IMG/VR virus record: IMGVR_UViG_3300048837_000489 | Span: 1 to 52,785 of that record | Direction: 5' to 3' (one strand) | DNA length: 52,785 nt | DNA from: a virus | Lineage: Duplodnaviria > Caudoviricetes | Shown: positions 1 through 52,785 of the stretch, in pieces | Layout of the letters: each line of letters opens with the position of its first letter | Position numbering within the stretch: position 1 is the first letter of the stretch | Made by a program: the position numbers and the translations under genes | The notes under the pieces: generated by a model | Database searches by the model: none | Seen by the model: the letters and a program-made list of their open reading frames with translations, nothing else | Told to the model about the DNA's origin: nothing

Positions 1-1552
1 GCTGGCCGTCGCTGGTCGACATGCCAGACAGCCGCGCCGGCCCGTAGTTTGCGCCATTGATCGCAGGCACGTCGCCGCTGTCGTTATCGACGAACCGAAT
101 CCAGCAATCTTCGAGCGTGACGAGATTATTCGCGACCCATCGCCGCACCTTGCCGGGGTGAAAGCCGTCTGCATTGGCGGACACCGGCGCTCCGGCCGAA
201 TCGCCAGAGTAGAAAACTTGGACGATGTTCGGCAGGCGCGGGTAGTTCGGATAAGAATGGCGGGCCAAGTCGGAAGCGGTGTAATTTTCAAACGCCACGT
301 TTTCTTCAAATTGCATCCAGGCGGAAGGCCCCACGGCACCATCGCCACCACCCTGGTTGCCGAAATCGCGCACTAAATCCGGCCGGCATAGGTATTCTGT
401 CACCGTCCCGCCCAACGCATTCGACTGATGATCGCCCCAATTCCGCCACAGCACCGCGCGCACCTGCGCACCCACAAATAAAGCGTTGACCCCATAAAAA
501 ATCTTGTGGCGCCGCTCCGTCCGCTGCCGTTGCAGCCAATTGTCTTTCCGCTCCGTCGCCCTGGCAGTCACCGCGGTCCCGTTGACCAGCGTGTTGTCTT
601 CGTCAAGCTGCCGGTACAGATCATCCCAAAACACTTTCACCGTGCCTTCCACCGCGGTGGCATCGCCGGTGGCAACATCCGTGGATGCACCGGCCCCTAG
701 ATAACTCCAATTCGTGGCCAATTCCGTATCGCGCTCTTGGCCATAGCTGCGGTAATGGTTATTGAAAAACACTCGCACCGTTTCCGGAATATCGGTGGCC
801 GGAAAGTCTTGGGGTTCCGCGTTCCAAATGATCCGGTTGGCCGGTTCGTCGATCGTCTGTTCTGCACCCAGGCGGACGATGGAATACGTGCCGGCCAGGG
901 GATTGTGGGCCACGGCGCAATCGAGTTTTTCTAGCACCGCGCAAAGCGACCACCAGGCATTGAGGCCGTTAAACCGCGCATCCTCCGGCACACCGTGGGG
1001 CGCATAGGGCAAGCCAGGGAACGCTCCCAGCACGCCGCACGCATCCCATAGCGCCGTGCAAAGCGTTGTCCAGGTGTGGCCCTCGGTGCCATCCAGGTAA
1101 TCGGTATCATCGGCGTAGGATCGCACGTTGTAGTTGATGCCACCGGTGGACGAATGCGCCGCCGCGATGCCGCGCGCGTCGCAGAATTCCACCAAGTGCA
1201 AGGCGTTCTTATCGTTGTTGCCGCCATTGAAAAGCCGCTGCGACTTCACCAGATACATTTTCTGAAAGTCGCGGCGAGTTTCGACGCCCGGACCGCCTCC
1301 AAAGTCGTCGGCCTTGTAAAACTCCTTCCAGGTGATGGTGTGAAATTTGTCCGAAGTTTGCTGCGAGGAGGAGGTGAGCGCATCCAGGGCGGATTTCGTG
1401 ACGAGGAGGAAGGCGCGAGTCGCCATCGGCCCGAGCGGGCAGAAGATGGCGTTGGCGCGCTTCCAGGCGGCGGTTCCATCGTCGCGCGATTGATCAGCGA
1501 GGATGACGGGGATGGTGTCGTCGATGGTGATGGTGGTTGAGAATGAGGGCAT
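1..1552 (-). CDS. Putative tail/baseplate structural protein, 3'-truncated by the window edge (about 517 codons visible)
   Basis: Not in the ORF track. Manual translation from ATG at 1552 (MPSFSTTITIDDTIPVIL...KIFYGVNALFVGAQVRAVLWRNWG...) stays open to the window edge. It starts 3 nt after the portal stop. Function inferred from position only. Confidence 0.65.
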   Translation of the reverse strand, partial: MPSFSTTITIDDTIPVILADQSRDDGTAAWKRANAIFCPLGPMATRAFLLVTKSALDALTSSSQQTSDKFHTITWKEFYKADDFGGGPGVETRRDFQKMYLVKSQRLFNGGNNDKNALHLVEFCDARGIAAAHSSTGGINYNVRSYADDTDYLDGTEGHTWTTLCTALWDACGVLGAFPGLPYAPHGVPEDARFNGLNAWWSLCAVLEKLDCAVAHNPLAGTYSIVRLGAEQTIDEPANRIIWNAEPQDFPATDIPETVRVFFNNHYRSYGQERDTELATNWSYLGAGASTDVATGDATAVEGTVKVFWDDLYRQLDEDNTLVNGTAVTARATERKDNWLQRQRTERRHKIFYGVNALFVGAQVRAVLWRNWGDHQSNALGGTVTEYLCRPDLVRDFGNQGGGDGAVGPSAWMQFEENVAFENYTASDLARHSYPNYPRLPNIVQVFYSGDSAGAPVSANADGFHPGKVRRWVANNLVTLEDCWIRFVDNDSGDVPAINGANYGPARLSGMSTSDGQ

Positions 1553-1555
1553 GGG

Positions 1556-4500
1556 TTACTCTTCCGCTTTTGGCCTACCTGATTCAATAATCGCGGGCAG
1601 GTCGTTTTTCAGTCCTTTCGCAACTCGAAGTGAATCGACAGCCCAATCGTGCTCCCAGGGATGAGAGCCCTGTCGTGTGTCGATTCGCTCGGAAGTAAGA
1701 GGCACAACATGATTGCTTAGCCGCAATTTGATCCCGTTCGGAGCAACATAGTATTTACTTCCCGATTCGCTCTTATATTCGAGCTTCCAGCCAGCAGAAA
1801 GAAGTTGCGATTCAACGTCTGATACAATTGCCTCGGTCTCTTTATCTTCGGCCTGTTCTTTGGCCATGTTTTTTGCGGCGGCTGCTTTAATTGCGTTTCT
1901 CTTGTCGGCATCTTCCTTGCCTTTGCCGACAATTGCTTCCATTAACTCTTCTGGCGTTACGCCAAGTTCCCTTGCGGATTGAGCAACCTTAGCCGCGAAC
2001 TTTTCTTTACTATGCTTGTTTCTCTGATTCGCAAGTCGCCTTGCTTCTGCGCTGACTGCCTTGTTTTTCTCCACAAATTCACCATCTTCGTTGCGAGGAT
2101 GTTTCTGTTCGAAATCCTCAGTAAATCTAGCAAACTCCGGCGACGGCTCAAACGGCGGCGGCGCGACCCATTCCCGCTCGCTGGGTGCAGTCCGATTCAG
2201 ATATTCCACGATTCGGCCTTCTCCGTTGAACTGTTCATCACGTACCATTCGCGCCCGCTCCCACCACGCCTGCGCCTCTTGCACGCCTCTCCTGGCAGCT
2301 TGCTCCACCGATACCGGCGTCCAAGAGCAGCGGCAGTTGTAGTCGAACGGCGGACGGAACTTAAACCACGTCGGATCGTCGGCCCGGTAGATGTTCGTCC
2401 CGTTCAATCCGTGCCGTTCCATCGCCGCATGTTCTGGCCGCACCCGCTGGTCAGTCGTGGCGAAGTACGCCCGATACGGGAAAGCATCGCTCACCATCGG
2501 CTGCTCTAGCGACTTGTTCGCGCCGTTGCTGAATGCCGCATTCACGTTGGTTCTAAAAATCGTTTCGATGTGGGCTTCCGACAATGGCCCCTCCACCTCC
2601 AACCGCGCGACAACCGCTTCCGTGAATTCCTCCAAGTTCGCACCCTTGGCGATGTTCTCCTGAAGGATGTCGCGGACGTCGGCCACTGCTTTAGCTTCCA
2701 GGTCGGACGTAATGCCAAACGCCCCGCGCCGCACTTCTTCGGCCACTTGGCGGTAGTCGTTCGACGTGAACACTTCGGAGGATTCCAGAACTTGCACCGC
2801 GTCATCCAGAACGGGGAAGAAGAGGTCGGGCGGCGGTTCGTCTGGGAAGAGTGCTGCCAGGGTAGGTGGCGCGGGTGGAATGCCGGGAGGGCCAACCGGC
2901 GCGGCGGGCGGCGTCAAGGCAGGCGGAACCGAGACAGCCACCTCAGCCGCGCCGGAAAGCTGTCCAGCGAGCATGGAGGCTTGCAAGTCGGAGGAAATGC
3001 CGCGCGAAAGGGATTCAATGAGGGTTTCGATGTCAGTCAGGAGCGCGAACGAATCGAACGTACCGAGCGGGTTGAACGGATCGGTTAATTCAGCCGTTTT
3101 TTTTTGAGGGTCGTCGAGGAGCGCACGGATCGCGTCGGCGGCGGCGCGGATGCGTGCACGAGCGGCGGCCGTGCCGATGGCGGTGATGTCGTCTTGGGAG
3201 GAGGGGGCGGGTTCTTCGAACCTCGTCGAAGTCCCCAGCAGCGGAATCGACGTGTGCGTTCCCGTCTTGTCGGAGAAAATCAACCGATCAAATACCGCCA
3301 CCTTGCCCTGCAAATCGTTCAGCGCGGCAGCGTAAGTCTCGCCCATGCCCGGCTTCACGTAGGCAATCGTGCAATGTGGCTTGTAGTCGGGATAGGTGTC
3401 AGTGCAGTGCAGTTTTTCACTGATTGCCGCATTGAGGTCGCGAAGTCCCTGGCTTTCGATTTCGATTTTTACAACGTCGTGCTCGCTGCCAGGGAAGGTG
3501 GAAGTCTTACCGAACGTCACCGCGATTGGCGCGGAGTCTTGGACTGCTCGCCGCACTTCCTCCGCATCGTTGGTGTGCAGGCCATACTTGACGGTGATGT
3601 GCGGGTTGAGTTCACGGCCGTCCTCTGCGAGGTCATCGAAGTTGATGCGGTCACCCACTTGGCGAAGTTGAAAAGCGAGTTCGCCGGGAAGGTTGAATTG
3701 CGTGCTGCTGAATTGGTGGATAGTGGGTTCGGTTTCACCTTCAGCGAATCGTTGTCCACCACCCGCCATCCTTCCCCCTGGCTGCATCGCTCCCGTCATC
3801 GCGCCGCCGCCTTGCATCCCTCCTGGCTGCCCATTCCCTCCCTGTCCCGGCTGCCCACCAATCGCCCCACCGCCCATCGGGCTTCCGCTCGCATCCTGCG
3901 CGAAACTCTCCACCAGACTCTTCGGCCGCAACTCAAAATCAGGATCGCTTCCCCAGTTCAACCACGCCACATCGCGAAGCAATTGCTCAATCGCTTGAAC
4001 GTAACAGGTCAACTCCTCATTGCAGACCGACAACAGCACCATGAACGGGATGCTTCGCCCTGAATACCCGCTCCCCGTCTCGCTGGCCTTCACCACCTCA
4101 ATCGGGATGTCCGCCGCGCGAAGAATGTCTTCGTCGATGCTCTCGCGCCACTGGAAAATGTCCGTCGCGCCGGGGATATGTTGCGGCGGGGTGTATCGCG
4201 TCAAATCCTTGCCGTTGTTGTCGATCAGCATCGGCATGGTGAGCGCGCCACCACTCAACCGATTCTCACCTTGCTGGCGTAGCACGTCGCGCCACGGCAC
4301 CTCTTGGCCGTTGATCGTCAGGTTCATGTTCGGCGGATACCAGAAAATGTCGCCGATGTACGCATCCTTAATCATGCGGAGTTGCGTCAGTTTCTCCGCA
4401 CCATGAGGCATCCACTTTTTGAACCATGGCGGCCACATGCGGCGCAGAACACCCTTGCCATAAGGTGAGCCATACTCCGCGTTGAACGTCAGCCACAAGG

Positions 4501-5041
4501 CGCGGGGGCCGTACAATTCACGGCCGCGAACCTTGAATCCACAAGGGTTGCCGGATTTCTTATTTCGTAGCGCCTTCATGTCCTCCGGCGCAAAATCCTT
4601 CAGCCCCTCGATCTCAATCATCCTGGTAGCCGGATTCATTTTGTAGGTCGGCTGCAACCCATTGAATCCCCACTTCTTCGTCGCCAGAATCTTGCCGCGA
4701 TTCAACTCCCAAATCACCCGCCATTGATCGTCGAGCCACTTTTTCACCTGCTCATTCTTGGCGGTGATCTCAACTTCCGCGACCGATAAAGCGGCGTTCC
4801 GGATGTTCAGACCAAACTCAACTACCGGATCGGTGTCGAGCATCATCTTGCCATCGAACAACGTATATGGCGGGATGCTGTTTACGATGGTGGCGTAGGG
4901 GTAGTTCGGAAGTCCCTGATAGCCTGCGGTCGGGTCGTGGCCGACGAGCGCGGCCTGCAACTTTTGCTGGCTGCTGTTGAGCTTCGGAAATTGGCTTTTA
5001 ACCCAATTGAACGGCGCGGCGAGGATTTCAGAAGCCTTCAT
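1556..5041 (-). CDS. Portal protein (DUF935/Mu gp29-like) fused to a 2H phosphoesterase (Acb1/T4 gp57B-like), a MuF head-morphogenesis domain and a C-terminal cargo domain
   Basis: The N-terminal ~390 aa are portal-like (EYGSPYGKGVLRRMWPPW; SGYSG). Two HxT motifs follow (NPHITVKYGL, YKPHCTIAY). MuF motifs are present (TIFRTN, YFATTDQRVRPEH, RPPFDYNCRC), then HPRNEDGEF and SGSKYY...LRLSNH. Confidence 0.85.
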   Translation of the reverse strand: MKASEILAAPFNWVKSQFPKLNSSQQKLQAALVGHDPTAGYQGLPNYPYATIVNSIPPYTLFDGKMMLDTDPVVEFGLNIRNAALSVAEVEITAKNEQVKKWLDDQWRVIWELNRGKILATKKWGFNGLQPTYKMNPATRMIEIEGLKDFAPEDMKALRNKKSGNPCGFKVRGRELYGPRALWLTFNAEYGSPYGKGVLRRMWPPWFKKWMPHGAEKLTQLRMIKDAYIGDIFWYPPNMNLTINGQEVPWRDVLRQQGENRLSGGALTMPMLIDNNGKDLTRYTPPQHIPGATDIFQWRESIDEDILRAADIPIEVVKASETGSGYSGRSIPFMVLLSVCNEELTCYVQAIEQLLRDVAWLNWGSDPDFELRPKSLVESFAQDASGSPMGGGAIGGQPGQGGNGQPGGMQGGGAMTGAMQPGGRMAGGGQRFAEGETEPTIHQFSSTQFNLPGELAFQLRQVGDRINFDDLAEDGRELNPHITVKYGLHTNDAEEVRRAVQDSAPIAVTFGKTSTFPGSEHDVVKIEIESQGLRDLNAAISEKLHCTDTYPDYKPHCTIAYVKPGMGETYAAALNDLQGKVAVFDRLIFSDKTGTHTSIPLLGTSTRFEEPAPSSQDDITAIGTAAARARIRAAADAIRALLDDPQKKTAELTDPFNPLGTFDSFALLTDIETLIESLSRGISSDLQASMLAGQLSGAAEVAVSVPPALTPPAAPVGPPGIPPAPPTLAALFPDEPPPDLFFPVLDDAVQVLESSEVFTSNDYRQVAEEVRRGAFGITSDLEAKAVADVRDILQENIAKGANLEEFTEAVVARLEVEGPLSEAHIETIFRTNVNAAFSNGANKSLEQPMVSDAFPYRAYFATTDQRVRPEHAAMERHGLNGTNIYRADDPTWFKFRPPFDYNCRCSWTPVSVEQAARRGVQEAQAWWERARMVRDEQFNGEGRIVEYLNRTAPSEREWVAPPPFEPSPEFARFTEDFEQKHPRNEDGEFVEKNKAVSAEARRLANQRNKHSKEKFAAKVAQSARELGVTPEELMEAIVGKGKEDADKRNAIKAAAAKNMAKEQAEDKETEAIVSDVESQLLSAGWKLEYKSESGSKYYVAPNGIKLRLSNHVVPLTSERIDTRQGSHPWEHDWAVDSLRVAKGLKNDLPAIIESGRPKAEE

Positions 5042-5256
5042 CGTTTCTCACTTTCGAGCTTTGCCAACTTCATTTCCATCCAAAACTCGGCTTTCGCCTT
5101 TTCCGCGATTTCTTTATCCCCGGTTTCCACCAGCACGCGATTATAAACGCCTTCCTTGGTGGTCGGCTCCAGGCTGCGCCGTAGCTTGTCCTCATAGAGC
5201 AGTGCGGCCGGGATGTTGTCGAGCCACTCCTGTTTCAAATCTTCGTCTAACAGCAC
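5038..5256 (-). CDS. Tail assembly chaperone, -1 frame extension (GT-like C-terminal part)
   Basis: The -1 frame from the A9 run at 5307-5315 reads KSRADCILARCYPGLPSWVLLDEDLKQEW and continues into this ORF without a stop. Confidence 0.7.
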   Translation of the reverse strand: MLLDEDLKQEWLDNIPAALLYEDKLRRSLEPTTKEGVYNRVLVETGDKEIAEKAKAEFWMEMKLAKLESEKR

Positions 5257-5678
5257 CCAGGAAGGGAGGCCGGGATAACAGCGGGCGAGGATGCAATCTG
5301 CGCGGCTTTTTTTTTACGTTCATCGTTGAGGGTGGCGACGATCTCGCTCACCGTGTCGTTGAATTCGATAGCCTGCGATTCGCTCCACTTTTCGCGGGCA
5401 ATGGCCGTTTTCGTCGCGAGCCAATCGAGCACCATGGCCCAGCGCTTCGCCTCCGAATCGGTGTTGCGTTCGGCTTGCTCGAGGATGCGGCGGGCTTCGT
5501 AGACGTCGATGTTGACTTCCAGGGAGTTGCCGTCTGGCGAGTGTGCCGCTATTTGCAGGAACGCCGGCGGGGAGAGGTTCAGCCGGTATTGTCGCGCGGC
5601 GGTTGTGGCTGGTGTGGTGGGAATTGGTGCGGTTCCTGGTTCAACCGATGCTGCCAGGGTGGGTGATTCTTCGCTCAT
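5247..5678 (-). CDS. Tail assembly chaperone (G-like), 143 aa
   Basis: ATG at 5678 (MSEESPT). Small, acidic and helical. Ends ERKKKAAQ...CC after a slippery A-run. Confidence 0.65.
   Translation of the reverse strand: MSEESPTLAASVEPGTAPIPTTPATTAARQYRLNLSPPAFLQIAAHSPDGNSLEVNIDVYEARRILEQAERNTDSEAKRWAMVLDWLATKTAIAREKWSESQAIEFNDTVSEIVATLNDERKKKAAQIASSPAVIPASLPGCC
5307..5315 (-). promoter_or_regulatory. Programmed -1 frameshift site (A AAA AAA)
   Basis: CGT AAA AAA AAA GCC on the minus strand; the -1 frame is open into 5038-5256. Confidence 0.7.
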
Positions 5679-5706
5679 CTTTCTCGCCTTTTCGTTAGTG
5701 ATCGAC

Positions 5707-7428
5707 TTAGTAGTTATCGGTAATGTTCGGCTTCGCGCAACTATCTTTACTCCCCTGCCCAAACACGGCCTGTACGCTTCCGCTAAACCGATAGAGTCGC
5801 CACGCGCGGACGAACCACGCGGGGCACTCAAACAGGTCAAACGCAATTTTTGGCTGCATGATTTCCTGTTTGATGAGTTTCACGGGCTTGCCGCCGATCG
5901 TTTTAATGTTCGGCACAACCGGTAAGTACTGCGCGCGAAGCCCTTTGAACTGCAACAGCACCAACCACTCGGGATAACCGTGATACTCGGTCGTCTCGTA
6001 GTCGCTCGCGCTCTGCTGGTATGATGGCCCGCCCAGCGGCATTCCTTCACCCTGGCTTAGCGAATCGCCCGGACTTGAGACCGGCGGCCCCTGGTTGTAG
6101 CTTGACGCTGGCTTGTGCCAGTTCTGCTCATCGGTGCGGCGAAAGTAAACGTCCAGGTCATAGGCGATCCAGCCGCCATCAGGCGGAATCTGCGGACATG
6201 CCAACCCGAAATTTCCCGCCGCGTTGGTTGTAGGCGGCTTGGAGTAGGCGTCGCCGAATGTTCGCGTCGATACGTTGTCGCAGACGTCGATAATCAAGTC
6301 TTCATTCGGCAGCGCCGCGATGTCCGCATTCCCACGGTTGCGCCACAGGTTTTCAATCGACGTTTTCCACGTCTGATAATTGCCCGGCGTGAGCGGTTCC
6401 CAAATTCCGGCCGCGTTCAACATCGCGTTGAGGCACTTCGTGAGCTGCCAGGTGGCGGAACCCGTCGTGATTCTCGCGTCGTCATACTTCGCGTTTTCGA
6501 TTTCGAGCGATTGAGGAATCGCGAACCCCTTGGAATTCGCCAGACGCTCATTCATAAACGCCTGCTTGGCCATCACCGACTGAATGAAGATGATGCCAGC
6601 TAGGCTCTTGCCTACTTCCGGCGACGTTTTGAGCGTCATCGACAGCCTCGCGGTGCCTTTGGCGAATCCCGGCCCCTGCGAAGCGAACGAAAACCGCCCC
6701 TGTGCGAGCGTCACCCCGGCCGGGTAAACATCGCCGGTCAATTGTTGATCCACCACGGTGAAGTTCAACCGCGTCTTGTCGGCGGATTCGTCCCAGTTGT
6801 TCACCATCCGCTTGAAACCGAACGGCACAACGATGTTGATCCGCTCGCGCACTTGGTCCGCGATGGCAACCGGCTGCTTGCCTCCCGCGCCACCACGCCG
6901 CCCAGCGATCTCGACATAACCGGAGATTCGCCGTGTACAAAAACCTTCGAAATCGTTTGTCCAAGTTTGGGCGAAGTTCCAGGCCAGCCAGGTGAGTGGC
7001 GGCGCGTTGCCGGTCGCACATTCCGAGACGTGGAACTGCACCTTCCAGACAACCTCCCACGCCAATTGACCGTGTGGGCGAGCTTCGCATCCAAGCGGCT
7101 TGGGGCCATACTTCAAATCGCTTATGATCGTGCCGAACCCGGTCCCGATGCCGACGATTTTCAGCTCCTTCCCTGGCGCGCTCAATCGCTCCTTCATCGC
7201 ATCCATTGAGGCCGACAAGCCGCCTTCGCCGGTGTCGTAGAAAACGCAGGTGACGCTCAACGTATAGCGAACGTAGATGACCGCGCGGTTCGCGTCGTCA
7301 TAAACGAATTCCGACTTCCAGTAGTATTGGGGCGGCATACTGGAATAGGCTGCGTCCGCACCGCCGAACTGCACCCCGTTGTAGGTGATTGTCGATCCGG
7401 CCAAGTTTGCGGAAGCGATGCCTGCCAT
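5707..7428 (-). CDS. Putative tail tip/baseplate structural protein (573 aa)
   Basis: Long beta-rich ORF immediately after the tape-measure candidate. No family motif recognised. Confidence 0.55.
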   Translation of the reverse strand: MAGIASANLAGSTITYNGVQFGGADAAYSSMPPQYYWKSEFVYDDANRAVIYVRYTLSVTCVFYDTGEGGLSASMDAMKERLSAPGKELKIVGIGTGFGTIISDLKYGPKPLGCEARPHGQLAWEVVWKVQFHVSECATGNAPPLTWLAWNFAQTWTNDFEGFCTRRISGYVEIAGRRGGAGGKQPVAIADQVRERINIVVPFGFKRMVNNWDESADKTRLNFTVVDQQLTGDVYPAGVTLAQGRFSFASQGPGFAKGTARLSMTLKTSPEVGKSLAGIIFIQSVMAKQAFMNERLANSKGFAIPQSLEIENAKYDDARITTGSATWQLTKCLNAMLNAAGIWEPLTPGNYQTWKTSIENLWRNRGNADIAALPNEDLIIDVCDNVSTRTFGDAYSKPPTTNAAGNFGLACPQIPPDGGWIAYDLDVYFRRTDEQNWHKPASSYNQGPPVSSPGDSLSQGEGMPLGGPSYQQSASDYETTEYHGYPEWLVLLQFKGLRAQYLPVVPNIKTIGGKPVKLIKQEIMQPKIAFDLFECPAWFVRAWRLYRFSGSVQAVFGQGSKDSCAKPNITDNY

Positions 7429-7440
7429 GTTGCGTTTTTG

Positions 7441-8685
7441 TTAGAGGATCAACCCGGGCACATTGCCGAATTTGATAGTTTTGGGATCGAGTTGCGCTTC
7501 GCCGGCGGCCGGCGTTGGCCACTCGGGCGGATGGATGTGCGGTTGCGCTTCAAACCATCCCAATAGGTCGAACGGCTTGTCATTGTCGTCGCGCAGTTTT
7601 TCTAATAGCCACGCGATCCGCGCTAGACGAAAAGGCGACTCAATCACTATTCCGGCGGCGGTTATAAGCGGTTGAGCAAACTCCAACCCTTGGCGGGCAA
7701 CATCCGCTAAGCTGCCAATAATCGAAATGGCGTCGTTGGCCATGTCCATGAACGGGCCGGATAATATCGATCCGATATCTTGCAAGTCCTCAGACAGCTT
7801 GGATCGCTCTTCGATATTCTCGGCGACTCGCGCGCCGTTTCGTTGCGAGCGGCGTAGGTCTCCAAGAATCTGGCGCACTTCCGCTTGCGCGGTGGCCGCG
7901 GCCACATCGGGCGAAAGTTCGGCATAGCGATCTTTGACAGAATCGGCGTATTTGTTGCCGATCATGGTTGGAATAGCAACAGAGGCCAACGCTAGGCCAA
8001 CCGGGACGGCTATGGCACCGGCTGCCCCTGCGACGGCACCGGCTGCCCCTGCGCCGGCACCGGCTGCCCCTGCGCCGGCACCGGCCGCCGCGCCAGATCC
8101 AGGAACCGCACTCGCGCCAACGCCAAACGCCGCGCGCCCGGCCACTATCCTGGCCGCCGTCGTCGCTGCCGTTCCCGCGGTATCTCCGGCCATCGGTAAG
8201 CTAGATGCAGCACCAACGCCTGGAATTGATTGTGCAATTGGAAGTGACTGAACGCCCGGGATAGCCCTCGCGACACTCGCCAAACCCCTGGCAGCATTCA
8301 TGCCGGCCAGGCCGGATTGGATGGCGCCCATCACGTCGCCGGATGCCGCGGCCTTCGCAAAGTCTTTGGCGGAACTGCCGACAGCACCCAGGGAGGAGGC
8401 TATTTCGTTCGCACTGCCGCGCGAGCCTGATCCTGCAACGCTCGACGCGCCGGTTGATGGAACCGAGGCCGGGCGCGATGAACTGCCGCGGCCGCCGTCG
8501 TCGCCACCTGTCGCCCGCTCGTTGCGCTGCTGCGCCTTGTCGGGTGCATCCCCGGCAGTCTCCTGGAAGGATTCGCCCACGCCAGAAGATGCGCCGCCAC
8601 TGCTGGACGCGCCGGGCTTGGAAGATGCCGGAAATGCGCCAGTCTTGTCGATAAACTCAAATTTGAATTCGACGTCATCTGCCAC
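7441..8685 (-). CDS. Putative short tape measure protein
   Basis: Ala/Gly-rich with a helical C-terminal half and hydrophobic segments; directly follows the tail tube candidate. Confidence 0.55.
   Translation of the reverse strand: MADDVEFKFEFIDKTGAFPASSKPGASSSGGASSGVGESFQETAGDAPDKAQQRNERATGGDDGGRGSSSRPASVPSTGASSVAGSGSRGSANEIASSLGAVGSSAKDFAKAAASGDVMGAIQSGLAGMNAARGLASVARAIPGVQSLPIAQSIPGVGAASSLPMAGDTAGTAATTAARIVAGRAAFGVGASAVPGSGAAAGAGAGAAGAGAGAAGAVAGAAGAIAVPVGLALASVAIPTMIGNKYADSVKDRYAELSPDVAAATAQAEVRQILGDLRRSQRNGARVAENIEERSKLSEDLQDIGSILSGPFMDMANDAISIIGSLADVARQGLEFAQPLITAAGIVIESPFRLARIAWLLEKLRDDNDKPFDLLGWFEAQPHIHPPEWPTPAAGEAQLDPKTIKFGNVPGLIL
8014..8085. repeat. 21-bp tandem repeat, 3 copies plus a partial (GGCACCGGCTGCCCCTGCGMC), encoding Gly/Ala runs
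   Basis: Units start at 8014, 8035 and 8056, with a partial unit at 8077. Confidence 0.85.
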
Positions 8686-8746
8686 AGTAACCGCCTGTTG
8701 GTTGCGTGGGTGTTAGGCTGCCAGGGTGGGAAAATCGCGCCCCGGC

Positions 8747-9247
8747 TTAGGTATCCGTGAAATACCTCGTCTTCTTGCTCCCGCCGCTTTCCGATTCCGG
8801 CAGCACGCCGAACACAACCGGCACGTTTCGTTCTTCCGGCCCCATTGTGATGTCAAGATTGTGTCCCGGCAGCAAACCGCACAACGGATACGTGCGCGTT
8901 ACCGGTCCCTCCGTCGCCGCGGGTGTCCCGGCCAGCGCCGTCAGCACCATTTGCTTGTAGAGCGGATTGAAAAGCAGGCCAGCTTCGTTGACGATGCCGG
9001 GCGTCGATCCGAACTGCCACTGTGCCGCTTTGGCGTTGGCGTTCCATTCCTTCATCACCAACGCGATGGAGTAGAACCCGCCTTGCAGAATGTAATCGAG
9101 GATCGTTTGCCCGTAAAGGCTCGCGCGAATCGGCAAGCCAATCACCTGTTGCCCGGCGCGGACAGAGCCCTCCATCATGCCGATGCTGTTGCCGTTCCAG
9201 GTCACTTCGTACGGGCCTGGAGGGAAATCGCCGGTGATTGCTGCCAT
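8747..9247 (-). CDS. Putative major tail tube protein
   Basis: 166 aa, beta-rich (GPYEVTWNGNSIG...ERNVPVVF). Lies between the neck genes and the tape measure. Confidence 0.65.
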   Translation of the reverse strand: MAAITGDFPPGPYEVTWNGNSIGMMEGSVRAGQQVIGLPIRASLYGQTILDYILQGGFYSIALVMKEWNANAKAAQWQFGSTPGIVNEAGLLFNPLYKQMVLTALAGTPAATEGPVTRTYPLCGLLPGHNLDITMGPEERNVPVVFGVLPESESGGSKKTRYFTDT

Positions 9248-9302
9248 GATTATGTTCCTTGAATATGCGGCGAAAATTCCGCCTTGTGTGCGTTGCCTTA
9301 AA

Positions 9303-9638
9303 TTACGCCAACGGATGAATTCTTAGCCCGACGCCGGCCAGTGATACGCTTACCGCGTCTTCGGTTTCGCCCAGCGGCAACACCGTGGATACCGGCGCAA
9401 ATCGCGGGTCTGCTTCCCACTCCTTGAGCTTCATCAGGTCATTCAACCGCATCCCGCTCAGCACGAAGCCGACGTGAGACGCCAAGTTTTCGACGCTCCA
9501 CGCGATTGGGATGATTGCAATCGGCATCTCGACTTCCGCGTCGAAGAATTTCCCGAAGTCGGTCCCCAGCATTTGCACGGCCGGATCGCTCAGGTTCTTC
9601 TTCAGGGTGCGGACGATAACGAGCTTGGAAATGGTCAT
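9303..9638 (-). CDS. Hypothetical protein in the tail module
   Basis: ATG-started ORF fitting the operon. Confidence 0.6.
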   Translation of the reverse strand: MTISKLVIVRTLKKNLSDPAVQMLGTDFGKFFDAEVEMPIAIIPIAWSVENLASHVGFVLSGMRLNDLMKLKEWEADPRFAPVSTVLPLGETEDAVSVSLAGVGLRIHPLA

Positions 9639-9674
9639 TGTGTTCGCCTTTATGCTTCCGGCTTTCCGCCGCCT

Positions 9675-10220
9675 TTATCCGAGTGAATCCGTGATTTTCT
9701 GAATCCGTTTGAGTCCGCGAAATCGTAGTTTGCGACCGATGAATACCAACCCTGGTTGCCCTTCGTCCGGCTGCGCGGTTTCGACTTTCGTTCGCCCGCG
9801 ATAGCTCAACTTCTCAATGAAGTTGTCGCCGCGCCCTTCGTCCGGCAGTCCATACTTGCCGTTGATGTAAGTGAGCAACTCCCAGCGGTTGTGCAGCCAG
9901 AAGATGACGCGCCGCTCCATGTCGTTTAGCGTCGAAATCTCCGGCAGGTATAAATCCTCTGGCAGCATCGACTGCCCCAGCATGTCCTTTGGCAAATGTC
10001 CCGGCCTTCGCCAGATACCAACCTCCAGGGTGTAAATCTCCGTCAGTGCGTGCGTGTTGTCCGGTCCCGTCTCAACTCCCCCATCGTCGATCGCGATAAA
10101 CTTTTGGCCGGCGCGGTTCGGCGGAATGCAACGGAACATCACGCCGCATTCCATGTTCGTCCAGCCGTTGCGGTCGCGGAGCCAGTCGCGGACACCCTCG
10201 AGCGCCATGCCCATGCTCAT
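9675..10220 (-). CDS. Putative tail terminator/completion protein
   Basis: Start MSMGMALEG at 10220 forms an ATGA overlap with the upstream gene. Position after the gpG-like gene. Confidence 0.55.
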   Translation of the reverse strand: MSMGMALEGVRDWLRDRNGWTNMECGVMFRCIPPNRAGQKFIAIDDGGVETGPDNTHALTEIYTLEVGIWRRPGHLPKDMLGQSMLPEDLYLPEISTLNDMERRVIFWLHNRWELLTYINGKYGLPDEGRGDNFIEKLSYRGRTKVETAQPDEGQPGLVFIGRKLRFRGLKRIQKITDSLG

Positions 10221-11014
10221 TGCCGGAACCCTCCGAACAACTCGCCGATCCGCACCATCCCGCTCACCGCCGCATCGGTAATCTGTCGCCACCAATCTTG
10301 AGGCAACGTCTCCGGCCAGAATCGCCGCCGTCGCTTGCCCTTGCCGTGATGGTGATATTTCGCGTAGGGGACGGTTGTGCCCACGATTAACCGCGTTCCA
10401 ACGTCGTCAAATTTCTGGTTGTCGGCCGGTCGATACTCGCTGTGTACGTCGTCTTCGTTCACTGCTTCCCCTGGCAGCAAAGAGCGCCGCAGCACGCCGG
10501 TATCCACCAAAATTTGATAATCAATTCCCGCCTTGCGCTGGCCGAATGTGCCGATCTTGGTTTTCGCGCCTTTCTCCTTCACGACGATCCAAGCAATGGC
10601 CGCCGCGCGAGCCTTCGCATCCTTATCCGGCATCCTCATCACGTACCACGCCAATCGATCGGCGTAGGTGCGCCGCCATAGTCGCAGTTGGTCCGGCGTG
10701 AGATACCCGTCCTTGCCTCCAGGGGCGAATCCTCCCGCGCGCGGCGGTTGGCGTCCCGTCACTGGCCGACGATAGGCCAAGTATCCCGGCGACAGCGGCG
10801 CCCACATCTCGCCAGCCGAATCCGTCCCGCCGCGGCCTTTCTCGTTGAACGAAAACGCCACCAGTTGGAAGAACGCCCAGCCGATGCGAGCGCGGAATCC
10901 CGCTGCGATACCATGTTCATCCGGCACGTTGCCAGCGAGCATCGAAGGCAGGCGACGGATAATCCGCTCCAACTCCGGTTTGCGGTCGCGGGTGACGACG
11001 GTGGTGACTTGCAT
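10217..11014 (-). CDS. Virion morphogenesis/tail completion protein (Mu gpG/P2 gpS-like)
   Basis: Motifs WAPLSPGY, ILVDTGVLRRSL, VGTTVPYAKYHH and RRRFW. Confidence 0.8.
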   Translation of the reverse strand: MQVTTVVTRDRKPELERIIRRLPSMLAGNVPDEHGIAAGFRARIGWAFFQLVAFSFNEKGRGGTDSAGEMWAPLSPGYLAYRRPVTGRQPPRAGGFAPGGKDGYLTPDQLRLWRRTYADRLAWYVMRMPDKDAKARAAAIAWIVVKEKGAKTKIGTFGQRKAGIDYQILVDTGVLRRSLLPGEAVNEDDVHSEYRPADNQKFDDVGTRLIVGTTVPYAKYHHHGKGKRRRRFWPETLPQDWWRQITDAAVSGMVRIGELFGGFRQ

Positions 11015-11053
11015 GGTTCGTGACGCTCGAAATTCTCGGTACGGATAAAATCC

Positions 11054-11566
11054 TCAGTACGGCAGCGGTCCACCCGCCGGCCATCGCTTCACTGGCGGCT
11101 CCGGTTCTTCTCCGGTGCTCTCGATCTGGCGAACGCGAATCGGGCTGTGATACCTACCCAGTTCGGGTTCAAAATTCGTGACGGTTGGCGAATGATCGAA
11201 ACTCGGATTCTGTTGCGGGATCTGCTCGCGCCCCCAGCGGATCTCCTCGAGCAACCGCTCCCGGTCCTTGCATTCCTCCATCAAGGATTGCGGCGATGGA
11301 TTCTCGCGACGTTCTGCCAACGTCCTGGCTGCCAGGTAGGCGTTAGTGTCGCGCAGCCAATCGTTGCCGGTGGCCAGGTCGGTCAATTTGTACTGATGGC
11401 GAATCCGCTGGTTGATCTTTCCGGCGGCGATTTCGATGGCGCGGGTTATCAATGCTTCCGCGGCCACACTTCGCTGGCCGGTTTCGTTGTCGTCCAGGCA
11501 GGCCGTAACACCCGCTGCGCTTAGCACGAATTCCACATCCGCGGTCACGCAATAGGTTTGGGCCAT
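11054..11566 (-). CDS. Head-tail adaptor (Mu gp36/DUF1320-like)
   Basis: YCVTADV...ITRAIEIAAGKIN...Y...LEEIRWG pattern, located after the capsid genes. Confidence 0.75.
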   Translation of the reverse strand: MAQTYCVTADVEFVLSAAGVTACLDDNETGQRSVAAEALITRAIEIAAGKINQRIRHQYKLTDLATGNDWLRDTNAYLAARTLAERRENPSPQSLMEECKDRERLLEEIRWGREQIPQQNPSFDHSPTVTNFEPELGRYHSPIRVRQIESTGEEPEPPVKRWPAGGPLPY

Positions 11567-11580
11567 GGGTGTATCCGTGT

Positions 11581-11618
11581 AATAAAAAAGCGGGCGAACG
11601 ATTTCCCGTCCGTCCGCT
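11581..11618 (-). terminator. Intrinsic terminator after the capsid genes
   Basis: AGCGGACGGACG-GGAAAT-CGTTCGCCCGCT followed by TTTTTATT. Confidence 0.7.
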
Positions 11619-11662
11619 AGGTCACCTGGGGTGGCGGTGATTCGTCAAAATTTCAAATCCGC

Positions 11663-12121
11663 TTACACGGCGGTCAGGTGTCCCGCTCCGTCGACCGGTT
11701 CCCATTCCACCGTCCACTTCACCGCGCCGGTGTTGCTTGCAGCGCAGTCCAATTCGATGTCGCCAGGGCCGAGGATGATGCCTTCGGCCGGAATGTTATC
11801 AGCAGGTAGCACGCCCCATAGCGTGGTCGACTTCATCGCGGTTGCGACCACTCCAACGATGCTGTAGAGCGTTCCCACGGCATCGGCGGAAATATCAAGC
11901 ACGGCGCACAAGTCGACGTCGGAACCAGTGCCCGACGGGTTGAATTTGATTTTCGTGTTGTTCGCCTGAGTCTGGATGACCGTCGTAACTTCTCCGATGA
12001 TCGCTTTGATTCGCACCTTGCCGCCAACGATCCGAAACAACGCCACGTCGGTCGTCTGCGGCAGCGCGGCGGCGGCGCGTTCTTCAATCCGGCGAAGTCG
12101 TGCTGTCCAAGGCAGGCCCAT
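11663..12121 (-). CDS. Putative capsid-associated beta-sandwich protein
   Basis: Beta-rich 152 aa ORF co-transcribed with the major capsid gene. Confidence 0.55.
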   Translation of the reverse strand: MGLPWTARLRRIEERAAAALPQTTDVALFRIVGGKVRIKAIIGEVTTVIQTQANNTKIKFNPSGTGSDVDLCAVLDISADAVGTLYSIVGVVATAMKSTTLWGVLPADNIPAEGIILGPGDIELDCAASNTGAVKWTVEWEPVDGAGHLTAV

Positions 12122-12181
12122 GATGTTTCTCGCTCAAATGGTCGATTGCTGGTGCGGTTGTTGGTTTGCGTTAGTTCCGGC

Positions 12182-13345
12182 TTAGAACCCCGAAACCGTG
12201 GCATAGCACCACGAACCGGGGTTGTAGGGGACCGGGAAGAAGTTATCGAGGATGAAAGCCTCGTAGGTTGTCGGGTTGCTCTTGGTCGTCGTCCAAGCGG
12301 CCTGGCCGGTCTTCACCGAGATCGGGCCGTTGTCGTATTCCGCGATCGGTTCCGACGCGATGCAGCCTTCGAACACGTCCGGCCCGTTCACGTCAGGCAG
12401 GAAGAGCGCGTTGTTTTCGCCGATGTGATACTGCCAGGTGGCGGAATTCGGGTTGCCGATGTCGATGCCTTCATCGTTAATCATGAAGTCGATGCCAGGG
12501 CATTTCGTCAGGCGGCCCATTTTGACCATGAACGGCGAGCCGTCCGGGTTGACGCCGGTTTGACGCTCGAACACCTGGAACGGCGGATTGGCGATGCCCG
12601 CACCCACCGTCACATAGTCGTTGTTCGTGATGTTGTTCCACTGTTGCGAGCGAACCACGATCGTCTTCAAGTGCAAGCCACAGCGACGGAAGAGCGCGGC
12701 GTCGACTAGCTGGATTTGGTACGGGATGTCCGCACCCGTCGAATCCCATGGCACGTCGATGATGTCACCACCATTGATTGACGTTCCGTTGCCGTCGACG
12801 ATGTTCAGTTGATCCTTGTTGCCTGCTGGCATGTCAAACGAGACTTGTAGCAGCGCGTTGCTGCTGTCGTAGCTCGGATACCAGTTTTGGCCGAGTTCGT
12901 GGAAGTAAAGCGAGTCGCGGAGCATACCGACGAGGAGCGCGGTGCGCCAGTTCGTGGCCTCTTGCACCGGCTTTTGCATTTGGCGCCGGATGTACGATTC
13001 GCCGGCAATGTCCCGCATCTTGGGATCGTCGATTTTTGCGAAGTTGTGGATTTCCTCGTAAAGCAGCGACAATTGTTGGTGCATACGGGGATAGACGAAC
13101 GGCACTTCGCCGACCGGGTTGCGCGAGCGTTTCGCGGCCGGGCTGCCAGGGGCGGTGCCAAGCGCGACGGTTCGCACGTTGTTGAACACCTTGTAAGAGC
13201 CGGTGCGGCCGTGGCCGTAGTTCCGCTCATTCGGCCCGCCTGGTTGCATCCCGAAGAAGTTTAGGAATTGCGAACTGGCCGCGCTGATCCGACTGACAAC
13301 CTTCGTGAAGGTGATCGGCTGAAGGATTTGTTGAATCGAAGCCAT
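12182..13345 (-). CDS. Major capsid protein (probably lambda gpE-like)
   Basis: 387 aa. Order protease/scaffold - decoration - this gene - adaptor is the canonical head arrangement. Confidence 0.8.
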   Translation of the reverse strand: MASIQQILQPITFTKVVSRISAASSQFLNFFGMQPGGPNERNYGHGRTGSYKVFNNVRTVALGTAPGSPAAKRSRNPVGEVPFVYPRMHQQLSLLYEEIHNFAKIDDPKMRDIAGESYIRRQMQKPVQEATNWRTALLVGMLRDSLYFHELGQNWYPSYDSSNALLQVSFDMPAGNKDQLNIVDGNGTSINGGDIIDVPWDSTGADIPYQIQLVDAALFRRCGLHLKTIVVRSQQWNNITNNDYVTVGAGIANPPFQVFERQTGVNPDGSPFMVKMGRLTKCPGIDFMINDEGIDIGNPNSATWQYHIGENNALFLPDVNGPDVFEGCIASEPIAEYDNGPISVKTGQAAWTTTKSNPTTYEAFILDNFFPVPYNPGSWCYATVSGF

Positions 13346-13430
13346 TGAAATTGATCCCTAAGCAGGTTGCGAAAGGTATGTCAGTTGTGGGTGAACGTTG
13401 CGAACGGTCTGGCGTTGAGCCAGCCAGCGA

Positions 13431-14270
13431 TTAGCTCGCCAGCGACATGGCCAGGTAGTTGTCGGTCGAGAACGGCACGGTGACGATTTCGATGAGCCAC
13501 TTGAGCGTGGTGCCCACGTAAACGCTCCGCACCTTGACCCGCGCGCCGATCTGCTCGCCGGCCGTGGTGAATGTGACGGAATCCGCCGAAAGATCGTTGC
13601 CCATGATGATGTTGTCACCCTCGCCAGAAGAAACGACGAGTTCTTCATCAGCGGTGCGGACGATCTCGTATTCGAGGCCCGGCTGAATCGCCGGAAGCGT
13701 GACAGCAACAGCCGCCGCGTTGTTGTAAAAGAGCGTGGTGCCGTTCTCGGCGGCGGTGAGCGTGTCGGCGGTACCAGTGACCAGCGCGACGCGCGAGCCA
13801 CCGCCAGCCAGGTAGCCGAACATGTCGTCATCGAGCACGCAGCCCGCGTTCCACAGTTGGCGACGTGCGAGGAATTCGTCAGCGTGACCAACCAGAGCGG
13901 AACCCTGGATGAGCAGTTGCGAGGCCATGAAAACGCCGCGTTGATAAACCGATGGCGGAACGCGATCCACGGCGGTGCCGTATTGATCCAGAACCGTGAT
14001 GTCGGTGCGGTTGATGCCCGCGATGTTTTGCGTGCCATCGCTGGCGTCCGCGTCCCACTCTTCGAATTCACCGCTGGAGGTCACCTTGCCAAGCAAGAGG
14101 CCGGGACGGAGAACTGTCGTCGGAGTGCTGCCAGCGTCACGCGCCGCGCTGCTGATGACCACCGACTTGAACAGACAAAGATTGTCGTAACCAACCGCAA
14201 CGATTTCACGGTCGTTAGTAAAAACCGCCGCGCCTTGGCCGGGCTTTCCGAATCCACCGAGTGACGACAT
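13431..14270 (-). CDS. Head decoration protein (gpD-like) with a C-terminal extension domain
   Basis: TTVLRPGLLLGKVTSSG...WDADASDGTQNIAGI motif, plus an extra ~110 aa beta domain. Confidence 0.75.
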   Translation of the reverse strand: MSSLGGFGKPGQGAAVFTNDREIVAVGYDNLCLFKSVVISSAARDAGSTPTTVLRPGLLLGKVTSSGEFEEWDADASDGTQNIAGINRTDITVLDQYGTAVDRVPPSVYQRGVFMASQLLIQGSALVGHADEFLARRQLWNAGCVLDDDMFGYLAGGGSRVALVTGTADTLTAAENGTTLFYNNAAAVAVTLPAIQPGLEYEIVRTADEELVVSSGEGDNIIMGNDLSADSVTFTTAGEQIGARVKVRSVYVGTTLKWLIEIVTVPFSTDNYLAMSLAS

Positions 14271-14351
14271 TGTTTAGTTCCCTATGTGGGCCGTGGTTGG
14301 GGTTTTTGCTGGAATTTGCTGGGTTTTGCGAGTTTCAGGAATCGCGACGGT

Positions 14352-15590
14352 TTAGGACTTGTGGCGGGTGAACATTTCACCAACGACCTTTTCTGCTTCC
14401 TCATCCGAGAGCTTGTCGTCGCTTTTCGGCGGGTCGACTTCTTCGGATTCGTCGTCTTCAAAACGAACGGAGGGAGGGAGCGCGGCCAGGAACATGGCAG
14501 CCGCTTCGTTGACGGTGAGCGTTGGTGCTTCGCCGGTTTCGCTGAACTGAACTTTTTCGAGCTTGCCGAGAAGGGTCTTCTTCAACCCTGGGGGCAGCTT
14601 CATGGCCTTGACGCTGGCGACGGTCTTCTCGCGTTCGGCCTTCGTGCGCTCTTCAGCGAACTGCGTCACCTTGGCGTTGAGCTTGTCGCGGCTTTCTTTC
14701 AGCCGCTTGTTTTCGGCCTGGCTTGCTTCAATCGCCTTGCGGATGTGCGGTGGCAGCGTGGCCAATTCGTCTTCACTGAACGCAATCGGGTTGTCGGCCT
14801 CCTGCGTTTCCGGCGGGTCTTCGGCTTCTTCTTCCTTGGGTGCCGCTTCGGCGTCCGCTTTGGATTTGGTTTTGAGTGCCGCCAGGAGGATGTCCGCCGC
14901 GCCTTCGTTGTCGAATGTCCAATCCGCCGGAAGTTCAATACCGATGGTGCTGAACTGCGCAACGATGGCTTCCATCTTCATGTCAGCCGCGTCGTCTTTG
15001 GGCAGGTCAGGATTGACCGGTGACTCGTCGGTGCTGGTATCCGTTTCGCCGTTGGCGTTCTCGGTGCCATTGGTGCCTTCAACTTCGCTTTCGCCTGGTT
15101 TTTTTTCTTCGTCGTCCACGTAATCCTCCAGCGAAAATCGAGACACCCCGGCGGGGACTTCGACAAATGGGCCTTGGATCGGATTGCGCGGTTTCGGCGT
15201 CAGTGCGACGTGGCGAATGATCGAACCAAGTTCACCAATGCCCTCCGCGAAAAAGTTTTCGTGAAACTCGGGAGACGTGAAACGAATGGAGCCGGTCTTG
15301 AGTCCGTTGGCGGTTTCGGCGTCAGTGATGTCAAGCTCGTATTCGAGCCATCCGTCATCCGTCACTTGAAACCGTTTCGCCCAGCCCCGATTTCGCAAAG
15401 CTGATCGCGGGTCTTTCGCCTCTCCGATTGAGCCTTTCGCATCTACGTCGTCGTGAAAATCAATTACGGGAATCGACAGTCCGGCTTCGATCGCTCGGTT
15501 CGTGTTCTCCGCGTATTGCTTGAAACGCTCTACGGGATAATCACCGACACGATACTTTCCTGGCCGGAGTGCTTTTTGCCGAACAAGCAT
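14352..15590 (-). CDS. Prohead protease/scaffold (Mu I-like)
   Basis: IPVIDFH, RGW, IRFTSPEF and RHVALTPKP motifs, then an acidic linker and a coiled-coil scaffold. Likely start is the ATG at 15590. Confidence 0.8.
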   Translation of the reverse strand: MLVRQKALRPGKYRVGDYPVERFKQYAENTNRAIEAGLSIPVIDFHDDVDAKGSIGEAKDPRSALRNRGWAKRFQVTDDGWLEYELDITDAETANGLKTGSIRFTSPEFHENFFAEGIGELGSIIRHVALTPKPRNPIQGPFVEVPAGVSRFSLEDYVDDEEKKPGESEVEGTNGTENANGETDTSTDESPVNPDLPKDDAADMKMEAIVAQFSTIGIELPADWTFDNEGAADILLAALKTKSKADAEAAPKEEEAEDPPETQEADNPIAFSEDELATLPPHIRKAIEASQAENKRLKESRDKLNAKVTQFAEERTKAEREKTVASVKAMKLPPGLKKTLLGKLEKVQFSETGEAPTLTVNEAAAMFLAALPPSVRFEDDESEEVDPPKSDDKLSDEEAEKVVGEMFTRHKS

Positions 15591-15608
15591 GAGTAATTGA
15601 TAAGCCGA

Positions 15609-15652
15609 AAGTGGTGCATAATTGCGGAAGATTGCACCACTTAACTTTGACA
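15609..15652. promoter_or_regulatory. Divergent promoter region: 10-bp inverted repeat and a TTGACA hexamer
   Basis: AAGTGGTGCA (15609-15618) pairs with TGCACCACTT (15633-15642). TTGACA at 15647-15652. Lies between divergent starts at 15590 and 15714. Confidence 0.55.
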
Positions 15653-15713
15653 ATTGCGCACATTCTCTAAGACTTGCGCCCTAAAAGGCTGGCCAGAAGT
15701 GGCCGGAATTGTC

Positions 15714-16937
15714 ATGGCAACTCATGTTTGGCGCGGTGATGCGCCCGCCGTCGCCCAGGTCACCACGGTCCAGGTGACTGCCTACGATGCGGCCACCAGC
15801 TATCGCTTGACGATCAACGGCAAGACGGTCGCGGTTGATGGCGATACGGACGTGAATGACACTGCCACCGCCCTGGCTGCAGCTTTCAACGCGAGCACCA
15901 TTCCAGAATTTGCCGAGATCACCGCGAGCGCGGCGACGGACACTGTGACGCTTACGGCCGACACCTCCGGAAAGCCCTTTACGGTCACCTCGAGCGTGAG
16001 CGGCGGAACAGGAACGATCGGCGCGGCGACGTCGGCAACGGCCAACTCGGGCCCGGCGGTTGTCGCGGCGGCCAACTTCGATAGCGGATCGCTGCCAGGG
16101 AATAGCGACACGCTCATCCTGCAGGATTCCGCCAACTCGCTGAAATACACCCTGGATGCACTCGCCGCGGTGACGCTCGATTTGCTGGTGATCGCGGCCG
16201 ACTTCTCCGACGGTGCGCAGGTAGGCTTGCCGCGCACCAACACGGATTCCACAAGCTACGTCGAATACCGGGATACCTACCTGGAGGTTGGCGCGACGGC
16301 AGTTCGCATCGGCGAGGGGCGCGGCCAGGGGAGTAGCGGCTTGCGGTTGAATCTGCTTTCCGCGCAAACGTCGGTCCAGGTTTTCGCGACCGGCAATTCG
16401 TCAGATACCGATTACGCCGCGCTCCAAATTATCGGGACGAACGCCAGTAACGTGCTGCAGGTGTTCGGCGGCCAAGTTGACGTCGCCATGCAACCAGGAC
16501 AAGTCGCCACGTTCGCCACGGTGACTGTGAGCGGCGGCCAAGTGCGGTTCGGCTCGGGCGTGACGCTGACGACCGTAGAGGCCAACGGAGATTCGTCCGT
16601 GGAAGTGCGGAGCGCGGCGACGACGTTGCGCAGCCAGGGTGGTGGCAGAATTTACAAGCTGGGAGCCGGCGCGGTGACGACGGTAGATGTCGGCGGCGGG
16701 ACGTTTGAGCTTGCGGCGGCCGGCACGATTGGGACTCTGACGGTGCGGGCCGGGAAGACGTTTGATGCCAGCAAATTGAATGTCGCGGTGACGGTGACGA
16801 ATAGCACCGCCTACGCGGGCGCGCGGATCATCGATCCCAATGGTAAGTTGACGTTCACGAATCCAACGGCATGTCCCGATGGGGCGGATTCGGTGACGTT
16901 TGTGACGAAGAAGGGGGCGACGGTGCTGGTGGCTTAG
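15714..16937 (+). CDS. Putative virion structural protein (Thr/Ala/Gly/Val-rich, beta-helix-like C-terminal half)
   Basis: 407 aa from the ATG at 15714, with clear codon bias. The only long + strand gene in the late region. Confidence 0.7.
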   Translation: MATHVWRGDAPAVAQVTTVQVTAYDAATSYRLTINGKTVAVDGDTDVNDTATALAAAFNASTIPEFAEITASAATDTVTLTADTSGKPFTVTSSVSGGTGTIGAATSATANSGPAVVAAANFDSGSLPGNSDTLILQDSANSLKYTLDALAAVTLDLLVIAADFSDGAQVGLPRTNTDSTSYVEYRDTYLEVGATAVRIGEGRGQGSSGLRLNLLSAQTSVQVFATGNSSDTDYAALQIIGTNASNVLQVFGGQVDVAMQPGQVATFATVTVSGGQVRFGSGVTLTTVEANGDSSVEVRSAATTLRSQGGGRIYKLGAGAVTTVDVGGGTFELAAAGTIGTLTVRAGKTFDASKLNVAVTVTNSTAYAGARIIDPNGKLTFTNPTACPDGADSVTFVTKKGATVLVA

Positions 16938-17142
16938 GTGGTGGTGGTTCCGGCAGAAGTTCAAGTGAAAATGCATGCAGCGTGTCCTCTAGATCTTCGA
17001 CAGCTTCGCCTGAATCTTGCTCCCTTAAATAAATTGGCATAGTTTCCATAATCACACACAATGCCAACAATCCTTTTTTGCCGAGAAGTTTTCGTAGAAC
17101 TTCAAGTGCTTCTTCTCGATACATTTCATCGGTTAGTCCCAT
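16855..17142 (-). CDS. Hypothetical protein (AT-rich)
   Basis: ORF overlaps the upstream gene end and converges with the + strand gene. Confidence 0.5.
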   Translation of the reverse strand: MGLTDEMYREEALEVLRKLLGKKGLLALCVIMETMPIYLREQDSGEAVEDLEDTLHAFSLELLPEPPPPKPPAPSPPSSSQTSPNPPHRDMPLDS

Positions 17143-17458
17143 CGTCCATTCCTTCTAGAATTCTATCTCTCTCTTCGTGACACTTCAGACAAAACCAACC
17201 ACGAACAGATGCATCTTCATGCCATCCAATCTTCCCGAATACTGGCTTTGATTTGCAATTGTCGCAGATTTCGGGAGTGTCAAATTCAAGATCGAGGCGA
17301 TAAAGATTCGGGTGAGGCAGTGGCTTTACAGAAACAATAGCTCCGGGCACCGATGCAAAATCACACGCGAATATACATGCACCCTGCTCGGGACCAACGA
17401 ATTTGAAAATGAAGAAATCATTGAAATAAAGTATTTCGCCGTGCTGCATTTTCGTCAC
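17126..17458 (-). CDS. Hypothetical protein with two CxxC pairs (AT-rich)
   Basis: CDNC...CLKC; lower GC than its flanks. Confidence 0.55.
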   Translation of the reverse strand: MTKMQHGEILYFNDFFIFKFVGPEQGACIFACDFASVPGAIVSVKPLPHPNLYRLDLEFDTPEICDNCKSKPVFGKIGWHEDASVRGWFCLKCHEERDRILEGMDDGTNR

Positions 17459-17650
17459 CGCTCGTTCGTGAAATCAAATCCGCACGCATCGCAAAGCCAC
17501 GCATCCTCATCCTCACTTCGCTGGCTGCACGGTCTCCCCTTTCATCGAATAGACAATCGTCAATTCCTCTGGCGTATATCCGGCGTCCAGAAACTTTTCC
17601 TCGGTCGATTCTTCGTTATCATCGTATTGATTAACCATCCAACCCACCTC

Positions 17651-20332
17651 CTAAAACCTAACCCCAGGAATCCCCTGCGGCTCCCAAAACGCATGGTCCA
17701 CCGCCACCGTCCCACTCCCGCCCGCCGTAACCTCAATCGCGGCGTAACTCGCCATATCCACCTGGTCGCACGTCTCCTCGTCCAACCCCTGCCAGCTAAG
17801 CCACTCGGCCTCTAGCGGCTGCTTCCATCCCGCGTCGTACTTCGGCAGAAACACCTCGCCGCGCTCCATCATGTTAAGCAGCGGCGCGGCCCGCGTCACC
17901 TTGTCCTTGCCGCCGGTGGCCGTGGTGCTGATCGGTAACTCGCCTTGGAGCATCGACACCGCCGCTTCGCCGTACTTCTCGTTCTCAATCAAGATTCGCG
18001 TCGGCTTCCATTCCTTGTGAATGTTGCGGATTCCTTGGAGCAAGCCAGGGAAATCTACCCTCGCTCGCCAGACGTGCCGGAGGATCAATTTCCTACCGAA
18101 TCGCGACGGCGGTTGATCCCAAACGCCCGCTACAGTCCAAGAGTGCGGCTTCCCCTTCGATTCCTTCGCCTTCTCGGCCGACGTGCCAGCCGGGTCGATG
18201 GTGATGAAGCGGCGGCAGTCGCGTTGGTCGATGAGTGCGATTACGTTTCCGCCGGAGTCGCGCGGCTCGATGTAATCGCCTTTCATGGTGAAGTATCGGA
18301 GCCATTCGTATTTGATGAGCCCGGCCACCGAAACAGACCAGTCGCCGTTCATCAATCGCAGGCGAGTAACCGGCGGAAGGTGGGACAGGTTTTTTGAATA
18401 CTCATCTTCATTGATCGCGGGGTTGTCCTTGATCTTCGAAGGCACAAACGCTCGCCCTTCCTGGAAGTACAAATCCTTGGGATTCCCCTCAAGCAAATCC
18501 TTTTCAGCTTCTGGCGAAATGAACCGGCCTTTCACAAACGCATGGCCCGCATTGCCAGGGTTCGAAGCGGATCGCACGCGGAGCGGTATCGGGTTGTCCT
18601 CTGTTTTTCGCAGGCGGGAGAACATGAAGAGGTAAACATTCGCGTCGTTCGCTTCGCCGTTTTGCTCGGATGGTAACGCGAATTCGGTTAGCTCGTCCCA
18701 GCCGATGAATTGAAACTCGGACGATGCGTAGCGGAACCGATCATCCGGGTTGTCGATGTAGCCGAACTGGATGATAGCGCCGGAGGGGAAGCGAAACATT
18801 TTCCGCGATTCGTTCCACTCCGCATCGCTGTTGTAAAGCCACGCCTTGGCGCGATCCATGATGCTGCCAGGGAGGGATAACCGTGGGAAGTCGCGGCGAA
18901 GGATGAGTGCGGCGTAGTTGGGGAGGTGCGCGTATTCGAGCGCTGCCATGAGGAGCGTATCGCTGTTGTGCGTCGGTATCATCGACCGGCCAGCAAGGTA
19001 GCAGTGCGATGGAGAATCGACTTGCACGCAGCGAACTGGAACCGATGGAACGCGAGTCACTTTTGTGATGTATCGGACAGAATGAGTGCCGCGGTAGCCG
19101 GATAGCTTTTGCCTTTCGAGTTTTCTTTGCAGGCGAAAGGCTGGTTTTTCCGCAACAAACTTAATTCTCCATTTCGGCCCAATCACTCGCCCGTTTAATT
19201 TGGCAACACCCTCTTTCGCATTAGCCTTGATTCCAAGCGATAGGATCAATTCCAAAACGCCATCGCGAAGTACTGGCGATGTTGTCGTGAATTCGCAATG
19301 GCCTTTCACGCAGGCATGGCCATCGGTATCCATGAGCCCTTGCAGAAGTGCCCAGCGATCATCTTCGCACGCGCGTAGATACTGCTCTGGAATGTGCTTG
19401 TTTTTCAAAAGACCTGTGATTCTCAAGGGGCGATACAGACCGAGGATTCCATAACCATAAGTACTTGAATGTTTAGTGACTTCATGGCCATGCTTGCGAA
19501 TTTCATCTATCAATTCTGGATCGTTGCAAGTGAATCCTGCACCGATGCTATGTCCATCGCCGAGCCACGCGCCAAGAACGTAGGGGTGAATCGGAAGATC
19601 GGACGTTGGCAACTGAAGAGCGCCGGCAACTTTTACGCTGTGATTCGTGCGGCCGTTATGGGTCAGTGTTTCAAGAATTTCGCAAGTCGTTTTCGGCGAT
19701 GACGTTGGCGGTTCTAAGACGGCATGTTCAATAGCTTGGTTGCGTTCGATCACCCAAGGCTTTTTTCCTGTCGATCTCGATTTGCGGATAGCCCTTCTCT
19801 TTGCACGGTACTCATCGGTTCGCCTGGTCGCTGCGTTTCTGTCCGCAAGTGTCAATGTGCTCCAAAGGTGTCCGCCATCGGCGATGATCGTGGAACCGTC
19901 CGAAAACTCCACTTCGAAGCAAGAGTTGTTGTGCATCACCTCAGAGCAGGCGAGCACCTCGCAAGGATTGCCGTCGTCGGCAAATAGAATATCACCCGGC
20001 TTCACGTCGCCCATTTGCACCCAGCCAGTAGGCGTCGGGAGCCAAGTATCGACGGCTAAGGCTTTCCCGCCTCCAGCCGCGCCGCCGAAGAATGCCTCTT
20101 GGTCGTCGATGTCGAGGAATAACTGCTGCTTCGGCCAGGGTTTATGAGGAGCGTACTTCGCCGTTCCCGTCACTCCCCTAGGAGCCAGCTTCGCCCGCGC
20201 CTCCATCTGCCGAATGATCGATTCCTGCTGGTCGATAGTGAACTGCTTCAACCACTCGTCTAGCTCGGATTTCTTCAGCGATAGCAGCAAGTTCAGCTTG
20301 CTGTTGCGCAGCTTCCACGGTGATGTTGACAT
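17651..20332 (-). CDS. terL: Terminase large subunit with an intein in Walker A (start uncertain)
   Basis: FFGGAAGGGK|SD Walker A, FIGWDELTEF Walker B, SASNPG motif III, and nuclease motifs ITIDPA and CDQVD. Confidence 0.93.
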   Translation of the reverse strand: MSTSPWKLRNSKLNLLLSLKKSELDEWLKQFTIDQQESIIRQMEARAKLAPRGVTGTAKYAPHKPWPKQQLFLDIDDQEAFFGGAAGGGKALAVDTWLPTPTGWVQMGDVKPGDILFADDGNPCEVLACSEVMHNNSCFEVEFSDGSTIIADGGHLWSTLTLADRNAATRRTDEYRAKRRAIRKSRSTGKKPWVIERNQAIEHAVLEPPTSSPKTTCEILETLTHNGRTNHSVKVAGALQLPTSDLPIHPYVLGAWLGDGHSIGAGFTCNDPELIDEIRKHGHEVTKHSSTYGYGILGLYRPLRITGLLKNKHIPEQYLRACEDDRWALLQGLMDTDGHACVKGHCEFTTTSPVLRDGVLELILSLGIKANAKEGVAKLNGRVIGPKWRIKFVAEKPAFRLQRKLERQKLSGYRGTHSVRYITKVTRVPSVPVRCVQVDSPSHCYLAGRSMIPTHNSDTLLMAALEYAHLPNYAALILRRDFPRLSLPGSIMDRAKAWLYNSDAEWNESRKMFRFPSGAIIQFGYIDNPDDRFRYASSEFQFIGWDELTEFALPSEQNGEANDANVYLFMFSRLRKTEDNPIPLRVRSASNPGNAGHAFVKGRFISPEAEKDLLEGNPKDLYFQEGRAFVPSKIKDNPAINEDEYSKNLSHLPPVTRLRLMNGDWSVSVAGLIKYEWLRYFTMKGDYIEPRDSGGNVIALIDQRDCRRFITIDPAGTSAEKAKESKGKPHSWTVAGVWDQPPSRFGRKLILRHVWRARVDFPGLLQGIRNIHKEWKPTRILIENEKYGEAAVSMLQGELPISTTATGGKDKVTRAAPLLNMMERGEVFLPKYDAGWKQPLEAEWLSWQGLDEETCDQVDMASYAAIEVTAGGSGTVAVDHAFWEPQGIPGVRF
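18965..20062 (-). mobile_element. Class 3 intein (366 aa) with a LAGLIDADG homing endonuclease
   Basis: Begins ALAVDT and ends PTHN before Ser+1. WCT triad: GHLW, VRCVQV, PTHN. Dodecapeptides YVLGAWLGDG and LLQGLMDTDG. Confidence 0.9.
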
Positions 20333-20720
20333 TGATATTCGTACCCGAATTTTCCTTGCTCTCCGCTGCCGTCTCGCGGTGAATGTTCAATTTGTCGGCG
20401 GCAATAATGACCCGCGCGGCGGCGATCTGCGTTTTCGGGCATCCCTCATTAACGGCCGCTTCCATCTTCTCAACGATCGCGCGCCGCAGGCTGTTTTTGA
20501 TCGGCCATTTGTGCTTGACGGCCCGCTCGATCATCTTGGAATCGCTGCGAGAAATGACGGCCGGTTCGGCGAGTACCTCATCGACGGCAGGCGTCGGCTT
20601 CGTCTCATCCCCTGGCGGCAATTCCGGTTCAGGCTTTCGCGGTCGACCGGCGCCAGGACGTAGGCCACCGCGTCCCGGCCCATTGGTAGGTTTCGGTTTC
20701 TTTTTTCGTCGCCTGCTCAT
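20178..20720 (-). CDS. Putative terminase small subunit
   Basis: GRGGLRPGAGRPRK N-terminus and helical body; overlaps the terL start. Confidence 0.65.
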   Translation of the reverse strand: MSRRRKKKPKPTNGPGRGGLRPGAGRPRKPEPELPPGDETKPTPAVDEVLAEPAVISRSDSKMIERAVKHKWPIKNSLRRAIVEKMEAAVNEGCPKTQIAAARVIIAADKLNIHRETAAESKENSGTNINVNITVEAAQQQAELAAIAEEIRARRVVEAVHYRPAGIDHSADGGAGEAGS

Positions 20721-20722
20721 TC

Positions 20723-21025
20723 CTACTCCCTCACCGCCACATTCCCCAACTTCACCTGCTGCATAATCTCACACTCCACGCAAACGCCCGTCACCGCCAT
20801 CAGCCACATATGATCGCCGCACCGAGGGCAGCGCCGGCCGTTTCCGCGCGAGAGTCGGAGCGAGTCGATCGTGAGCGCTGGCGCGGCTTGGCGCGGCGGG
20901 TCGGTTCGCTTCCGCCATCGCAGAACGGTCGAGTGATGCACGCCGACGATTTCCGCCGCTTGCCGGATTGATAGATGGGCGAGCTTCTTTGCCTGCTCGA
21001 ATTTGCTGTGCGCGTGTGCCACCAC
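20723..21025 (-). CDS. HTH protein with a C-terminal zinc ribbon
   Basis: SIRQAAEIVGVHHSTVLRW; CPRC...CVEC. Confidence 0.75.
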   Translation of the reverse strand: MVAHAHSKFEQAKKLAHLSIRQAAEIVGVHHSTVLRWRKRTDPPRQAAPALTIDSLRLSRGNGRRCPRCGDHMWLMAVTGVCVECEIMQQVKLGNVAVRE

Positions 21026-21052
21026 CCCAGATTCCTTTCGCTAGTTGCTCTC

Positions 21053-21403
21053 CTACATCCCACCCCGCACCCGCGCCGTGTATTCGAGTACTCGCAAGTC
21101 TTTGCGACCGCTCCCGGCGTCGACGTGGATGCGGAGGAAATACTTCGTACCCACTGTCAGCCCCACCGTCGCCGCATCGTCGAGAATCCCGCGGTACTCG
21201 CCGTTTGACCCAGTGATGTAGCTGGCCGTGCCGCTGGTGTCGGCGATCGCGCCGGTTCCCGCGACGGCCGCCGCCTGCGTGGTGTGAAGGGAAAACGTCA
21301 CGGTGGCATCGTTGATGTAGGTGTCGAGCGCGTCATCGGCGCGGAGACCCTTGAGCCAGATGGCGTTGTCGGAGCCGACGAAAATGGGGTCGTTTTTGAG
21401 CAT
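21053..21403 (-). CDS. Hypothetical Ig-like virion protein
   Basis: Beta-rich 116 aa ORF with operon-like codon usage. Confidence 0.55.
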   Translation of the reverse strand: MLKNDPIFVGSDNAIWLKGLRADDALDTYINDATVTFSLHTTQAAAVAGTGAIADTSGTASYITGSNGEYRGILDDAATVGLTVGTKYFLRIHVDAGSGRKDLRVLEYTARVRGGM

Positions 21404-21406
21404 TGG

Positions 21407-21643
21407 TTATTCGTTTTCTAAGTTTGAGTACCTTGAAAACTCTCGTATGGATTCGCTCATATTCACTGCTCTATGCGAAAACATTAATTCTTTGAGTTCG
21501 CGAGGTGTTAAATGCCTTCGAAGTAGCAACAAGTTTCTTACTGTTCTCACTTGTGATTTCGGATCAAGCCTATTGCGAAATCTGCTTTGAAATCGCGTGA
21601 TTTGATTGCAGAACCTATATTGAAATGCAGTTTGCCTTGCCAT
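21407..21643 (-). CDS. Hypothetical basic protein (AT-rich insert)
   Basis: 78 aa ORF filling the gap; low GC. Confidence 0.4.
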   Translation of the reverse strand: MARQTAFQYRFCNQITRFQSRFRNRLDPKSQVRTVRNLLLLRRHLTPRELKELMFSHRAVNMSESIREFSRYSNLENE

Positions 21644-21655
21644 AACCCACGCTCG

Positions 21656-22495
21656 CTAAAACTTCTCAACCGTCCCCACCAACCCTGGCTGCACATTCGC
21701 CGTTGCTACCAGGGAGGAAGTTTGCCCGGCCGTCGCGCGGAGTGCTGGCGAGACGTAGGCGGTGTAGATGAGGTGGGAGCCGCCGGGAACTTCGTCAATC
21801 AACACCCCGCTCACCGTAAACGTCAGCGTCGTCGCTCCGCTCATCGCCCCCGCGCCAACCAGCACGCCAGCGGTCGAGAACGTGATTCCCGTCGATCCGG
21901 CCAGCGCTCCCGTCCCCTGGAGGCTTCCCGCGGTGCTGAACGTCAAATCCGTCGAACCGCTCGCAAATGCAAACCCGTCGATGCTGCCAGAGGTGCTAAA
22001 CGTGAGCGAAGTTGATCCGGCCAACTCGCCTGCGCCGCGCAGAATCCCCGCCGTCGAAAACGTGAGTGACGTACTGCCGCTGATAGCTCCAGCCGTCAGG
22101 TTTTCGAGCGTGCCAGCCAGGGCGAAGGTGATCGAGGTCGCACCCGATAATGCACCCGCCCCAGTCAACGTCCCGCTGGGTGAAAACGTGAGCGTCGTAG
22201 CGCCGGCCATCGCTCCGGCCCCGGTCAGGCTGCCAGAGGGTGCAAATGTCAGCGAGGTTGCGCCGGCGAGTGCTCCCGCGCCAGTTAGCACCCCCGCCGT
22301 CGTGAAGGTGAGAGAGGATGTGCCCGTGAGCGCACCAGCGCCAAGCAGCGTTCCCGATGGTGAAAACGTGAGCGATGAACTGCCCGCCAATGCTCCGCTA
22401 CCAACGAGCGTACCGGCGGTGCTGAAGGTCAGCGAAGTGCTGCCCGTCATGTCGCCGGATAAGGCAGTCGGTTTTGTGAGCCAGTATTGGAGCAT
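21656..22495 (-). CDS. Repeat-rich putative virion fibre protein (~20-aa GxxSLTFSxxGxLxGxGALA units)
   Basis: About 11 imperfect 20-aa repeats visible in the translation. Confidence 0.7.
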   Translation of the reverse strand: MLQYWLTKPTALSGDMTGSTSLTFSTAGTLVGSGALAGSSSLTFSPSGTLLGAGALTGTSSLTFTTAGVLTGAGALAGATSLTFAPSGSLTGAGAMAGATTLTFSPSGTLTGAGALSGATSITFALAGTLENLTAGAISGSTSLTFSTAGILRGAGELAGSTSLTFSTSGSIDGFAFASGSTDLTFSTAGSLQGTGALAGSTGITFSTAGVLVGAGAMSGATTLTFTVSGVLIDEVPGGSHLIYTAYVSPALRATAGQTSSLVATANVQPGLVGTVEKF

Positions 22496-22534
22496 TGGGT
22501 TTCAATTGGCGGTGATTTCCTTCACCTGGCAGCG

Positions 22535-22975
22535 CTATTGTACGTCCACATCCAACTCACCAATCGCAAAGCTCGGCGTAATCCCCGCGCTCACATTCAG
22601 CGTTGCCGATAGCGCTCCCTTGAACAGCAAGTTCCCCGCACCGCTGGAAGCCGTGCCGATGCCGAAATGGGTAATGGCGTTGCTGCCGCCAGTTGCCGCT
22701 GGAAACGTGACCGCTGCCGCATTGCTGGCGTTGTTTCCAGAGACAGTCCAGGCCGAACCGCTCCGCGCGATCGCCACGCGAGCGTAGGACGTGTAAGTCG
22801 CCTCGCTGGTAGTCTGATCGCCGGTTTCGCCTGGATCGCCAGTATGCAGTGAAATGTAAAGGCTGCCGGCGGTGGACGATCCACGCAGGCCGGTCGCATC
22901 GCCGATGTTGGCGATGTTCGCGTTGTTGAGGATGAGTCCGAGAATGGACGTTTCGAAAGCGTTGGTTGCGGACAT
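22535..22975 (-). CDS. Conserved phage structural protein (fibre-associated family)
   Basis: LYISLHTGDPGE...YARVAI...NAAAVTFP...ITHFGI motif set, common in phage virion modules. Confidence 0.75.
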   Translation of the reverse strand: MSATNAFETSILGLILNNANIANIGDATGLRGSSTAGSLYISLHTGDPGETGDQTTSEATYTSYARVAIARSGSAWTVSGNNASNAAAVTFPAATGGSNAITHFGIGTASSGAGNLLFKGALSATLNVSAGITPSFAIGELDVDVQ

Positions 22976-22993
22976 GAAAATAGTTCCTTATGT

Positions 22994-24076
22994 TTAGACT
23001 GCCCTACCTAAGATGATGTAGGTTGAGGTATTGTCTGGATTCGTCACCCAGTTCGAATCGAGCGTGGCCACTTTCGTTGAGCCAACGTAATTCGTAATCT
23101 TGCGTGTCTGCCCTACGCCAGTGCCGCCAGTGAGCGTGACGTATGCCCCGTTGTAGTAATCGTCGGTTGCGACTGCACCGCTGCGTAGCGTGATGGTTCC
23201 AGCCGCTCCGGCCTGCGCCGTCCCAACATCGTCAGTGAAGATGGCGACGACGGAATCGCGGATCGCTGTATTGCCTGCGGTTGATAGAGCCAGTGCCGTT
23301 AGGTGATCTCCGGTTCCGCCTGCCTCTGTAAGATTTGTTCCATCTGCGATATGATCTCGTAACGCCTGCAATGAATCCGTCGAGCGGTCGAAAGTCGCGG
23401 TTCCATTGTCGGCTATGTCTTGCAAGTTAGCCGCGATCGTACTTGTGCCGCTGCCGAAATCGGTTGGCGTGCCGATGGTATTCGTGAGCGTCGAAATTGA
23501 ATTCGCGATACTCGTTTGATTCGCTTCCGTGCCTAGTCCATTTTGGATCGCGGATAATACGGCACTATCCTGGGAAGCAACATGAGCCTGAACGTAGGTG
23601 CTGCTTAGGTCGGCAGGCGCCGAGCCTTTCCAGTTGACGACATTCACGCCTAGTTGCGCCGCCGAGGTGTTGAGTGCACTCCCGGCGAGGTGTGTCGTGT
23701 TTACCTCCGGCCGCCCACTGGCAAACGCGCCAGCCGTGCCGCCGAAGTCTCTCACGCTCGCCCGTAGTTCCGCATCTTCCGCCGGATAAATCACAATGGT
23801 CGTCGTCTTAGCGTCCGTTGTGCTCGTCTTAACGATGATTGCCACGGTGTCGGCGTTCATCTCGGTGCTGGTCAGGTCGAGATAATACATTCCGCTGCTG
23901 GTGGCAATCTCCGTCGCTTCATTCGTGCAATCGGCGAACGTGCCACCGTCTTTGCTGACCTCGCTATCGAGTCCCGCCGCTCCGGTTACGAGGTCGCCGT
24001 CGTTGTCCAGAATTGGAAACGTGACGCGAAAGGCGACGTTTTTTCGCGGGATAGGAAGTGCGTCGGTAGATGCCAT
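22994..24076 (-). CDS. Putative virion/fibre protein
   Basis: Ig-like N-terminus; C-terminal DDYYNG...GGTGVGQTRKITNY domain. Confidence 0.65.
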   Translation of the reverse strand: MASTDALPIPRKNVAFRVTFPILDNDGDLVTGAAGLDSEVSKDGGTFADCTNEATEIATSSGMYYLDLTSTEMNADTVAIIVKTSTTDAKTTTIVIYPAEDAELRASVRDFGGTAGAFASGRPEVNTTHLAGSALNTSAAQLGVNVVNWKGSAPADLSSTYVQAHVASQDSAVLSAIQNGLGTEANQTSIANSISTLTNTIGTPTDFGSGTSTIAANLQDIADNGTATFDRSTDSLQALRDHIADGTNLTEAGGTGDHLTALALSTAGNTAIRDSVVAIFTDDVGTAQAGAAGTITLRSGAVATDDYYNGAYVTLTGGTGVGQTRKITNYVGSTKVATLDSNWVTNPDNTSTYIILGRAV

Positions 24077-24088
24077 GTTCGATTGTCC

Positions 24089-24865
24089 TTATCTGCCGAT
24101 GCGAATAAACCGATTGTTGCCGTGCATGTAAGGGATGTTTTGAGCGTACTTCGTCAACCGACTCGCCGCTCCCCCGCCGCCGCCGCCTGTGATGTCCGCG
24201 TAGCTCATGCCGCTGCCGCTGTTGTACAGTTCGGTGATTTCGTCCGCAGTGAGCAATCGTGACCAATATCCCCACTCGTCCAGTAATCCGTTTAGATTGC
24301 CACTGCTGCCATTTCGCCCTAGCTCGAAAACAGACGAACTGGCAAACAAGCCCCCGGAATGCGATGCAGTGGCGGGTGTGCCGCCATTCACAGACAAACT
24401 GATTTGATTCGCTGCTGCGTCGTGGCGACACACAATAAAATACCAAACCCCCGTCGATGCTGTTCCGCTCCAGTCGAGGCCGGTAAGTGTGCTGGATGTC
24501 CCGTCTGATGATACTTGAAAAGTAAATGTGAACCTGAATCCGTTTGAGCCCGCAAGGATTCTAAACGACCTTTGGTTGCCGCTAGTTACATATTTCCCAA
24601 GCACTCCGTATGGTGAAGCATCGGAATTAACTCGCACCCATCCCGCCAGTGTCGCATCTGCATCTCCTATCTGCACTACAGAACTTGAAGATGCTACAAA
24701 CCGTCCACTGGACGAACTGAACGTGCCTCTTGCATTACCAACCCTGCCTGTCGCTGTTCCGACCGTGTTGATTTCCGTCAGGTTGTTGCTGCCGTGAGCA
24801 TCTAGCGCATTGCCGGATGCTTCATCGAGTGACCAATAGCTGACGAGATTATCGGACAGGGCCAC
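24089..24865 (-). CDS. LamG/concanavalin A-like lectin domain protein
   Basis: LVSYWSLDE, TLAGWV, WYFIV, LSVNG and GLLDEWGYWSRLLTADEITELYN motifs. Confidence 0.85.
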   Translation of the reverse strand: MALSDNLVSYWSLDEASGNALDAHGSNNLTEINTVGTATGRVGNARGTFSSSSGRFVASSSSVVQIGDADATLAGWVRVNSDASPYGVLGKYVTSGNQRSFRILAGSNGFRFTFTFQVSSDGTSSTLTGLDWSGTASTGVWYFIVCRHDAAANQISLSVNGGTPATASHSGGLFASSSVFELGRNGSSGNLNGLLDEWGYWSRLLTADEITELYNSGSGMSYADITGGGGGGAASRLTKYAQNIPYMHGNNRFIRIGR

Positions 24866-24868
24866 GGC

Positions 24869-25183
24869 TTAGCCTCGCAACTTGGCAAACAGTTGATCTC
24901 TCGCCGCACGCACAAACGACACTGAGCCATCACCGCTCGTCTTGCTGTAAGCCGAATCGAGTTCGTCGAACGCCTCTTTCGCCTTGATATTGCTGACGAA
25001 CCCAAATCGCGATGTGACTTCGGCGTAATGCGCCGCGTCGGTTCCGTCTCCGTCTCGCATTTGAATCATCACGTCGCGAACGTCTTTCATCAGGTCGTCA
25101 GCTTCTTCTGACATTTGGAGCATCCGACGAAGCAAACGCCCGTATTGGGTCTGGTCATTGAAATGGATGTGATTGAATGCCAC
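24869..25183 (-). CDS. Hypothetical helical protein
   Basis: 104 aa ORF with an upstream AGGAG. Confidence 0.65.
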   Translation of the reverse strand: MAFNHIHFNDQTQYGRLLRRMLQMSEEADDLMKDVRDVMIQMRDGDGTDAAHYAEVTSRFGFVSNIKAKEAFDELDSAYSKTSGDGSVSFVRAARDQLFAKLRG

Positions 25184-25184
25184 A

Positions 25185-25556
25185 CTATTTCTCCTTGTAA
25201 AACTTCACCAACCCCCTTCTCTCCTCAACCGGCAACCGCTGCCGATCTCTCATTTCCCTATCGCACTGCGAATGAACCGTCCGCACCCGCTCCGCCACAA
25301 TCCGCCGCATCACCTGCCCATCCCACCGCAGCATGTCGCCGCTGAATGAATCGTCTTTGAGCAGCCACCAGCAGCGGACTTCTTCGCGGGAGGTGGCTCG
25401 GTTGAATTGCCAGATGATGATTTGTCGGAATGTCTCCTTGCCGTTTTCGTCGTAGATGATGTTCTGTTCGGCTGTCTCCACGCGGCTTGTCAGCGGGAGG
25501 TCTAGCGGCACTATCGCGAGCATCAGGGCTGCCAGGGTTGGGATGAATCCATTCAC
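25185..25556 (-). CDS. Hypothetical secreted protein
   Basis: Hydrophobic N-terminus; GAGGTG upstream. Confidence 0.6.
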   Translation of the reverse strand: MNGFIPTLAALMLAIVPLDLPLTSRVETAEQNIIYDENGKETFRQIIIWQFNRATSREEVRCWWLLKDDSFSGDMLRWDGQVMRRIVAERVRTVHSQCDREMRDRQRLPVEERRGLVKFYKEK

Positions 25557-25570
25557 GTCGTCACCTCAAA

Positions 25571-25641
25571 CAGCGGCGGTGGGAGTCGAACCCACTCGGA
25601 CGGGATTGAAAGCCCGCTGCGGTCCCCATCGCTTCGCCGCC
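25571..25641 (-). tRNA. Atypical tRNA-like gene with an 8-nt anticodon loop (CUUUCAAU)
   Basis: GGCGGCG AA GCG-ATGGGGAC-CGC A GCGGG-CTTTCAAT-CCCGT CCGA GTGGG-TTCGACT-CCCAC CGCCGCT G. Full cloverleaf with a perfect T-arm; A at position 8; no encoded CCA. Confidence 0.8.
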
Positions 25642-25648
25642 TGGTCGA

Positions 25649-25996
25649 TTATCGTTCGAGCCAATCTTTCACGTCTTGCTCTTTGGTCTTGTACCAGAAG
25701 CCGGTAAGCTTCTTCGTTAATCGCACACGATCAACGGGCGATGCCGTCGTCAACTTTTGCTCAACCGACTTGTACGCTCGCCCTCGCAGGAATGCTAACG
25801 CGAGATGGGCGTATCGGGCTTCCTCTCGCAATCGTCCGCGTCGATGCACTGCCAAGCAATCGCGGTATGCCGGTCCACAGCGTGCCGACTCTTGGCGGTT
25901 CAGTCGCGCTTCGGCAGCGAGCGACTTGACGTTGACTCGCGCCTTGTGGATTCCTGCTATTTTTGCTTCGTAGATGAATTCTTTGCGTTGCAACAT
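25649..25996 (-). CDS. Basic hypothetical protein (KSLAAEAR...HR...REEAR...LAFLRG..Y..VE)
   Basis: ATG at 25996 with AGGA 9 nt upstream; 115 aa; ends 7 nt before the tRNA-like gene. Confidence 0.75.
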   Translation of the reverse strand: MLQRKEFIYEAKIAGIHKARVNVKSLAAEARLNRQESARCGPAYRDCLAVHRRGRLREEARYAHLALAFLRGRAYKSVEQKLTTASPVDRVRLTKKLTGFWYKTKEQDVKDWLER

Positions 25997-26006
25997 TGGT
26001 TCGGTT

Positions 26007-26086
26007 CCTGAATGGGGTTTGGTTGAAAGTACGTCAGCATTCAGGGTGCTAGGGTGGTCTGCATTCACAACATGGGTTAACTCCTC
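26007..26086 (-). promoter_or_regulatory. Leader with a mini-ORF and an RBS-sequestering hairpin (candidate translational attenuator)
   Basis: GAGGAG-7nt-ATG TTG TGA A TGC AGA CCA CCC TAG. CCTGAATG (26045-26038) pairs with CATTCAGG (26014-26007), which overlaps the downstream SD. Confidence 0.65.
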
Positions 26087-26240
26087 TTAATTCGGTCGAA
26101 TGACTGGTTCGCTCGATAACATCACTCCCTCCCCCTTGCACTTCGGGTAGGCGAAAGGGAATCCGCCGATTGTGTCTACTGCCATCATCTCACCTCAAAA
26201 ACGCGGCCTCCTTGCCGCTCTGACACAGGTTGAACCCCTG

Positions 26241-26588
26241 TCACTCGTCCTCAAAATGCTGTGCCAGGTCGTCTACGTGAATTTTCACCGCTGGCTTCTT
26301 CTCATCACTGGCTGACTCATGAATCGCTCGCCCCAGGCTGATAAACGCTTTGCGGTCCTGCCTGTGCTGCTTCGTCGTTAGCTGCATGTAAGCGATAAAT
26401 TCCGCCATCAGTGCCGTTTGGGCCTGAAACCACTTCACCTGTTCAGCAAACCATGAAGCGATGAGAGGCTTCACAAACGCCCACGCAGCACGCACTGCAA
26501 GACCAACACCGATAATAGTGACCACCACGATAAAGACGGCAAGTCCTGTCGTGGTGATAAATCGTTCTGCTTCTGTCCATGTTGGCAT
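26241..26588 (-). CDS. Membrane protein, holin candidate
   Basis: One long transmembrane segment plus a helical tail, in the putative lysis region. Confidence 0.55.
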   Translation of the reverse strand: MPTWTEAERFITTTGLAVFIVVVTIIGVGLAVRAAWAFVKPLIASWFAEQVKWFQAQTALMAEFIAYMQLTTKQHRQDRKAFISLGRAIHESASDEKKPAVKIHVDDLAQHFEDE

Positions 26589-26744
26589 TTCATTGGTCTC
26601 AACTTTCTAAGCGGCCCCATGCCGGCCAGAGAGTTATCTTCGTGTCCATCGCTCATGCACCCACTTGGCCAGCATCGCCAACAGGCCAATGGAGCCTGTC
26701 ACGAGGCCGATGATTGCTCCGGCTAGTAGGATGCCTGCCATTGG

Positions 26745-27131
26745 TTATTTCCACAGACTCCACACGCATTCATGCTGCACAATGTACATGTCCAGCGTGC
26801 TCCGGTCAGTCGTTTGCCAAAATGAAATGTTCTTGTAGTACCGCCCCCACTGAATCGTCCAATGCCATTCATCGTTGCCAATCATCACCGCCGTTTCGCT
26901 CACCCACAGCAGCCTTACCTCTTGTGCTCGTGATCGCTGATAACTTTCCAGTCTCCGAACCTTCCGCATGAGAATTAGCCTGTCCCAGTCGAGCACCTCG
27001 ATTCGCTTCTGTTGCCTCTGCTGCTCCTTCTCAATGCTGATTTGTCCTGCCGTGTTCACCGCGATTCCGAGACCACAGCACACGATTGCGACCCATGCGA
27101 ATTGTTCGCGTAGGGTCACTGCGTCACCCAT
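26745..27131 (-). CDS. Membrane-anchored hypothetical protein
   Basis: N-terminal TM helix followed by a short coiled coil. Confidence 0.5.
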   Translation of the reverse strand: MGDAVTLREQFAWVAIVCCGLGIAVNTAGQISIEKEQQRQQKRIEVLDWDRLILMRKVRRLESYQRSRAQEVRLLWVSETAVMIGNDEWHWTIQWGRYYKNISFWQTTDRSTLDMYIVQHECVWSLWK

Positions 27132-27265
27132 TCCCCATCGCGCAAGTATCCATGCCAGCCGCACTCCGGCGTGTTGTGATGCACGCTAGGCGTCAAGGTC
27201 GGAGCGTTTTTGCTTCCGTTCCACTTCCAGCTAGGAAAGCCAATACGGTCGTCAATCGGTCCCAT
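27116..27265 (-). CDS. Short DUF6527-like protein
   Basis: WKWNGS..APTLTPSV.....CGWHGYLRDGEW motif; TAATG overlap with the upstream stop. Confidence 0.5.
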   Translation of the reverse strand: MGPIDDRIGFPSWKWNGSKNAPTLTPSVHHNTPECGWHGYLRDGEWVTQ

Positions 27266-27723
27266 TACCGCCTCCGTCCAAAAATTCCCACCCGCCCGCG
27301 TGACGTGCTGCAATTCCCGCCCACGCAATAGCCGCTGGCCTGGGGTTGAACTATTCGGTAATTCCGAATAGTTGCCGCTGGTTGAGTTGTTGCAGATTTC
27401 GCAACTGCCTTCACCTCAAACTGCTCCACCTTCGCGGCGAGTTCGTAGTAGCGACCGGCTAGGGCGGCGTGTTCGAGTTCGAGTTCTTGGAGGCGGGCTT
27501 GTAGGGTTGGGTCGCATTGGCAGGGTGCCGCCGTAGCAGGAGCAGGCGAGGCGGTGCGTGCCTCATTGCTTACCTGCTCCTGCTGCGGCGCGGTTGCGGC
27601 AAGAGATTCCACCACCTGCACCGGCTGCGCGTTTGCGTTGGCTTTCGGTTTGTCGCCGAGCGAGACCAGAGCGATTGGCGCGGCGATCAGTGCGGTGAGT
27701 GTGATTAGTTGGCGAGCGGTCAT
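27265..27723 (-). CDS. Secreted/membrane-anchored protein with a coiled coil and a CxGGxC...GIFGRRR tail
   Basis: Signal-like N-terminus, coiled coil and Cys-containing C-terminus. Confidence 0.6.
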   Translation of the reverse strand: MTARQLITLTALIAAPIALVSLGDKPKANANAQPVQVVESLAATAPQQEQVSNEARTASPAPATAAPCQCDPTLQARLQELELEHAALAGRYYELAAKVEQFEVKAVAKSATTQPAATIRNYRIVQPQASGYCVGGNCSTSRGRVGIFGRRR

Positions 27724-27726
27724 TGG

Positions 27727-28512
27727 TTAGGCTCCTGCGATAAAGTTTGGTACCACGACTGACCGACAAGCAAACGCCCAGCCGGCCGACATGCTCATCT
27801 GACGCAACGTGTCGTAGCCGAATCCGTTATCTCCCCAGTTCCCCCAGGAATTTGCATACTTGGCAACGAGCGAACCGCTTCGATACAGGGGACGACAATA
27901 GCAAATCGAATGCCCTTGACGACCGACTACAACGGGATGACGGTTGAGAAGCGCGCTCATCATTTCAGCGAGCGAGCGAACCACGGTCCATTCCGTCACG
28001 CGGAATTGTTTAGCGATGCCCTCGAATCCCTCCGGTCGCGGCTGGCGAAATCCGGTGTTCGCCATGACCACAGATCCGAACCGCGCGCGGTTGGCCTCAT
28101 CGTCCAGTGGACACGCGCCATGATCGGCGAGTCGTTTGAGTCCATCACTCACCATCGCGCCGCTGCTTGGCGAGCGACCGATGAATTGATACACGCTGAT
28201 CGCGGAGAGATGCGTCACGCGGTCCAGGCCGAACTGCAAGGCCTGCCGAACTTCATGCGATTGGCAAGTTGCATTCGCAACGCAAGAGCCTTCCTGGCCC
28301 TGATTGTAAATGCGCGTGACGAGCGCATCCGCGCCGCTGTTGTTCGCGTCGATCTCTGTAATGCGGTCTCTCCACTCCGATTCGGGAATCATGTCTCCTG
28401 CGTAGTCGCCGTAAGTCGCATACCGCGAGACATCGCCGATAGATTCGTAGCCCGGCACGTACTGCGGCTGGCGCGTGAAATCGACATCTAGGAATTGGTC
28501 AATAGGGTTCAT
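27727..28512 (-). CDS. Papain-like (C1) cysteine peptidase
   Basis: NQGQEGSCVANA (Q, C), GHSI (H) and ANSWGNWGDNGFGY (N). Confidence 0.88.
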   Translation of the reverse strand: MNPIDQFLDVDFTRQPQYVPGYESIGDVSRYATYGDYAGDMIPESEWRDRITEIDANNSGADALVTRIYNQGQEGSCVANATCQSHEVRQALQFGLDRVTHLSAISVYQFIGRSPSSGAMVSDGLKRLADHGACPLDDEANRARFGSVVMANTGFRQPRPEGFEGIAKQFRVTEWTVVRSLAEMMSALLNRHPVVVGRQGHSICYCRPLYRSGSLVAKYANSWGNWGDNGFGYDTLRQMSMSAGWAFACRSVVVPNFIAGA

Positions 28513-29114
28513 TCGTGCGCCCTCACGATTTCCAGAATTGTTTGCGATGTCGCACTTGCGGGGAGTTGCTCCGCATCCAGGATTTTGCCGCGCTCATCGC
28601 TGATGATGATTGCAGGCTGCTGTCGTCCTGGGAATTTCTCTCGCCATGGATTGAGCGCCGGCGATGGCGCGCCACTCGCGTCAACGGCCTCCGGGTCGAG
28701 AATGAGTAGCTTGTGCGATTTGCTGCGGAGGTAATCGGCCGCTGCGCCTTTGCGGAGTTGTACGAGCGCGGAGTCCAGTGTGGTGTTCGTGTCTGCATCA
28801 GATTCGGCGACGATCAAGATATTGCGAGGCCCGTGGTCAACCGGCACAATCACCGGCACGTCAGGCAGCCAGCGAAGCCACGCGCGCCAATCCACCGGCA
28901 GCCCACCGCGCCCGACAACCACGCCGATGAGTAGGCCGACGGCGAAGGTCATCAGCCACCAGCGGTCTAGACTCACGCCGCCCGCGCCGCTGCGAATACG
29001 CGCCCAGCACGAGCGCGCAAGCGTGATCGCAGACGACGCGGCGGCGCGAGCATTGGCGGCAGCCATGCCGCCTAGTGCGAGGACCACGACGAGAAGGGTG
29101 AACCAGTCGGACAT
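28509..29114 (-). CDS. Membrane protein with a possible thioredoxin-like C-terminal fold
   Basis: Two hydrophobic segments, then an alpha/beta domain (QPAIIISDERGKIL). Confidence 0.55.
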   Translation of the reverse strand: MSDWFTLLVVVLALGGMAAANARAAASSAITLARSCWARIRSGAGGVSLDRWWLMTFAVGLLIGVVVGRGGLPVDWRAWLRWLPDVPVIVPVDHGPRNILIVAESDADTNTTLDSALVQLRKGAAADYLRSKSHKLLILDPEAVDASGAPSPALNPWREKFPGRQQPAIIISDERGKILDAEQLPASATSQTILEIVRAHE

Positions 29115-29118
29115 GAGA

Positions 29119-29433
29119 CTAGCTCCCCATGTAGAGCGCTCGAATCCCCTGCTCGCACAAGGCCCACAATTGCTCCTTGATCGCTTCGGGAACCGCGATG
29201 GGCAAACGACCGATGGCGAAGTCGAAAGCCAGCTTGGCGGCGAACAGGACCGTGTTGAGTTGCACGTAGTCCTTGATGGAAGCAACCCGCGTTTTGATTT
29301 GGTCCACGATGGGCAGGCCGAGTGCCATCGCGTCCGGCTCGCCACCGGCTGCGGCGTAGGCTACCGCTGGGTCGTCGCCCTCAAATGGCTGGCGGAGATA
29401 ATCGCAAACTTCTGCGTCGGAATTGAAAACCAT
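29119..29433 (-). CDS. Hypothetical protein, first gene of the late operon
   Basis: ATG at 29433 with AAGGTG upstream. Confidence 0.6.
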   Translation of the reverse strand: MVFNSDAEVCDYLRQPFEGDDPAVAYAAAGGEPDAMALGLPIVDQIKTRVASIKDYVQLNTVLFAAKLAFDFAIGRLPIAVPEAIKEQLWALCEQGIRALYMGS

Positions 29434-29460
29434 TGCCGCACCTTTGGAAAAGCACCAACG

Positions 29461-29499
29461 AAAAAAGCCCACCGAGAAGCTAGGTGCTCCTTGGTGGGC
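29461..29499 (-). terminator. Intrinsic terminator in the late leader
   Basis: GCCCACCAAGGAGC-ACCTA-GCTTCTCGGTGGGC followed by T6. Confidence 0.75.
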
Positions 29500-29557
29500 A
29501 AAGACTTGAAACGCTCGCCGGATTATGGATTCGCGGGGCAGGTCCGCCGCTGGGGGT

Positions 29558-29587
29558 ATTATGCGGGTGGCGGGGGGCTGTTGTCAA
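29558..29587 (-). promoter_or_regulatory. Sigma70-type promoter (putative late promoter)
   Basis: TTGACA (29587-29582), 18-nt spacer, CATAAT (29563-29558). Confidence 0.7.
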
Positions 29588-29596
29588 GTTTGGCGG

Positions 29597-29821
29597 TTAG
29601 CCGCCTAGTTTATCAACCAGCGCTTGCAGCTTCTTTGCGTCCACTCGATCCGCGACCACCAACGCCATCAGATTGGTCAATGGTTGCGCGATTTCGTGTT
29701 TGATTGGACCGTCGCATGAAAAAATGCCACCTGACTTGCACGCGAACGCAAAAAGCCCTAGCCCTTCACGCTTCGCAATGTCTGCCTGCTCTCTCGTTGT
29801 TTGTGCTTTCACCATCTTCAC
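29597..29821 (-). CDS. Hypothetical protein
   Basis: GTGA-coupled small ORF. Confidence 0.55.
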   Translation of the reverse strand: MKMVKAQTTREQADIAKREGLGLFAFACKSGGIFSCDGPIKHEIAQPLTNLMALVVADRVDAKKLQALVDKLGG

Positions 29822-30021
29822 ACATCCTCCAAAATAACCCGTAACCGCCCCCTATCCCCCACCCGCACCGTGCAGTGGTCGGGAGCCTTGACGAGGTAAC
29901 GAAACTCTCTGCCGTCCTCGATGAAGTCGATCACCACCGCGCCTAGGACGTTGGGCGGGATGACGATGCGGAGATTGTGCCGCACCGTGCCGGTGGGTTG
30001 GGGTTGGTCCGAGTCGGTCAT
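29818..30021 (-). CDS. Hypothetical protein
   Basis: 67 aa beta-rich ORF. Confidence 0.55.
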   Translation of the reverse strand: MTDSDQPQPTGTVRHNLRIVIPPNVLGAVVIDFIEDGREFRYLVKAPDHCTVRVGDRGRLRVILEDV

Positions 30022-30049
30022 GCGAAGCCTTTCGCGATGGGGGTTCCTA

Positions 30050-30670
30050 TTAGCTCTCGTCGCCGTATAAGTCCTCTAAATCCTCTTGCAAGTCCTCAAC
30101 CAAACTTTCCAGGCCGCCGATCTCGCTGTTGGCTGCGGCTAGTTCCTCGCGCAAGCGTTCGATTTCCCAGTGCTGCTTATCGAGTGCGTCAGCGGCGGTC
30201 TGGTTCTCCGCTCGCAGCTTCGCAATCTCCGCGTCCTTGGTGGCTAGCTTAGTACATAGCGATTCAACGACATCGCCAATTGCAGGGACGCCGTAACTGT
30301 CGCCGTAAGCTGCGAGCTGCCCTAAGTGCTTGACCGCCATCGCTCTGCATTCACTAATCGCCTCACAGTCCTTGGCAACAATTCTTTGCCACTTCGCTTT
30401 CTCCTCCTCCAACTCCCGCTCGCGTGCGGCGATTGCGGCGGCGTGGTTCGCGGCATAAACGATGAAGGCAGCGTCGTGTCCGTGTACGGGAACATCGGCG
30501 TATTTCTGCCTGCCAACCCGATCGCAGCCTATTGGGCATCGCACCCGTGCTAAGTCGTAATGACCGATGAATCCATATCGCTCCCAATACGTTCCGGTTG
30601 CCTTCGCTCGCAGTTCGGCTAGTCGCTGTGCTTGGCTCATGGGGTTCCTTTGGTTGTCGGTCTGGCTCAT
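30050..30670 (-). CDS. Coiled-coil hypothetical protein (Ead/Ea22-like mosaic)
   Basis: DAAFIVYAAN motif followed by heptad repeats; ATG at 30670. Confidence 0.6.
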   Translation of the reverse strand: MSQTDNQRNPMSQAQRLAELRAKATGTYWERYGFIGHYDLARVRCPIGCDRVGRQKYADVPVHGHDAAFIVYAANHAAAIAARERELEEEKAKWQRIVAKDCEAISECRAMAVKHLGQLAAYGDSYGVPAIGDVVESLCTKLATKDAEIAKLRAENQTAADALDKQHWEIERLREELAAANSEIGGLESLVEDLQEDLEDLYGDES

Positions 30671-30749
30671 TCGGTCCTCGCTTTCTCGGTTTCCCAAAAA
30701 TCTCAAAATCCAAAAACTCCGTACCGCCCCCTCTTCCCCACTCCGAAAA

Positions 30750-31253
30750 TCATACCGCTTCACGTTCGCCAGAATCGCTCCTAACGAGCGCCGCCGCTTC
30801 ACCCTCCAATCTGTCGCGCTCGGCCGCCGCGTGCCGCCAGCAATCGCGTAGGGGCTGCCAGGAGTGAGATGGCGCCGGGTCACCGCGGATCTCACCACCT
30901 GGCAGCACTTCGACGCCGGCCGTCACAATCGCCCACCGTTCGCCGACGATTCGCCTGGACGGCGCCGGGTGGCACTGCTCGCACTTCTTCACGCCGTCGC
31001 GGTAGATCGACTCCCAGGCGAGCGGACAACCGCAGGTGGGGCAGGGGCCGATTTCGTCCGGCTCGCGAGGAGCGGCCAGTTCAGTGATCGCTAACTTTTC
31101 GCCAGGCACCCGCGGAACTTTTCGCGCGGCGGGGACGGCGGGTTGTGGCGCGGTCGACATCACCGGCAAAGGAGCTTCCAGGGGAGGATCCACCGGCGGC
31201 GAATTTCCACTGTTTAAGTTTTGCTTAGCAATTAGTTTAGAAAGGCTTCCCAT
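30750..31253 (-). CDS. Hypothetical zinc-finger protein
   Basis: CPTC...W...CEQCHP. Confidence 0.6.
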   Translation of the reverse strand: MGSLSKLIAKQNLNSGNSPPVDPPLEAPLPVMSTAPQPAVPAARKVPRVPGEKLAITELAAPREPDEIGPCPTCGCPLAWESIYRDGVKKCEQCHPAPSRRIVGERWAIVTAGVEVLPGGEIRGDPAPSHSWQPLRDCWRHAAAERDRLEGEAAALVRSDSGEREAV

Positions 31254-31392
31254 TGCATTTAGTCCCTGGTCCTAGTGATTTCAACTACCAACGGGCCTAG
31301 TGAGTATGTGCATAGTTACTATAGGGGTGCATATACCCCTTATTATGTATTCTTTTTCTTTCTTCTTGTTACTACTTCCAATAATGGATAAA

Positions 31393-31567
31393 AACTAGGG
31401 ACAACTAGGACCACATGTTGGTATCAAAGGACTTACGTCGATTCGATAACTAGGGACTAACTAGGGACTAACCGGGGACAACTAGGGACAGTTTGTGTTC
31501 CAACTATCGGCGCTTAAATTTCTGTTGCAAGGCGTGTCCCTAGTTTGTCCCTAGTTAGGTCCTAGTT
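31393..31567. repeat. Iteron-like array AACTAGGGAC(A/T), direct and inverted; candidate replication origin
   Basis: Direct copies at 31393, 31448, 31459 and 31480, with variants at 31403 and 31470. Inverted copies at 31535 and 31546, with a variant at 31557. An AT-rich tract lies to the left. Confidence 0.8.
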
Positions 31568-32503
31568 GGTCTTTTGGCCATTTCGAAGCTCTACGAGGCG
31601 TTTTTTAACCTCATTGTGGACCATTTCAGCATCAAACTTGAACGCTTCAGGGATTGCCTGATTGATGACGTCGCGTTCGAAAATCACCTTGATTCCTTGG
31701 GTCGAGAAATACTCCACGAAGGTGGCTTCGTCGACTCCGATCCCGGTGTAATCGCGGGTGAACAGAACGTTCGATTTGGAGCGCCGCATCTGCCGGAGAA
31801 TAGCCGGATAGTCGTCGCCGACTTCGGGTTTAATTTCGATGCGGAGGCGGTATTTATTGCGCCAGATCATATCTCTAAAAGAGCGTAAATACTGACCTTC
31901 CCAACTGTCATATGAAGTCCACGATCCATCGCAATGCTGTTTCTTACATTCCCTGGCGTATGTAAAGCCAGCTCCAATTACTTCAAATTCGACGTCTGTT
32001 CCTCCTATCTCAAATTCAGGTGAAGATGATTTGAATTCATGAAGCACGACCTGAATATCGCATTTCTTACCCTCAGATTTTCCAATGGCAGCCCATTGGT
32101 GATTGCCAGATAGGTCAGCTTGAAATGTCATCCCTAATTTTACTTCAACATTGCGCATGTCATTGGCTGCAAATTCACACGCGCTCAACATCCCATCTTC
32201 GCTGGCGAAATCGTTGAACGTCGACTTGATCGCCAGTGCGAACTTCTGACGAAAATCAGCGCTTAAAAACTTCGCCTGCATCTCATTGGACTCTGGCGTC
32301 TCGCTTGGCTCGCCAAAGTTGTTGATGATCACCTGATAGACGTTCTGGTATTTCTGCCGCATCTCTGGCTGCGACATGAACCACTCGCAATAGGACGGAT
32401 CCTGGAGCATGGCCTCGATCGGTTTGCCACGGTACTTTCCAAACGGGACGATGGCACCGCCAGATTGTTGCGGCCGGTCTTCTGGTCCAAATTCAATTGG
32501 CAT
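31562..32503 (-). CDS. DUF3820-like N-terminal domain plus a possible PD-(D/E)XK-like domain
   Basis: PFGKYRGKPIE...DPSYCEW; EFE...TDV...IEIKPEVGDDYP..LRQM. Confidence 0.6.
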   Translation of the reverse strand: MPIEFGPEDRPQQSGGAIVPFGKYRGKPIEAMLQDPSYCEWFMSQPEMRQKYQNVYQVIINNFGEPSETPESNEMQAKFLSADFRQKFALAIKSTFNDFASEDGMLSACEFAANDMRNVEVKLGMTFQADLSGNHQWAAIGKSEGKKCDIQVVLHEFKSSSPEFEIGGTDVEFEVIGAGFTYARECKKQHCDGSWTSYDSWEGQYLRSFRDMIWRNKYRLRIEIKPEVGDDYPAILRQMRRSKSNVLFTRDYTGIGVDEATFVEYFSTQGIKVIFERDVINQAIPEAFKFDAEMVHNEVKKRLVELRNGQKTN

Positions 32504-35192
32504 TGAAAAGCTCCTTTTGTTCTTCGAATGTGGAAACGTCAATCTCTTCACCTTCCTCTGATGCGGATCCTGGACGGATGCCGGTGTAGGCATACTGACG
32601 AGTGCCGTCCGAGAATCGCAGCCTCTTCCGTTCAGAGTGCTTGAAATGCTTCTTTAGCTCCTTGCCGAACGTGCCGTCGCTGACTGGCCTATAGCCGTTT
32701 TCGGTGGCCCAGCCCTTGTACTGATCGAAGATCGTATTGCAGCCCACCCAGCAACTATCTTTGGGCCCGGCTGTGTAATTTGTCTGGAGGAATAGCTTTG
32801 TGGGATTCATTTCGAGCCTGTAGGAATTGGTGGCGTCCATGATCACCTTGGACTCTGAAAACTTTCGCTGCTGAAGCAATCGCGCGAGCCCTACCACCGC
32901 CCAGTTGAACACCCCCGGAAGCTCGCCAGACTGCTCCCACCATCGCGTTTTATCCATGCCAATGATCTTCTCATCGTCCTCAATGGTGACGCGCCAGGGC
33001 ATGCAGATCATTCGCCGCCAAAGTCCGAACGTCTTATCGCTGAATCGTGGCCGGGAGTTTCCAGAGAGGACGAGCCGGGCGTAGGGTGTGCATTCAATCG
33101 GGCTTAGGTTTTTCCGGTTGAACGTCATCGGATCGCCGCTGGTCATCGCCTTCAGTTTACCTTCGGCGGCGTTGTCAATCTCCGAACATTCGTTAGAAAA
33201 ATTGAGCAGTCGACCAAGTAGATTCCCTAGCATGAATTCACTGTTGAAATCCTCCAGGCTTACATGCGAGCAATTGCTCTTGCCGATCATGGCTTCCATG
33301 ACTGCCAGAGCGACGGACTTGCCGTTAGATCCTTCGCCCTCCATGAAAAGAAACTTCTGATAATCGGTCGACGGAATGAGGCAATATCCGAACCACTCTT
33401 GAAGAACCGCAATTCGCTCGCGATCGTCCTCCAAGTTCCTCTTTAGGAATGCTTCCCATTGAGGGCATTCCGCGTCCAGGCTGTATTCGTAAGGCAGGCA
33501 GACGGTTGAGAACCAGTCTGACGTGTGTGGGCGAAGTTCGTCTTCTTCGTCAGCAAGAAGGGCTCCCAGGTCCAGGATCCCGTTCTTCATCGCGATCCAC
33601 TGAGGCTGCTGGCTTCCAGAGCGTCGACCACTGCTGTCGATGAGCGAATTGAGTTCGATTTCACTGCTAAGAATCTGCATGCTGGATGTGGCCTGAATTA
33701 CGTTTGCCACTATGTCTCGCGTCACCTTACGGGCTTCGGGCCGTGGTTTCGGCTTCCCGCTTTTGTCCGTTTCTTCATCTTGCTTTTGTCGGCTTTTCTC
33801 CCATGCCATTTGTGCTAGTATGTTGGCGCGGTTGAATTCCTCCTTAACGGATCCAGAAATCTTGGCGGCGAATTCTTTTGGGGAGATCTTACGATAGCGA
33901 TTTGCTTTGTAGACATACCATTCCTCCCGCCAATATCTAATTGTGCCGCCGTCCGTGAGTGCCGCATAGCGTTCGAGGTTGGCGACGGCCAGGCGGTGTG
34001 GATCGTCGATCGCTTCGTTTGGGGTGAGGTCGGTTTCAAAATCCTCGGAGTTGGTCGACCCGGGCCCGGGCAATTCCGCCGCGGGAACTTCGGGCGCCAC
34101 TTCCGCTAGCCGGAGCAATTCCGCGAAAACGTCCACCCGATCCTGGGCGAAGTCTCGCAGATCCTTGCCGTGGTTCTTCTCGATTTGGTAGGGGAGTTCC
34201 GGGACGCGAGAGGTGGTCGCGCGCGAAGCAATCCAGTTTCCCCAACCTGGATGGAAGTCATCGGCGTCGTCCGTGTAGCCACTCGCGCCACGTTGGCCAG
34301 GGATGTCGGCGTCGTGGAGGGTGTAGGCGTGGCGACCGGCGAAAAGCTCGAGCATCCAGGGGAGTGGCTTCTCCCCGGCGCCGTTCGCGTTTGTGATGGC
34401 GGCGTGGCCGGCGGCGATTGAATTGGTGTCCCGCTCGAGCGAATAGAACGTGAGGAGGTCGGTGATTCCCTCGAGCTTCCAGAGGTGGGTGGATTCGGCA
34501 AGGTCGTCGACCGGCCCGAGAATCCCCTGCTGGCTGCCGTAGGTGAGTTTGACTTTCAGGCGTTCAACTGTTTCATACTCGCCCGTTTTGCTGTTTTGCT
34601 TTTTCAGCGGCAGCGTTCCGCCGCGAATATCGTACAGAGCCCACCCCACCGGCTCGGCGGCCGTCAGCTTCTCACCCCATACCGGAATGGCAATCACCTT
34701 ATACTGGCCGCGGTAGAGAGCCTGCCGCGCGTGGCAGCGGATAAGGGCATCCAGGGTGATGGGCGGTTTCGCACGGCAGAAATGGGCGGCGAGCATCGAG
34801 TTGATAGCGGCGTCGAAGCGGAGATCCTTGGCGGGGTCGATACTGGCCTTTCCGTTGCGTCCGGTACCAGCTCCCGAATTCCCTCCACCCTGGCAGCCCA
34901 AATGCTCCGCAACTCTCCGCAGCGTCTCCTTCGCATCCCACCCGCAGAGCGATTGCAGCAACGCGAACCCGTCGCCGAATTTCCCGCACTGGTTGCAGAT
35001 TCCGCCGCCGCCGTCGTCCAGGTTAGTCCACCGCCAGCGATCGGTCCCGCCGCATTTCGGACAGGGACCGTGGCGGCCAGTGAGGTAGTCGGAAGAGACG
35101 TGTGCGAGCGCGGAGAGGATTTCCACCCATCGCCCGGCGGCGCGTCCCTTGACGTAGGCGAATGAGCGGTCTGGATTGGGCTTCCGGGCCAT
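32493..35192 (-). CDS. P4-alpha/D5-type primase-helicase
   Basis: Zinc ribbon HGPCPKCGGTDRW, TOPRIM-like LEGITD...HDAD, D5_N-like MKNGILDL, and SF3 Walker A GEGSNGKS. Confidence 0.9.
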   Translation of the reverse strand: MARKPNPDRSFAYVKGRAAGRWVEILSALAHVSSDYLTGRHGPCPKCGGTDRWRWTNLDDGGGGICNQCGKFGDGFALLQSLCGWDAKETLRRVAEHLGCQGGGNSGAGTGRNGKASIDPAKDLRFDAAINSMLAAHFCRAKPPITLDALIRCHARQALYRGQYKVIAIPVWGEKLTAAEPVGWALYDIRGGTLPLKKQNSKTGEYETVERLKVKLTYGSQQGILGPVDDLAESTHLWKLEGITDLLTFYSLERDTNSIAAGHAAITNANGAGEKPLPWMLELFAGRHAYTLHDADIPGQRGASGYTDDADDFHPGWGNWIASRATTSRVPELPYQIEKNHGKDLRDFAQDRVDVFAELLRLAEVAPEVPAAELPGPGSTNSEDFETDLTPNEAIDDPHRLAVANLERYAALTDGGTIRYWREEWYVYKANRYRKISPKEFAAKISGSVKEEFNRANILAQMAWEKSRQKQDEETDKSGKPKPRPEARKVTRDIVANVIQATSSMQILSSEIELNSLIDSSGRRSGSQQPQWIAMKNGILDLGALLADEEDELRPHTSDWFSTVCLPYEYSLDAECPQWEAFLKRNLEDDRERIAVLQEWFGYCLIPSTDYQKFLFMEGEGSNGKSVALAVMEAMIGKSNCSHVSLEDFNSEFMLGNLLGRLLNFSNECSEIDNAAEGKLKAMTSGDPMTFNRKNLSPIECTPYARLVLSGNSRPRFSDKTFGLWRRMICMPWRVTIEDDEKIIGMDKTRWWEQSGELPGVFNWAVVGLARLLQQRKFSESKVIMDATNSYRLEMNPTKLFLQTNYTAGPKDSCWVGCNTIFDQYKGWATENGYRPVSDGTFGKELKKHFKHSERKRLRFSDGTRQYAYTGIRPGSASEEGEEIDVSTFEEQKELFNAN

Positions 35193-35217
35193 TGCGAGCG
35201 AATCCGTGCGGAGAGAG

Positions 35218-35703
35218 TTAATCTATTACTGCACCAACGATCTTGCTGCGCCAAGAAGCGTTAATGGTTTCCGCTATTCTTGAAGCGCTAAACGCACAGT
35301 AGTCTGCAAACACGCCTTCGATAAATTCGTCTACATCTAAAACGCTTCCACGTTTGTCATACCTGACAACAGGGTCCATTTTGCAATGCAAGCGATTGCT
35401 GTCGATAAAATCAAACAGTTGATTGCTAGGGAAAAACCACTCTCGGTCTTTCTGAACGCGAGAATTTCTAAATCTTTGGTGAAGCGAGAATTCTTTATTT
35501 TGACTTCCCTTGAGAATCAAAAGTATCTCAACTTCCGGCTTGTAAATTCCATGCGGAGTTAAGATTTCTATTTGCTTCAACAGTGATTTAGCACGACTCT
35601 TAAATTGTGCGGACCATCCAATTTTTATTAGTCCGCTTGAAACGTCACGAATGAAATACACGATTCCATTTTCGACGCCATGCTCATTTGTAATCATCCA
35701 CAT
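35218..35703 (-). CDS. GIY-YIG (T5orf172/MUG113-like) domain protein
   Basis: VYFI....LIKIGWS...E..LHQRF.....REWF; AT-rich. Confidence 0.8.
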   Translation of the reverse strand: MWMITNEHGVENGIVYFIRDVSSGLIKIGWSAQFKSRAKSLLKQIEILTPHGIYKPEVEILLILKGSQNKEFSLHQRFRNSRVQKDREWFFPSNQLFDFIDSNRLHCKMDPVVRYDKRGSVLDVDEFIEGVFADYCAFSASRIAETINASWRSKIVGAVID

Positions 35704-35732
35704 TGTTTAGCTTCCTTGCGGGTTCAGGCTGC

Positions 35733-36755
35733 TTACTCTTCCGCGTCGGTTTCGTCAGCGTCGTCTGCTTCCACGTCTTCCTGCTTCGACTGCCAGAGCC
35801 AGCCGAGCAACCAGGCGTCGCATTCGGGGCCGGGCTCAACATCGCAGTTGGCGATTTCCTCTTCCGCTTCAGCAGCCTCAGTGCCACTAACCCACGATTC
35901 GCGGTAAGCATGGTCTGGATCGCAAATCAGCGATTCGCGGTTATCGGAATCGAGTTGAACCGCACGTTCATTTAGCCAAGCGATCTGCTCTTCATCTGAC
36001 ATTGCGTACCATGCCTCCACGGTCGGATAGACCGCCTCCACCGGCACTCCCTCACTCCCCTGGCAGCGCTCCAAATCCTGCACCGTAATGAGTGCATCGC
36101 AAATCGCCGTCTGCTTCACCTTGCCGATCCCCTTGGGCCATGCCGCCGTGCTGTCGTGCTCGCAGCGAGTGATGAGGTCCGCGAGTTCGGCGAGCGTGTT
36201 GATTCCGCCGTCGCGGAGTTGCTCCTTGGTCTTTGGCGTGATGTCAGGGAGTGCATCGACGGTGAGGGATTTCCAGGAGGGTTCGGTGGGTGCGGTGGGT
36301 TCCTCTTCCCTGGAATCGCCTTCTTCTTCCACCGCCTCCACCTTCGCATCCAGGTTGGCGAACAACGGCCGCTTCTCTGGCGAGTCGTTCCGTGCGTGCC
36401 TCGCCAGTTCGCGGAGCTTTTCAACGCACCCATCGTAGTGGTCTTTGGCTTCTTTCAGTTCGGCCTTGCGCTCTTCGACGATGGCTTCCGCACGAGCACA
36501 ATCGAATTCTGCGTTGTAGATTTTCGCGAGGATGTCAGTTTCGTCAGTGGTTCGTGTCCAGGTGGATTGGATGGCGGCGGTTGGCGTCTCGACTTCCGCC
36601 GGTGCTTCCGCAGTTTCCCCCTCCTGGTTGCTCGCCTCCGGCGCGTCGGTCGGTTCGGATTCGATAGGATCGACCGCATCGACTTCCGCCGTCACTTCGA
36701 CTTCCGCCACTTCCGCCGCTACCTCTTCTAAGTCTGCATAAATTTCGATGGCCAT
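35733..36755 (-). CDS. Acidic hypothetical protein with a coiled coil and HhH-like motifs
   Basis: LPDIT...LRDGGINTLAEL...KGIGK. Confidence 0.65.
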   Translation of the reverse strand: MAIEIYADLEEVAAEVAEVEVTAEVDAVDPIESEPTDAPEASNQEGETAEAPAEVETPTAAIQSTWTRTTDETDILAKIYNAEFDCARAEAIVEERKAELKEAKDHYDGCVEKLRELARHARNDSPEKRPLFANLDAKVEAVEEEGDSREEEPTAPTEPSWKSLTVDALPDITPKTKEQLRDGGINTLAELADLITRCEHDSTAAWPKGIGKVKQTAICDALITVQDLERCQGSEGVPVEAVYPTVEAWYAMSDEEQIAWLNERAVQLDSDNRESLICDPDHAYRESWVSGTEAAEAEEEIANCDVEPGPECDAWLLGWLWQSKQEDVEADDADETDAEE

Positions 36756-37144
36756 TGACTAGGTTCCTTCTATTGGGGTTGGTTGCGCTGGTTCATCGTT
36801 CCCAGCTTTTAAGGATTTCCTCTGCTTCTTTTCCGTCTGTTCGTTCGATCAGTACAGACCAATCGTTTTCGTCATAATCACCTTCTTCGCTTCGCTTGCG
36901 ATGTGCGGTGTAGCCCATTCTGCGAAGCTCACGAACCGCTTGACGTAATTGAGGCAATGTGATGTTGAAGCTTGGAACACTCAGCCCATCTTGCGGCGTG
37001 TACGCTTGAAGGTCTATGTCCCATGTTCCAATGCTGTACAAAGCCATTTCAACCGGCCTCGATATCCGCATCTCCGCTTCCGCCACTTCCGGTTCGTCAA
37101 AGATTTCGATGGCTATTTGACTAGGTTCCTTCTATTGGGGTTGG
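36742..37144. repeat. Direct repeat with an identical 28-bp core flanking a small gene
   Basis: TTGACTAGGTTCCTTCTATTGGGGTTGG at 36755-36782 and 37117-37144, with similarity extending into the coding starts. Confidence 0.85.
36793..37086 (-). CDS. Hypothetical protein (may start at ATA 37116)
   Basis: ORF lying between the direct repeats. Confidence 0.6.
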   Translation of the reverse strand: MAEAEMRISRPVEMALYSIGTWDIDLQAYTPQDGLSVPSFNITLPQLRQAVRELRRMGYTAHRKRSEEGDYDENDWSVLIERTDGKEAEEILKSWER

Positions 37145-37381
37145 GGGATACATCTTCATTAGCTCACTGACCGGCGTTGGTTTGATGGCTGGATAAAGTC
37201 CAGTCATCTCCGCTTCTTCTTCCATCTCGCACCACCGCTCTAACGCGACTCTCGCTACGTCGTTTATGGAGCAACCGTACTTGTCCGCCCGATGCTTGAC
37301 GCGGGTTTGCAGGTTGATGGGGACGCGGGCGAAGATGACGCGGGTTGCAGTTGATTCGCGGATGATTGGTTCGTCGCTCAT
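37121..37381 (-). CDS. Ribbon-helix-helix (Arc/CopG-like) DNA-binding protein
   Basis: VIFARVPINLQTRVKHRADKYGCSINDVARVALE; ATGA-coupled start at 37381. Confidence 0.7.
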   Translation of the reverse strand: MSDEPIIRESTATRVIFARVPINLQTRVKHRADKYGCSINDVARVALERWCEMEEEAEMTGLYPAIKPTPVSELMKMYPPTPIEGT

Positions 37382-38004
37382 TTCGATTTCGCCTCCCTCT
37401 TCCTCTTCTCCCAGAACCGCCAACACCACCTGAACGCTTCCTCTTCCGCATCCCTTCTTCCGCCACAGAACAGCCATTGCACGCTGGGGAAATCCTGCTG
37501 CCAGGCACGTATCTGATTCCGTAAGCTCTGCTGATTTACTTCCGCCGGTTTCTTCAATGTCTCGGTGGCCGCTCGCCAGACTTGCGAGAAGTCGGCCTCG
37601 ACGATGACCGCGCCGCATTCGATGGAGTTGAGGTTGGCGAGTTCCTGAATGAATCTCTCCCTCCTGGTAGCACCGCCTTCCGTGTTCCGCTCCCAGCCAA
37701 GAAACGTCCCCACGGCATCGTCCAGCGACTTCCGCTCCAAACCGATCCTCCCTTCAAACCCCTGGATGCTGTAATCGCCGAGCGAGTTGGGGTGGCGGCC
37801 TAGATTTGCTGCCAGGGTGGTGACCTGGATCGGCCGGTAGTTGCGCGACGAGTCCGCGCGGATGCCGGTGAAGGTGAAGGGGTGTTGCTCGGCGGAATCG
37901 ACGAGGATGGTGAAGGGGCACTTGTAGGGACGCTCGCTGATGGCGGTGCGGATCGTCGGGCCGGTGAGTGTGGACGGGTCAGGCGTGGTGATGGTGATGG
38001 TCAT
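37378..38004 (-). CDS. ERCC4/XPF-family nuclease (resolvase candidate)
   Basis: ILVDSAEQ, GDYS, ERKSLDD and VIVE motifs. Confidence 0.85.
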   Translation of the reverse strand: MTITITTPDPSTLTGPTIRTAISERPYKCPFTILVDSAEQHPFTFTGIRADSSRNYRPIQVTTLAANLGRHPNSLGDYSIQGFEGRIGLERKSLDDAVGTFLGWERNTEGGATRRERFIQELANLNSIECGAVIVEADFSQVWRAATETLKKPAEVNQQSLRNQIRAWQQDFPSVQWLFCGGRRDAEEEAFRWCWRFWEKRKREAKSK

Positions 38005-38615
38005 CGTGCAGAAACCTCTTCTTTCGCACGCATGCCAACAATCGAACCCTGCCCACCCTCAAACCGAAACCGTAAAATATCGGGCTGACCTTTCTTTGCG
38101 CTCTTCACTTCGCCAAATTCAGCCGCCGGTGCGAACACCCGGACACGCTCAATGAAATGCCGCGAAACTCGCACGTTTGGAAACTGAATCTCCGTCCCAA
38201 AGTTGCAAGATTCCTCTCGCATCTTCTGGCCGCTGATATATCCGCTGCCATCACATGTTTCGCAGCATTCAGCAACGGCCACGATTTCATTCCAGCAGAT
38301 GCGGCCAAAACCTAAGCACCAGTGGCAAGTGCCACCGACGTTTCTGTCCTGGTCGCTTAGTCGCCAAAGTTCGCTAGAGTTTGGAAACGGAAACCACTTC
38401 TCAGGCTCAAACGGGTCGATGACTTCTTTCACGTTGGGATAGCGGAGATTGTCCTCCATCGTGTCTGGCTGTCCGGTTGCATCCAGGTAGACGGCAATTC
38501 GCCCATCGGTTGCATACTCCACGCCGTTCTTAATCCACGGCTTTTCCAATGCGTATCGCGTTTGAAACGGATCGCAGAACAAAATCAGGGCTTCACGATT
38601 TACTGGCATGGTCAT
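38001..38615 (-). CDS. Hypothetical protein with a DnaJ-type CxxCxGxG insert
   Basis: YATDGRIAV; CHWCLGFG...CETCDGSG. Confidence 0.65.
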   Translation of the reverse strand: MTMPVNREALILFCDPFQTRYALEKPWIKNGVEYATDGRIAVYLDATGQPDTMEDNLRYPNVKEVIDPFEPEKWFPFPNSSELWRLSDQDRNVGGTCHWCLGFGRICWNEIVAVAECCETCDGSGYISGQKMREESCNFGTEIQFPNVRVSRHFIERVRVFAPAAEFGEVKSAKKGQPDILRFRFEGGQGSIVGMRAKEEVSAR

Positions 38616-38620
38616 CTCCT

Positions 38621-38845
38621 TTAAGAACGTCGCTTATCCGTCTTCACAACCGCCTTCGCCGCCTCGATCAGTTCAAACCAATCATCCCGCACCGTCGCTA
38701 GATTCCTGATCAACACCGACTTCAGCCGATCCATCTCCGCGTGATGGGAAGCGGCATCGGCGGCTCGCCAGGCGGAAAGGAAGTTGAGGAGCCAGGGTGA
38801 GGTGTGGACGCGCGGGGGTGGTAAGTCATTCGAGAGTGATGACAT
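38621..38845 (-). CDS. Hypothetical protein
   Basis: ATG at 38845 after AGGAG. Confidence 0.5.
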   Translation of the reverse strand: MSSLSNDLPPPRVHTSPWLLNFLSAWRAADAASHHAEMDRLKSVLIRNLATVRDDWFELIEAAKAVVKTDKRRS

Positions 38846-39170
38846 AAGACTCTTTCTCCTTTGTTGGAGTCGCGTCGTAATCCATGCACTCGATGCGAAT
38901 GTGTTGGTAGTAGGTCCACATTTCGATGATGCAGTTACCACGCTTAAAATTCACTTGTTTTCCAGCAAATAGCGTTCTGAATTGCTCAGGCTCAAGACTG
39001 ATGCTCATCAGTGAACCCGCGCCAATTTTCATGTCAGGTGGAAACTTCCGAATGATGTCCAAGGCCATTTCCGCATAGCGAATGTAATTCTCTGCGGTTG
39101 CCTTCACTCCCTTGGGAAGTCCACTTGATTTCGGATCACACGCATCAACAAATGCTTTAAGTTCTTCCAT
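38826..39170 (-). CDS. Hypothetical protein (AT-rich)
   Basis: GGAGGAG upstream of the ATG. Confidence 0.6.
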   Translation of the reverse strand: MEELKAFVDACDPKSSGLPKGVKATAENYIRYAEMALDIIRKFPPDMKIGAGSLMSISLEPEQFRTLFAGKQVNFKRGNCIIEMWTYYQHIRIECMDYDATPTKEKESYVITLE

Positions 39171-39222
39171 TACAACAACTCCTCCAATTTTCGGCCATTA
39201 ACCGCCGCGACGATTCGTTCTC

Positions 39223-39597
39223 TCAAAAACCCTGGCTGCAATAGGCCACATAACTCCGCCCGCATTCATCCGAGCAGCAGTAATCGTTGTCGTAGCATTC
39301 GCCGCCGCAATTCGGGCACATGCCGGTCGGCTCCTTTTGCGACTCGTCGCGCGGTATGTAATCGCCCTTTCCAAGCGATGGAAACTGAGCGGCGGTCGGG
39401 TCGATGATGTCACCTTCCGCTGTCACCAGCCACCAGTGATCGCGGAGACCCCACGCCCAGCAAAGGTATTGCCCGCGCACGCGAATGAGTTCAGGGAACG
39501 CCTCCTGCATTTTGGTTGTCGCCTCCGCACATGCACCATAGGCTTGCGTGCGCGAACGATAATGCTCGTTGATCCAGTTTTGGTATTCAGCTTTCAC
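39223..39597 (-). CDS. Small transglutaminase/papain-like fold protein with a C-terminal zinc finger
   Basis: GAC...HWWL...IIDPTAAQF triad pattern; CPNC...CCSDEC; GTGA-coupled start. Confidence 0.65.
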   Translation of the reverse strand: MKAEYQNWINEHYRSRTQAYGACAEATTKMQEAFPELIRVRGQYLCWAWGLRDHWWLVTAEGDIIDPTAAQFPSLGKGDYIPRDESQKEPTGMCPNCGGECYDNDYCCSDECGRSYVAYCSQGF

Positions 39598-42137
39598 AGC
39601 AATTCCTCCAACTTTCGATTGTTGATAGCGGTAACGATTCGCTCTCTCAGAAACGTTTTTCGTCCATCCAACGCGGATCGACGGCAGAACCCTCTCGCAA
39701 CTTCGATCTTGCCGACGGGGAGCGTTAGCACCTTGCCGCGAGAAATGGCGGTGAAGAACCATTCGCGAGTGCCGCGCGTTCCGAGCGATTCGTCAACGAT
39801 TGGCAACGCGATACGGGTCTCCGCTCCTTGACATTTGTGGACCGTGGCAGCGTACGCGAGGGAAAGCTTTCCGCTATCGCCGCTGCCTTCCGTTTCTTCG
39901 CCGTCCGTCTCCTCCACCGACGCCGCGTTCTCCTCATCCTCCCTGGCAGCCGACCGTGCGTTGAACACCGGGACGATCACAGTTCCCGCCGCGCCGCGAC
40001 CCTCGAATTCGATGACGACCTTTGATGGTTCGGATTCCGTCACTCTCCCGAATTCACCTTTCGCGATAAACGTCGTTTCTTCGTCGTCGTCGCTCTCCGG
40101 TTTCTCCGCGAGCTTGTACATCCCGTTCTGCTCGCACACCACCTTATCGCCGGTCAAGTAAACCGCACCTTTCGGGCCGCTGCCGTTGGGGTTCAGTTCG
40201 CGCTGCAACATCTCGTTAAGCGGTAGCCGTGATACCTTCCCCTGCTTGTTCAGAGCGACCATAACTTGGCAGTCCCACACCGGGTCGAATCCTTCCGCAC
40301 CCATCATCTGTAGAACTTCCACCAGCCGCTCAACTTGTGCGTCGGGGTTCTCCGCGCGGACGAATTTGAAATTGGCGGGAGGGCTCGCCATCCAATCGAG
40401 TCGTGCCGACTGCCGAAACTCCACACCCCGCCGGATGTCGTCGCACGCGAACACAATATCTCCGGCGTTCCGTTGCGGTTCCGTCAGTTCACCAAACGGC
40501 AACACGCCACTTCCCAGCATGTCTCTAAACGGCGCGCCGGGTTCGATCGGTGGCAACTGCATGGTGTCGCCGACGAACATGATGTGAGTGCCGGCCGGGC
40601 ACGCGCGGATGATAGAGCAAAGCATGTTCGGCGCTCGCATCGACGATTCGTCCAGGAAGATGACCTTGTAGCGGAGCGGTTTTCGCTCGTTGTGGCGAAA
40701 CGTCCAGACGCTACCCTGCACCGAATCCACACCAAGCAACCGATGCTCCGAAACGGCGGTTAGGTCGATGTCGTTCGCGCGGAGTGCGTTCGTCAACCGC
40801 ACCGCCGCTTTGTTCGTGGGAGCCGCTACCGCGATGTTCTCGCTGCCGAACTTGGCGATGCAGGCTTTGATGTAGGCCGCCGTCGTGTGGCTCTTCCCGG
40901 TTCCAGGTCCACCAATCAAGCTGCACACCGCACCCCTGGTAGCCTTCTCGAGCGCCGCCGCCTGATGGTCGCTGATCCCCTTACATTCCTCCACGCGCGG
41001 CCAGTGTGGAGTAGCCAACGCCAACTGCGCCAACTTCTCTGCGATGAGCAATTCCGCCGAGTCCCGCCGACGCTCCGCGATCCACTGGATTCTTCCGCCT
41101 GGCTGCTCGCCCGCGACGTGAACAAGAGGAGCGCCGCCAGGGGTGGAGGTGAAAACTTCGGACAGATACCCGTCGCGGATTCCGAGTCTTACCGCCTTCC
41201 CTGGTTGCACTTCCGCGCCGCCGACTTTCGCCTCAATCGCTTTCTCTAGGAACTGAACGGGAAACCAAGTCGAGCCGCTCCGATCCTTATGAATCGCGTT
41301 CACACCGCAGAACATTTGCCGCTTCAGGTCGTCTAACGGCAAGCCGAGCTTTTGGTATAGGTTGTCCACCTTCGCGAATCCGCAGCCGTAGAAATTGTCC
41401 ACCAGCAAGCGGAACGGGTCGGTCTTCAGCACGTCGGCCGCCTTCGCACCGTATCGCCGAATCAACTCCTTTGGTAGGTCGCGAGGGAATCCCATCCCGC
41501 GAATGATGCCGTCGATGGCGATCCTCGTATCCTCCGTCCTGGCCGAGCGCTCGAGGATCGACGCAATCACCTTCATGTTCGCGAGCGAGACGTGACATCG
41601 GCCAGCCGCCTTCAGCGCCGCGTGTGCCGTCTCTGGATCGGTGCGGAGAACTGTAACGGCAGCCGGGCCGAACTTGTCGAATAAAGTCGACGCCGATGCC
41701 GCGCCGAGACCGTAGCCTGCGCCGGCCGCCTCCAGGTAGCGGACCACCGCGCCGCGATCATGCTGCTCGGCGAGGGTGAAGGAGCGGGCGGAGAATTGGG
41801 GCTCGCCGCGATATTCTTTGTGGGTGCCGTAGAAACGGTAGTGGCAGAATGGGATAAGGCGATGGGAGAGGATTGCACCCAGGGAAGTGGAATCGTCGGC
41901 CGGTTCGGCGGGCTCTCCTGAATCCTCTACCCTGGCAGCCGCTTTTCCGAGTTCCTCACTCGTCACCCCGCCAATCCAAACGCCGATCTCCTTGCCAGTC
42001 GTCTCGCCATTTATGACTTCGCAGTCCGCTAAGACACGGAACGTGCCATCCTCATTCGCGAAGATGAAGTCACCAGCACGGCCGCGCCGGCGGATTCCTT
42101 TGTAGCGTGCGGTGAGTTCGACAAGCGGAGCGGGCAC
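39594..42137 (-). CDS. recD2: RecD2-like SF1B helicase
   Basis: GGPGTGKS, APTNKAA, LDESSM, VGDTMQLPPI, GDKV and YAATVHKCQG motifs, plus the N-terminal HhH region. Confidence 0.88.
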   Translation of the reverse strand: MPAPLVELTARYKGIRRRGRAGDFIFANEDGTFRVLADCEVINGETTGKEIGVWIGGVTSEELGKAAARVEDSGEPAEPADDSTSLGAILSHRLIPFCHYRFYGTHKEYRGEPQFSARSFTLAEQHDRGAVVRYLEAAGAGYGLGAASASTLFDKFGPAAVTVLRTDPETAHAALKAAGRCHVSLANMKVIASILERSARTEDTRIAIDGIIRGMGFPRDLPKELIRRYGAKAADVLKTDPFRLLVDNFYGCGFAKVDNLYQKLGLPLDDLKRQMFCGVNAIHKDRSGSTWFPVQFLEKAIEAKVGGAEVQPGKAVRLGIRDGYLSEVFTSTPGGAPLVHVAGEQPGGRIQWIAERRRDSAELLIAEKLAQLALATPHWPRVEECKGISDHQAAALEKATRGAVCSLIGGPGTGKSHTTAAYIKACIAKFGSENIAVAAPTNKAAVRLTNALRANDIDLTAVSEHRLLGVDSVQGSVWTFRHNERKPLRYKVIFLDESSMRAPNMLCSIIRACPAGTHIMFVGDTMQLPPIEPGAPFRDMLGSGVLPFGELTEPQRNAGDIVFACDDIRRGVEFRQSARLDWMASPPANFKFVRAENPDAQVERLVEVLQMMGAEGFDPVWDCQVMVALNKQGKVSRLPLNEMLQRELNPNGSGPKGAVYLTGDKVVCEQNGMYKLAEKPESDDDEETTFIAKGEFGRVTESEPSKVVIEFEGRGAAGTVIVPVFNARSAAREDEENAASVEETDGEETEGSGDSGKLSLAYAATVHKCQGAETRIALPIVDESLGTRGTREWFFTAISRGKVLTLPVGKIEVARGFCRRSALDGRKTFLRERIVTAINNRKLEELL

Positions 42138-42166
42138 GATGAGATTCCATTCAGAGGGGGAGGAAC

Positions 42167-42556
42167 TTAAACTTTACGGATGAGGGTGTATGTTTGCCCA
42201 ATGCCATTCCAGAAACCAGAGCCGCAAAATTGGCAGTTTTCATTAAGTGCTGTGAATCTGTCGCCAACTCGGACTATGTATCGAATCGCTTTTGATGAGT
42301 TAATCTCAGCCAGCCACATTTGCATTGCGGGGGGCTTCGGAGCGATGTGTGCCGGCGGTGCGTCTTGCTTGCACCAGAAACCATCGGGAACGAATGCGAC
42401 CAACCGCGAATCGTAAATGCGTCCCTCGTTGTTGACTTGTCCAGCAATTAAATCATCACCATCACCATACACGCCCCATCGCTGCACTTCTTCGCTCACT
42501 CCATCACAATACCACCACACGCCAGGTGAATTAGGTTTCGTTGAAGTCCAGTTCAT
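42167..42556 (-). CDS. Hypothetical protein
   Basis: WT..KP..PG.WW N-terminus typical of small phage early genes. Confidence 0.6.
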   Translation of the reverse strand: MNWTSTKPNSPGVWWYCDGVSEEVQRWGVYGDGDDLIAGQVNNEGRIYDSRLVAFVPDGFWCKQDAPPAHIAPKPPAMQMWLAEINSSKAIRYIVRVGDRFTALNENCQFCGSGFWNGIGQTYTLIRKV

Positions 42557-42585
42557 TGGGGTGATTCCTAAATAACTAAGCGGTT

Positions 42586-42629
42586 AAAAAACCCGGCGTG
42601 GCGAGACAGGCAGGCCCGCCACAACCGGG
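42586..42629 (-). terminator. Putative intrinsic terminator
   Basis: CCCGGTTGTGGCG...CGCCACGCCGGG followed by T6. Confidence 0.6.
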
Positions 42630-42672
42630 CATCACTGACAAAACAAGTAGGTGAGAATTGCAGGAGACCGCC

Positions 42673-43362
42673 CTACAAGTCTGACAGTGACTTTGCTGGT
42701 TTCGTGGTGGCGGGCTTGGTGGTTTCCTTCTTCGCCGCGCCGTTCGCGGTTGAACCGTTACCATTCCCACTCGCACCACCCGTCGCCGGTTTCAACGCCT
42801 CTTTCAGTGCCGCGAAGTATTCCGGCTTCCTCCGGCACGCATCCGGCAGCGCGGCTAAATGCTCCGCGTCCAAAACGCAATCCTTAGGCGCGTCGGGGTC
42901 GTCAACGTGCCAAATATCCGAGAAGTGAATCTGCATGTACGACTTTCCGGACGATTCATTGGTGTTCGTCGACACCTTCACAATCAATTGATGCGCCTCC
43001 ATGTCGGCCGGTTCAAAGGCGAGCTTGCCAGCGATGATCTCGTCATTTCCAACGAGGTTGCACGCATAGGCCAGCCGCATGAGTTGCCGCCGCTGCATCG
43101 ACCGTTGCTTGTCCGACGCATCCGGCTTCAGGTTGAAAAACGTCTGCTCAAAAATCTTGTCCTTCTCGGTTCCACCGCAGACCGACAATTGAATCTTGAG
43201 CATCCCGTTGATGATCTGGCCGCCGTTGCGATCCAGGGGCATGTCGGTCGCGTGAGTGACGAGGAAGTGGTAAACGCCATCGGCCTTGAGGTAATCCGAG
43301 TTGCCGCCACCGTAGAAGTCCGAGCCGCCGCCTTCGTGATCGTTGCCAACTTCGATAGCCAT
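42673..43362 (-). CDS. Putative single-stranded DNA-binding protein (DUF669-like OB fold)
   Basis: G.YHF.V beta pattern and disordered tail; follows the annealase. Confidence 0.6.
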   Translation of the reverse strand: MAIEVGNDHEGGGSDFYGGGNSDYLKADGVYHFLVTHATDMPLDRNGGQIINGMLKIQLSVCGGTEKDKIFEQTFFNLKPDASDKQRSMQRRQLMRLAYACNLVGNDEIIAGKLAFEPADMEAHQLIVKVSTNTNESSGKSYMQIHFSDIWHVDDPDAPKDCVLDAEHLAALPDACRRKPEYFAALKEALKPATGGASGNGNGSTANGAAKKETTKPATTKPAKSLSDL

Positions 43363-43409
43363 GATAAGTGAGTCCTTTTGCGTGAGTGTGAAAATTGAAA
43401 CTGTGTGAA

Positions 43410-44633
43410 TTAGTTACCGGCTTCCGTCGCATAGTGCGGAACCGGCTGCAAGCTCTCCTGGAAGTACATCGCCGCGCCGCTCAACTTCGTGTCGCCCTTT
43501 TTCAAGTCTGAAATCAAGACGTTGGCCTGCGCTGCGGACAGTTCCGACAACTTCGCCTTGCCAATCACGGCCAACTGCTCTTTGATCGTGTCGGTAATGA
43601 GCGGTTCAGTTGCCTGGAGCTTTTGGATCAACTCCTTTGCCGCCGCGATCTGAATATCGGAAATAGGGCCGGTCGGTTCTTCGTCGATGTCGAAGGGGAC
43701 TTCTTCCTGGGTGCTGGCATGGTCAACCGCACCACGCAACTTCGCCTCCAGGTCAGTAAGTTGCTCAACATCCAATCCCACCAGCGCCGCCGCACCAGGC
43801 CGTCCGCACCGCTCCTTTCCAATCATCGCGGCTTGGTCATCGAGGGTCGCGCCAAGTTGCTGCCAGTGGGTGCGAATCGCTTCGATGAGCTTGGATTTTT
43901 GCGGAGTCGTCGAATCGGAATTGGCGTCTGGCGTGACTTCGTATTCGGCGTCGATAACTTCGCCTGGCTGCGATGCCTCTGGTGTGGTGGGCGTCACCGG
44001 CGTTTTTGGCGTAGTCGGTTTCTTTGGTTTGCCGTTGCTTTGAGTTTGCACCACTGGCCGCTCATCGTCATCACCATCTTCCAAGTCCTCCGGCGCGTAG
44101 CGGCCAAAATTGACATCGGGGACCGTCGCACGAATTCCATCGCTGATCACGCGAGCCCACAGCATTTGCATTCGCTTGCGAGGGGATGCGTAGTTCGGAT
44201 TTAGCGTTAACTTTTTAGTCTGACCGCTCGCAATTGCAGCCAGTGCAACCTTGCGTTCACAGTCCCACACGTATGGCTCTTGGAGTGCTTGCTCCCAGGT
44301 AAAGGAAAAGCGATCCGTATTGCCTTCAAACGTGAGATCGACTTCCGCTTTCTCTGGTGTTCGCGTGATGATCTTGTGCTTGCCGCCGATGCGCCGAAAC
44401 TCCGCGAGCATGGCGTCCGACTTCATCGACAGCTTATTGCCGATGATGTGGAATTGCTGAATGAGTGACATCGCAGTAGTTCGACGTGCGAAGCACTCCC
44501 AGGCGAGGAGTTGGCCTTGCGAAAGATTTGAACAACCAGCGAAGCCGCTCTTTGAAATGTGGTCTCCCAGGCTGTTGATTGCAGCCGTTAAGTCGGCCTG
44601 AGGGATCTGGTCATAAACGATAATCTCAGACAT
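43410..44633 (-). CDS. RecT-like single-strand annealing protein
   Basis: FTWEQA...MLWARVISDGIR...PDV..G.YAPEDL; ATG at 44633. Confidence 0.72.
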   Translation of the reverse strand: MSEIIVYDQIPQADLTAAINSLGDHISKSGFAGCSNLSQGQLLAWECFARRTTAMSLIQQFHIIGNKLSMKSDAMLAEFRRIGGKHKIITRTPEKAEVDLTFEGNTDRFSFTWEQALQEPYVWDCERKVALAAIASGQTKKLTLNPNYASPRKRMQMLWARVISDGIRATVPDVNFGRYAPEDLEDGDDDERPVVQTQSNGKPKKPTTPKTPVTPTTPEASQPGEVIDAEYEVTPDANSDSTTPQKSKLIEAIRTHWQQLGATLDDQAAMIGKERCGRPGAAALVGLDVEQLTDLEAKLRGAVDHASTQEEVPFDIDEEPTGPISDIQIAAAKELIQKLQATEPLITDTIKEQLAVIGKAKLSELSAAQANVLISDLKKGDTKLSGAAMYFQESLQPVPHYATEAGN

Positions 44634-44767
44634 TTGCAATTCTCCTTTTCGCGGACTCAGACAATCAATTAAAAATGCCGGTCTCTCCCGGCTGCCACGC
44701 ACGCATTCCGGCAAGTTGACAGGACCGTTTGCCGCGGCACGTGTACGTTAAGCCGCCTGTATCGTGT

Positions 44768-45040
44768 TTAGTAATCTGCGAGATCCTCGCTAGACAACAT
44801 TTCACAGCCTTCCGAAAATCGTTCCCCCCAGCTTCTATTGCGTTCGAGTGGTTCACGAAGACGGCGATTGGCAGATAACTTGCCAGCATCATGATTGCTT
44901 GGGCACTTATGATTCGCCCGCTTCATGGACGGTCCTGCATGTTCGATTGGCTTTCCGCAGGCGACGCAGCAAACGGTCTTTCCGTCGACCTTGCAAAACC
45001 AGACATCGCCGTCTTGCTCGTAAATGACACCGCTTGCCAT
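44768..45040 (-). CDS. Small zinc-binding protein (paralog of 46907-47191)
   Basis: CKVDGK...C..CGKPIE.AGP...RANHKCP..H. Confidence 0.65.
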   Translation of the reverse strand: MASGVIYEQDGDVWFCKVDGKTVCCVACGKPIEHAGPSMKRANHKCPSNHDAGKLSANRRLREPLERNRSWGERFSEGCEMLSSEDLADY

Positions 45041-45750
45041 CACACCACCCCCATCCTCTGCGCCGCTACCCACGGCATTTCAAGATCGTTCACCAAATAC
45101 GCTCGCGCCTGCTCTCTCTCCTCCTCCGTTCCCTTCCACAGACGCGCGAATTCCTTACCCTCGCCGTTCTTCCCGTTCAAGCCGAAATGCTTGGCGGCTG
45201 CATCCAGGGAGATAAACTTGCCGCCGCATCCGAATAGCAGCATGAGGTCGAAGAACACCTTCTCGTCCCAGTTAAACCACCGGCCACGGCAGTTGAACGC
45301 GGACGAGGGGACATCGACGCCGAGCCTCCAGGAGCGTTGGACAAGGAACGCGAGGTCGAAGCCGTAGATATTCCAGCCGATGAGTTGGCGGGAGGATCGT
45401 TGGCGCGAAATGTATTGACGCCAGAACGCTGCCAGGATGTCGGATTCGGTGAGCGGTTGCGAGCCTTCGTCGTCTTGGTCCCAATCACCCTGGCCGCTAA
45501 TCGCCACCCCCTTCGCCGACATATAGCCGATGGCGACGACTTCGCCGGTGAGTGGGGAGAGTGCGGATTTCTCGCGAAACTCAGCGAACCCATCCGTCTT
45601 GTATTTTTCGTACTTCTCCGCAACCGTCTCCGGCTTCCACCGTTTGTCGCAATCGGCGGCGAATTCTTCGAGCGTTTTTTCGGTGTAGAGAAGTCGCAAC
45701 TCCTCATCCGGCAGCGCGCCGGTCTCGATGTCGAAAATGATGTGGTTCAT
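45040..45750 (-). CDS. DEDDy 3'-5' exonuclease (PolB-exo-like)
   Basis: FDIETG, GWNIYGFDL and YLVND motifs. Confidence 0.85.
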   Translation of the reverse strand: MNHIIFDIETGALPDEELRLLYTEKTLEEFAADCDKRWKPETVAEKYEKYKTDGFAEFREKSALSPLTGEVVAIGYMSAKGVAISGQGDWDQDDEGSQPLTESDILAAFWRQYISRQRSSRQLIGWNIYGFDLAFLVQRSWRLGVDVPSSAFNCRGRWFNWDEKVFFDLMLLFGCGGKFISLDAAAKHFGLNGKNGEGKEFARLWKGTEEEREQARAYLVNDLEMPWVAAQRMGVV

Positions 45751-46262
45751 TCTGCAACCCTCGCAACAATCGGTGCCGCAACGCTGTCCACGTCACCAAG
45801 GTCGAATCGAAATAAATAGGCGTCTTCGGTTGAATCCAGATAGAAATCCTTCAGCACTGAGATAGCTCGGAATCCCATCCGGTGAAAGAAAAGTTGCGCA
45901 TCCAGGTTGGATTCGCGAACCTCAAGCATGATCCGATTTCGCCGCTGGAATGACAGCTTGCCAAGTAGCTCGTCAATCATCGCCATGCCGACGTTTCGGT
46001 TTTGCATCGACGGCAGGACCGCGAAGTTGAGGATATGCAAGCGGTTCTTGTGCAGTTCGTAAATCATGAACCCAGCGATTTTCTCCTCGTATTCCGCCAC
46101 CATGCCGATGCAATTACGCTCTCGCAGACAGCGGATGAAGTCGTCCTCCTGCCAGGGGAATTGGAAGCAGAGGTTTTCAATCTCTTGCACCTCTGGCATG
46201 TCTCGGCGAATCATCCAGCGAATATGGATTTTGTTGAGTGGGATTTTAGGATTGGTCTGCAT
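45747..46262 (-). CDS. rimI: RimI-like N-acetyltransferase (GNAT)
   Basis: ILNFAV.P..Q...VG, LEVRESNLDAQLFF...GF and FY....EDAY. Confidence 0.88.
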   Translation of the reverse strand: MQTNPKIPLNKIHIRWMIRRDMPEVQEIENLCFQFPWQEDDFIRCLRERNCIGMVAEYEEKIAGFMIYELHKNRLHILNFAVLPSMQNRNVGMAMIDELLGKLSFQRRNRIMLEVRESNLDAQLFFHRMGFRAISVLKDFYLDSTEDAYLFRFDLGDVDSVAAPIVARVAE

Positions 46263-46488
46263 GTTCGATTTCCTCCGTGTCAAGTTCGTCCGCCTCTTCT
46301 GCCTCCAGGGTGATGGGAATCACTCCCGTCTCATCGCAGGCTACACACGGCGCACCGCCCGTCCCGTCGCATGTCGAGCAAGCCGATCCGCGAAAACTGG
46401 GAGATTCGCCAGTGCCAGAACACCAGCCGCATAGGAGGTGGCCGTCGCCTTCGCATTCAGGACATGGTTTGCATGGTGCGCGAGTCAT
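46246..46488 (-). CDS. Small DnaJ-type zinc-finger protein
   Basis: Four CxxCxxxG repeats and an acidic tail; ATGA-coupled start. Confidence 0.65.
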   Translation of the reverse strand: MTRAPCKPCPECEGDGHLLCGWCSGTGESPSFRGSACSTCDGTGGAPCVACDETGVIPITLEAEEADELDTEEIEHADQS

Positions 46489-46697
46489 AAGGCTCTCTCC
46501 AGACGGGTTTTCAGTTCGCACAATTTCATAATCTCGCGCGTCCGCGATTGATCCACGCGATGACGCTGCTTCGATTCGAGGTCGTCGATTCGATAGTCGA
46601 TGCACTCGCGGATTCGGCAGAAGTCGCCGCTGGTTAGCATGTTCGCGGGTTGCACGAGCTTGCCGTCGATCGTGGTTGGTGTTGTTCCGCCGTTCAT
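46485..46697 (-). CDS. Hypothetical protein
   Basis: ATGA-coupled ORF. Confidence 0.55.
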   Translation of the reverse strand: MNGGTTPTTIDGKLVQPANMLTSGDFCRIRECIDYRIDDLESKQRHRVDQSRTREIMKLCELKTRLERAL

Positions 46698-46903
46698 GCC
46701 GTATCCGCTCCTTTCCGCGGCGAGCCGTCGCCGTACTCGCGGAGACAGGTCTGCGCAGCGTCGATGGCGAGGTCGAGGTTCTTCCGCGAGACGTAGTTGG
46801 CCAACGCGCCGAGCAGGTAGTTCTTCGCACTGTCGTTTAGCTCAAGCGGCACTGTGCGTAAGAACTGCTGAATGACTTTTACGTTTTCTCGTTCGTCGTT
46901 CAT
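46694..46903 (-). CDS. Hypothetical protein
   Basis: GGGAG upstream; coupled to its neighbours. Confidence 0.55.
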   Translation of the reverse strand: MNDERENVKVIQQFLRTVPLELNDSAKNYLLGALANYVSRKNLDLAIDAAQTCLREYGDGSPRKGADTA

Positions 46904-46906
46904 GCT

Positions 46907-47191
46907 TTACTCCCCGTCTTTCAATCCTAAATACTCGCATCCGTCTGCGAGTCGCTGTCCCCACGGTTTTCCGCGCACCTGCGGTTCACGCAACCGCGTA
47001 TCTGCGCTCTGTTTTCGAGCTTCGTGAGACTGAGGACACTTGTGATTCGCGCGATCAGATTTTGGTCCGGCGTACTCGATTGGCTTGCCGCACGAAATAC
47101 AACGCATAAGCTTGCCGTCGACCTTGCATAGAAAGTAATCGCCGCACTGCACGTACTCGACTTTTCCGAGATATTTCAATGAATTCGTCAT
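46907..47191 (-). CDS. Small zinc-binding protein (paralog of 44768-45040)
   Basis: Same motif set as its paralog. Confidence 0.65.
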   Translation of the reverse strand: MTNSLKYLGKVEYVQCGDYFLCKVDGKLMRCISCGKPIEYAGPKSDRANHKCPQSHEARKQSADTRLREPQVRGKPWGQRLADGCEYLGLKDGE

Positions 47192-48225
47192 GCCGCTTCA
47201 CGTCCTTTCTTATGCTGCTCGTGTAACGCCTTTATTTTCTCAGGTGTAATATTTGGCAATTCCTTGAATCGCTCGAAATCAATCTCCGCATCCAATGCCA
47301 GTGCCTTGCACAAACCCAAATACTGCGGGAATTTGTCGCAGTATTCCTCGCTGGTAAATTCAGTCGGTTCGTCGAATGAAAGGACTTTGGGTGCGGATGT
47401 GCAGAAGAACCCGGACGAGCAGTTAGTCGCATTGCCGTTGCCGGTGTTGCCGTCGCCGGTGTTGCCGTAGCCGGTGTTGCGGTTGCCGGTGTTGCCGTCG
47501 CCGGTGTTGCCGTCGCCGGTGTTGCCGTAGCCGGTGTTGCGGTTGCCGGTGTTGCCGTCGCCGGTGTTGCCGTAGCCGGTGTTGCCGTCGCCGGTGTTGC
47601 CGTAGCCGGTGTTGCGGTTGCCGGTGTTGCCGTCGCCGGTGTTGCCGTAGCCGGTGTTGCGGTTGCCGGTGTTGCCGTAGCCGGTGTTGCCGTCGCCGGT
47701 GTTGCGGTTGCCGGTGTTGCGGTTGCCGGTGTTGCCGTAGCCGGTGTTGCGGTTGCCGGTGTTGCCGTCGCCGGTGTTGCGGTTGCCGGTGTTGCCGTAG
47801 CCGGTGTTGCCGTCGCCGGTGTTGCGGTTGCCGGTGTTGCCGTCGCCGGTGTTGCCGTAGCCGGTGTTGCGGTTGCCGGTGTTGCCGTCGCCGGTGTTGC
47901 CGTAGCCGGTGTTGCGGTTGCCGACAATTCTCAGTTCTTCCACCAAGCGAATACGCTTGCATACTCGCTTGTGATCTGCTCCTGGTTTCGTCGGCAGGTC
48001 GAGAATCTGCTCCGCTTCAACTTTCCAGATTCGTGTTTCATGGTCGCTGCAGTAGGCCCACGGCCCGCTGGGATGGTCACAGAAGTGGAAGCCCGCACCG
48101 CACAATGCAATCTCGCCTTCGTGTTCATGCCACTCGCCGGGCGTGAATTGAAAGTTCAGACATTGAATGTCTTTGTTGGTGGCTTTATAGCCGGTCATTC
48201 GTTCGATGAATTTTTTTCCGCTCAT
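47188..48225 (-). CDS. GxxNT pentapeptide-repeat protein
   Basis: N-terminal GYKA...C..FQF..G...C..GFHFC domain, 32 pentapeptides, then an SGFFC tail domain. Confidence 0.85.
   Translation of the reverse strand: MSGKKFIERMTGYKATNKDIQCLNFQFTPGEWHEHEGEIALCGAGFHFCDHPSGPWAYCSDHETRIWKVEAEQILDLPTKPGADHKRVCKRIRLVEELRIVGNRNTGYGNTGDGNTGNRNTGYGNTGDGNTGNRNTGDGNTGYGNTGNRNTGDGNTGNRNTGYGNTGNRNTGNRNTGDGNTGYGNTGNRNTGYGNTGDGNTGNRNTGYGNTGDGNTGYGNTGDGNTGNRNTGYGNTGDGNTGDGNTGNRNTGYGNTGDGNTGNGNATNCSSGFFCTSAPKVLSFDEPTEFTSEEYCDKFPQYLGLCKALALDAEIDFERFKELPNITPEKIKALHEQHKKGREAA
47443..47922 (-). repeat. 32 x 15-bp tandem array built from three invariant units
   Basis: Units are GGCAACCGCAACACC (GNRNT), GGCTACGGCAACACC (GYGNT) and GGCGACGGCAACACC (GDGNT). 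Confidence 0.95.
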
Positions 48226-48428
48226 GCCGCTTCCCGTCCTTTCCTTTGCTCACCATCCCGGTCAACCCGCTCCTGCACTTCCTGCCGGTGCACGGCGACT
48301 TCACGATCCGCGGCCACGCCGATCCGTGCCTTGCCGCTGCGAACGTCTAGGAGCGTGACGTAGATTGGCGAGCAGCCAGGTGGGGTGATGATGATGGTTT
48401 CGTTTTCGTGGCGAGTGAGAACTAACAT
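48222..48428 (-). CDS. csrA: Carbon storage regulator CsrA/RsmA
   Basis: MLVLTR..NETI.I...ARIGV.A...VAVHRQEV signature. Confidence 0.92.
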   Translation of the reverse strand: MLVLTRHENETIIITPPGCSPIYVTLLDVRSGKARIGVAADREVAVHRQEVQERVDRDGEQRKGREAA

Positions 48429-48691
48429 TGCTAAACCCTCCGTAACAAATCGAAGTGAGCGGACCTACGGCGGCGCGAGAACAACTCGACACCGCCGGTT
48501 CAGTCCGTTTCGTCGGCTCCTTGCCGACGCATCCGATTAACTCACTCCGAGTTCCTAAGCATCCATGTAGCCGCGTCGTGCGTGACGGGGCGCAGTGCTT
48601 GGTTGAAAAGTTGCGGGCCGCTGTATCGATCAGCGTTTAACGAGCGTATGAAACTCGTGAGATTGCCAAACCTCCCACCCGCAAAGGTGAA

Positions 48692-49264
48692 CTACGATCT
48701 GCTTACAAATCGCCGAGGCGTTTCAAAGCCAAGTTCGGTTGTTTCGAGATGTTCAATTCGTCGCGTTTTGTGGTGACGGCGCGCCGACATTTGATTCAAG
48801 CTGTCCGGGTGAAGGTCGAATCGGAGAAGGCGGACAAGTTCGTGTTTTGTAATGTCACGAACAAATAAGCTTCCATCGCTTCGAAATCGTCCCCATTTAA
48901 TCTGGCTGTCATCTGGTGCGCGGCCGGTGAAAATCAAGACGCTCACGCCAAAGTGCCATACCGCTCGCATTGCTTTTCCGCCGACCATCATGAGCGACTT
49001 TTTGCCTTGCTTAGCTTGGAAAAACTGGTGCTGAAACCATAACGATTCGTGTTGAGAAGTCGTCAGGTTTGTGCTGAACGTCTTCACTTCCAGGAACATC
49101 ATGTAATTGATTTCTCGACTTCCAACCGAATCAATTTCTGGCTTATATCGGTGAATCACCCAATCAATATCACTGGCAACGAAGTGCTGCGAGCTAAGTT
49201 CAGGCTGGCAGCGAAGCCATGCTCCAAACGGTGAATCGTTGCCATCCCTCCGGTGAATTGTCAT
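48692..49264 (-). CDS. PD-(D/E)XK-type nuclease-like protein
   Basis: SDID...FLEVK.......SQ; ATGA-coupled to the methyltransferase gene. Confidence 0.65.
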   Translation of the reverse strand: MTIHRRDGNDSPFGAWLRCQPELSSQHFVASDIDWVIHRYKPEIDSVGSREINYMMFLEVKTFSTNLTTSQHESLWFQHQFFQAKQGKKSLMMVGGKAMRAVWHFGVSVLIFTGRAPDDSQIKWGRFRSDGSLFVRDITKHELVRLLRFDLHPDSLNQMSARRHHKTRRIEHLETTELGFETPRRFVSRS

Positions 49265-50526
49265 TGAACCCTCCATACAACGATCTCTCGCGTTAATACC
49301 AAGCATTGCTTGGCGTCCTTCGCCCACTCAACCATTTGTGCGTTACATTGCTGGGATTCGTAGGGAACGCTGTATCGCATCTCCACTGGCAGCCTCACCG
49401 CTCGTAGCATGTCGCTGACGTGATCGATGAATTCGCGGTTGGGAGACTTCCACTGCGTTGGCTGGATGATGAGCGCGATGTACGCGCCGCTTAGCTTCTT
49501 AGCGAAGTCGCTAATGATGCCAGTCAGGGACTTGTTGAATTCGTCCAGCGGCATGTTTGCGAGGTCGGTTGGATCGTTGCTGTACTGGCCTTCCGCCTGC
49601 TTCCAATAAGGTGGATCGAGGTAGACGAGTTTCACATCTTTCCACTGCGGCGGTTTCGGTAGTCCGCTCGTTAAGTCGTGAGTGCGAATCTCTTTTTCGC
49701 GTTCCACGATTGGCTTGCGATCACTGACGAAGTATCGACGCAAACGCTTCTTGCAGATGTCAATAGTCGAGCCACCACCCGCGAACGGATCGACGACGAC
49801 ATCAAAAGGCGACGTGTAGAGATACAGCAAGTTATCGAGCCATCGCACTTCCGAATTGCCGAAGTGCGATGAGCCGGAAGTCTTCTCTTGCTGCTTCCAG
49901 ATGTTGTAGATGGGTGGCGTGAAGTCGGTCGCGTGTTCAGCGGCGGCGCGTTGAGGTTTGTTCGCTTTTTCCAGTTCTGTAAAAACCGAACAAACTTCGC
50001 TCAGTTGTGCCTTGCTGATGTTTTCGCTTTCCGCAATTTCATCAAGCGTCCAGCACGCGAGCCACTTATCGAAGATGCGATTATTCCGCTTCTCCTTCGT
50101 GTCCTTATCAATGCGCGACAACCACGAAGCAATTGTTGAATCGCTTACCGAAAGAATCTTGGCAAGCTGCTTCTTCTTCTCGCTGCGATCCTTCTCCGGC
50201 GTTCCGTTGTAAATCTTGAACGCCATGTCCTTCTTATCCGCTTGGCTTAATTGCAAGCCGTGCGTGGCGTTCGTCTCAATCGCCTTTTCGAGCAAGTCGG
50301 AATCGCTGGACGTCTTGACGATGATGGCTTCGATCTCATCGACGCCGTTCTTCTTATGAGCGGTCCAACGATGCCAGCCGTCGATTAATTCTTTGTTCTG
50401 GTTGACCGTGATCGGCGGAAGAACGCTAAGGTCTTCTGCATACTTCTGTACCGTGGTCGCGCTCGTTTCGATGCGCGGGTACAGGTCTTCACGAAATACA
50501 ACGTCGATGACCTTGATCTTGGCCAT
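49261..50526 (-). CDS. ParB-like N-terminus, HTH and amino-methyltransferase fusion
   Basis: PPITV...LIDGWHRW (ParB); LAKILSVSDSTIASW (HTH); VVDPFAGGGST (motif I) and LDPPYW (motif IV). Start at 50526. Confidence 0.85.
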   Translation of the reverse strand: MAKIKVIDVVFREDLYPRIETSATTVQKYAEDLSVLPPITVNQNKELIDGWHRWTAHKKNGVDEIEAIIVKTSSDSDLLEKAIETNATHGLQLSQADKKDMAFKIYNGTPEKDRSEKKKQLAKILSVSDSTIASWLSRIDKDTKEKRNNRIFDKWLACWTLDEIAESENISKAQLSEVCSVFTELEKANKPQRAAAEHATDFTPPIYNIWKQQEKTSGSSHFGNSEVRWLDNLLYLYTSPFDVVVDPFAGGGSTIDICKKRLRRYFVSDRKPIVEREKEIRTHDLTSGLPKPPQWKDVKLVYLDPPYWKQAEGQYSNDPTDLANMPLDEFNKSLTGIISDFAKKLSGAYIALIIQPTQWKSPNREFIDHVSDMLRAVRLPVEMRYSVPYESQQCNAQMVEWAKDAKQCLVLTREIVVWRVQ

Positions 50527-50640
50527 AAGGCGCAATCCTTGCCGGTGAGAGTCACGCGACAACAGCCGAGAACGGCTAAGAGTCGCAGAAGCTTTTTTCA
50601 TTCGTCAGGCTTGGCTACCACACCAAACCCAACGCGAGCA

Positions 50641-50670
50641 AATGTACGCTAAAGCGTATCGGCAAGTCAA
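50641..50670 (-). promoter_or_regulatory. Early promoter overlapped by a palindromic operator
   Basis: TTGACT-18nt-TACATT. TGTACGCTAAAGCGTAT at 50643-50659. Confidence 0.65.
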
Positions 50671-50921
50671 GCCGTCTGGCGAGAATTTTTCTTTTTCATG
50701 CCAAGAATTTCATCGGCGGTCGTCTTGAGCGCTTCCGCTAGATTGGCTACCAGCCCGCCTCCAGGCATCTTTCGCCCGTTGATGGCATCGTTGATAGTCA
50801 TTACGCCGTAACCAGTTAGGTCGGCAAGTTCGCGCTGTGTCATGCCACGATCGGCCACCAGTCGCTTTAGATTGGCGGAGACAATGGCCTTGCGTTCTTC
50901 GTCGGTGAGCACAGTTGACAT
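50667..50921 (-). CDS. XRE-family HTH repressor
   Basis: NLKRL...RGMTQRELADLTG.....I...ING...P.......LAEAL.....EILG. Confidence 0.9.
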   Translation of the reverse strand: MSTVLTDEERKAIVSANLKRLVADRGMTQRELADLTGYGVMTINDAINGRKMPGGGLVANLAEALKTTADEILGMKKKNSRQTA

Positions 50922-50927
50922 GCTCCC

Positions 50928-50955
50928 AGTGTACGATATAGCGTATAGAAAGCAA
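50928..50955 (-). promoter_or_regulatory. Repressor promoter with a second operator copy
   Basis: TGTACGATATAGCGTAT at 50930-50946 matches the other copy at 15/17. TTGCTT...TACACT ends 6 nt before the ATG. Confidence 0.6.
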
Positions 50956-51057
50956 GAGAGACGAAGCGGGTGGTAGCCGGCGCTTCTGCGTGCCGGAGCC
51001 GTTAAGCTTCCGCTTCGTCATCTCTTGACTGCTTCATCCCCTCACGGAGAATCTCAA

Positions 51058-51288
51058 ATGTCTGATCCTGCTGTCGTCCTTGCCGATGCCGTTCCCGATT
51101 CACCGCTAATCCGCCTTGCCAGCACTCACTTGCTGCACGCGCGGTCAACACCTACCGGCATCGAATTTGTCGTTGTGCAATGCTGGATCACCACTGAAAC
51201 AGCAGCCTTGATTGCCAATGACGATTCAATCGTCGAGAAACTCGTTAAGCGGATTCCTGCGGAAACTCCCGCTCCAGAATCTCCTTGA
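51058..51288 (+). CDS. Hypothetical protein
   Basis: GGAG followed by ATG at 51058. Confidence 0.4.
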   Translation: MSDPAVVLADAVPDSPLIRLASTHLLHARSTPTGIEFVVVQCWITTETAALIANDDSIVEKLVKRIPAETPAPESP

Positions 51289-51439
51289 CCATTTCCGAGC
51301 CAAGTACACTCGCCCCTGGCCGCAACATTTCATTGGGTCCAGTCCAAATTGCGGTCAGGCGGCTCCGGCTGCTGTCGTCGCCAAATAACATCGCGTTCAA
51401 CTCGGCTTCACGTGCCTCTCGGCTAACATTGTCCGCCAT
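51245..51439 (-). CDS. Hypothetical protein
   Basis: AGGAAAGGG upstream of the ATG; 64 aa. Confidence 0.45.
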   Translation of the reverse strand: MADNVSREAREAELNAMLFGDDSSRSRLTAIWTGPNEMLRPGASVLGSEMVKEILEREFPQESA

Positions 51440-51661
51440 AAATTACCCTTTCCTGTTGCACACCACTTACCCACCAACTATTGTTTAGCGTTATCGCATT
51501 TTTCCAGGGAAAATCGCTGTTTTCGCATAGTACCCCCAAGCACAATCTAGGAGTATTTAAGGGGTATTTCAGGACTTTGAGGACAGTTTGGACGCTGGTT
51601 CCACGGACGTTTTTTACAACCTACCTTTGGTTGTTAAGTTTCTTCTGTGGAGGTATTCCAA

Positions 51662-52573
51662 ATGTCCGATGTTTCTCTGCGTGATTTCTACAACCGTTAC
51701 TATCGGCCTATCCAACTCGCACAGGCGTCCTGCGACTGCAAAAAGCAGTATCTACAGAACATTCGGAAGGCAGACGACGCGGCAGGTGGAACTTGTCGCC
51801 TTTCCGATCTCTCCGATGACTTGCTCGCGCGGGTCTGCGGGCGATTGCTGTCCGAAGGTCGCTCACCGGCCACCGCGAACAAGGTCCGCTCCCAGTTGGT
51901 AGCGCTCTGGAACTTTGCCGCGCGGCGAGGGCTGGTTACGACTTGGCCAACTCTGCGGAAATATCGCGAGTACAAACGCGAGCCAACCGCCTGGACGCGC
52001 GAGCAACTTACCCGGCTCTTTGCGGTGGCCGCTTCCAGGAAGGGGTCCATCGGTCGCGTCCCGGCTTCACTCTGGTGGCTCACTCTGCTATCCCTGCTTT
52101 GGGACACCGGGCTGCGGATCGGCGCGGCGCTCCAACTCCGCTGGCAGCAAGTGGACTTTGAACGGGGGTATGTGCTGGCGCTCGCTGAACAACAAAAGCA
52201 GGGTGCGGACCAATGGTTCCGGCTGCATCCTGATACGTTGAAAATCCTTCGACTCCTTGAAGGCTACGCCACAGAGGGCTGCCAGGAGAAGGAAAACGGG
52301 CCGATATTCCGTTGGCCGCGCGCGATCTGCACGCTATGGAACGCCTACAAGGATTTGCTCACGGCGGCGGGATTACCGAACGGTCGCCGGGATAAGTTCC
52401 ATAGAATTCGCCGTTCCGTCGCCACGCACTACGAAGTTGCCGGGGGAAATGCTACGGAATTGCTGGGGCATTCGTGCCGCGCGGTGACGAAATCCTACCT
52501 GGACGCCACGATTACCGGGAAGGTTTGGGCGGCGGATTTATTGTTTCGGCCGGACGGGAGGGATTCCGCTTGA
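51662..52573 (+). CDS. int: Tyrosine recombinase/integrase
   Basis: SPATAN, TGLRIG (R), FHRIRR (HxxR), LLGHS and SYL (Y); GGAGGT upstream of the ATG at 51662. Confidence 0.92.
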   Translation: MSDVSLRDFYNRYYRPIQLAQASCDCKKQYLQNIRKADDAAGGTCRLSDLSDDLLARVCGRLLSEGRSPATANKVRSQLVALWNFAARRGLVTTWPTLRKYREYKREPTAWTREQLTRLFAVAASRKGSIGRVPASLWWLTLLSLLWDTGLRIGAALQLRWQQVDFERGYVLALAEQQKQGADQWFRLHPDTLKILRLLEGYATEGCQEKENGPIFRWPRAICTLWNAYKDLLTAAGLPNGRRDKFHRIRRSVATHYEVAGGNATELLGHSCRAVTKSYLDATITGKVWAADLLFRPDGRDSA

Positions 52574-52739
52574 TTCCGCCCCCATTGGGGTGTAGGGTGG
52601 TTTCCGATATTTCCTCCACTCCGGCGAATAGCAAGCGATGAACGCCACAACAGCCACCTACCCCTTCCCGTTGGCCGAAATTTGCTAGCCACCCGATAGC
52701 GGCATGGCTAGCCCGCGCCGTTTGGTATCTGCTGGCGGG

Positions 52740-52785
52740 ATGGTGGAATTCTCCAACAACTCGGCCAACCCGTATGAGTCGCCGC
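52740..52785 (+). CDS. Possible start of a truncated ORF (MVEFSNNSANPYESP)
   Basis: NPYxSP is a frequent N-terminal motif of planctomycete membrane proteins. Only 15 codons are visible. Confidence 0.35.
   Translation, partial: MVEFSNNSANPYESP

What the first reader, a model, noticed from the sequence alone, without database searches (positions are those of the whole stretch)
25571..26086. Candidate tRNA-gated translational switch: quadruplet-anticodon tRNA, UGAA leader peptide and RBS hairpin controlling a basic protein
Seen on the minus strand, 5' to 3': a strong SD (GAGGAG), then AUG UUG UGA A UGC AGA CCA CCC UAG. Next is an 8-bp hairpin (CCUGAAUG/CAUUCAGG) whose 3' arm overlaps the AGGA SD of a 115-aa basic protein gene. 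A tRNA-like gene starts 7 nt after that gene's stop, with loop C-U-[UUCA]-A-U. The UUCA quadruplet is the exact complement of the UGAA at leader codon 3. Established: 8-nt-loop tRNAs act as +1 frameshift suppressors, and Pro-Pro-stop slows termination. Inference: without the charged tRNA the ribosome stops at UGA and the RBS stays closed. With it, the ribosome shifts +1, pauses at R-P-P-UAG 3 nt before the 5' arm and opens the RBS. A second +1 slip at CCC-UAG would instead enter the gene's own frame, which is open through the leader. Either way the protein would report on a private tRNA, suggesting a feedback loop, timer or sensor of tRNA damage. I know of no described phage system like this.
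Basis: partly seen in the sequence, partly recalled or inferred. Interest (0 to 1): 0.92.

Follow-up and report, generated by a model that had tools for sequence, protein, structure and literature searches.

The report
Phage tRNA-gated four-base codon switch
A small phage cassette in which a private tRNA that reads a stop codon plus one extra base appears to unlock translation of the gene next to it, a natural use of four-base decoding that I could not find described.

Summary
Comparative data make it far more than chance.

The 115-aa basic protein belongs to a large unannotated family: 2,895 clusters at 50% identity. In 57 of 74 non-redundant relatives its gene is preceded by the same leader:
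- a ribosome-binding site and a start codon;
- 1-12 codons (1-5 in 54 of 57);
- UGA-A or UAG-A;
- then, only in the +1 frame, an RAPP-like arrest motif (RGPP, RSPP, RAPP, RDPP; R-P-P-stop in the window).

A hairpin that buries the gene's ribosome-binding site follows. A tRNA with an 8-nt anticodon loop sits beside the gene.

Codon and anticodon co-vary. UGAA leaders go with UUCA loops and UAGA leaders with UCUA loops, with no crossed pair. Ordinary 7-nt-loop tRNA-Glu and tRNA-Lys genes in phages never carry the protein (0 of 32, 0 of 78).

Four independent assemblies reproduce the extra loop base. Both leader SNPs are silent only in the +1 frame.

Best reading (0.7): the tRNA shifts the ribosome +1 past the stop. 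The ribosome then stalls on the arrest motif, melts the hairpin and switches the gene on.

The protein's function is unknown, and nothing has been tested at the bench.

The parts
26081..26086 (-). Shine-Dalgarno (SD, ribosome-binding site) GAGGAG of the leader mini-ORF, 7 nt before its ATG
   Evidence: Sequence. SD-like sequences precede the leader start in relatives.
26065..26073 (-). Leader mini-ORF in frame 0: ATG TTG TGA
   Evidence: In 57 strict leaders the start is ATG in 47, TTG in 6 and GTG in 4. The stop lies 1-5 codons after it in 54 of 57.
26064..26067 (-). Four-base codon UGAA, the exact complement of the tRNA's UUCA
   Evidence: UGAA goes with UUCA tRNAs (35 loci) and UAGA with UCUA tRNAs (3, plus L181 seen by pattern), with 0 crossed pairs.
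26049..26063 (-). +1-frame ORF TGC AGA CCA CCC TAG (C-R-P-P-stop). It is an RAPP-like arrest motif that can be reached only after a +1 shift at UGAA.
   Evidence: Population SNPs at 26058 (AGA>AGG) and 26052 (CCC>CCA) are synonymous only in this frame.
26007..26045 (-). Hairpin that sequesters the SD. The 5' arm is 26038-26045, 3 nt after the +1 stop. The 3' arm is 26007-26014 and overlaps the SD AGGA at 26006-26009.
   Evidence: In 31 loci the mean z is -2.87 and the SD is mostly paired in 77%, with different arm sequences in different loci.
25649..25996 (-). Gene for a 115-aa basic protein (pI 10.3) built on a helical hairpin. It belongs to no named family and is the output of the switch.
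   Evidence: No Pfam, PHROG or NCBIfam match.
25571..25641 (-). tRNA with an 8-nt anticodon loop CUUUCAAU (loop 25605-25612, UUCA 25607-25610). It starts 7 nt after the gene's stop and has no encoded CCA.
25545..26145 (.). Extent of the cassette as a presence/absence polymorphism. In one run a contig joins 25544 to 26146 with 112 other letters in between.
   Evidence: table 5 (run X5; cassette-free form at depth 42.8, cassette form at 5.18).

Best explanation
The segment 25545-26145 is a self-contained phage cassette. A phage-encoded tRNA acts as the key that unlocks translation of the neighbouring gene.

Off state. Ribosomes start at the strong ribosome-binding site (SD) and ATG of a two-codon mini-ORF and meet UGA. 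If release factor 2 wins, they leave about 20 nt upstream of a hairpin. That hairpin keeps the SD of the 115-aa protein gene paired, so the gene stays off.

On state. If the charged tRNA (8-nt anticodon loop, UUCA) takes UGA-A, the ribosome continues one base to the right. That frame encodes an RAPP-like arrest motif: C-R-P-P-stop here, and RGPP, RSPP, RAPP or RDPP in relatives. The ribosome stalls, or terminates slowly, with its leading edge on the 5' arm of the hairpin. The SD is freed and the protein is made.

In some relatives the same +1 event feeds straight into the protein's reading frame, or the +1 ORF ends on the protein's start codon. The conserved logic is therefore that the protein is made only when the private tRNA decodes the stop.

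Shown by sequence and comparison:
- all parts and their linkage;
- selection on the +1 frame;
- codon-anticodon covariation;
- hairpin conservation.

Inferred:
- that the tRNA is charged (Glu is a guess);
- that the shift happens in the A site. Whether four base pairs really form is not known; only a net +1 is required;
- that the motif arrests a nascent chain of only 7 residues.

The protein's role is a weaker inference. By analogy with prfB, antizyme and SecM loops, it most likely feeds back on the tRNA's own activity (about 0.35). Alternatively it is an effector whose synthesis is timed or licensed by the tRNA (about 0.35).
For: (1) tRNA.
- ARAGORN calls a 4-base anticodon and Rfam scores 39.5 bits.
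- In a 20-sequence alignment UUCA is invariant. The RNAalifold consensus has 16 pairs, and 14 of them show compensatory changes. Four anticodon-stem pairs flank 8 unpaired columns.
- Four independent assemblies show no indel or SNP in the tRNA.

(2) Linkage.
- A scan for the tRNA alone gave 98 viral contigs, of which 80 were listed.
- None of the 32 ordinary 7-nt-loop tRNA-Glu loci carries the protein.
- 43 of the 48 loci with an 8-nt or ambiguous loop do (Fisher p = 2e-17).
- None of the 78 tRNA-Lys-pattern loci carries it.

(3) Leader.
- The strict pattern is in the +1 frame in 57 of 74 non-redundant loci, against 4 and 2 in the other frames and 0-2 in shuffles.
- Arg is encoded by AGA 27, CGT 12, AGG 5, CGC 4 and CGA 3, which points to selection at the amino-acid level.
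- Frame 0 after UGA is often closed at once, for example by ATG TAG in L008, L021, L030 and L043.
- Motifs: RGPP 21, RSPP 9, RAPP 8, RDPP 6. These are the four RAPP-like sequences reported as arrest-competent or depleted from proteomes (PMC12992588, passages read).
- Both leader SNPs in the population are silent only in the +1 frame.

(4) Covariation.
- UGAA with UUCA in 35 loci, UAGA with UCUA in 3, crossed pairs 0 (Fisher p = 1.2e-4, not corrected for relatedness).
- L181 adds a fourth UAGA/UCUA pair by pattern.
- L023 and L181 sit on different major branches of a weakly resolved tree.

(5) Direct dependence. In L011 and L033 the main ORF has no start codon in its own frame. It is entered only by a start codon, 2-3 further codons, then UGAA and a +1 shift.

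(6) Hairpin.
- In 31 loci the mean z is -2.87 and the SD is mostly paired in 77%, with unrelated arm sequences.
- The quadruplet lies 66-79 nt from the main start in 29 of 31 loci.

(7) The codon before the quadruplet takes 23 different forms and is not slippery. This argues against P-site slippage of the prfB type.

(8) Cultured-phage relatives carry a UAG-reading tRNA and an early UAG in the leader. It is followed, in frame 0, by K-P-P-stop, R-P-P-P-stop or K-K-P-P-stop lying next to the hairpin. This is the same logic with a third codon/anticodon state.
Against: - No experiment exists.
- The tRNA bodies are heterogeneous. D arms are weak, the window's score is only 39.5 bits, ARAGORN missed several, and the discriminator base varies. 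Charging and EF-Tu acceptance are therefore unproven.
- The window's own hairpin is weak (dG -8.8, z -0.78).
- The window's motif is R-P-P-stop, not the canonical RxPP.
- The nascent chain at the pause would be only 7 residues. Published RAPP arrest was studied with longer N-terminal contexts (passages).
- 8 of 58 likely genes in the window end in TGAA. An efficient UGAA reader would be costly, so efficiency must be low or dependent on context.
- OLIVR1's tRNA has an expanded anticodon arm, yet its arrest motif is in frame 0. An expanded loop alone does not prove four-base reading.
- Several loci do not fit: L106, L122, L136 and L103 and L025.
- L004, L021 and L039 have a leader but no tRNA within the sequence held.
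- The U after the quadruplet (55 of 57) is unexplained.
Confidence: 0.7

Rival explanations
1. The tRNA is an ordinary triplet decoder. It would be either a nuclease-resistant replacement tRNA-Glu reading GAA or a plain UGA suppressor. The leader would be an independent arrest or release-factor sensor that merely shares a transcript with it.
For: - The loop contains UUC followed by A, as in the 7-nt tRNA-Glu loops CUUUCAA found in other phages.
- Phage tRNAs with altered anticodon loops that evade host nucleases are published (PMC10264068; I saw only the search listing and a term search that found none of my terms).
- OLIVR1's expanded-arm tRNA seems to read in frame 0.
Against: - The leader's stop plus one base tracks the anticodon: UGAA/UUCA and UAGA/UCUA, with no crossed pair.
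- The arrest motif lies in the +1 frame, not frame 0, in 57 of 74 loci against 4 of 74.
- Frame 0 is closed directly after UGA in several loci.
- None of 32 normal tRNA-Glu loci carries the protein.
Confidence: 0.08
2. The +1 shift at the leader is spontaneous or host-driven. It would be release-factor-limited frameshifting of the prfB kind that senses RF2 or RF1 activity. The adjacent tRNA would have another job.
For: - An early in-frame UGA followed by a required +1 frame is the prfB layout (my own knowledge of prfB).
- Only UGA and UAG are used, never UAA. Each of the first two is read by one release factor only (my own knowledge). This fits sensing of a single factor.
Against: - There is no slippery P-site codon: 23 different codons precede the quadruplet.
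- No SD-like stimulator sits 3 nt upstream.
- The fourth base is always the complement of the tRNA's first anticodon base in the +1 class.
- The switch from UGAA to UAGA comes with a switch of tRNA.
Confidence: 0.07
3. The tRNA-like gene is not used in translation. It would serve as a processing or stability signal for the mRNA, a decoy, or a recombination site. The leader and tRNA would be linked only because they move together as a cassette.
For: - The spacing from the gene's stop to the tRNA 5' end is a fixed 6-7 nt in 15 of 28 gene-then-tRNA loci.
- The cassette is a presence/absence polymorphism.
- The tRNA bodies are degenerate.
Against: - The invariant part is the anticodon loop itself, and it matches the leader codon.
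- Both gene orders occur.
- No integrase or other conserved neighbour is present.
- No relative was found in 185,579 species genomes.
Confidence: 0.05
4. The pattern is chance or an assembly artefact: the extra loop base is an error and the leader is fortuitous.
For: The window is a single metagenomic viral contig, about 59% complete.
Against: - Four independent assemblies agree base for base over the tRNA.
- The loop and the leader recur in dozens of diverged contigs.
Confidence: 0.01

Closest known systems
prfB (release factor 2) programmed +1 frameshift autoregulation
   Same: An early in-frame UGA must be passed by a +1 shift for the product to be made. The shift competes with RF2. The site acts as a sensor.
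   Different: prfB uses P-site slippage on a slippery codon helped by an internal SD (my own knowledge). Here 23 different non-slippery codons precede the site. A dedicated tRNA with a matching 4-base anticodon is encoded alongside. In most loci the shifted frame encodes an arrest motif rather than the product.
RAPP-type arrest peptides (ApdA, ApdP, ApcA; SecM RAGP) that control a downstream gene
   Same: An R-[A/G/S/D]-P-P motif sits near the end of a small upstream ORF. The downstream gene's ribosome-binding site (SD) is in a hairpin that a stalled ribosome would open (PMC12992588, passages read; PMC10951233 and PMC7897499, search listing only).
   Different: The motif is in a frame reachable only by decoding a stop codon. 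The peptides are about 6-12 residues, with no export signal. The trigger is a tRNA, not Sec or YidC activity. The window has the variant R-P-P-stop.
Frameshift-suppressor and engineered quadruplet-decoding tRNAs (sufD, sufJ, SufB2 types)
   Same: An 8-nt anticodon loop whose four central bases complement a four-base codon, giving a net +1 shift (PMC7803779, PMC4238358, PMC9094753: search listings and starts of abstracts only).
   Different: Those are laboratory mutants or designs. This one is natural, conserved across a very large family, virus-encoded, and paired with its own cognate site. The Atkins 2016 review (PMC5009743, passage read) names, among the few natural tRNAs with non-standard anticodon loops, 'tRNAs in a phage ... 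that has many relatives'. [quoted passage not shown]
Phage suppressor tRNAs used for stop-codon reassignment
   Same: A phage-borne tRNA that reads a stop codon. In phages DLP5 and DLP3 the cassette's tRNA is annotated Sup-CTA (PMC7326821, passages read).
   Different: There is no genome-wide recoding here. The window's genes are open under code 11. Stops after long ORFs are TAA 25, TGA 19 and TAG 14. The stop being read lies in a leader of a few codons (1-5 in 54 of 57 strict leaders).
Leader-peptide attenuation, erm-type translational attenuation and T-box leaders
   Same: The state of a tRNA or ribosome on a short leader decides between alternative mRNA structures and sets expression of the downstream gene (my own knowledge).
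   Different: Those systems read host tRNAs, or drugs, at sense codons. Here the leader reads a private tRNA at a stop codon plus one base. No Rfam family other than tRNA was found in the window.

Membership tests
tRNA (Rfam RF00005) | Cloverleaf scoring above the family's gathering threshold | tested here: met
   39.5 bits against a cut-off of 29, over model positions 1-71. The acceptor, anticodon and T stems covary.
tRNA (canonical) | 7-nt anticodon loop | tested here: not met
   The loop is 8 nt, CUUUCAAT in DNA letters, between covarying stem pairs. It is the same in four independent assemblies.
Quadruplet-decoding / +1 frameshift-suppressor tRNA | 8-nt anticodon loop whose four central bases complement a four-base codon at a site where the +1 frame is needed | tested here: met
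   UUCA pairs with UGAA and UCUA with UAGA, with no crossed pair. The arrest motif or the main ORF lies in the +1 frame.
Quadruplet-decoding / +1 frameshift-suppressor tRNA | Demonstrated aminoacylation and +1 decoding on the ribosome | not testable with these tools
   This needs a reporter assay, mass spectrometry and charging assays.
RAPP-like ribosome arrest peptide | R-[A/G/S/D]-P-P near the C-terminus of a small ORF upstream of the regulated gene | tested here: inconclusive
   Relatives: RGPP 21, RSPP 9, RAPP 8 and RDPP 6 of 57. The window itself has R-P-P-stop, one of 4 such leaders (RPP 4 of 57). This keeps Arg two residues before the P-site Pro but replaces the A-site Pro with a stop.
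RAPP-like ribosome arrest peptide | Measured elongation or termination arrest | not testable with these tools
   This needs toeprinting or a peptidyl-tRNA assay.
SD-sequestering leader hairpin (erm / secM type) | A conserved stem that pairs the downstream gene's SD and is positioned to be melted by a ribosome at the end of the leader | tested here: met
   In 31 loci the mean z is -2.87 and the SD is mostly paired in 77%, with unrelated arm sequences. The 5' arm starts 0-14 nt after the motif or stop. In the window it starts 3 nt after the stop.
prfB-type programmed +1 frameshift site | A slippery P-site codon before UGA plus an SD-like stimulator a few nt upstream | tested here: not met
   23 different codons precede the quadruplet, with ACC, ACG and TTG the commonest. 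The only SD is the initiation SD.
Stop-codon-reassigned phage genome (TGA or TAG as sense) | Genes broken by in-frame TGA or TAG under code 11 | tested here: not met
   A contiguous set of 58 long minus-strand ORFs is open under code 11, and 19 of them end in TGA. No excess of open +1 frames follows TGAA in three phage genomes.
Named protein families (Pfam, PHROGs, NCBIfam) for the 115-aa protein | A significant profile match | tested here: not met
   No family matches the window protein. Among the 38 family members scanned, only single-member hits appear at E >= 0.0077.

The most novel reading that the evidence does not exclude
The cassette is an autonomous, horizontally mobile 'genetic-code module'. 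A phage-borne tRNA gives the infected cell a regulated four-base codon. Its partner protein is the governor of that activity, either sequestering the tRNA or helping it. The leader is the sensor that closes the loop.

On this reading the tRNA's real targets lie outside the cassette. They are the UGA-A stops of host or phage genes, which would be read through with a +1 shift during infection. If so, viruses have evolved controlled four-base decoding as an infection strategy. They have done so in several codon/anticodon versions: UGAA, UAGA and plain UAG.
Probability: 0.2. Interest if true: 0.97.

Novelty: categorically new. Interest (0 to 1): 0.92.

Why it matters
Four-base decoding is known from laboratory suppressor mutants and from synthetic biology. 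A conserved natural tRNA-codon pair dedicated to it has not been reported in anything I could find.

If the reading is right, this cassette would provide three things:
- the first natural, genetically encoded quadruplet codon/anticodon system;
- a new class of translational switch, in which a private tRNA acts as a trans-acting key for an arrest-peptide leader;
- ready-made orthogonal parts for genetic-code expansion, namely many natural tRNA/codon/leader sets with built-in read-out.

It would also open a question about phage biology. A family of about 2,900 protein clusters at 50% identity sits next to such tRNAs. It is absent from 185,579 bacterial and archaeal species genomes, and its function is unknown.

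The mechanism is directly testable with a reporter and compensatory mutations. Cultured relatives with a UAG version exist: Stenotrophomonas phages DLP5 and DLP3, and Agrobacterium phages OLIVR1-3. Records also exist for phages Summit and DSS3_MAL1.

Tried and rejected
**Assembly error.** Rejected.

**Stop-codon reassignment of the genome.** Rejected.

**Genome-wide use of UGAA for gene fusions.**
- ORF pairs joined by TGAA plus a +1 frame are no commoner than for other stop contexts in the window, G001 and G002.
- The primase (32493-35192) ends in TGAA with 309 open +1 codons into the next ORF. This is what a third of neighbouring genes would show by chance. I did not follow it further.

**A UAA-A / UUUA version.** None was found among 78 loci matching the tRNA-Lys-like pattern.

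**A third conserved gene in the cassette.** None.

**Prophage copies in bacterial genomes.** None. 20 pattern matches were found and none was confirmed.

**Longer, fused forms of the protein.** None, which is weak evidence by the tool's own note.

**Fold of the protein.**
- The AlphaFold model is good (pLDDT 84.3).
- Foldseek against the PDB gave a best E of 0.54.
- VIA-align against 48,161 chains gave a best Z of 7.2. All matches are generic helical hairpins, which the tool's note treats as uninformative.
- The ESM Atlas gave no usable hit.

**HEPN-like R-x5-H motif.** I considered this by eye and rejected it, because that Arg is not conserved.

**A tRNA-Glu origin for the tRNA.** This is plausible only from the loop. 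The bodies are heterogeneous.

**Promoter scan around the cassette.**
- No sigma-70-like site was found.
- One terminator-like hairpin lies at 26203-26218 on the minus strand, upstream of the cassette.

**'Putative structural protein' label on OLIVR1 gp84.** The paper's main text gives no proteomic basis for it.

**RNA runs.** X15, the one 'RNA?' run laid, is flagged as probably DNA. There is therefore no expression evidence.
Full report
**What the window is**

The window is a 52,785-bp viral contig from IMG/VR. It is linear and about 59% complete. Nearly all genes lie on the minus strand. It is a tailed phage with these recognisable genes:
- a D5-like primase-helicase (32493-35192);
- a RecD-like helicase (39594-42137);
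- a large terminase (17651-20332);
- a portal/MuF fusion (1556-5041).

**Observation**

On the minus strand I read the following:
- GAGGAG (26081-26086);
- ATG TTG TGA (26065-26073), with TGAA at 26064-26067;
- TGC AGA CCA CCC TAG (26049-26063);
- arms CCTGAATG (26038-26045) and CATTCAGG (26007-26014), the latter overlapping AGGA (26006-26009);
- the 115-aa ORF (25649-25996);
- 7 nt, then a tRNA (25571-25641).

ARAGORN reports the anticodon as (ttca). Rfam RF00005 gives 39.5 bits against a threshold of 29. The loop is CTTTCAAT (25605-25612).

**The protein is a real and very large family**
- A word-indexed search found 67 relatives at E <= 0.01 among 99 candidates.
- A full HMMER profile search of 1.84 billion representatives found 2,895 clusters at E <= 1e-3 and 1,362 at E <= 1e-10.
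- Most members are 100-120 aa and start where the window's ATG at 25996 starts.
- There is no Pfam, PHROG or NCBIfam match.
- AlphaFold gives a confident model: pLDDT 84.3, two 30-residue helices forming a hairpin plus three short helices.
- Fold searches return only generic helical hairpins: Foldseek best E 0.54 and VIA-align best Z 7.2.
- The protein is basic: pI 10.3, 27 K+R against 13 D+E.

**The gene-tRNA pair is conserved**

I fetched 38 metagenome loci and 8 viral loci that encode relatives.
- ARAGORN found a tRNA with a 4-base anticodon (ttca) in 18 of the 46 loci. In 14 of the 18 it starts within about 60 nt after the gene.
- It found one with (tcta).
- It gave odd calls (ttc, tc) that on inspection are the same 8-nt loop.
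- My own scans found further copies that ARAGORN had missed in L003, L022, L030, L034, L044, L046 and the complete 172-kb genome G002.

In an alignment of 20 of these tRNAs the four bases UUCA are invariant. RNAalifold predicts 16 pairs, and 14 show compensatory changes. Four anticodon-stem pairs flank eight unpaired columns.

Where the gene precedes the tRNA, the gap from the stop codon to the tRNA 5' end is 6-7 nt in 15 of 28 loci. Where the tRNA comes first, it ends 13-45 nt before the leader's start in 12 of 15.

**A tRNA-first control**

I scanned all viral contigs for the loop-plus-T-arm pattern. This gave 98 contigs, of which 80 were listed.
- 32 are ordinary tRNA-Glu genes with a 7-nt loop, and none has the protein.
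- 48 have the 8-nt or an ambiguous loop, and 43 have the protein on the same strand (Fisher p = 2e-17).
- The analogous pattern for tRNA-Lys/UUUA gave 78 loci and no protein.

**The leader is conserved, and it is the +1 frame that is under selection**

Printing the upstream regions showed the same layout almost everywhere: a ribosome-binding site (SD), a start codon, a few codons, TGAA, then a frame that encodes [R/K]-x-P-P.

I used a strict detector. It required a stop plus A, a start within 12 codons upstream with no stop between, and the motif within 13 residues.
- 57 of 74 non-redundant protein-bearing loci are positive in the +1 frame.
- 4 and 2 are positive in the other two frames.
- 0-2 were positive per round in 20 shuffles.

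Details of the 57 leaders:
- Motifs: RGPP 21, RSPP 9, RAPP 8, RDPP 6, RPP 4, KSPP 3, RPPP 2, KPPP 2, KDPP 1, REPP 1.
- Arg codons come from both codon families: AGA 27, CGT 12, AGG 5, CGC 4, CGA 3. The constraint is therefore on the amino acid.
- A stop follows P-P directly in 20 of 57.
- The codon before the quadruplet takes 23 forms, none slippery.
- The base after the quadruplet is U in 55 of 57, which I cannot explain.

Frame 0 after UGA is often closed at once (ATG TAG in L008, L021, L030, L043).

Within the window's own population the two leader SNPs are 26058 (AGA>AGG) and 26052 (CCC>CCA). Both are silent only in the +1 frame.

RGPP and RAPP are the strongest known RAPP-like arrest sequences. 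RDPP and RSPP are partly permissive. All four are depleted from bacterial proteomes, and the arrest resists EF-P (PMC12992588, passages read).

**The hairpin**

I folded the stretch between the motif and the main start in 31 loci.
- The mean z is -2.87.
- The SD is mostly paired in 77% of loci.
- The arm sequences differ from locus to locus, but the 3' arm always covers the SD.
- The quadruplet lies 66-79 nt before the main start in 29 of 31 loci.

The +1 ORF takes three forms:
- It ends 41-59 nt before the main ATG, just ahead of the 5' arm. This is seen in 16 loci, including the window; L042's ends 83 nt upstream.
- It runs through the hairpin and stops on the main ATG, within -5 to +8 nt. 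This is seen in 9 loci.
- It runs into the main ORF (L019, L028).

In L011 and L033 there is no separate leader. The main ORF has no start codon in its own frame and is entered only through the start codon, 2-3 further codons, then UGAA and a +1 shift.

**Codon-anticodon covariation**
- L023 has a leader with TAGA followed by C-R-G-P-P, and a tRNA whose 8-nt loop carries UCUA.
- A scan for that loop found five viral loci. Three have the protein, and all three have TAGA leaders with RGPP, RSPP or RDPP in the +1 frame. One is a normal 7-nt tRNA-Arg without the protein, and one is ambiguous.
- A strict automated count gives UGAA/UUCA 35, UAGA/UCUA 3 and crossed pairs 0. In 19 leaders the strict tRNA scan found none (p = 1.2e-4, not corrected for relatedness).
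- On a weakly supported tree, L023 and L181 fall on different major branches. This suggests at least two switches but does not prove it.

**A third state in cultured phages**

tblastn against 50,697 phage records found the protein in four groups:
- Stenotrophomonas phages DLP5, DLP3 and Summit;
- Bacteriophage DSS3_MAL1;
- Agrobacterium phages OLIVR1-3;
- the uncultured Phage NCTB.

What each shows:
- **DLP5.** The gene is followed after 7 nt by a tRNA annotated Sup-CTA, with a 7-nt loop and an Rfam score of 67.7 bits. Its leader has an early TAG followed in frame 0 by V-Y-K-P-P-stop. The DLP3 paper lists Sup-CTA without comment (PMC7326821, passages read).
- **DSS3_MAL1 and OLIVR1.** Both have UAG-reading tRNAs with unusual anticodon arms just upstream. 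Their frame-0 motifs are R-P-P-P-stop and K-K-P-P-stop, and these lie right next to long hairpins that cover the SD.
- **NCTB.** It has UGAA, then C-N-R-G-P-P, and a tRNA with an AUUUCAAC loop 2.6 kb upstream.

The general rule is therefore that a private stop-decoding tRNA unlocks an arrest leader. The window belongs to the commonest version, the four-base one.

The OLIVR1 case is also a warning: an enlarged loop does not by itself prove four-base reading. For the window's class the evidence for +1 comes from the leader frames.

**The cassette is autonomous**
- Among 56 module loci the only ORF family shared by five or more is the protein itself.
- In one run a contig joins 25544 to 26146 with 112 other letters in between. 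Related phages therefore exist with and without the cassette.
- No relative was confirmed in one genome from each of 185,579 bacterial and archaeal species.
- A terminator-like hairpin lies just upstream at 26203-26218.

**Mechanism**

Shown: the parts, their linkage, selection on the +1 frame, the match between leader codon and tRNA, and the hairpin.

Inferred:
- The charged tRNA competes with RF2 at UGA-A.
- The result is a net +1 shift. Published work on suppressor tRNAs leaves open whether four pairs form.
- The ribosome stalls on R-P-P-stop with its leading edge on the 5' arm, which frees the SD.

The window's R-P-P-stop keeps Arg two residues before the P-site Pro, as in RAPP, with a stop in place of the A-site Pro.

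The function of the protein is open. By analogy with prfB, antizyme and SecM, a sensor built into a leader usually regulates the activity it senses. I therefore favour a governor of the tRNA (about 0.35) equally with a tRNA-timed effector (about 0.35).

Against an efficient, unrestricted UGAA reader: 8 of 58 likely genes in the window end in TGAA. There is also no excess of open +1 frames after TGAA in three phage genomes.

**Novelty**

Seven full-text searches found no paper describing a natural phage quadruplet tRNA with a cognate leader. [quoted passage not shown] The individual mechanisms are known. Their combination around a dedicated natural four-base codon/anticodon pair is not.

**What does not fit**
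- L106, L122, L136 and L103 have the tRNA and the protein but no clear leader.
- L025 has the tRNA but no start codon or leader.
- L004, L021 and L039 have a leader but no tRNA in the sequence held.
- L002, L009/L010 and L038 lack both, and L012 has a degenerate leader and no tRNA. This is consistent with joint loss.
- No expression data were obtained.

Noticed in passing
window 17651-20332 (-): The large terminase (893 aa) carries a LAGLIDADG_3 segment at residues 328-380. It sits between terminase-like parts, which suggests an intein or a homing-endonuclease insert.
   Followed up: no
window 1556-5041 (-): A 1,161-aa fusion combines a Mu-like portal, a 2H-phosphoesterase domain (2_5_RNA_ligase2, with a weak match to anti-CBASS Acb1) and a MuF-like head protein.
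   Followed up: no
window 48610-48683 (-): ARAGORN calls a second tRNA here, tRNA-Met (cat). Rfam did not report it at its gathering threshold.
   Followed up: no
window 32493-35192 and 31562-32593 (-): The primase-helicase ends in TGAA. The +1 frame stays open for 309 codons into the next ORF. Such junctions are no commoner after TGAA than after other stops, so this is probably chance.
   Followed up: partly
window 25545-26145: In run X5 a contig variant lacks this whole segment and has 112 other letters in its place. It is at higher depth (42.8) than the cassette-bearing form (5.18).
   Followed up: partly
L015 2628-2887 and L044 2628-2882: A phage-encoded tmRNA (tag AKSFAVAA) lies about 60 nt upstream of the leader in two related loci. 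This is notable beside a ribosome-arrest leader.
   Followed up: no
L036 1144-1221 and 1223-1301: Two further tRNAs with 8-nt loops (central bases CUCG and UUCG) and encoded CCA sit just downstream of a distant homolog of the protein.
   Followed up: no
leaders of 57 loci; window 26063: The base right after the four-base codon is U in 55 of 57 leaders. The first +1 residue is accordingly C, Y, L, F, W or S. This is a nucleotide-level constraint with no explanation.
   Followed up: partly
window 26087-26188 (-): A 33-aa ORF ends at the TAA directly before the leader's ribosome-binding site. In three other assemblies that T is a C (26089 A>G on the plus strand), which removes the stop. This explains the long N-terminal extension called for relative P0001.
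   Followed up: partly
L269 (MT234338.1) 1489-1956: The OLIVR1 homolog gp84 is annotated 'putative structural protein' and lies next to the virion RNA polymerase gene. The paper's main text gives no proteomic basis for the label.
   Followed up: partly
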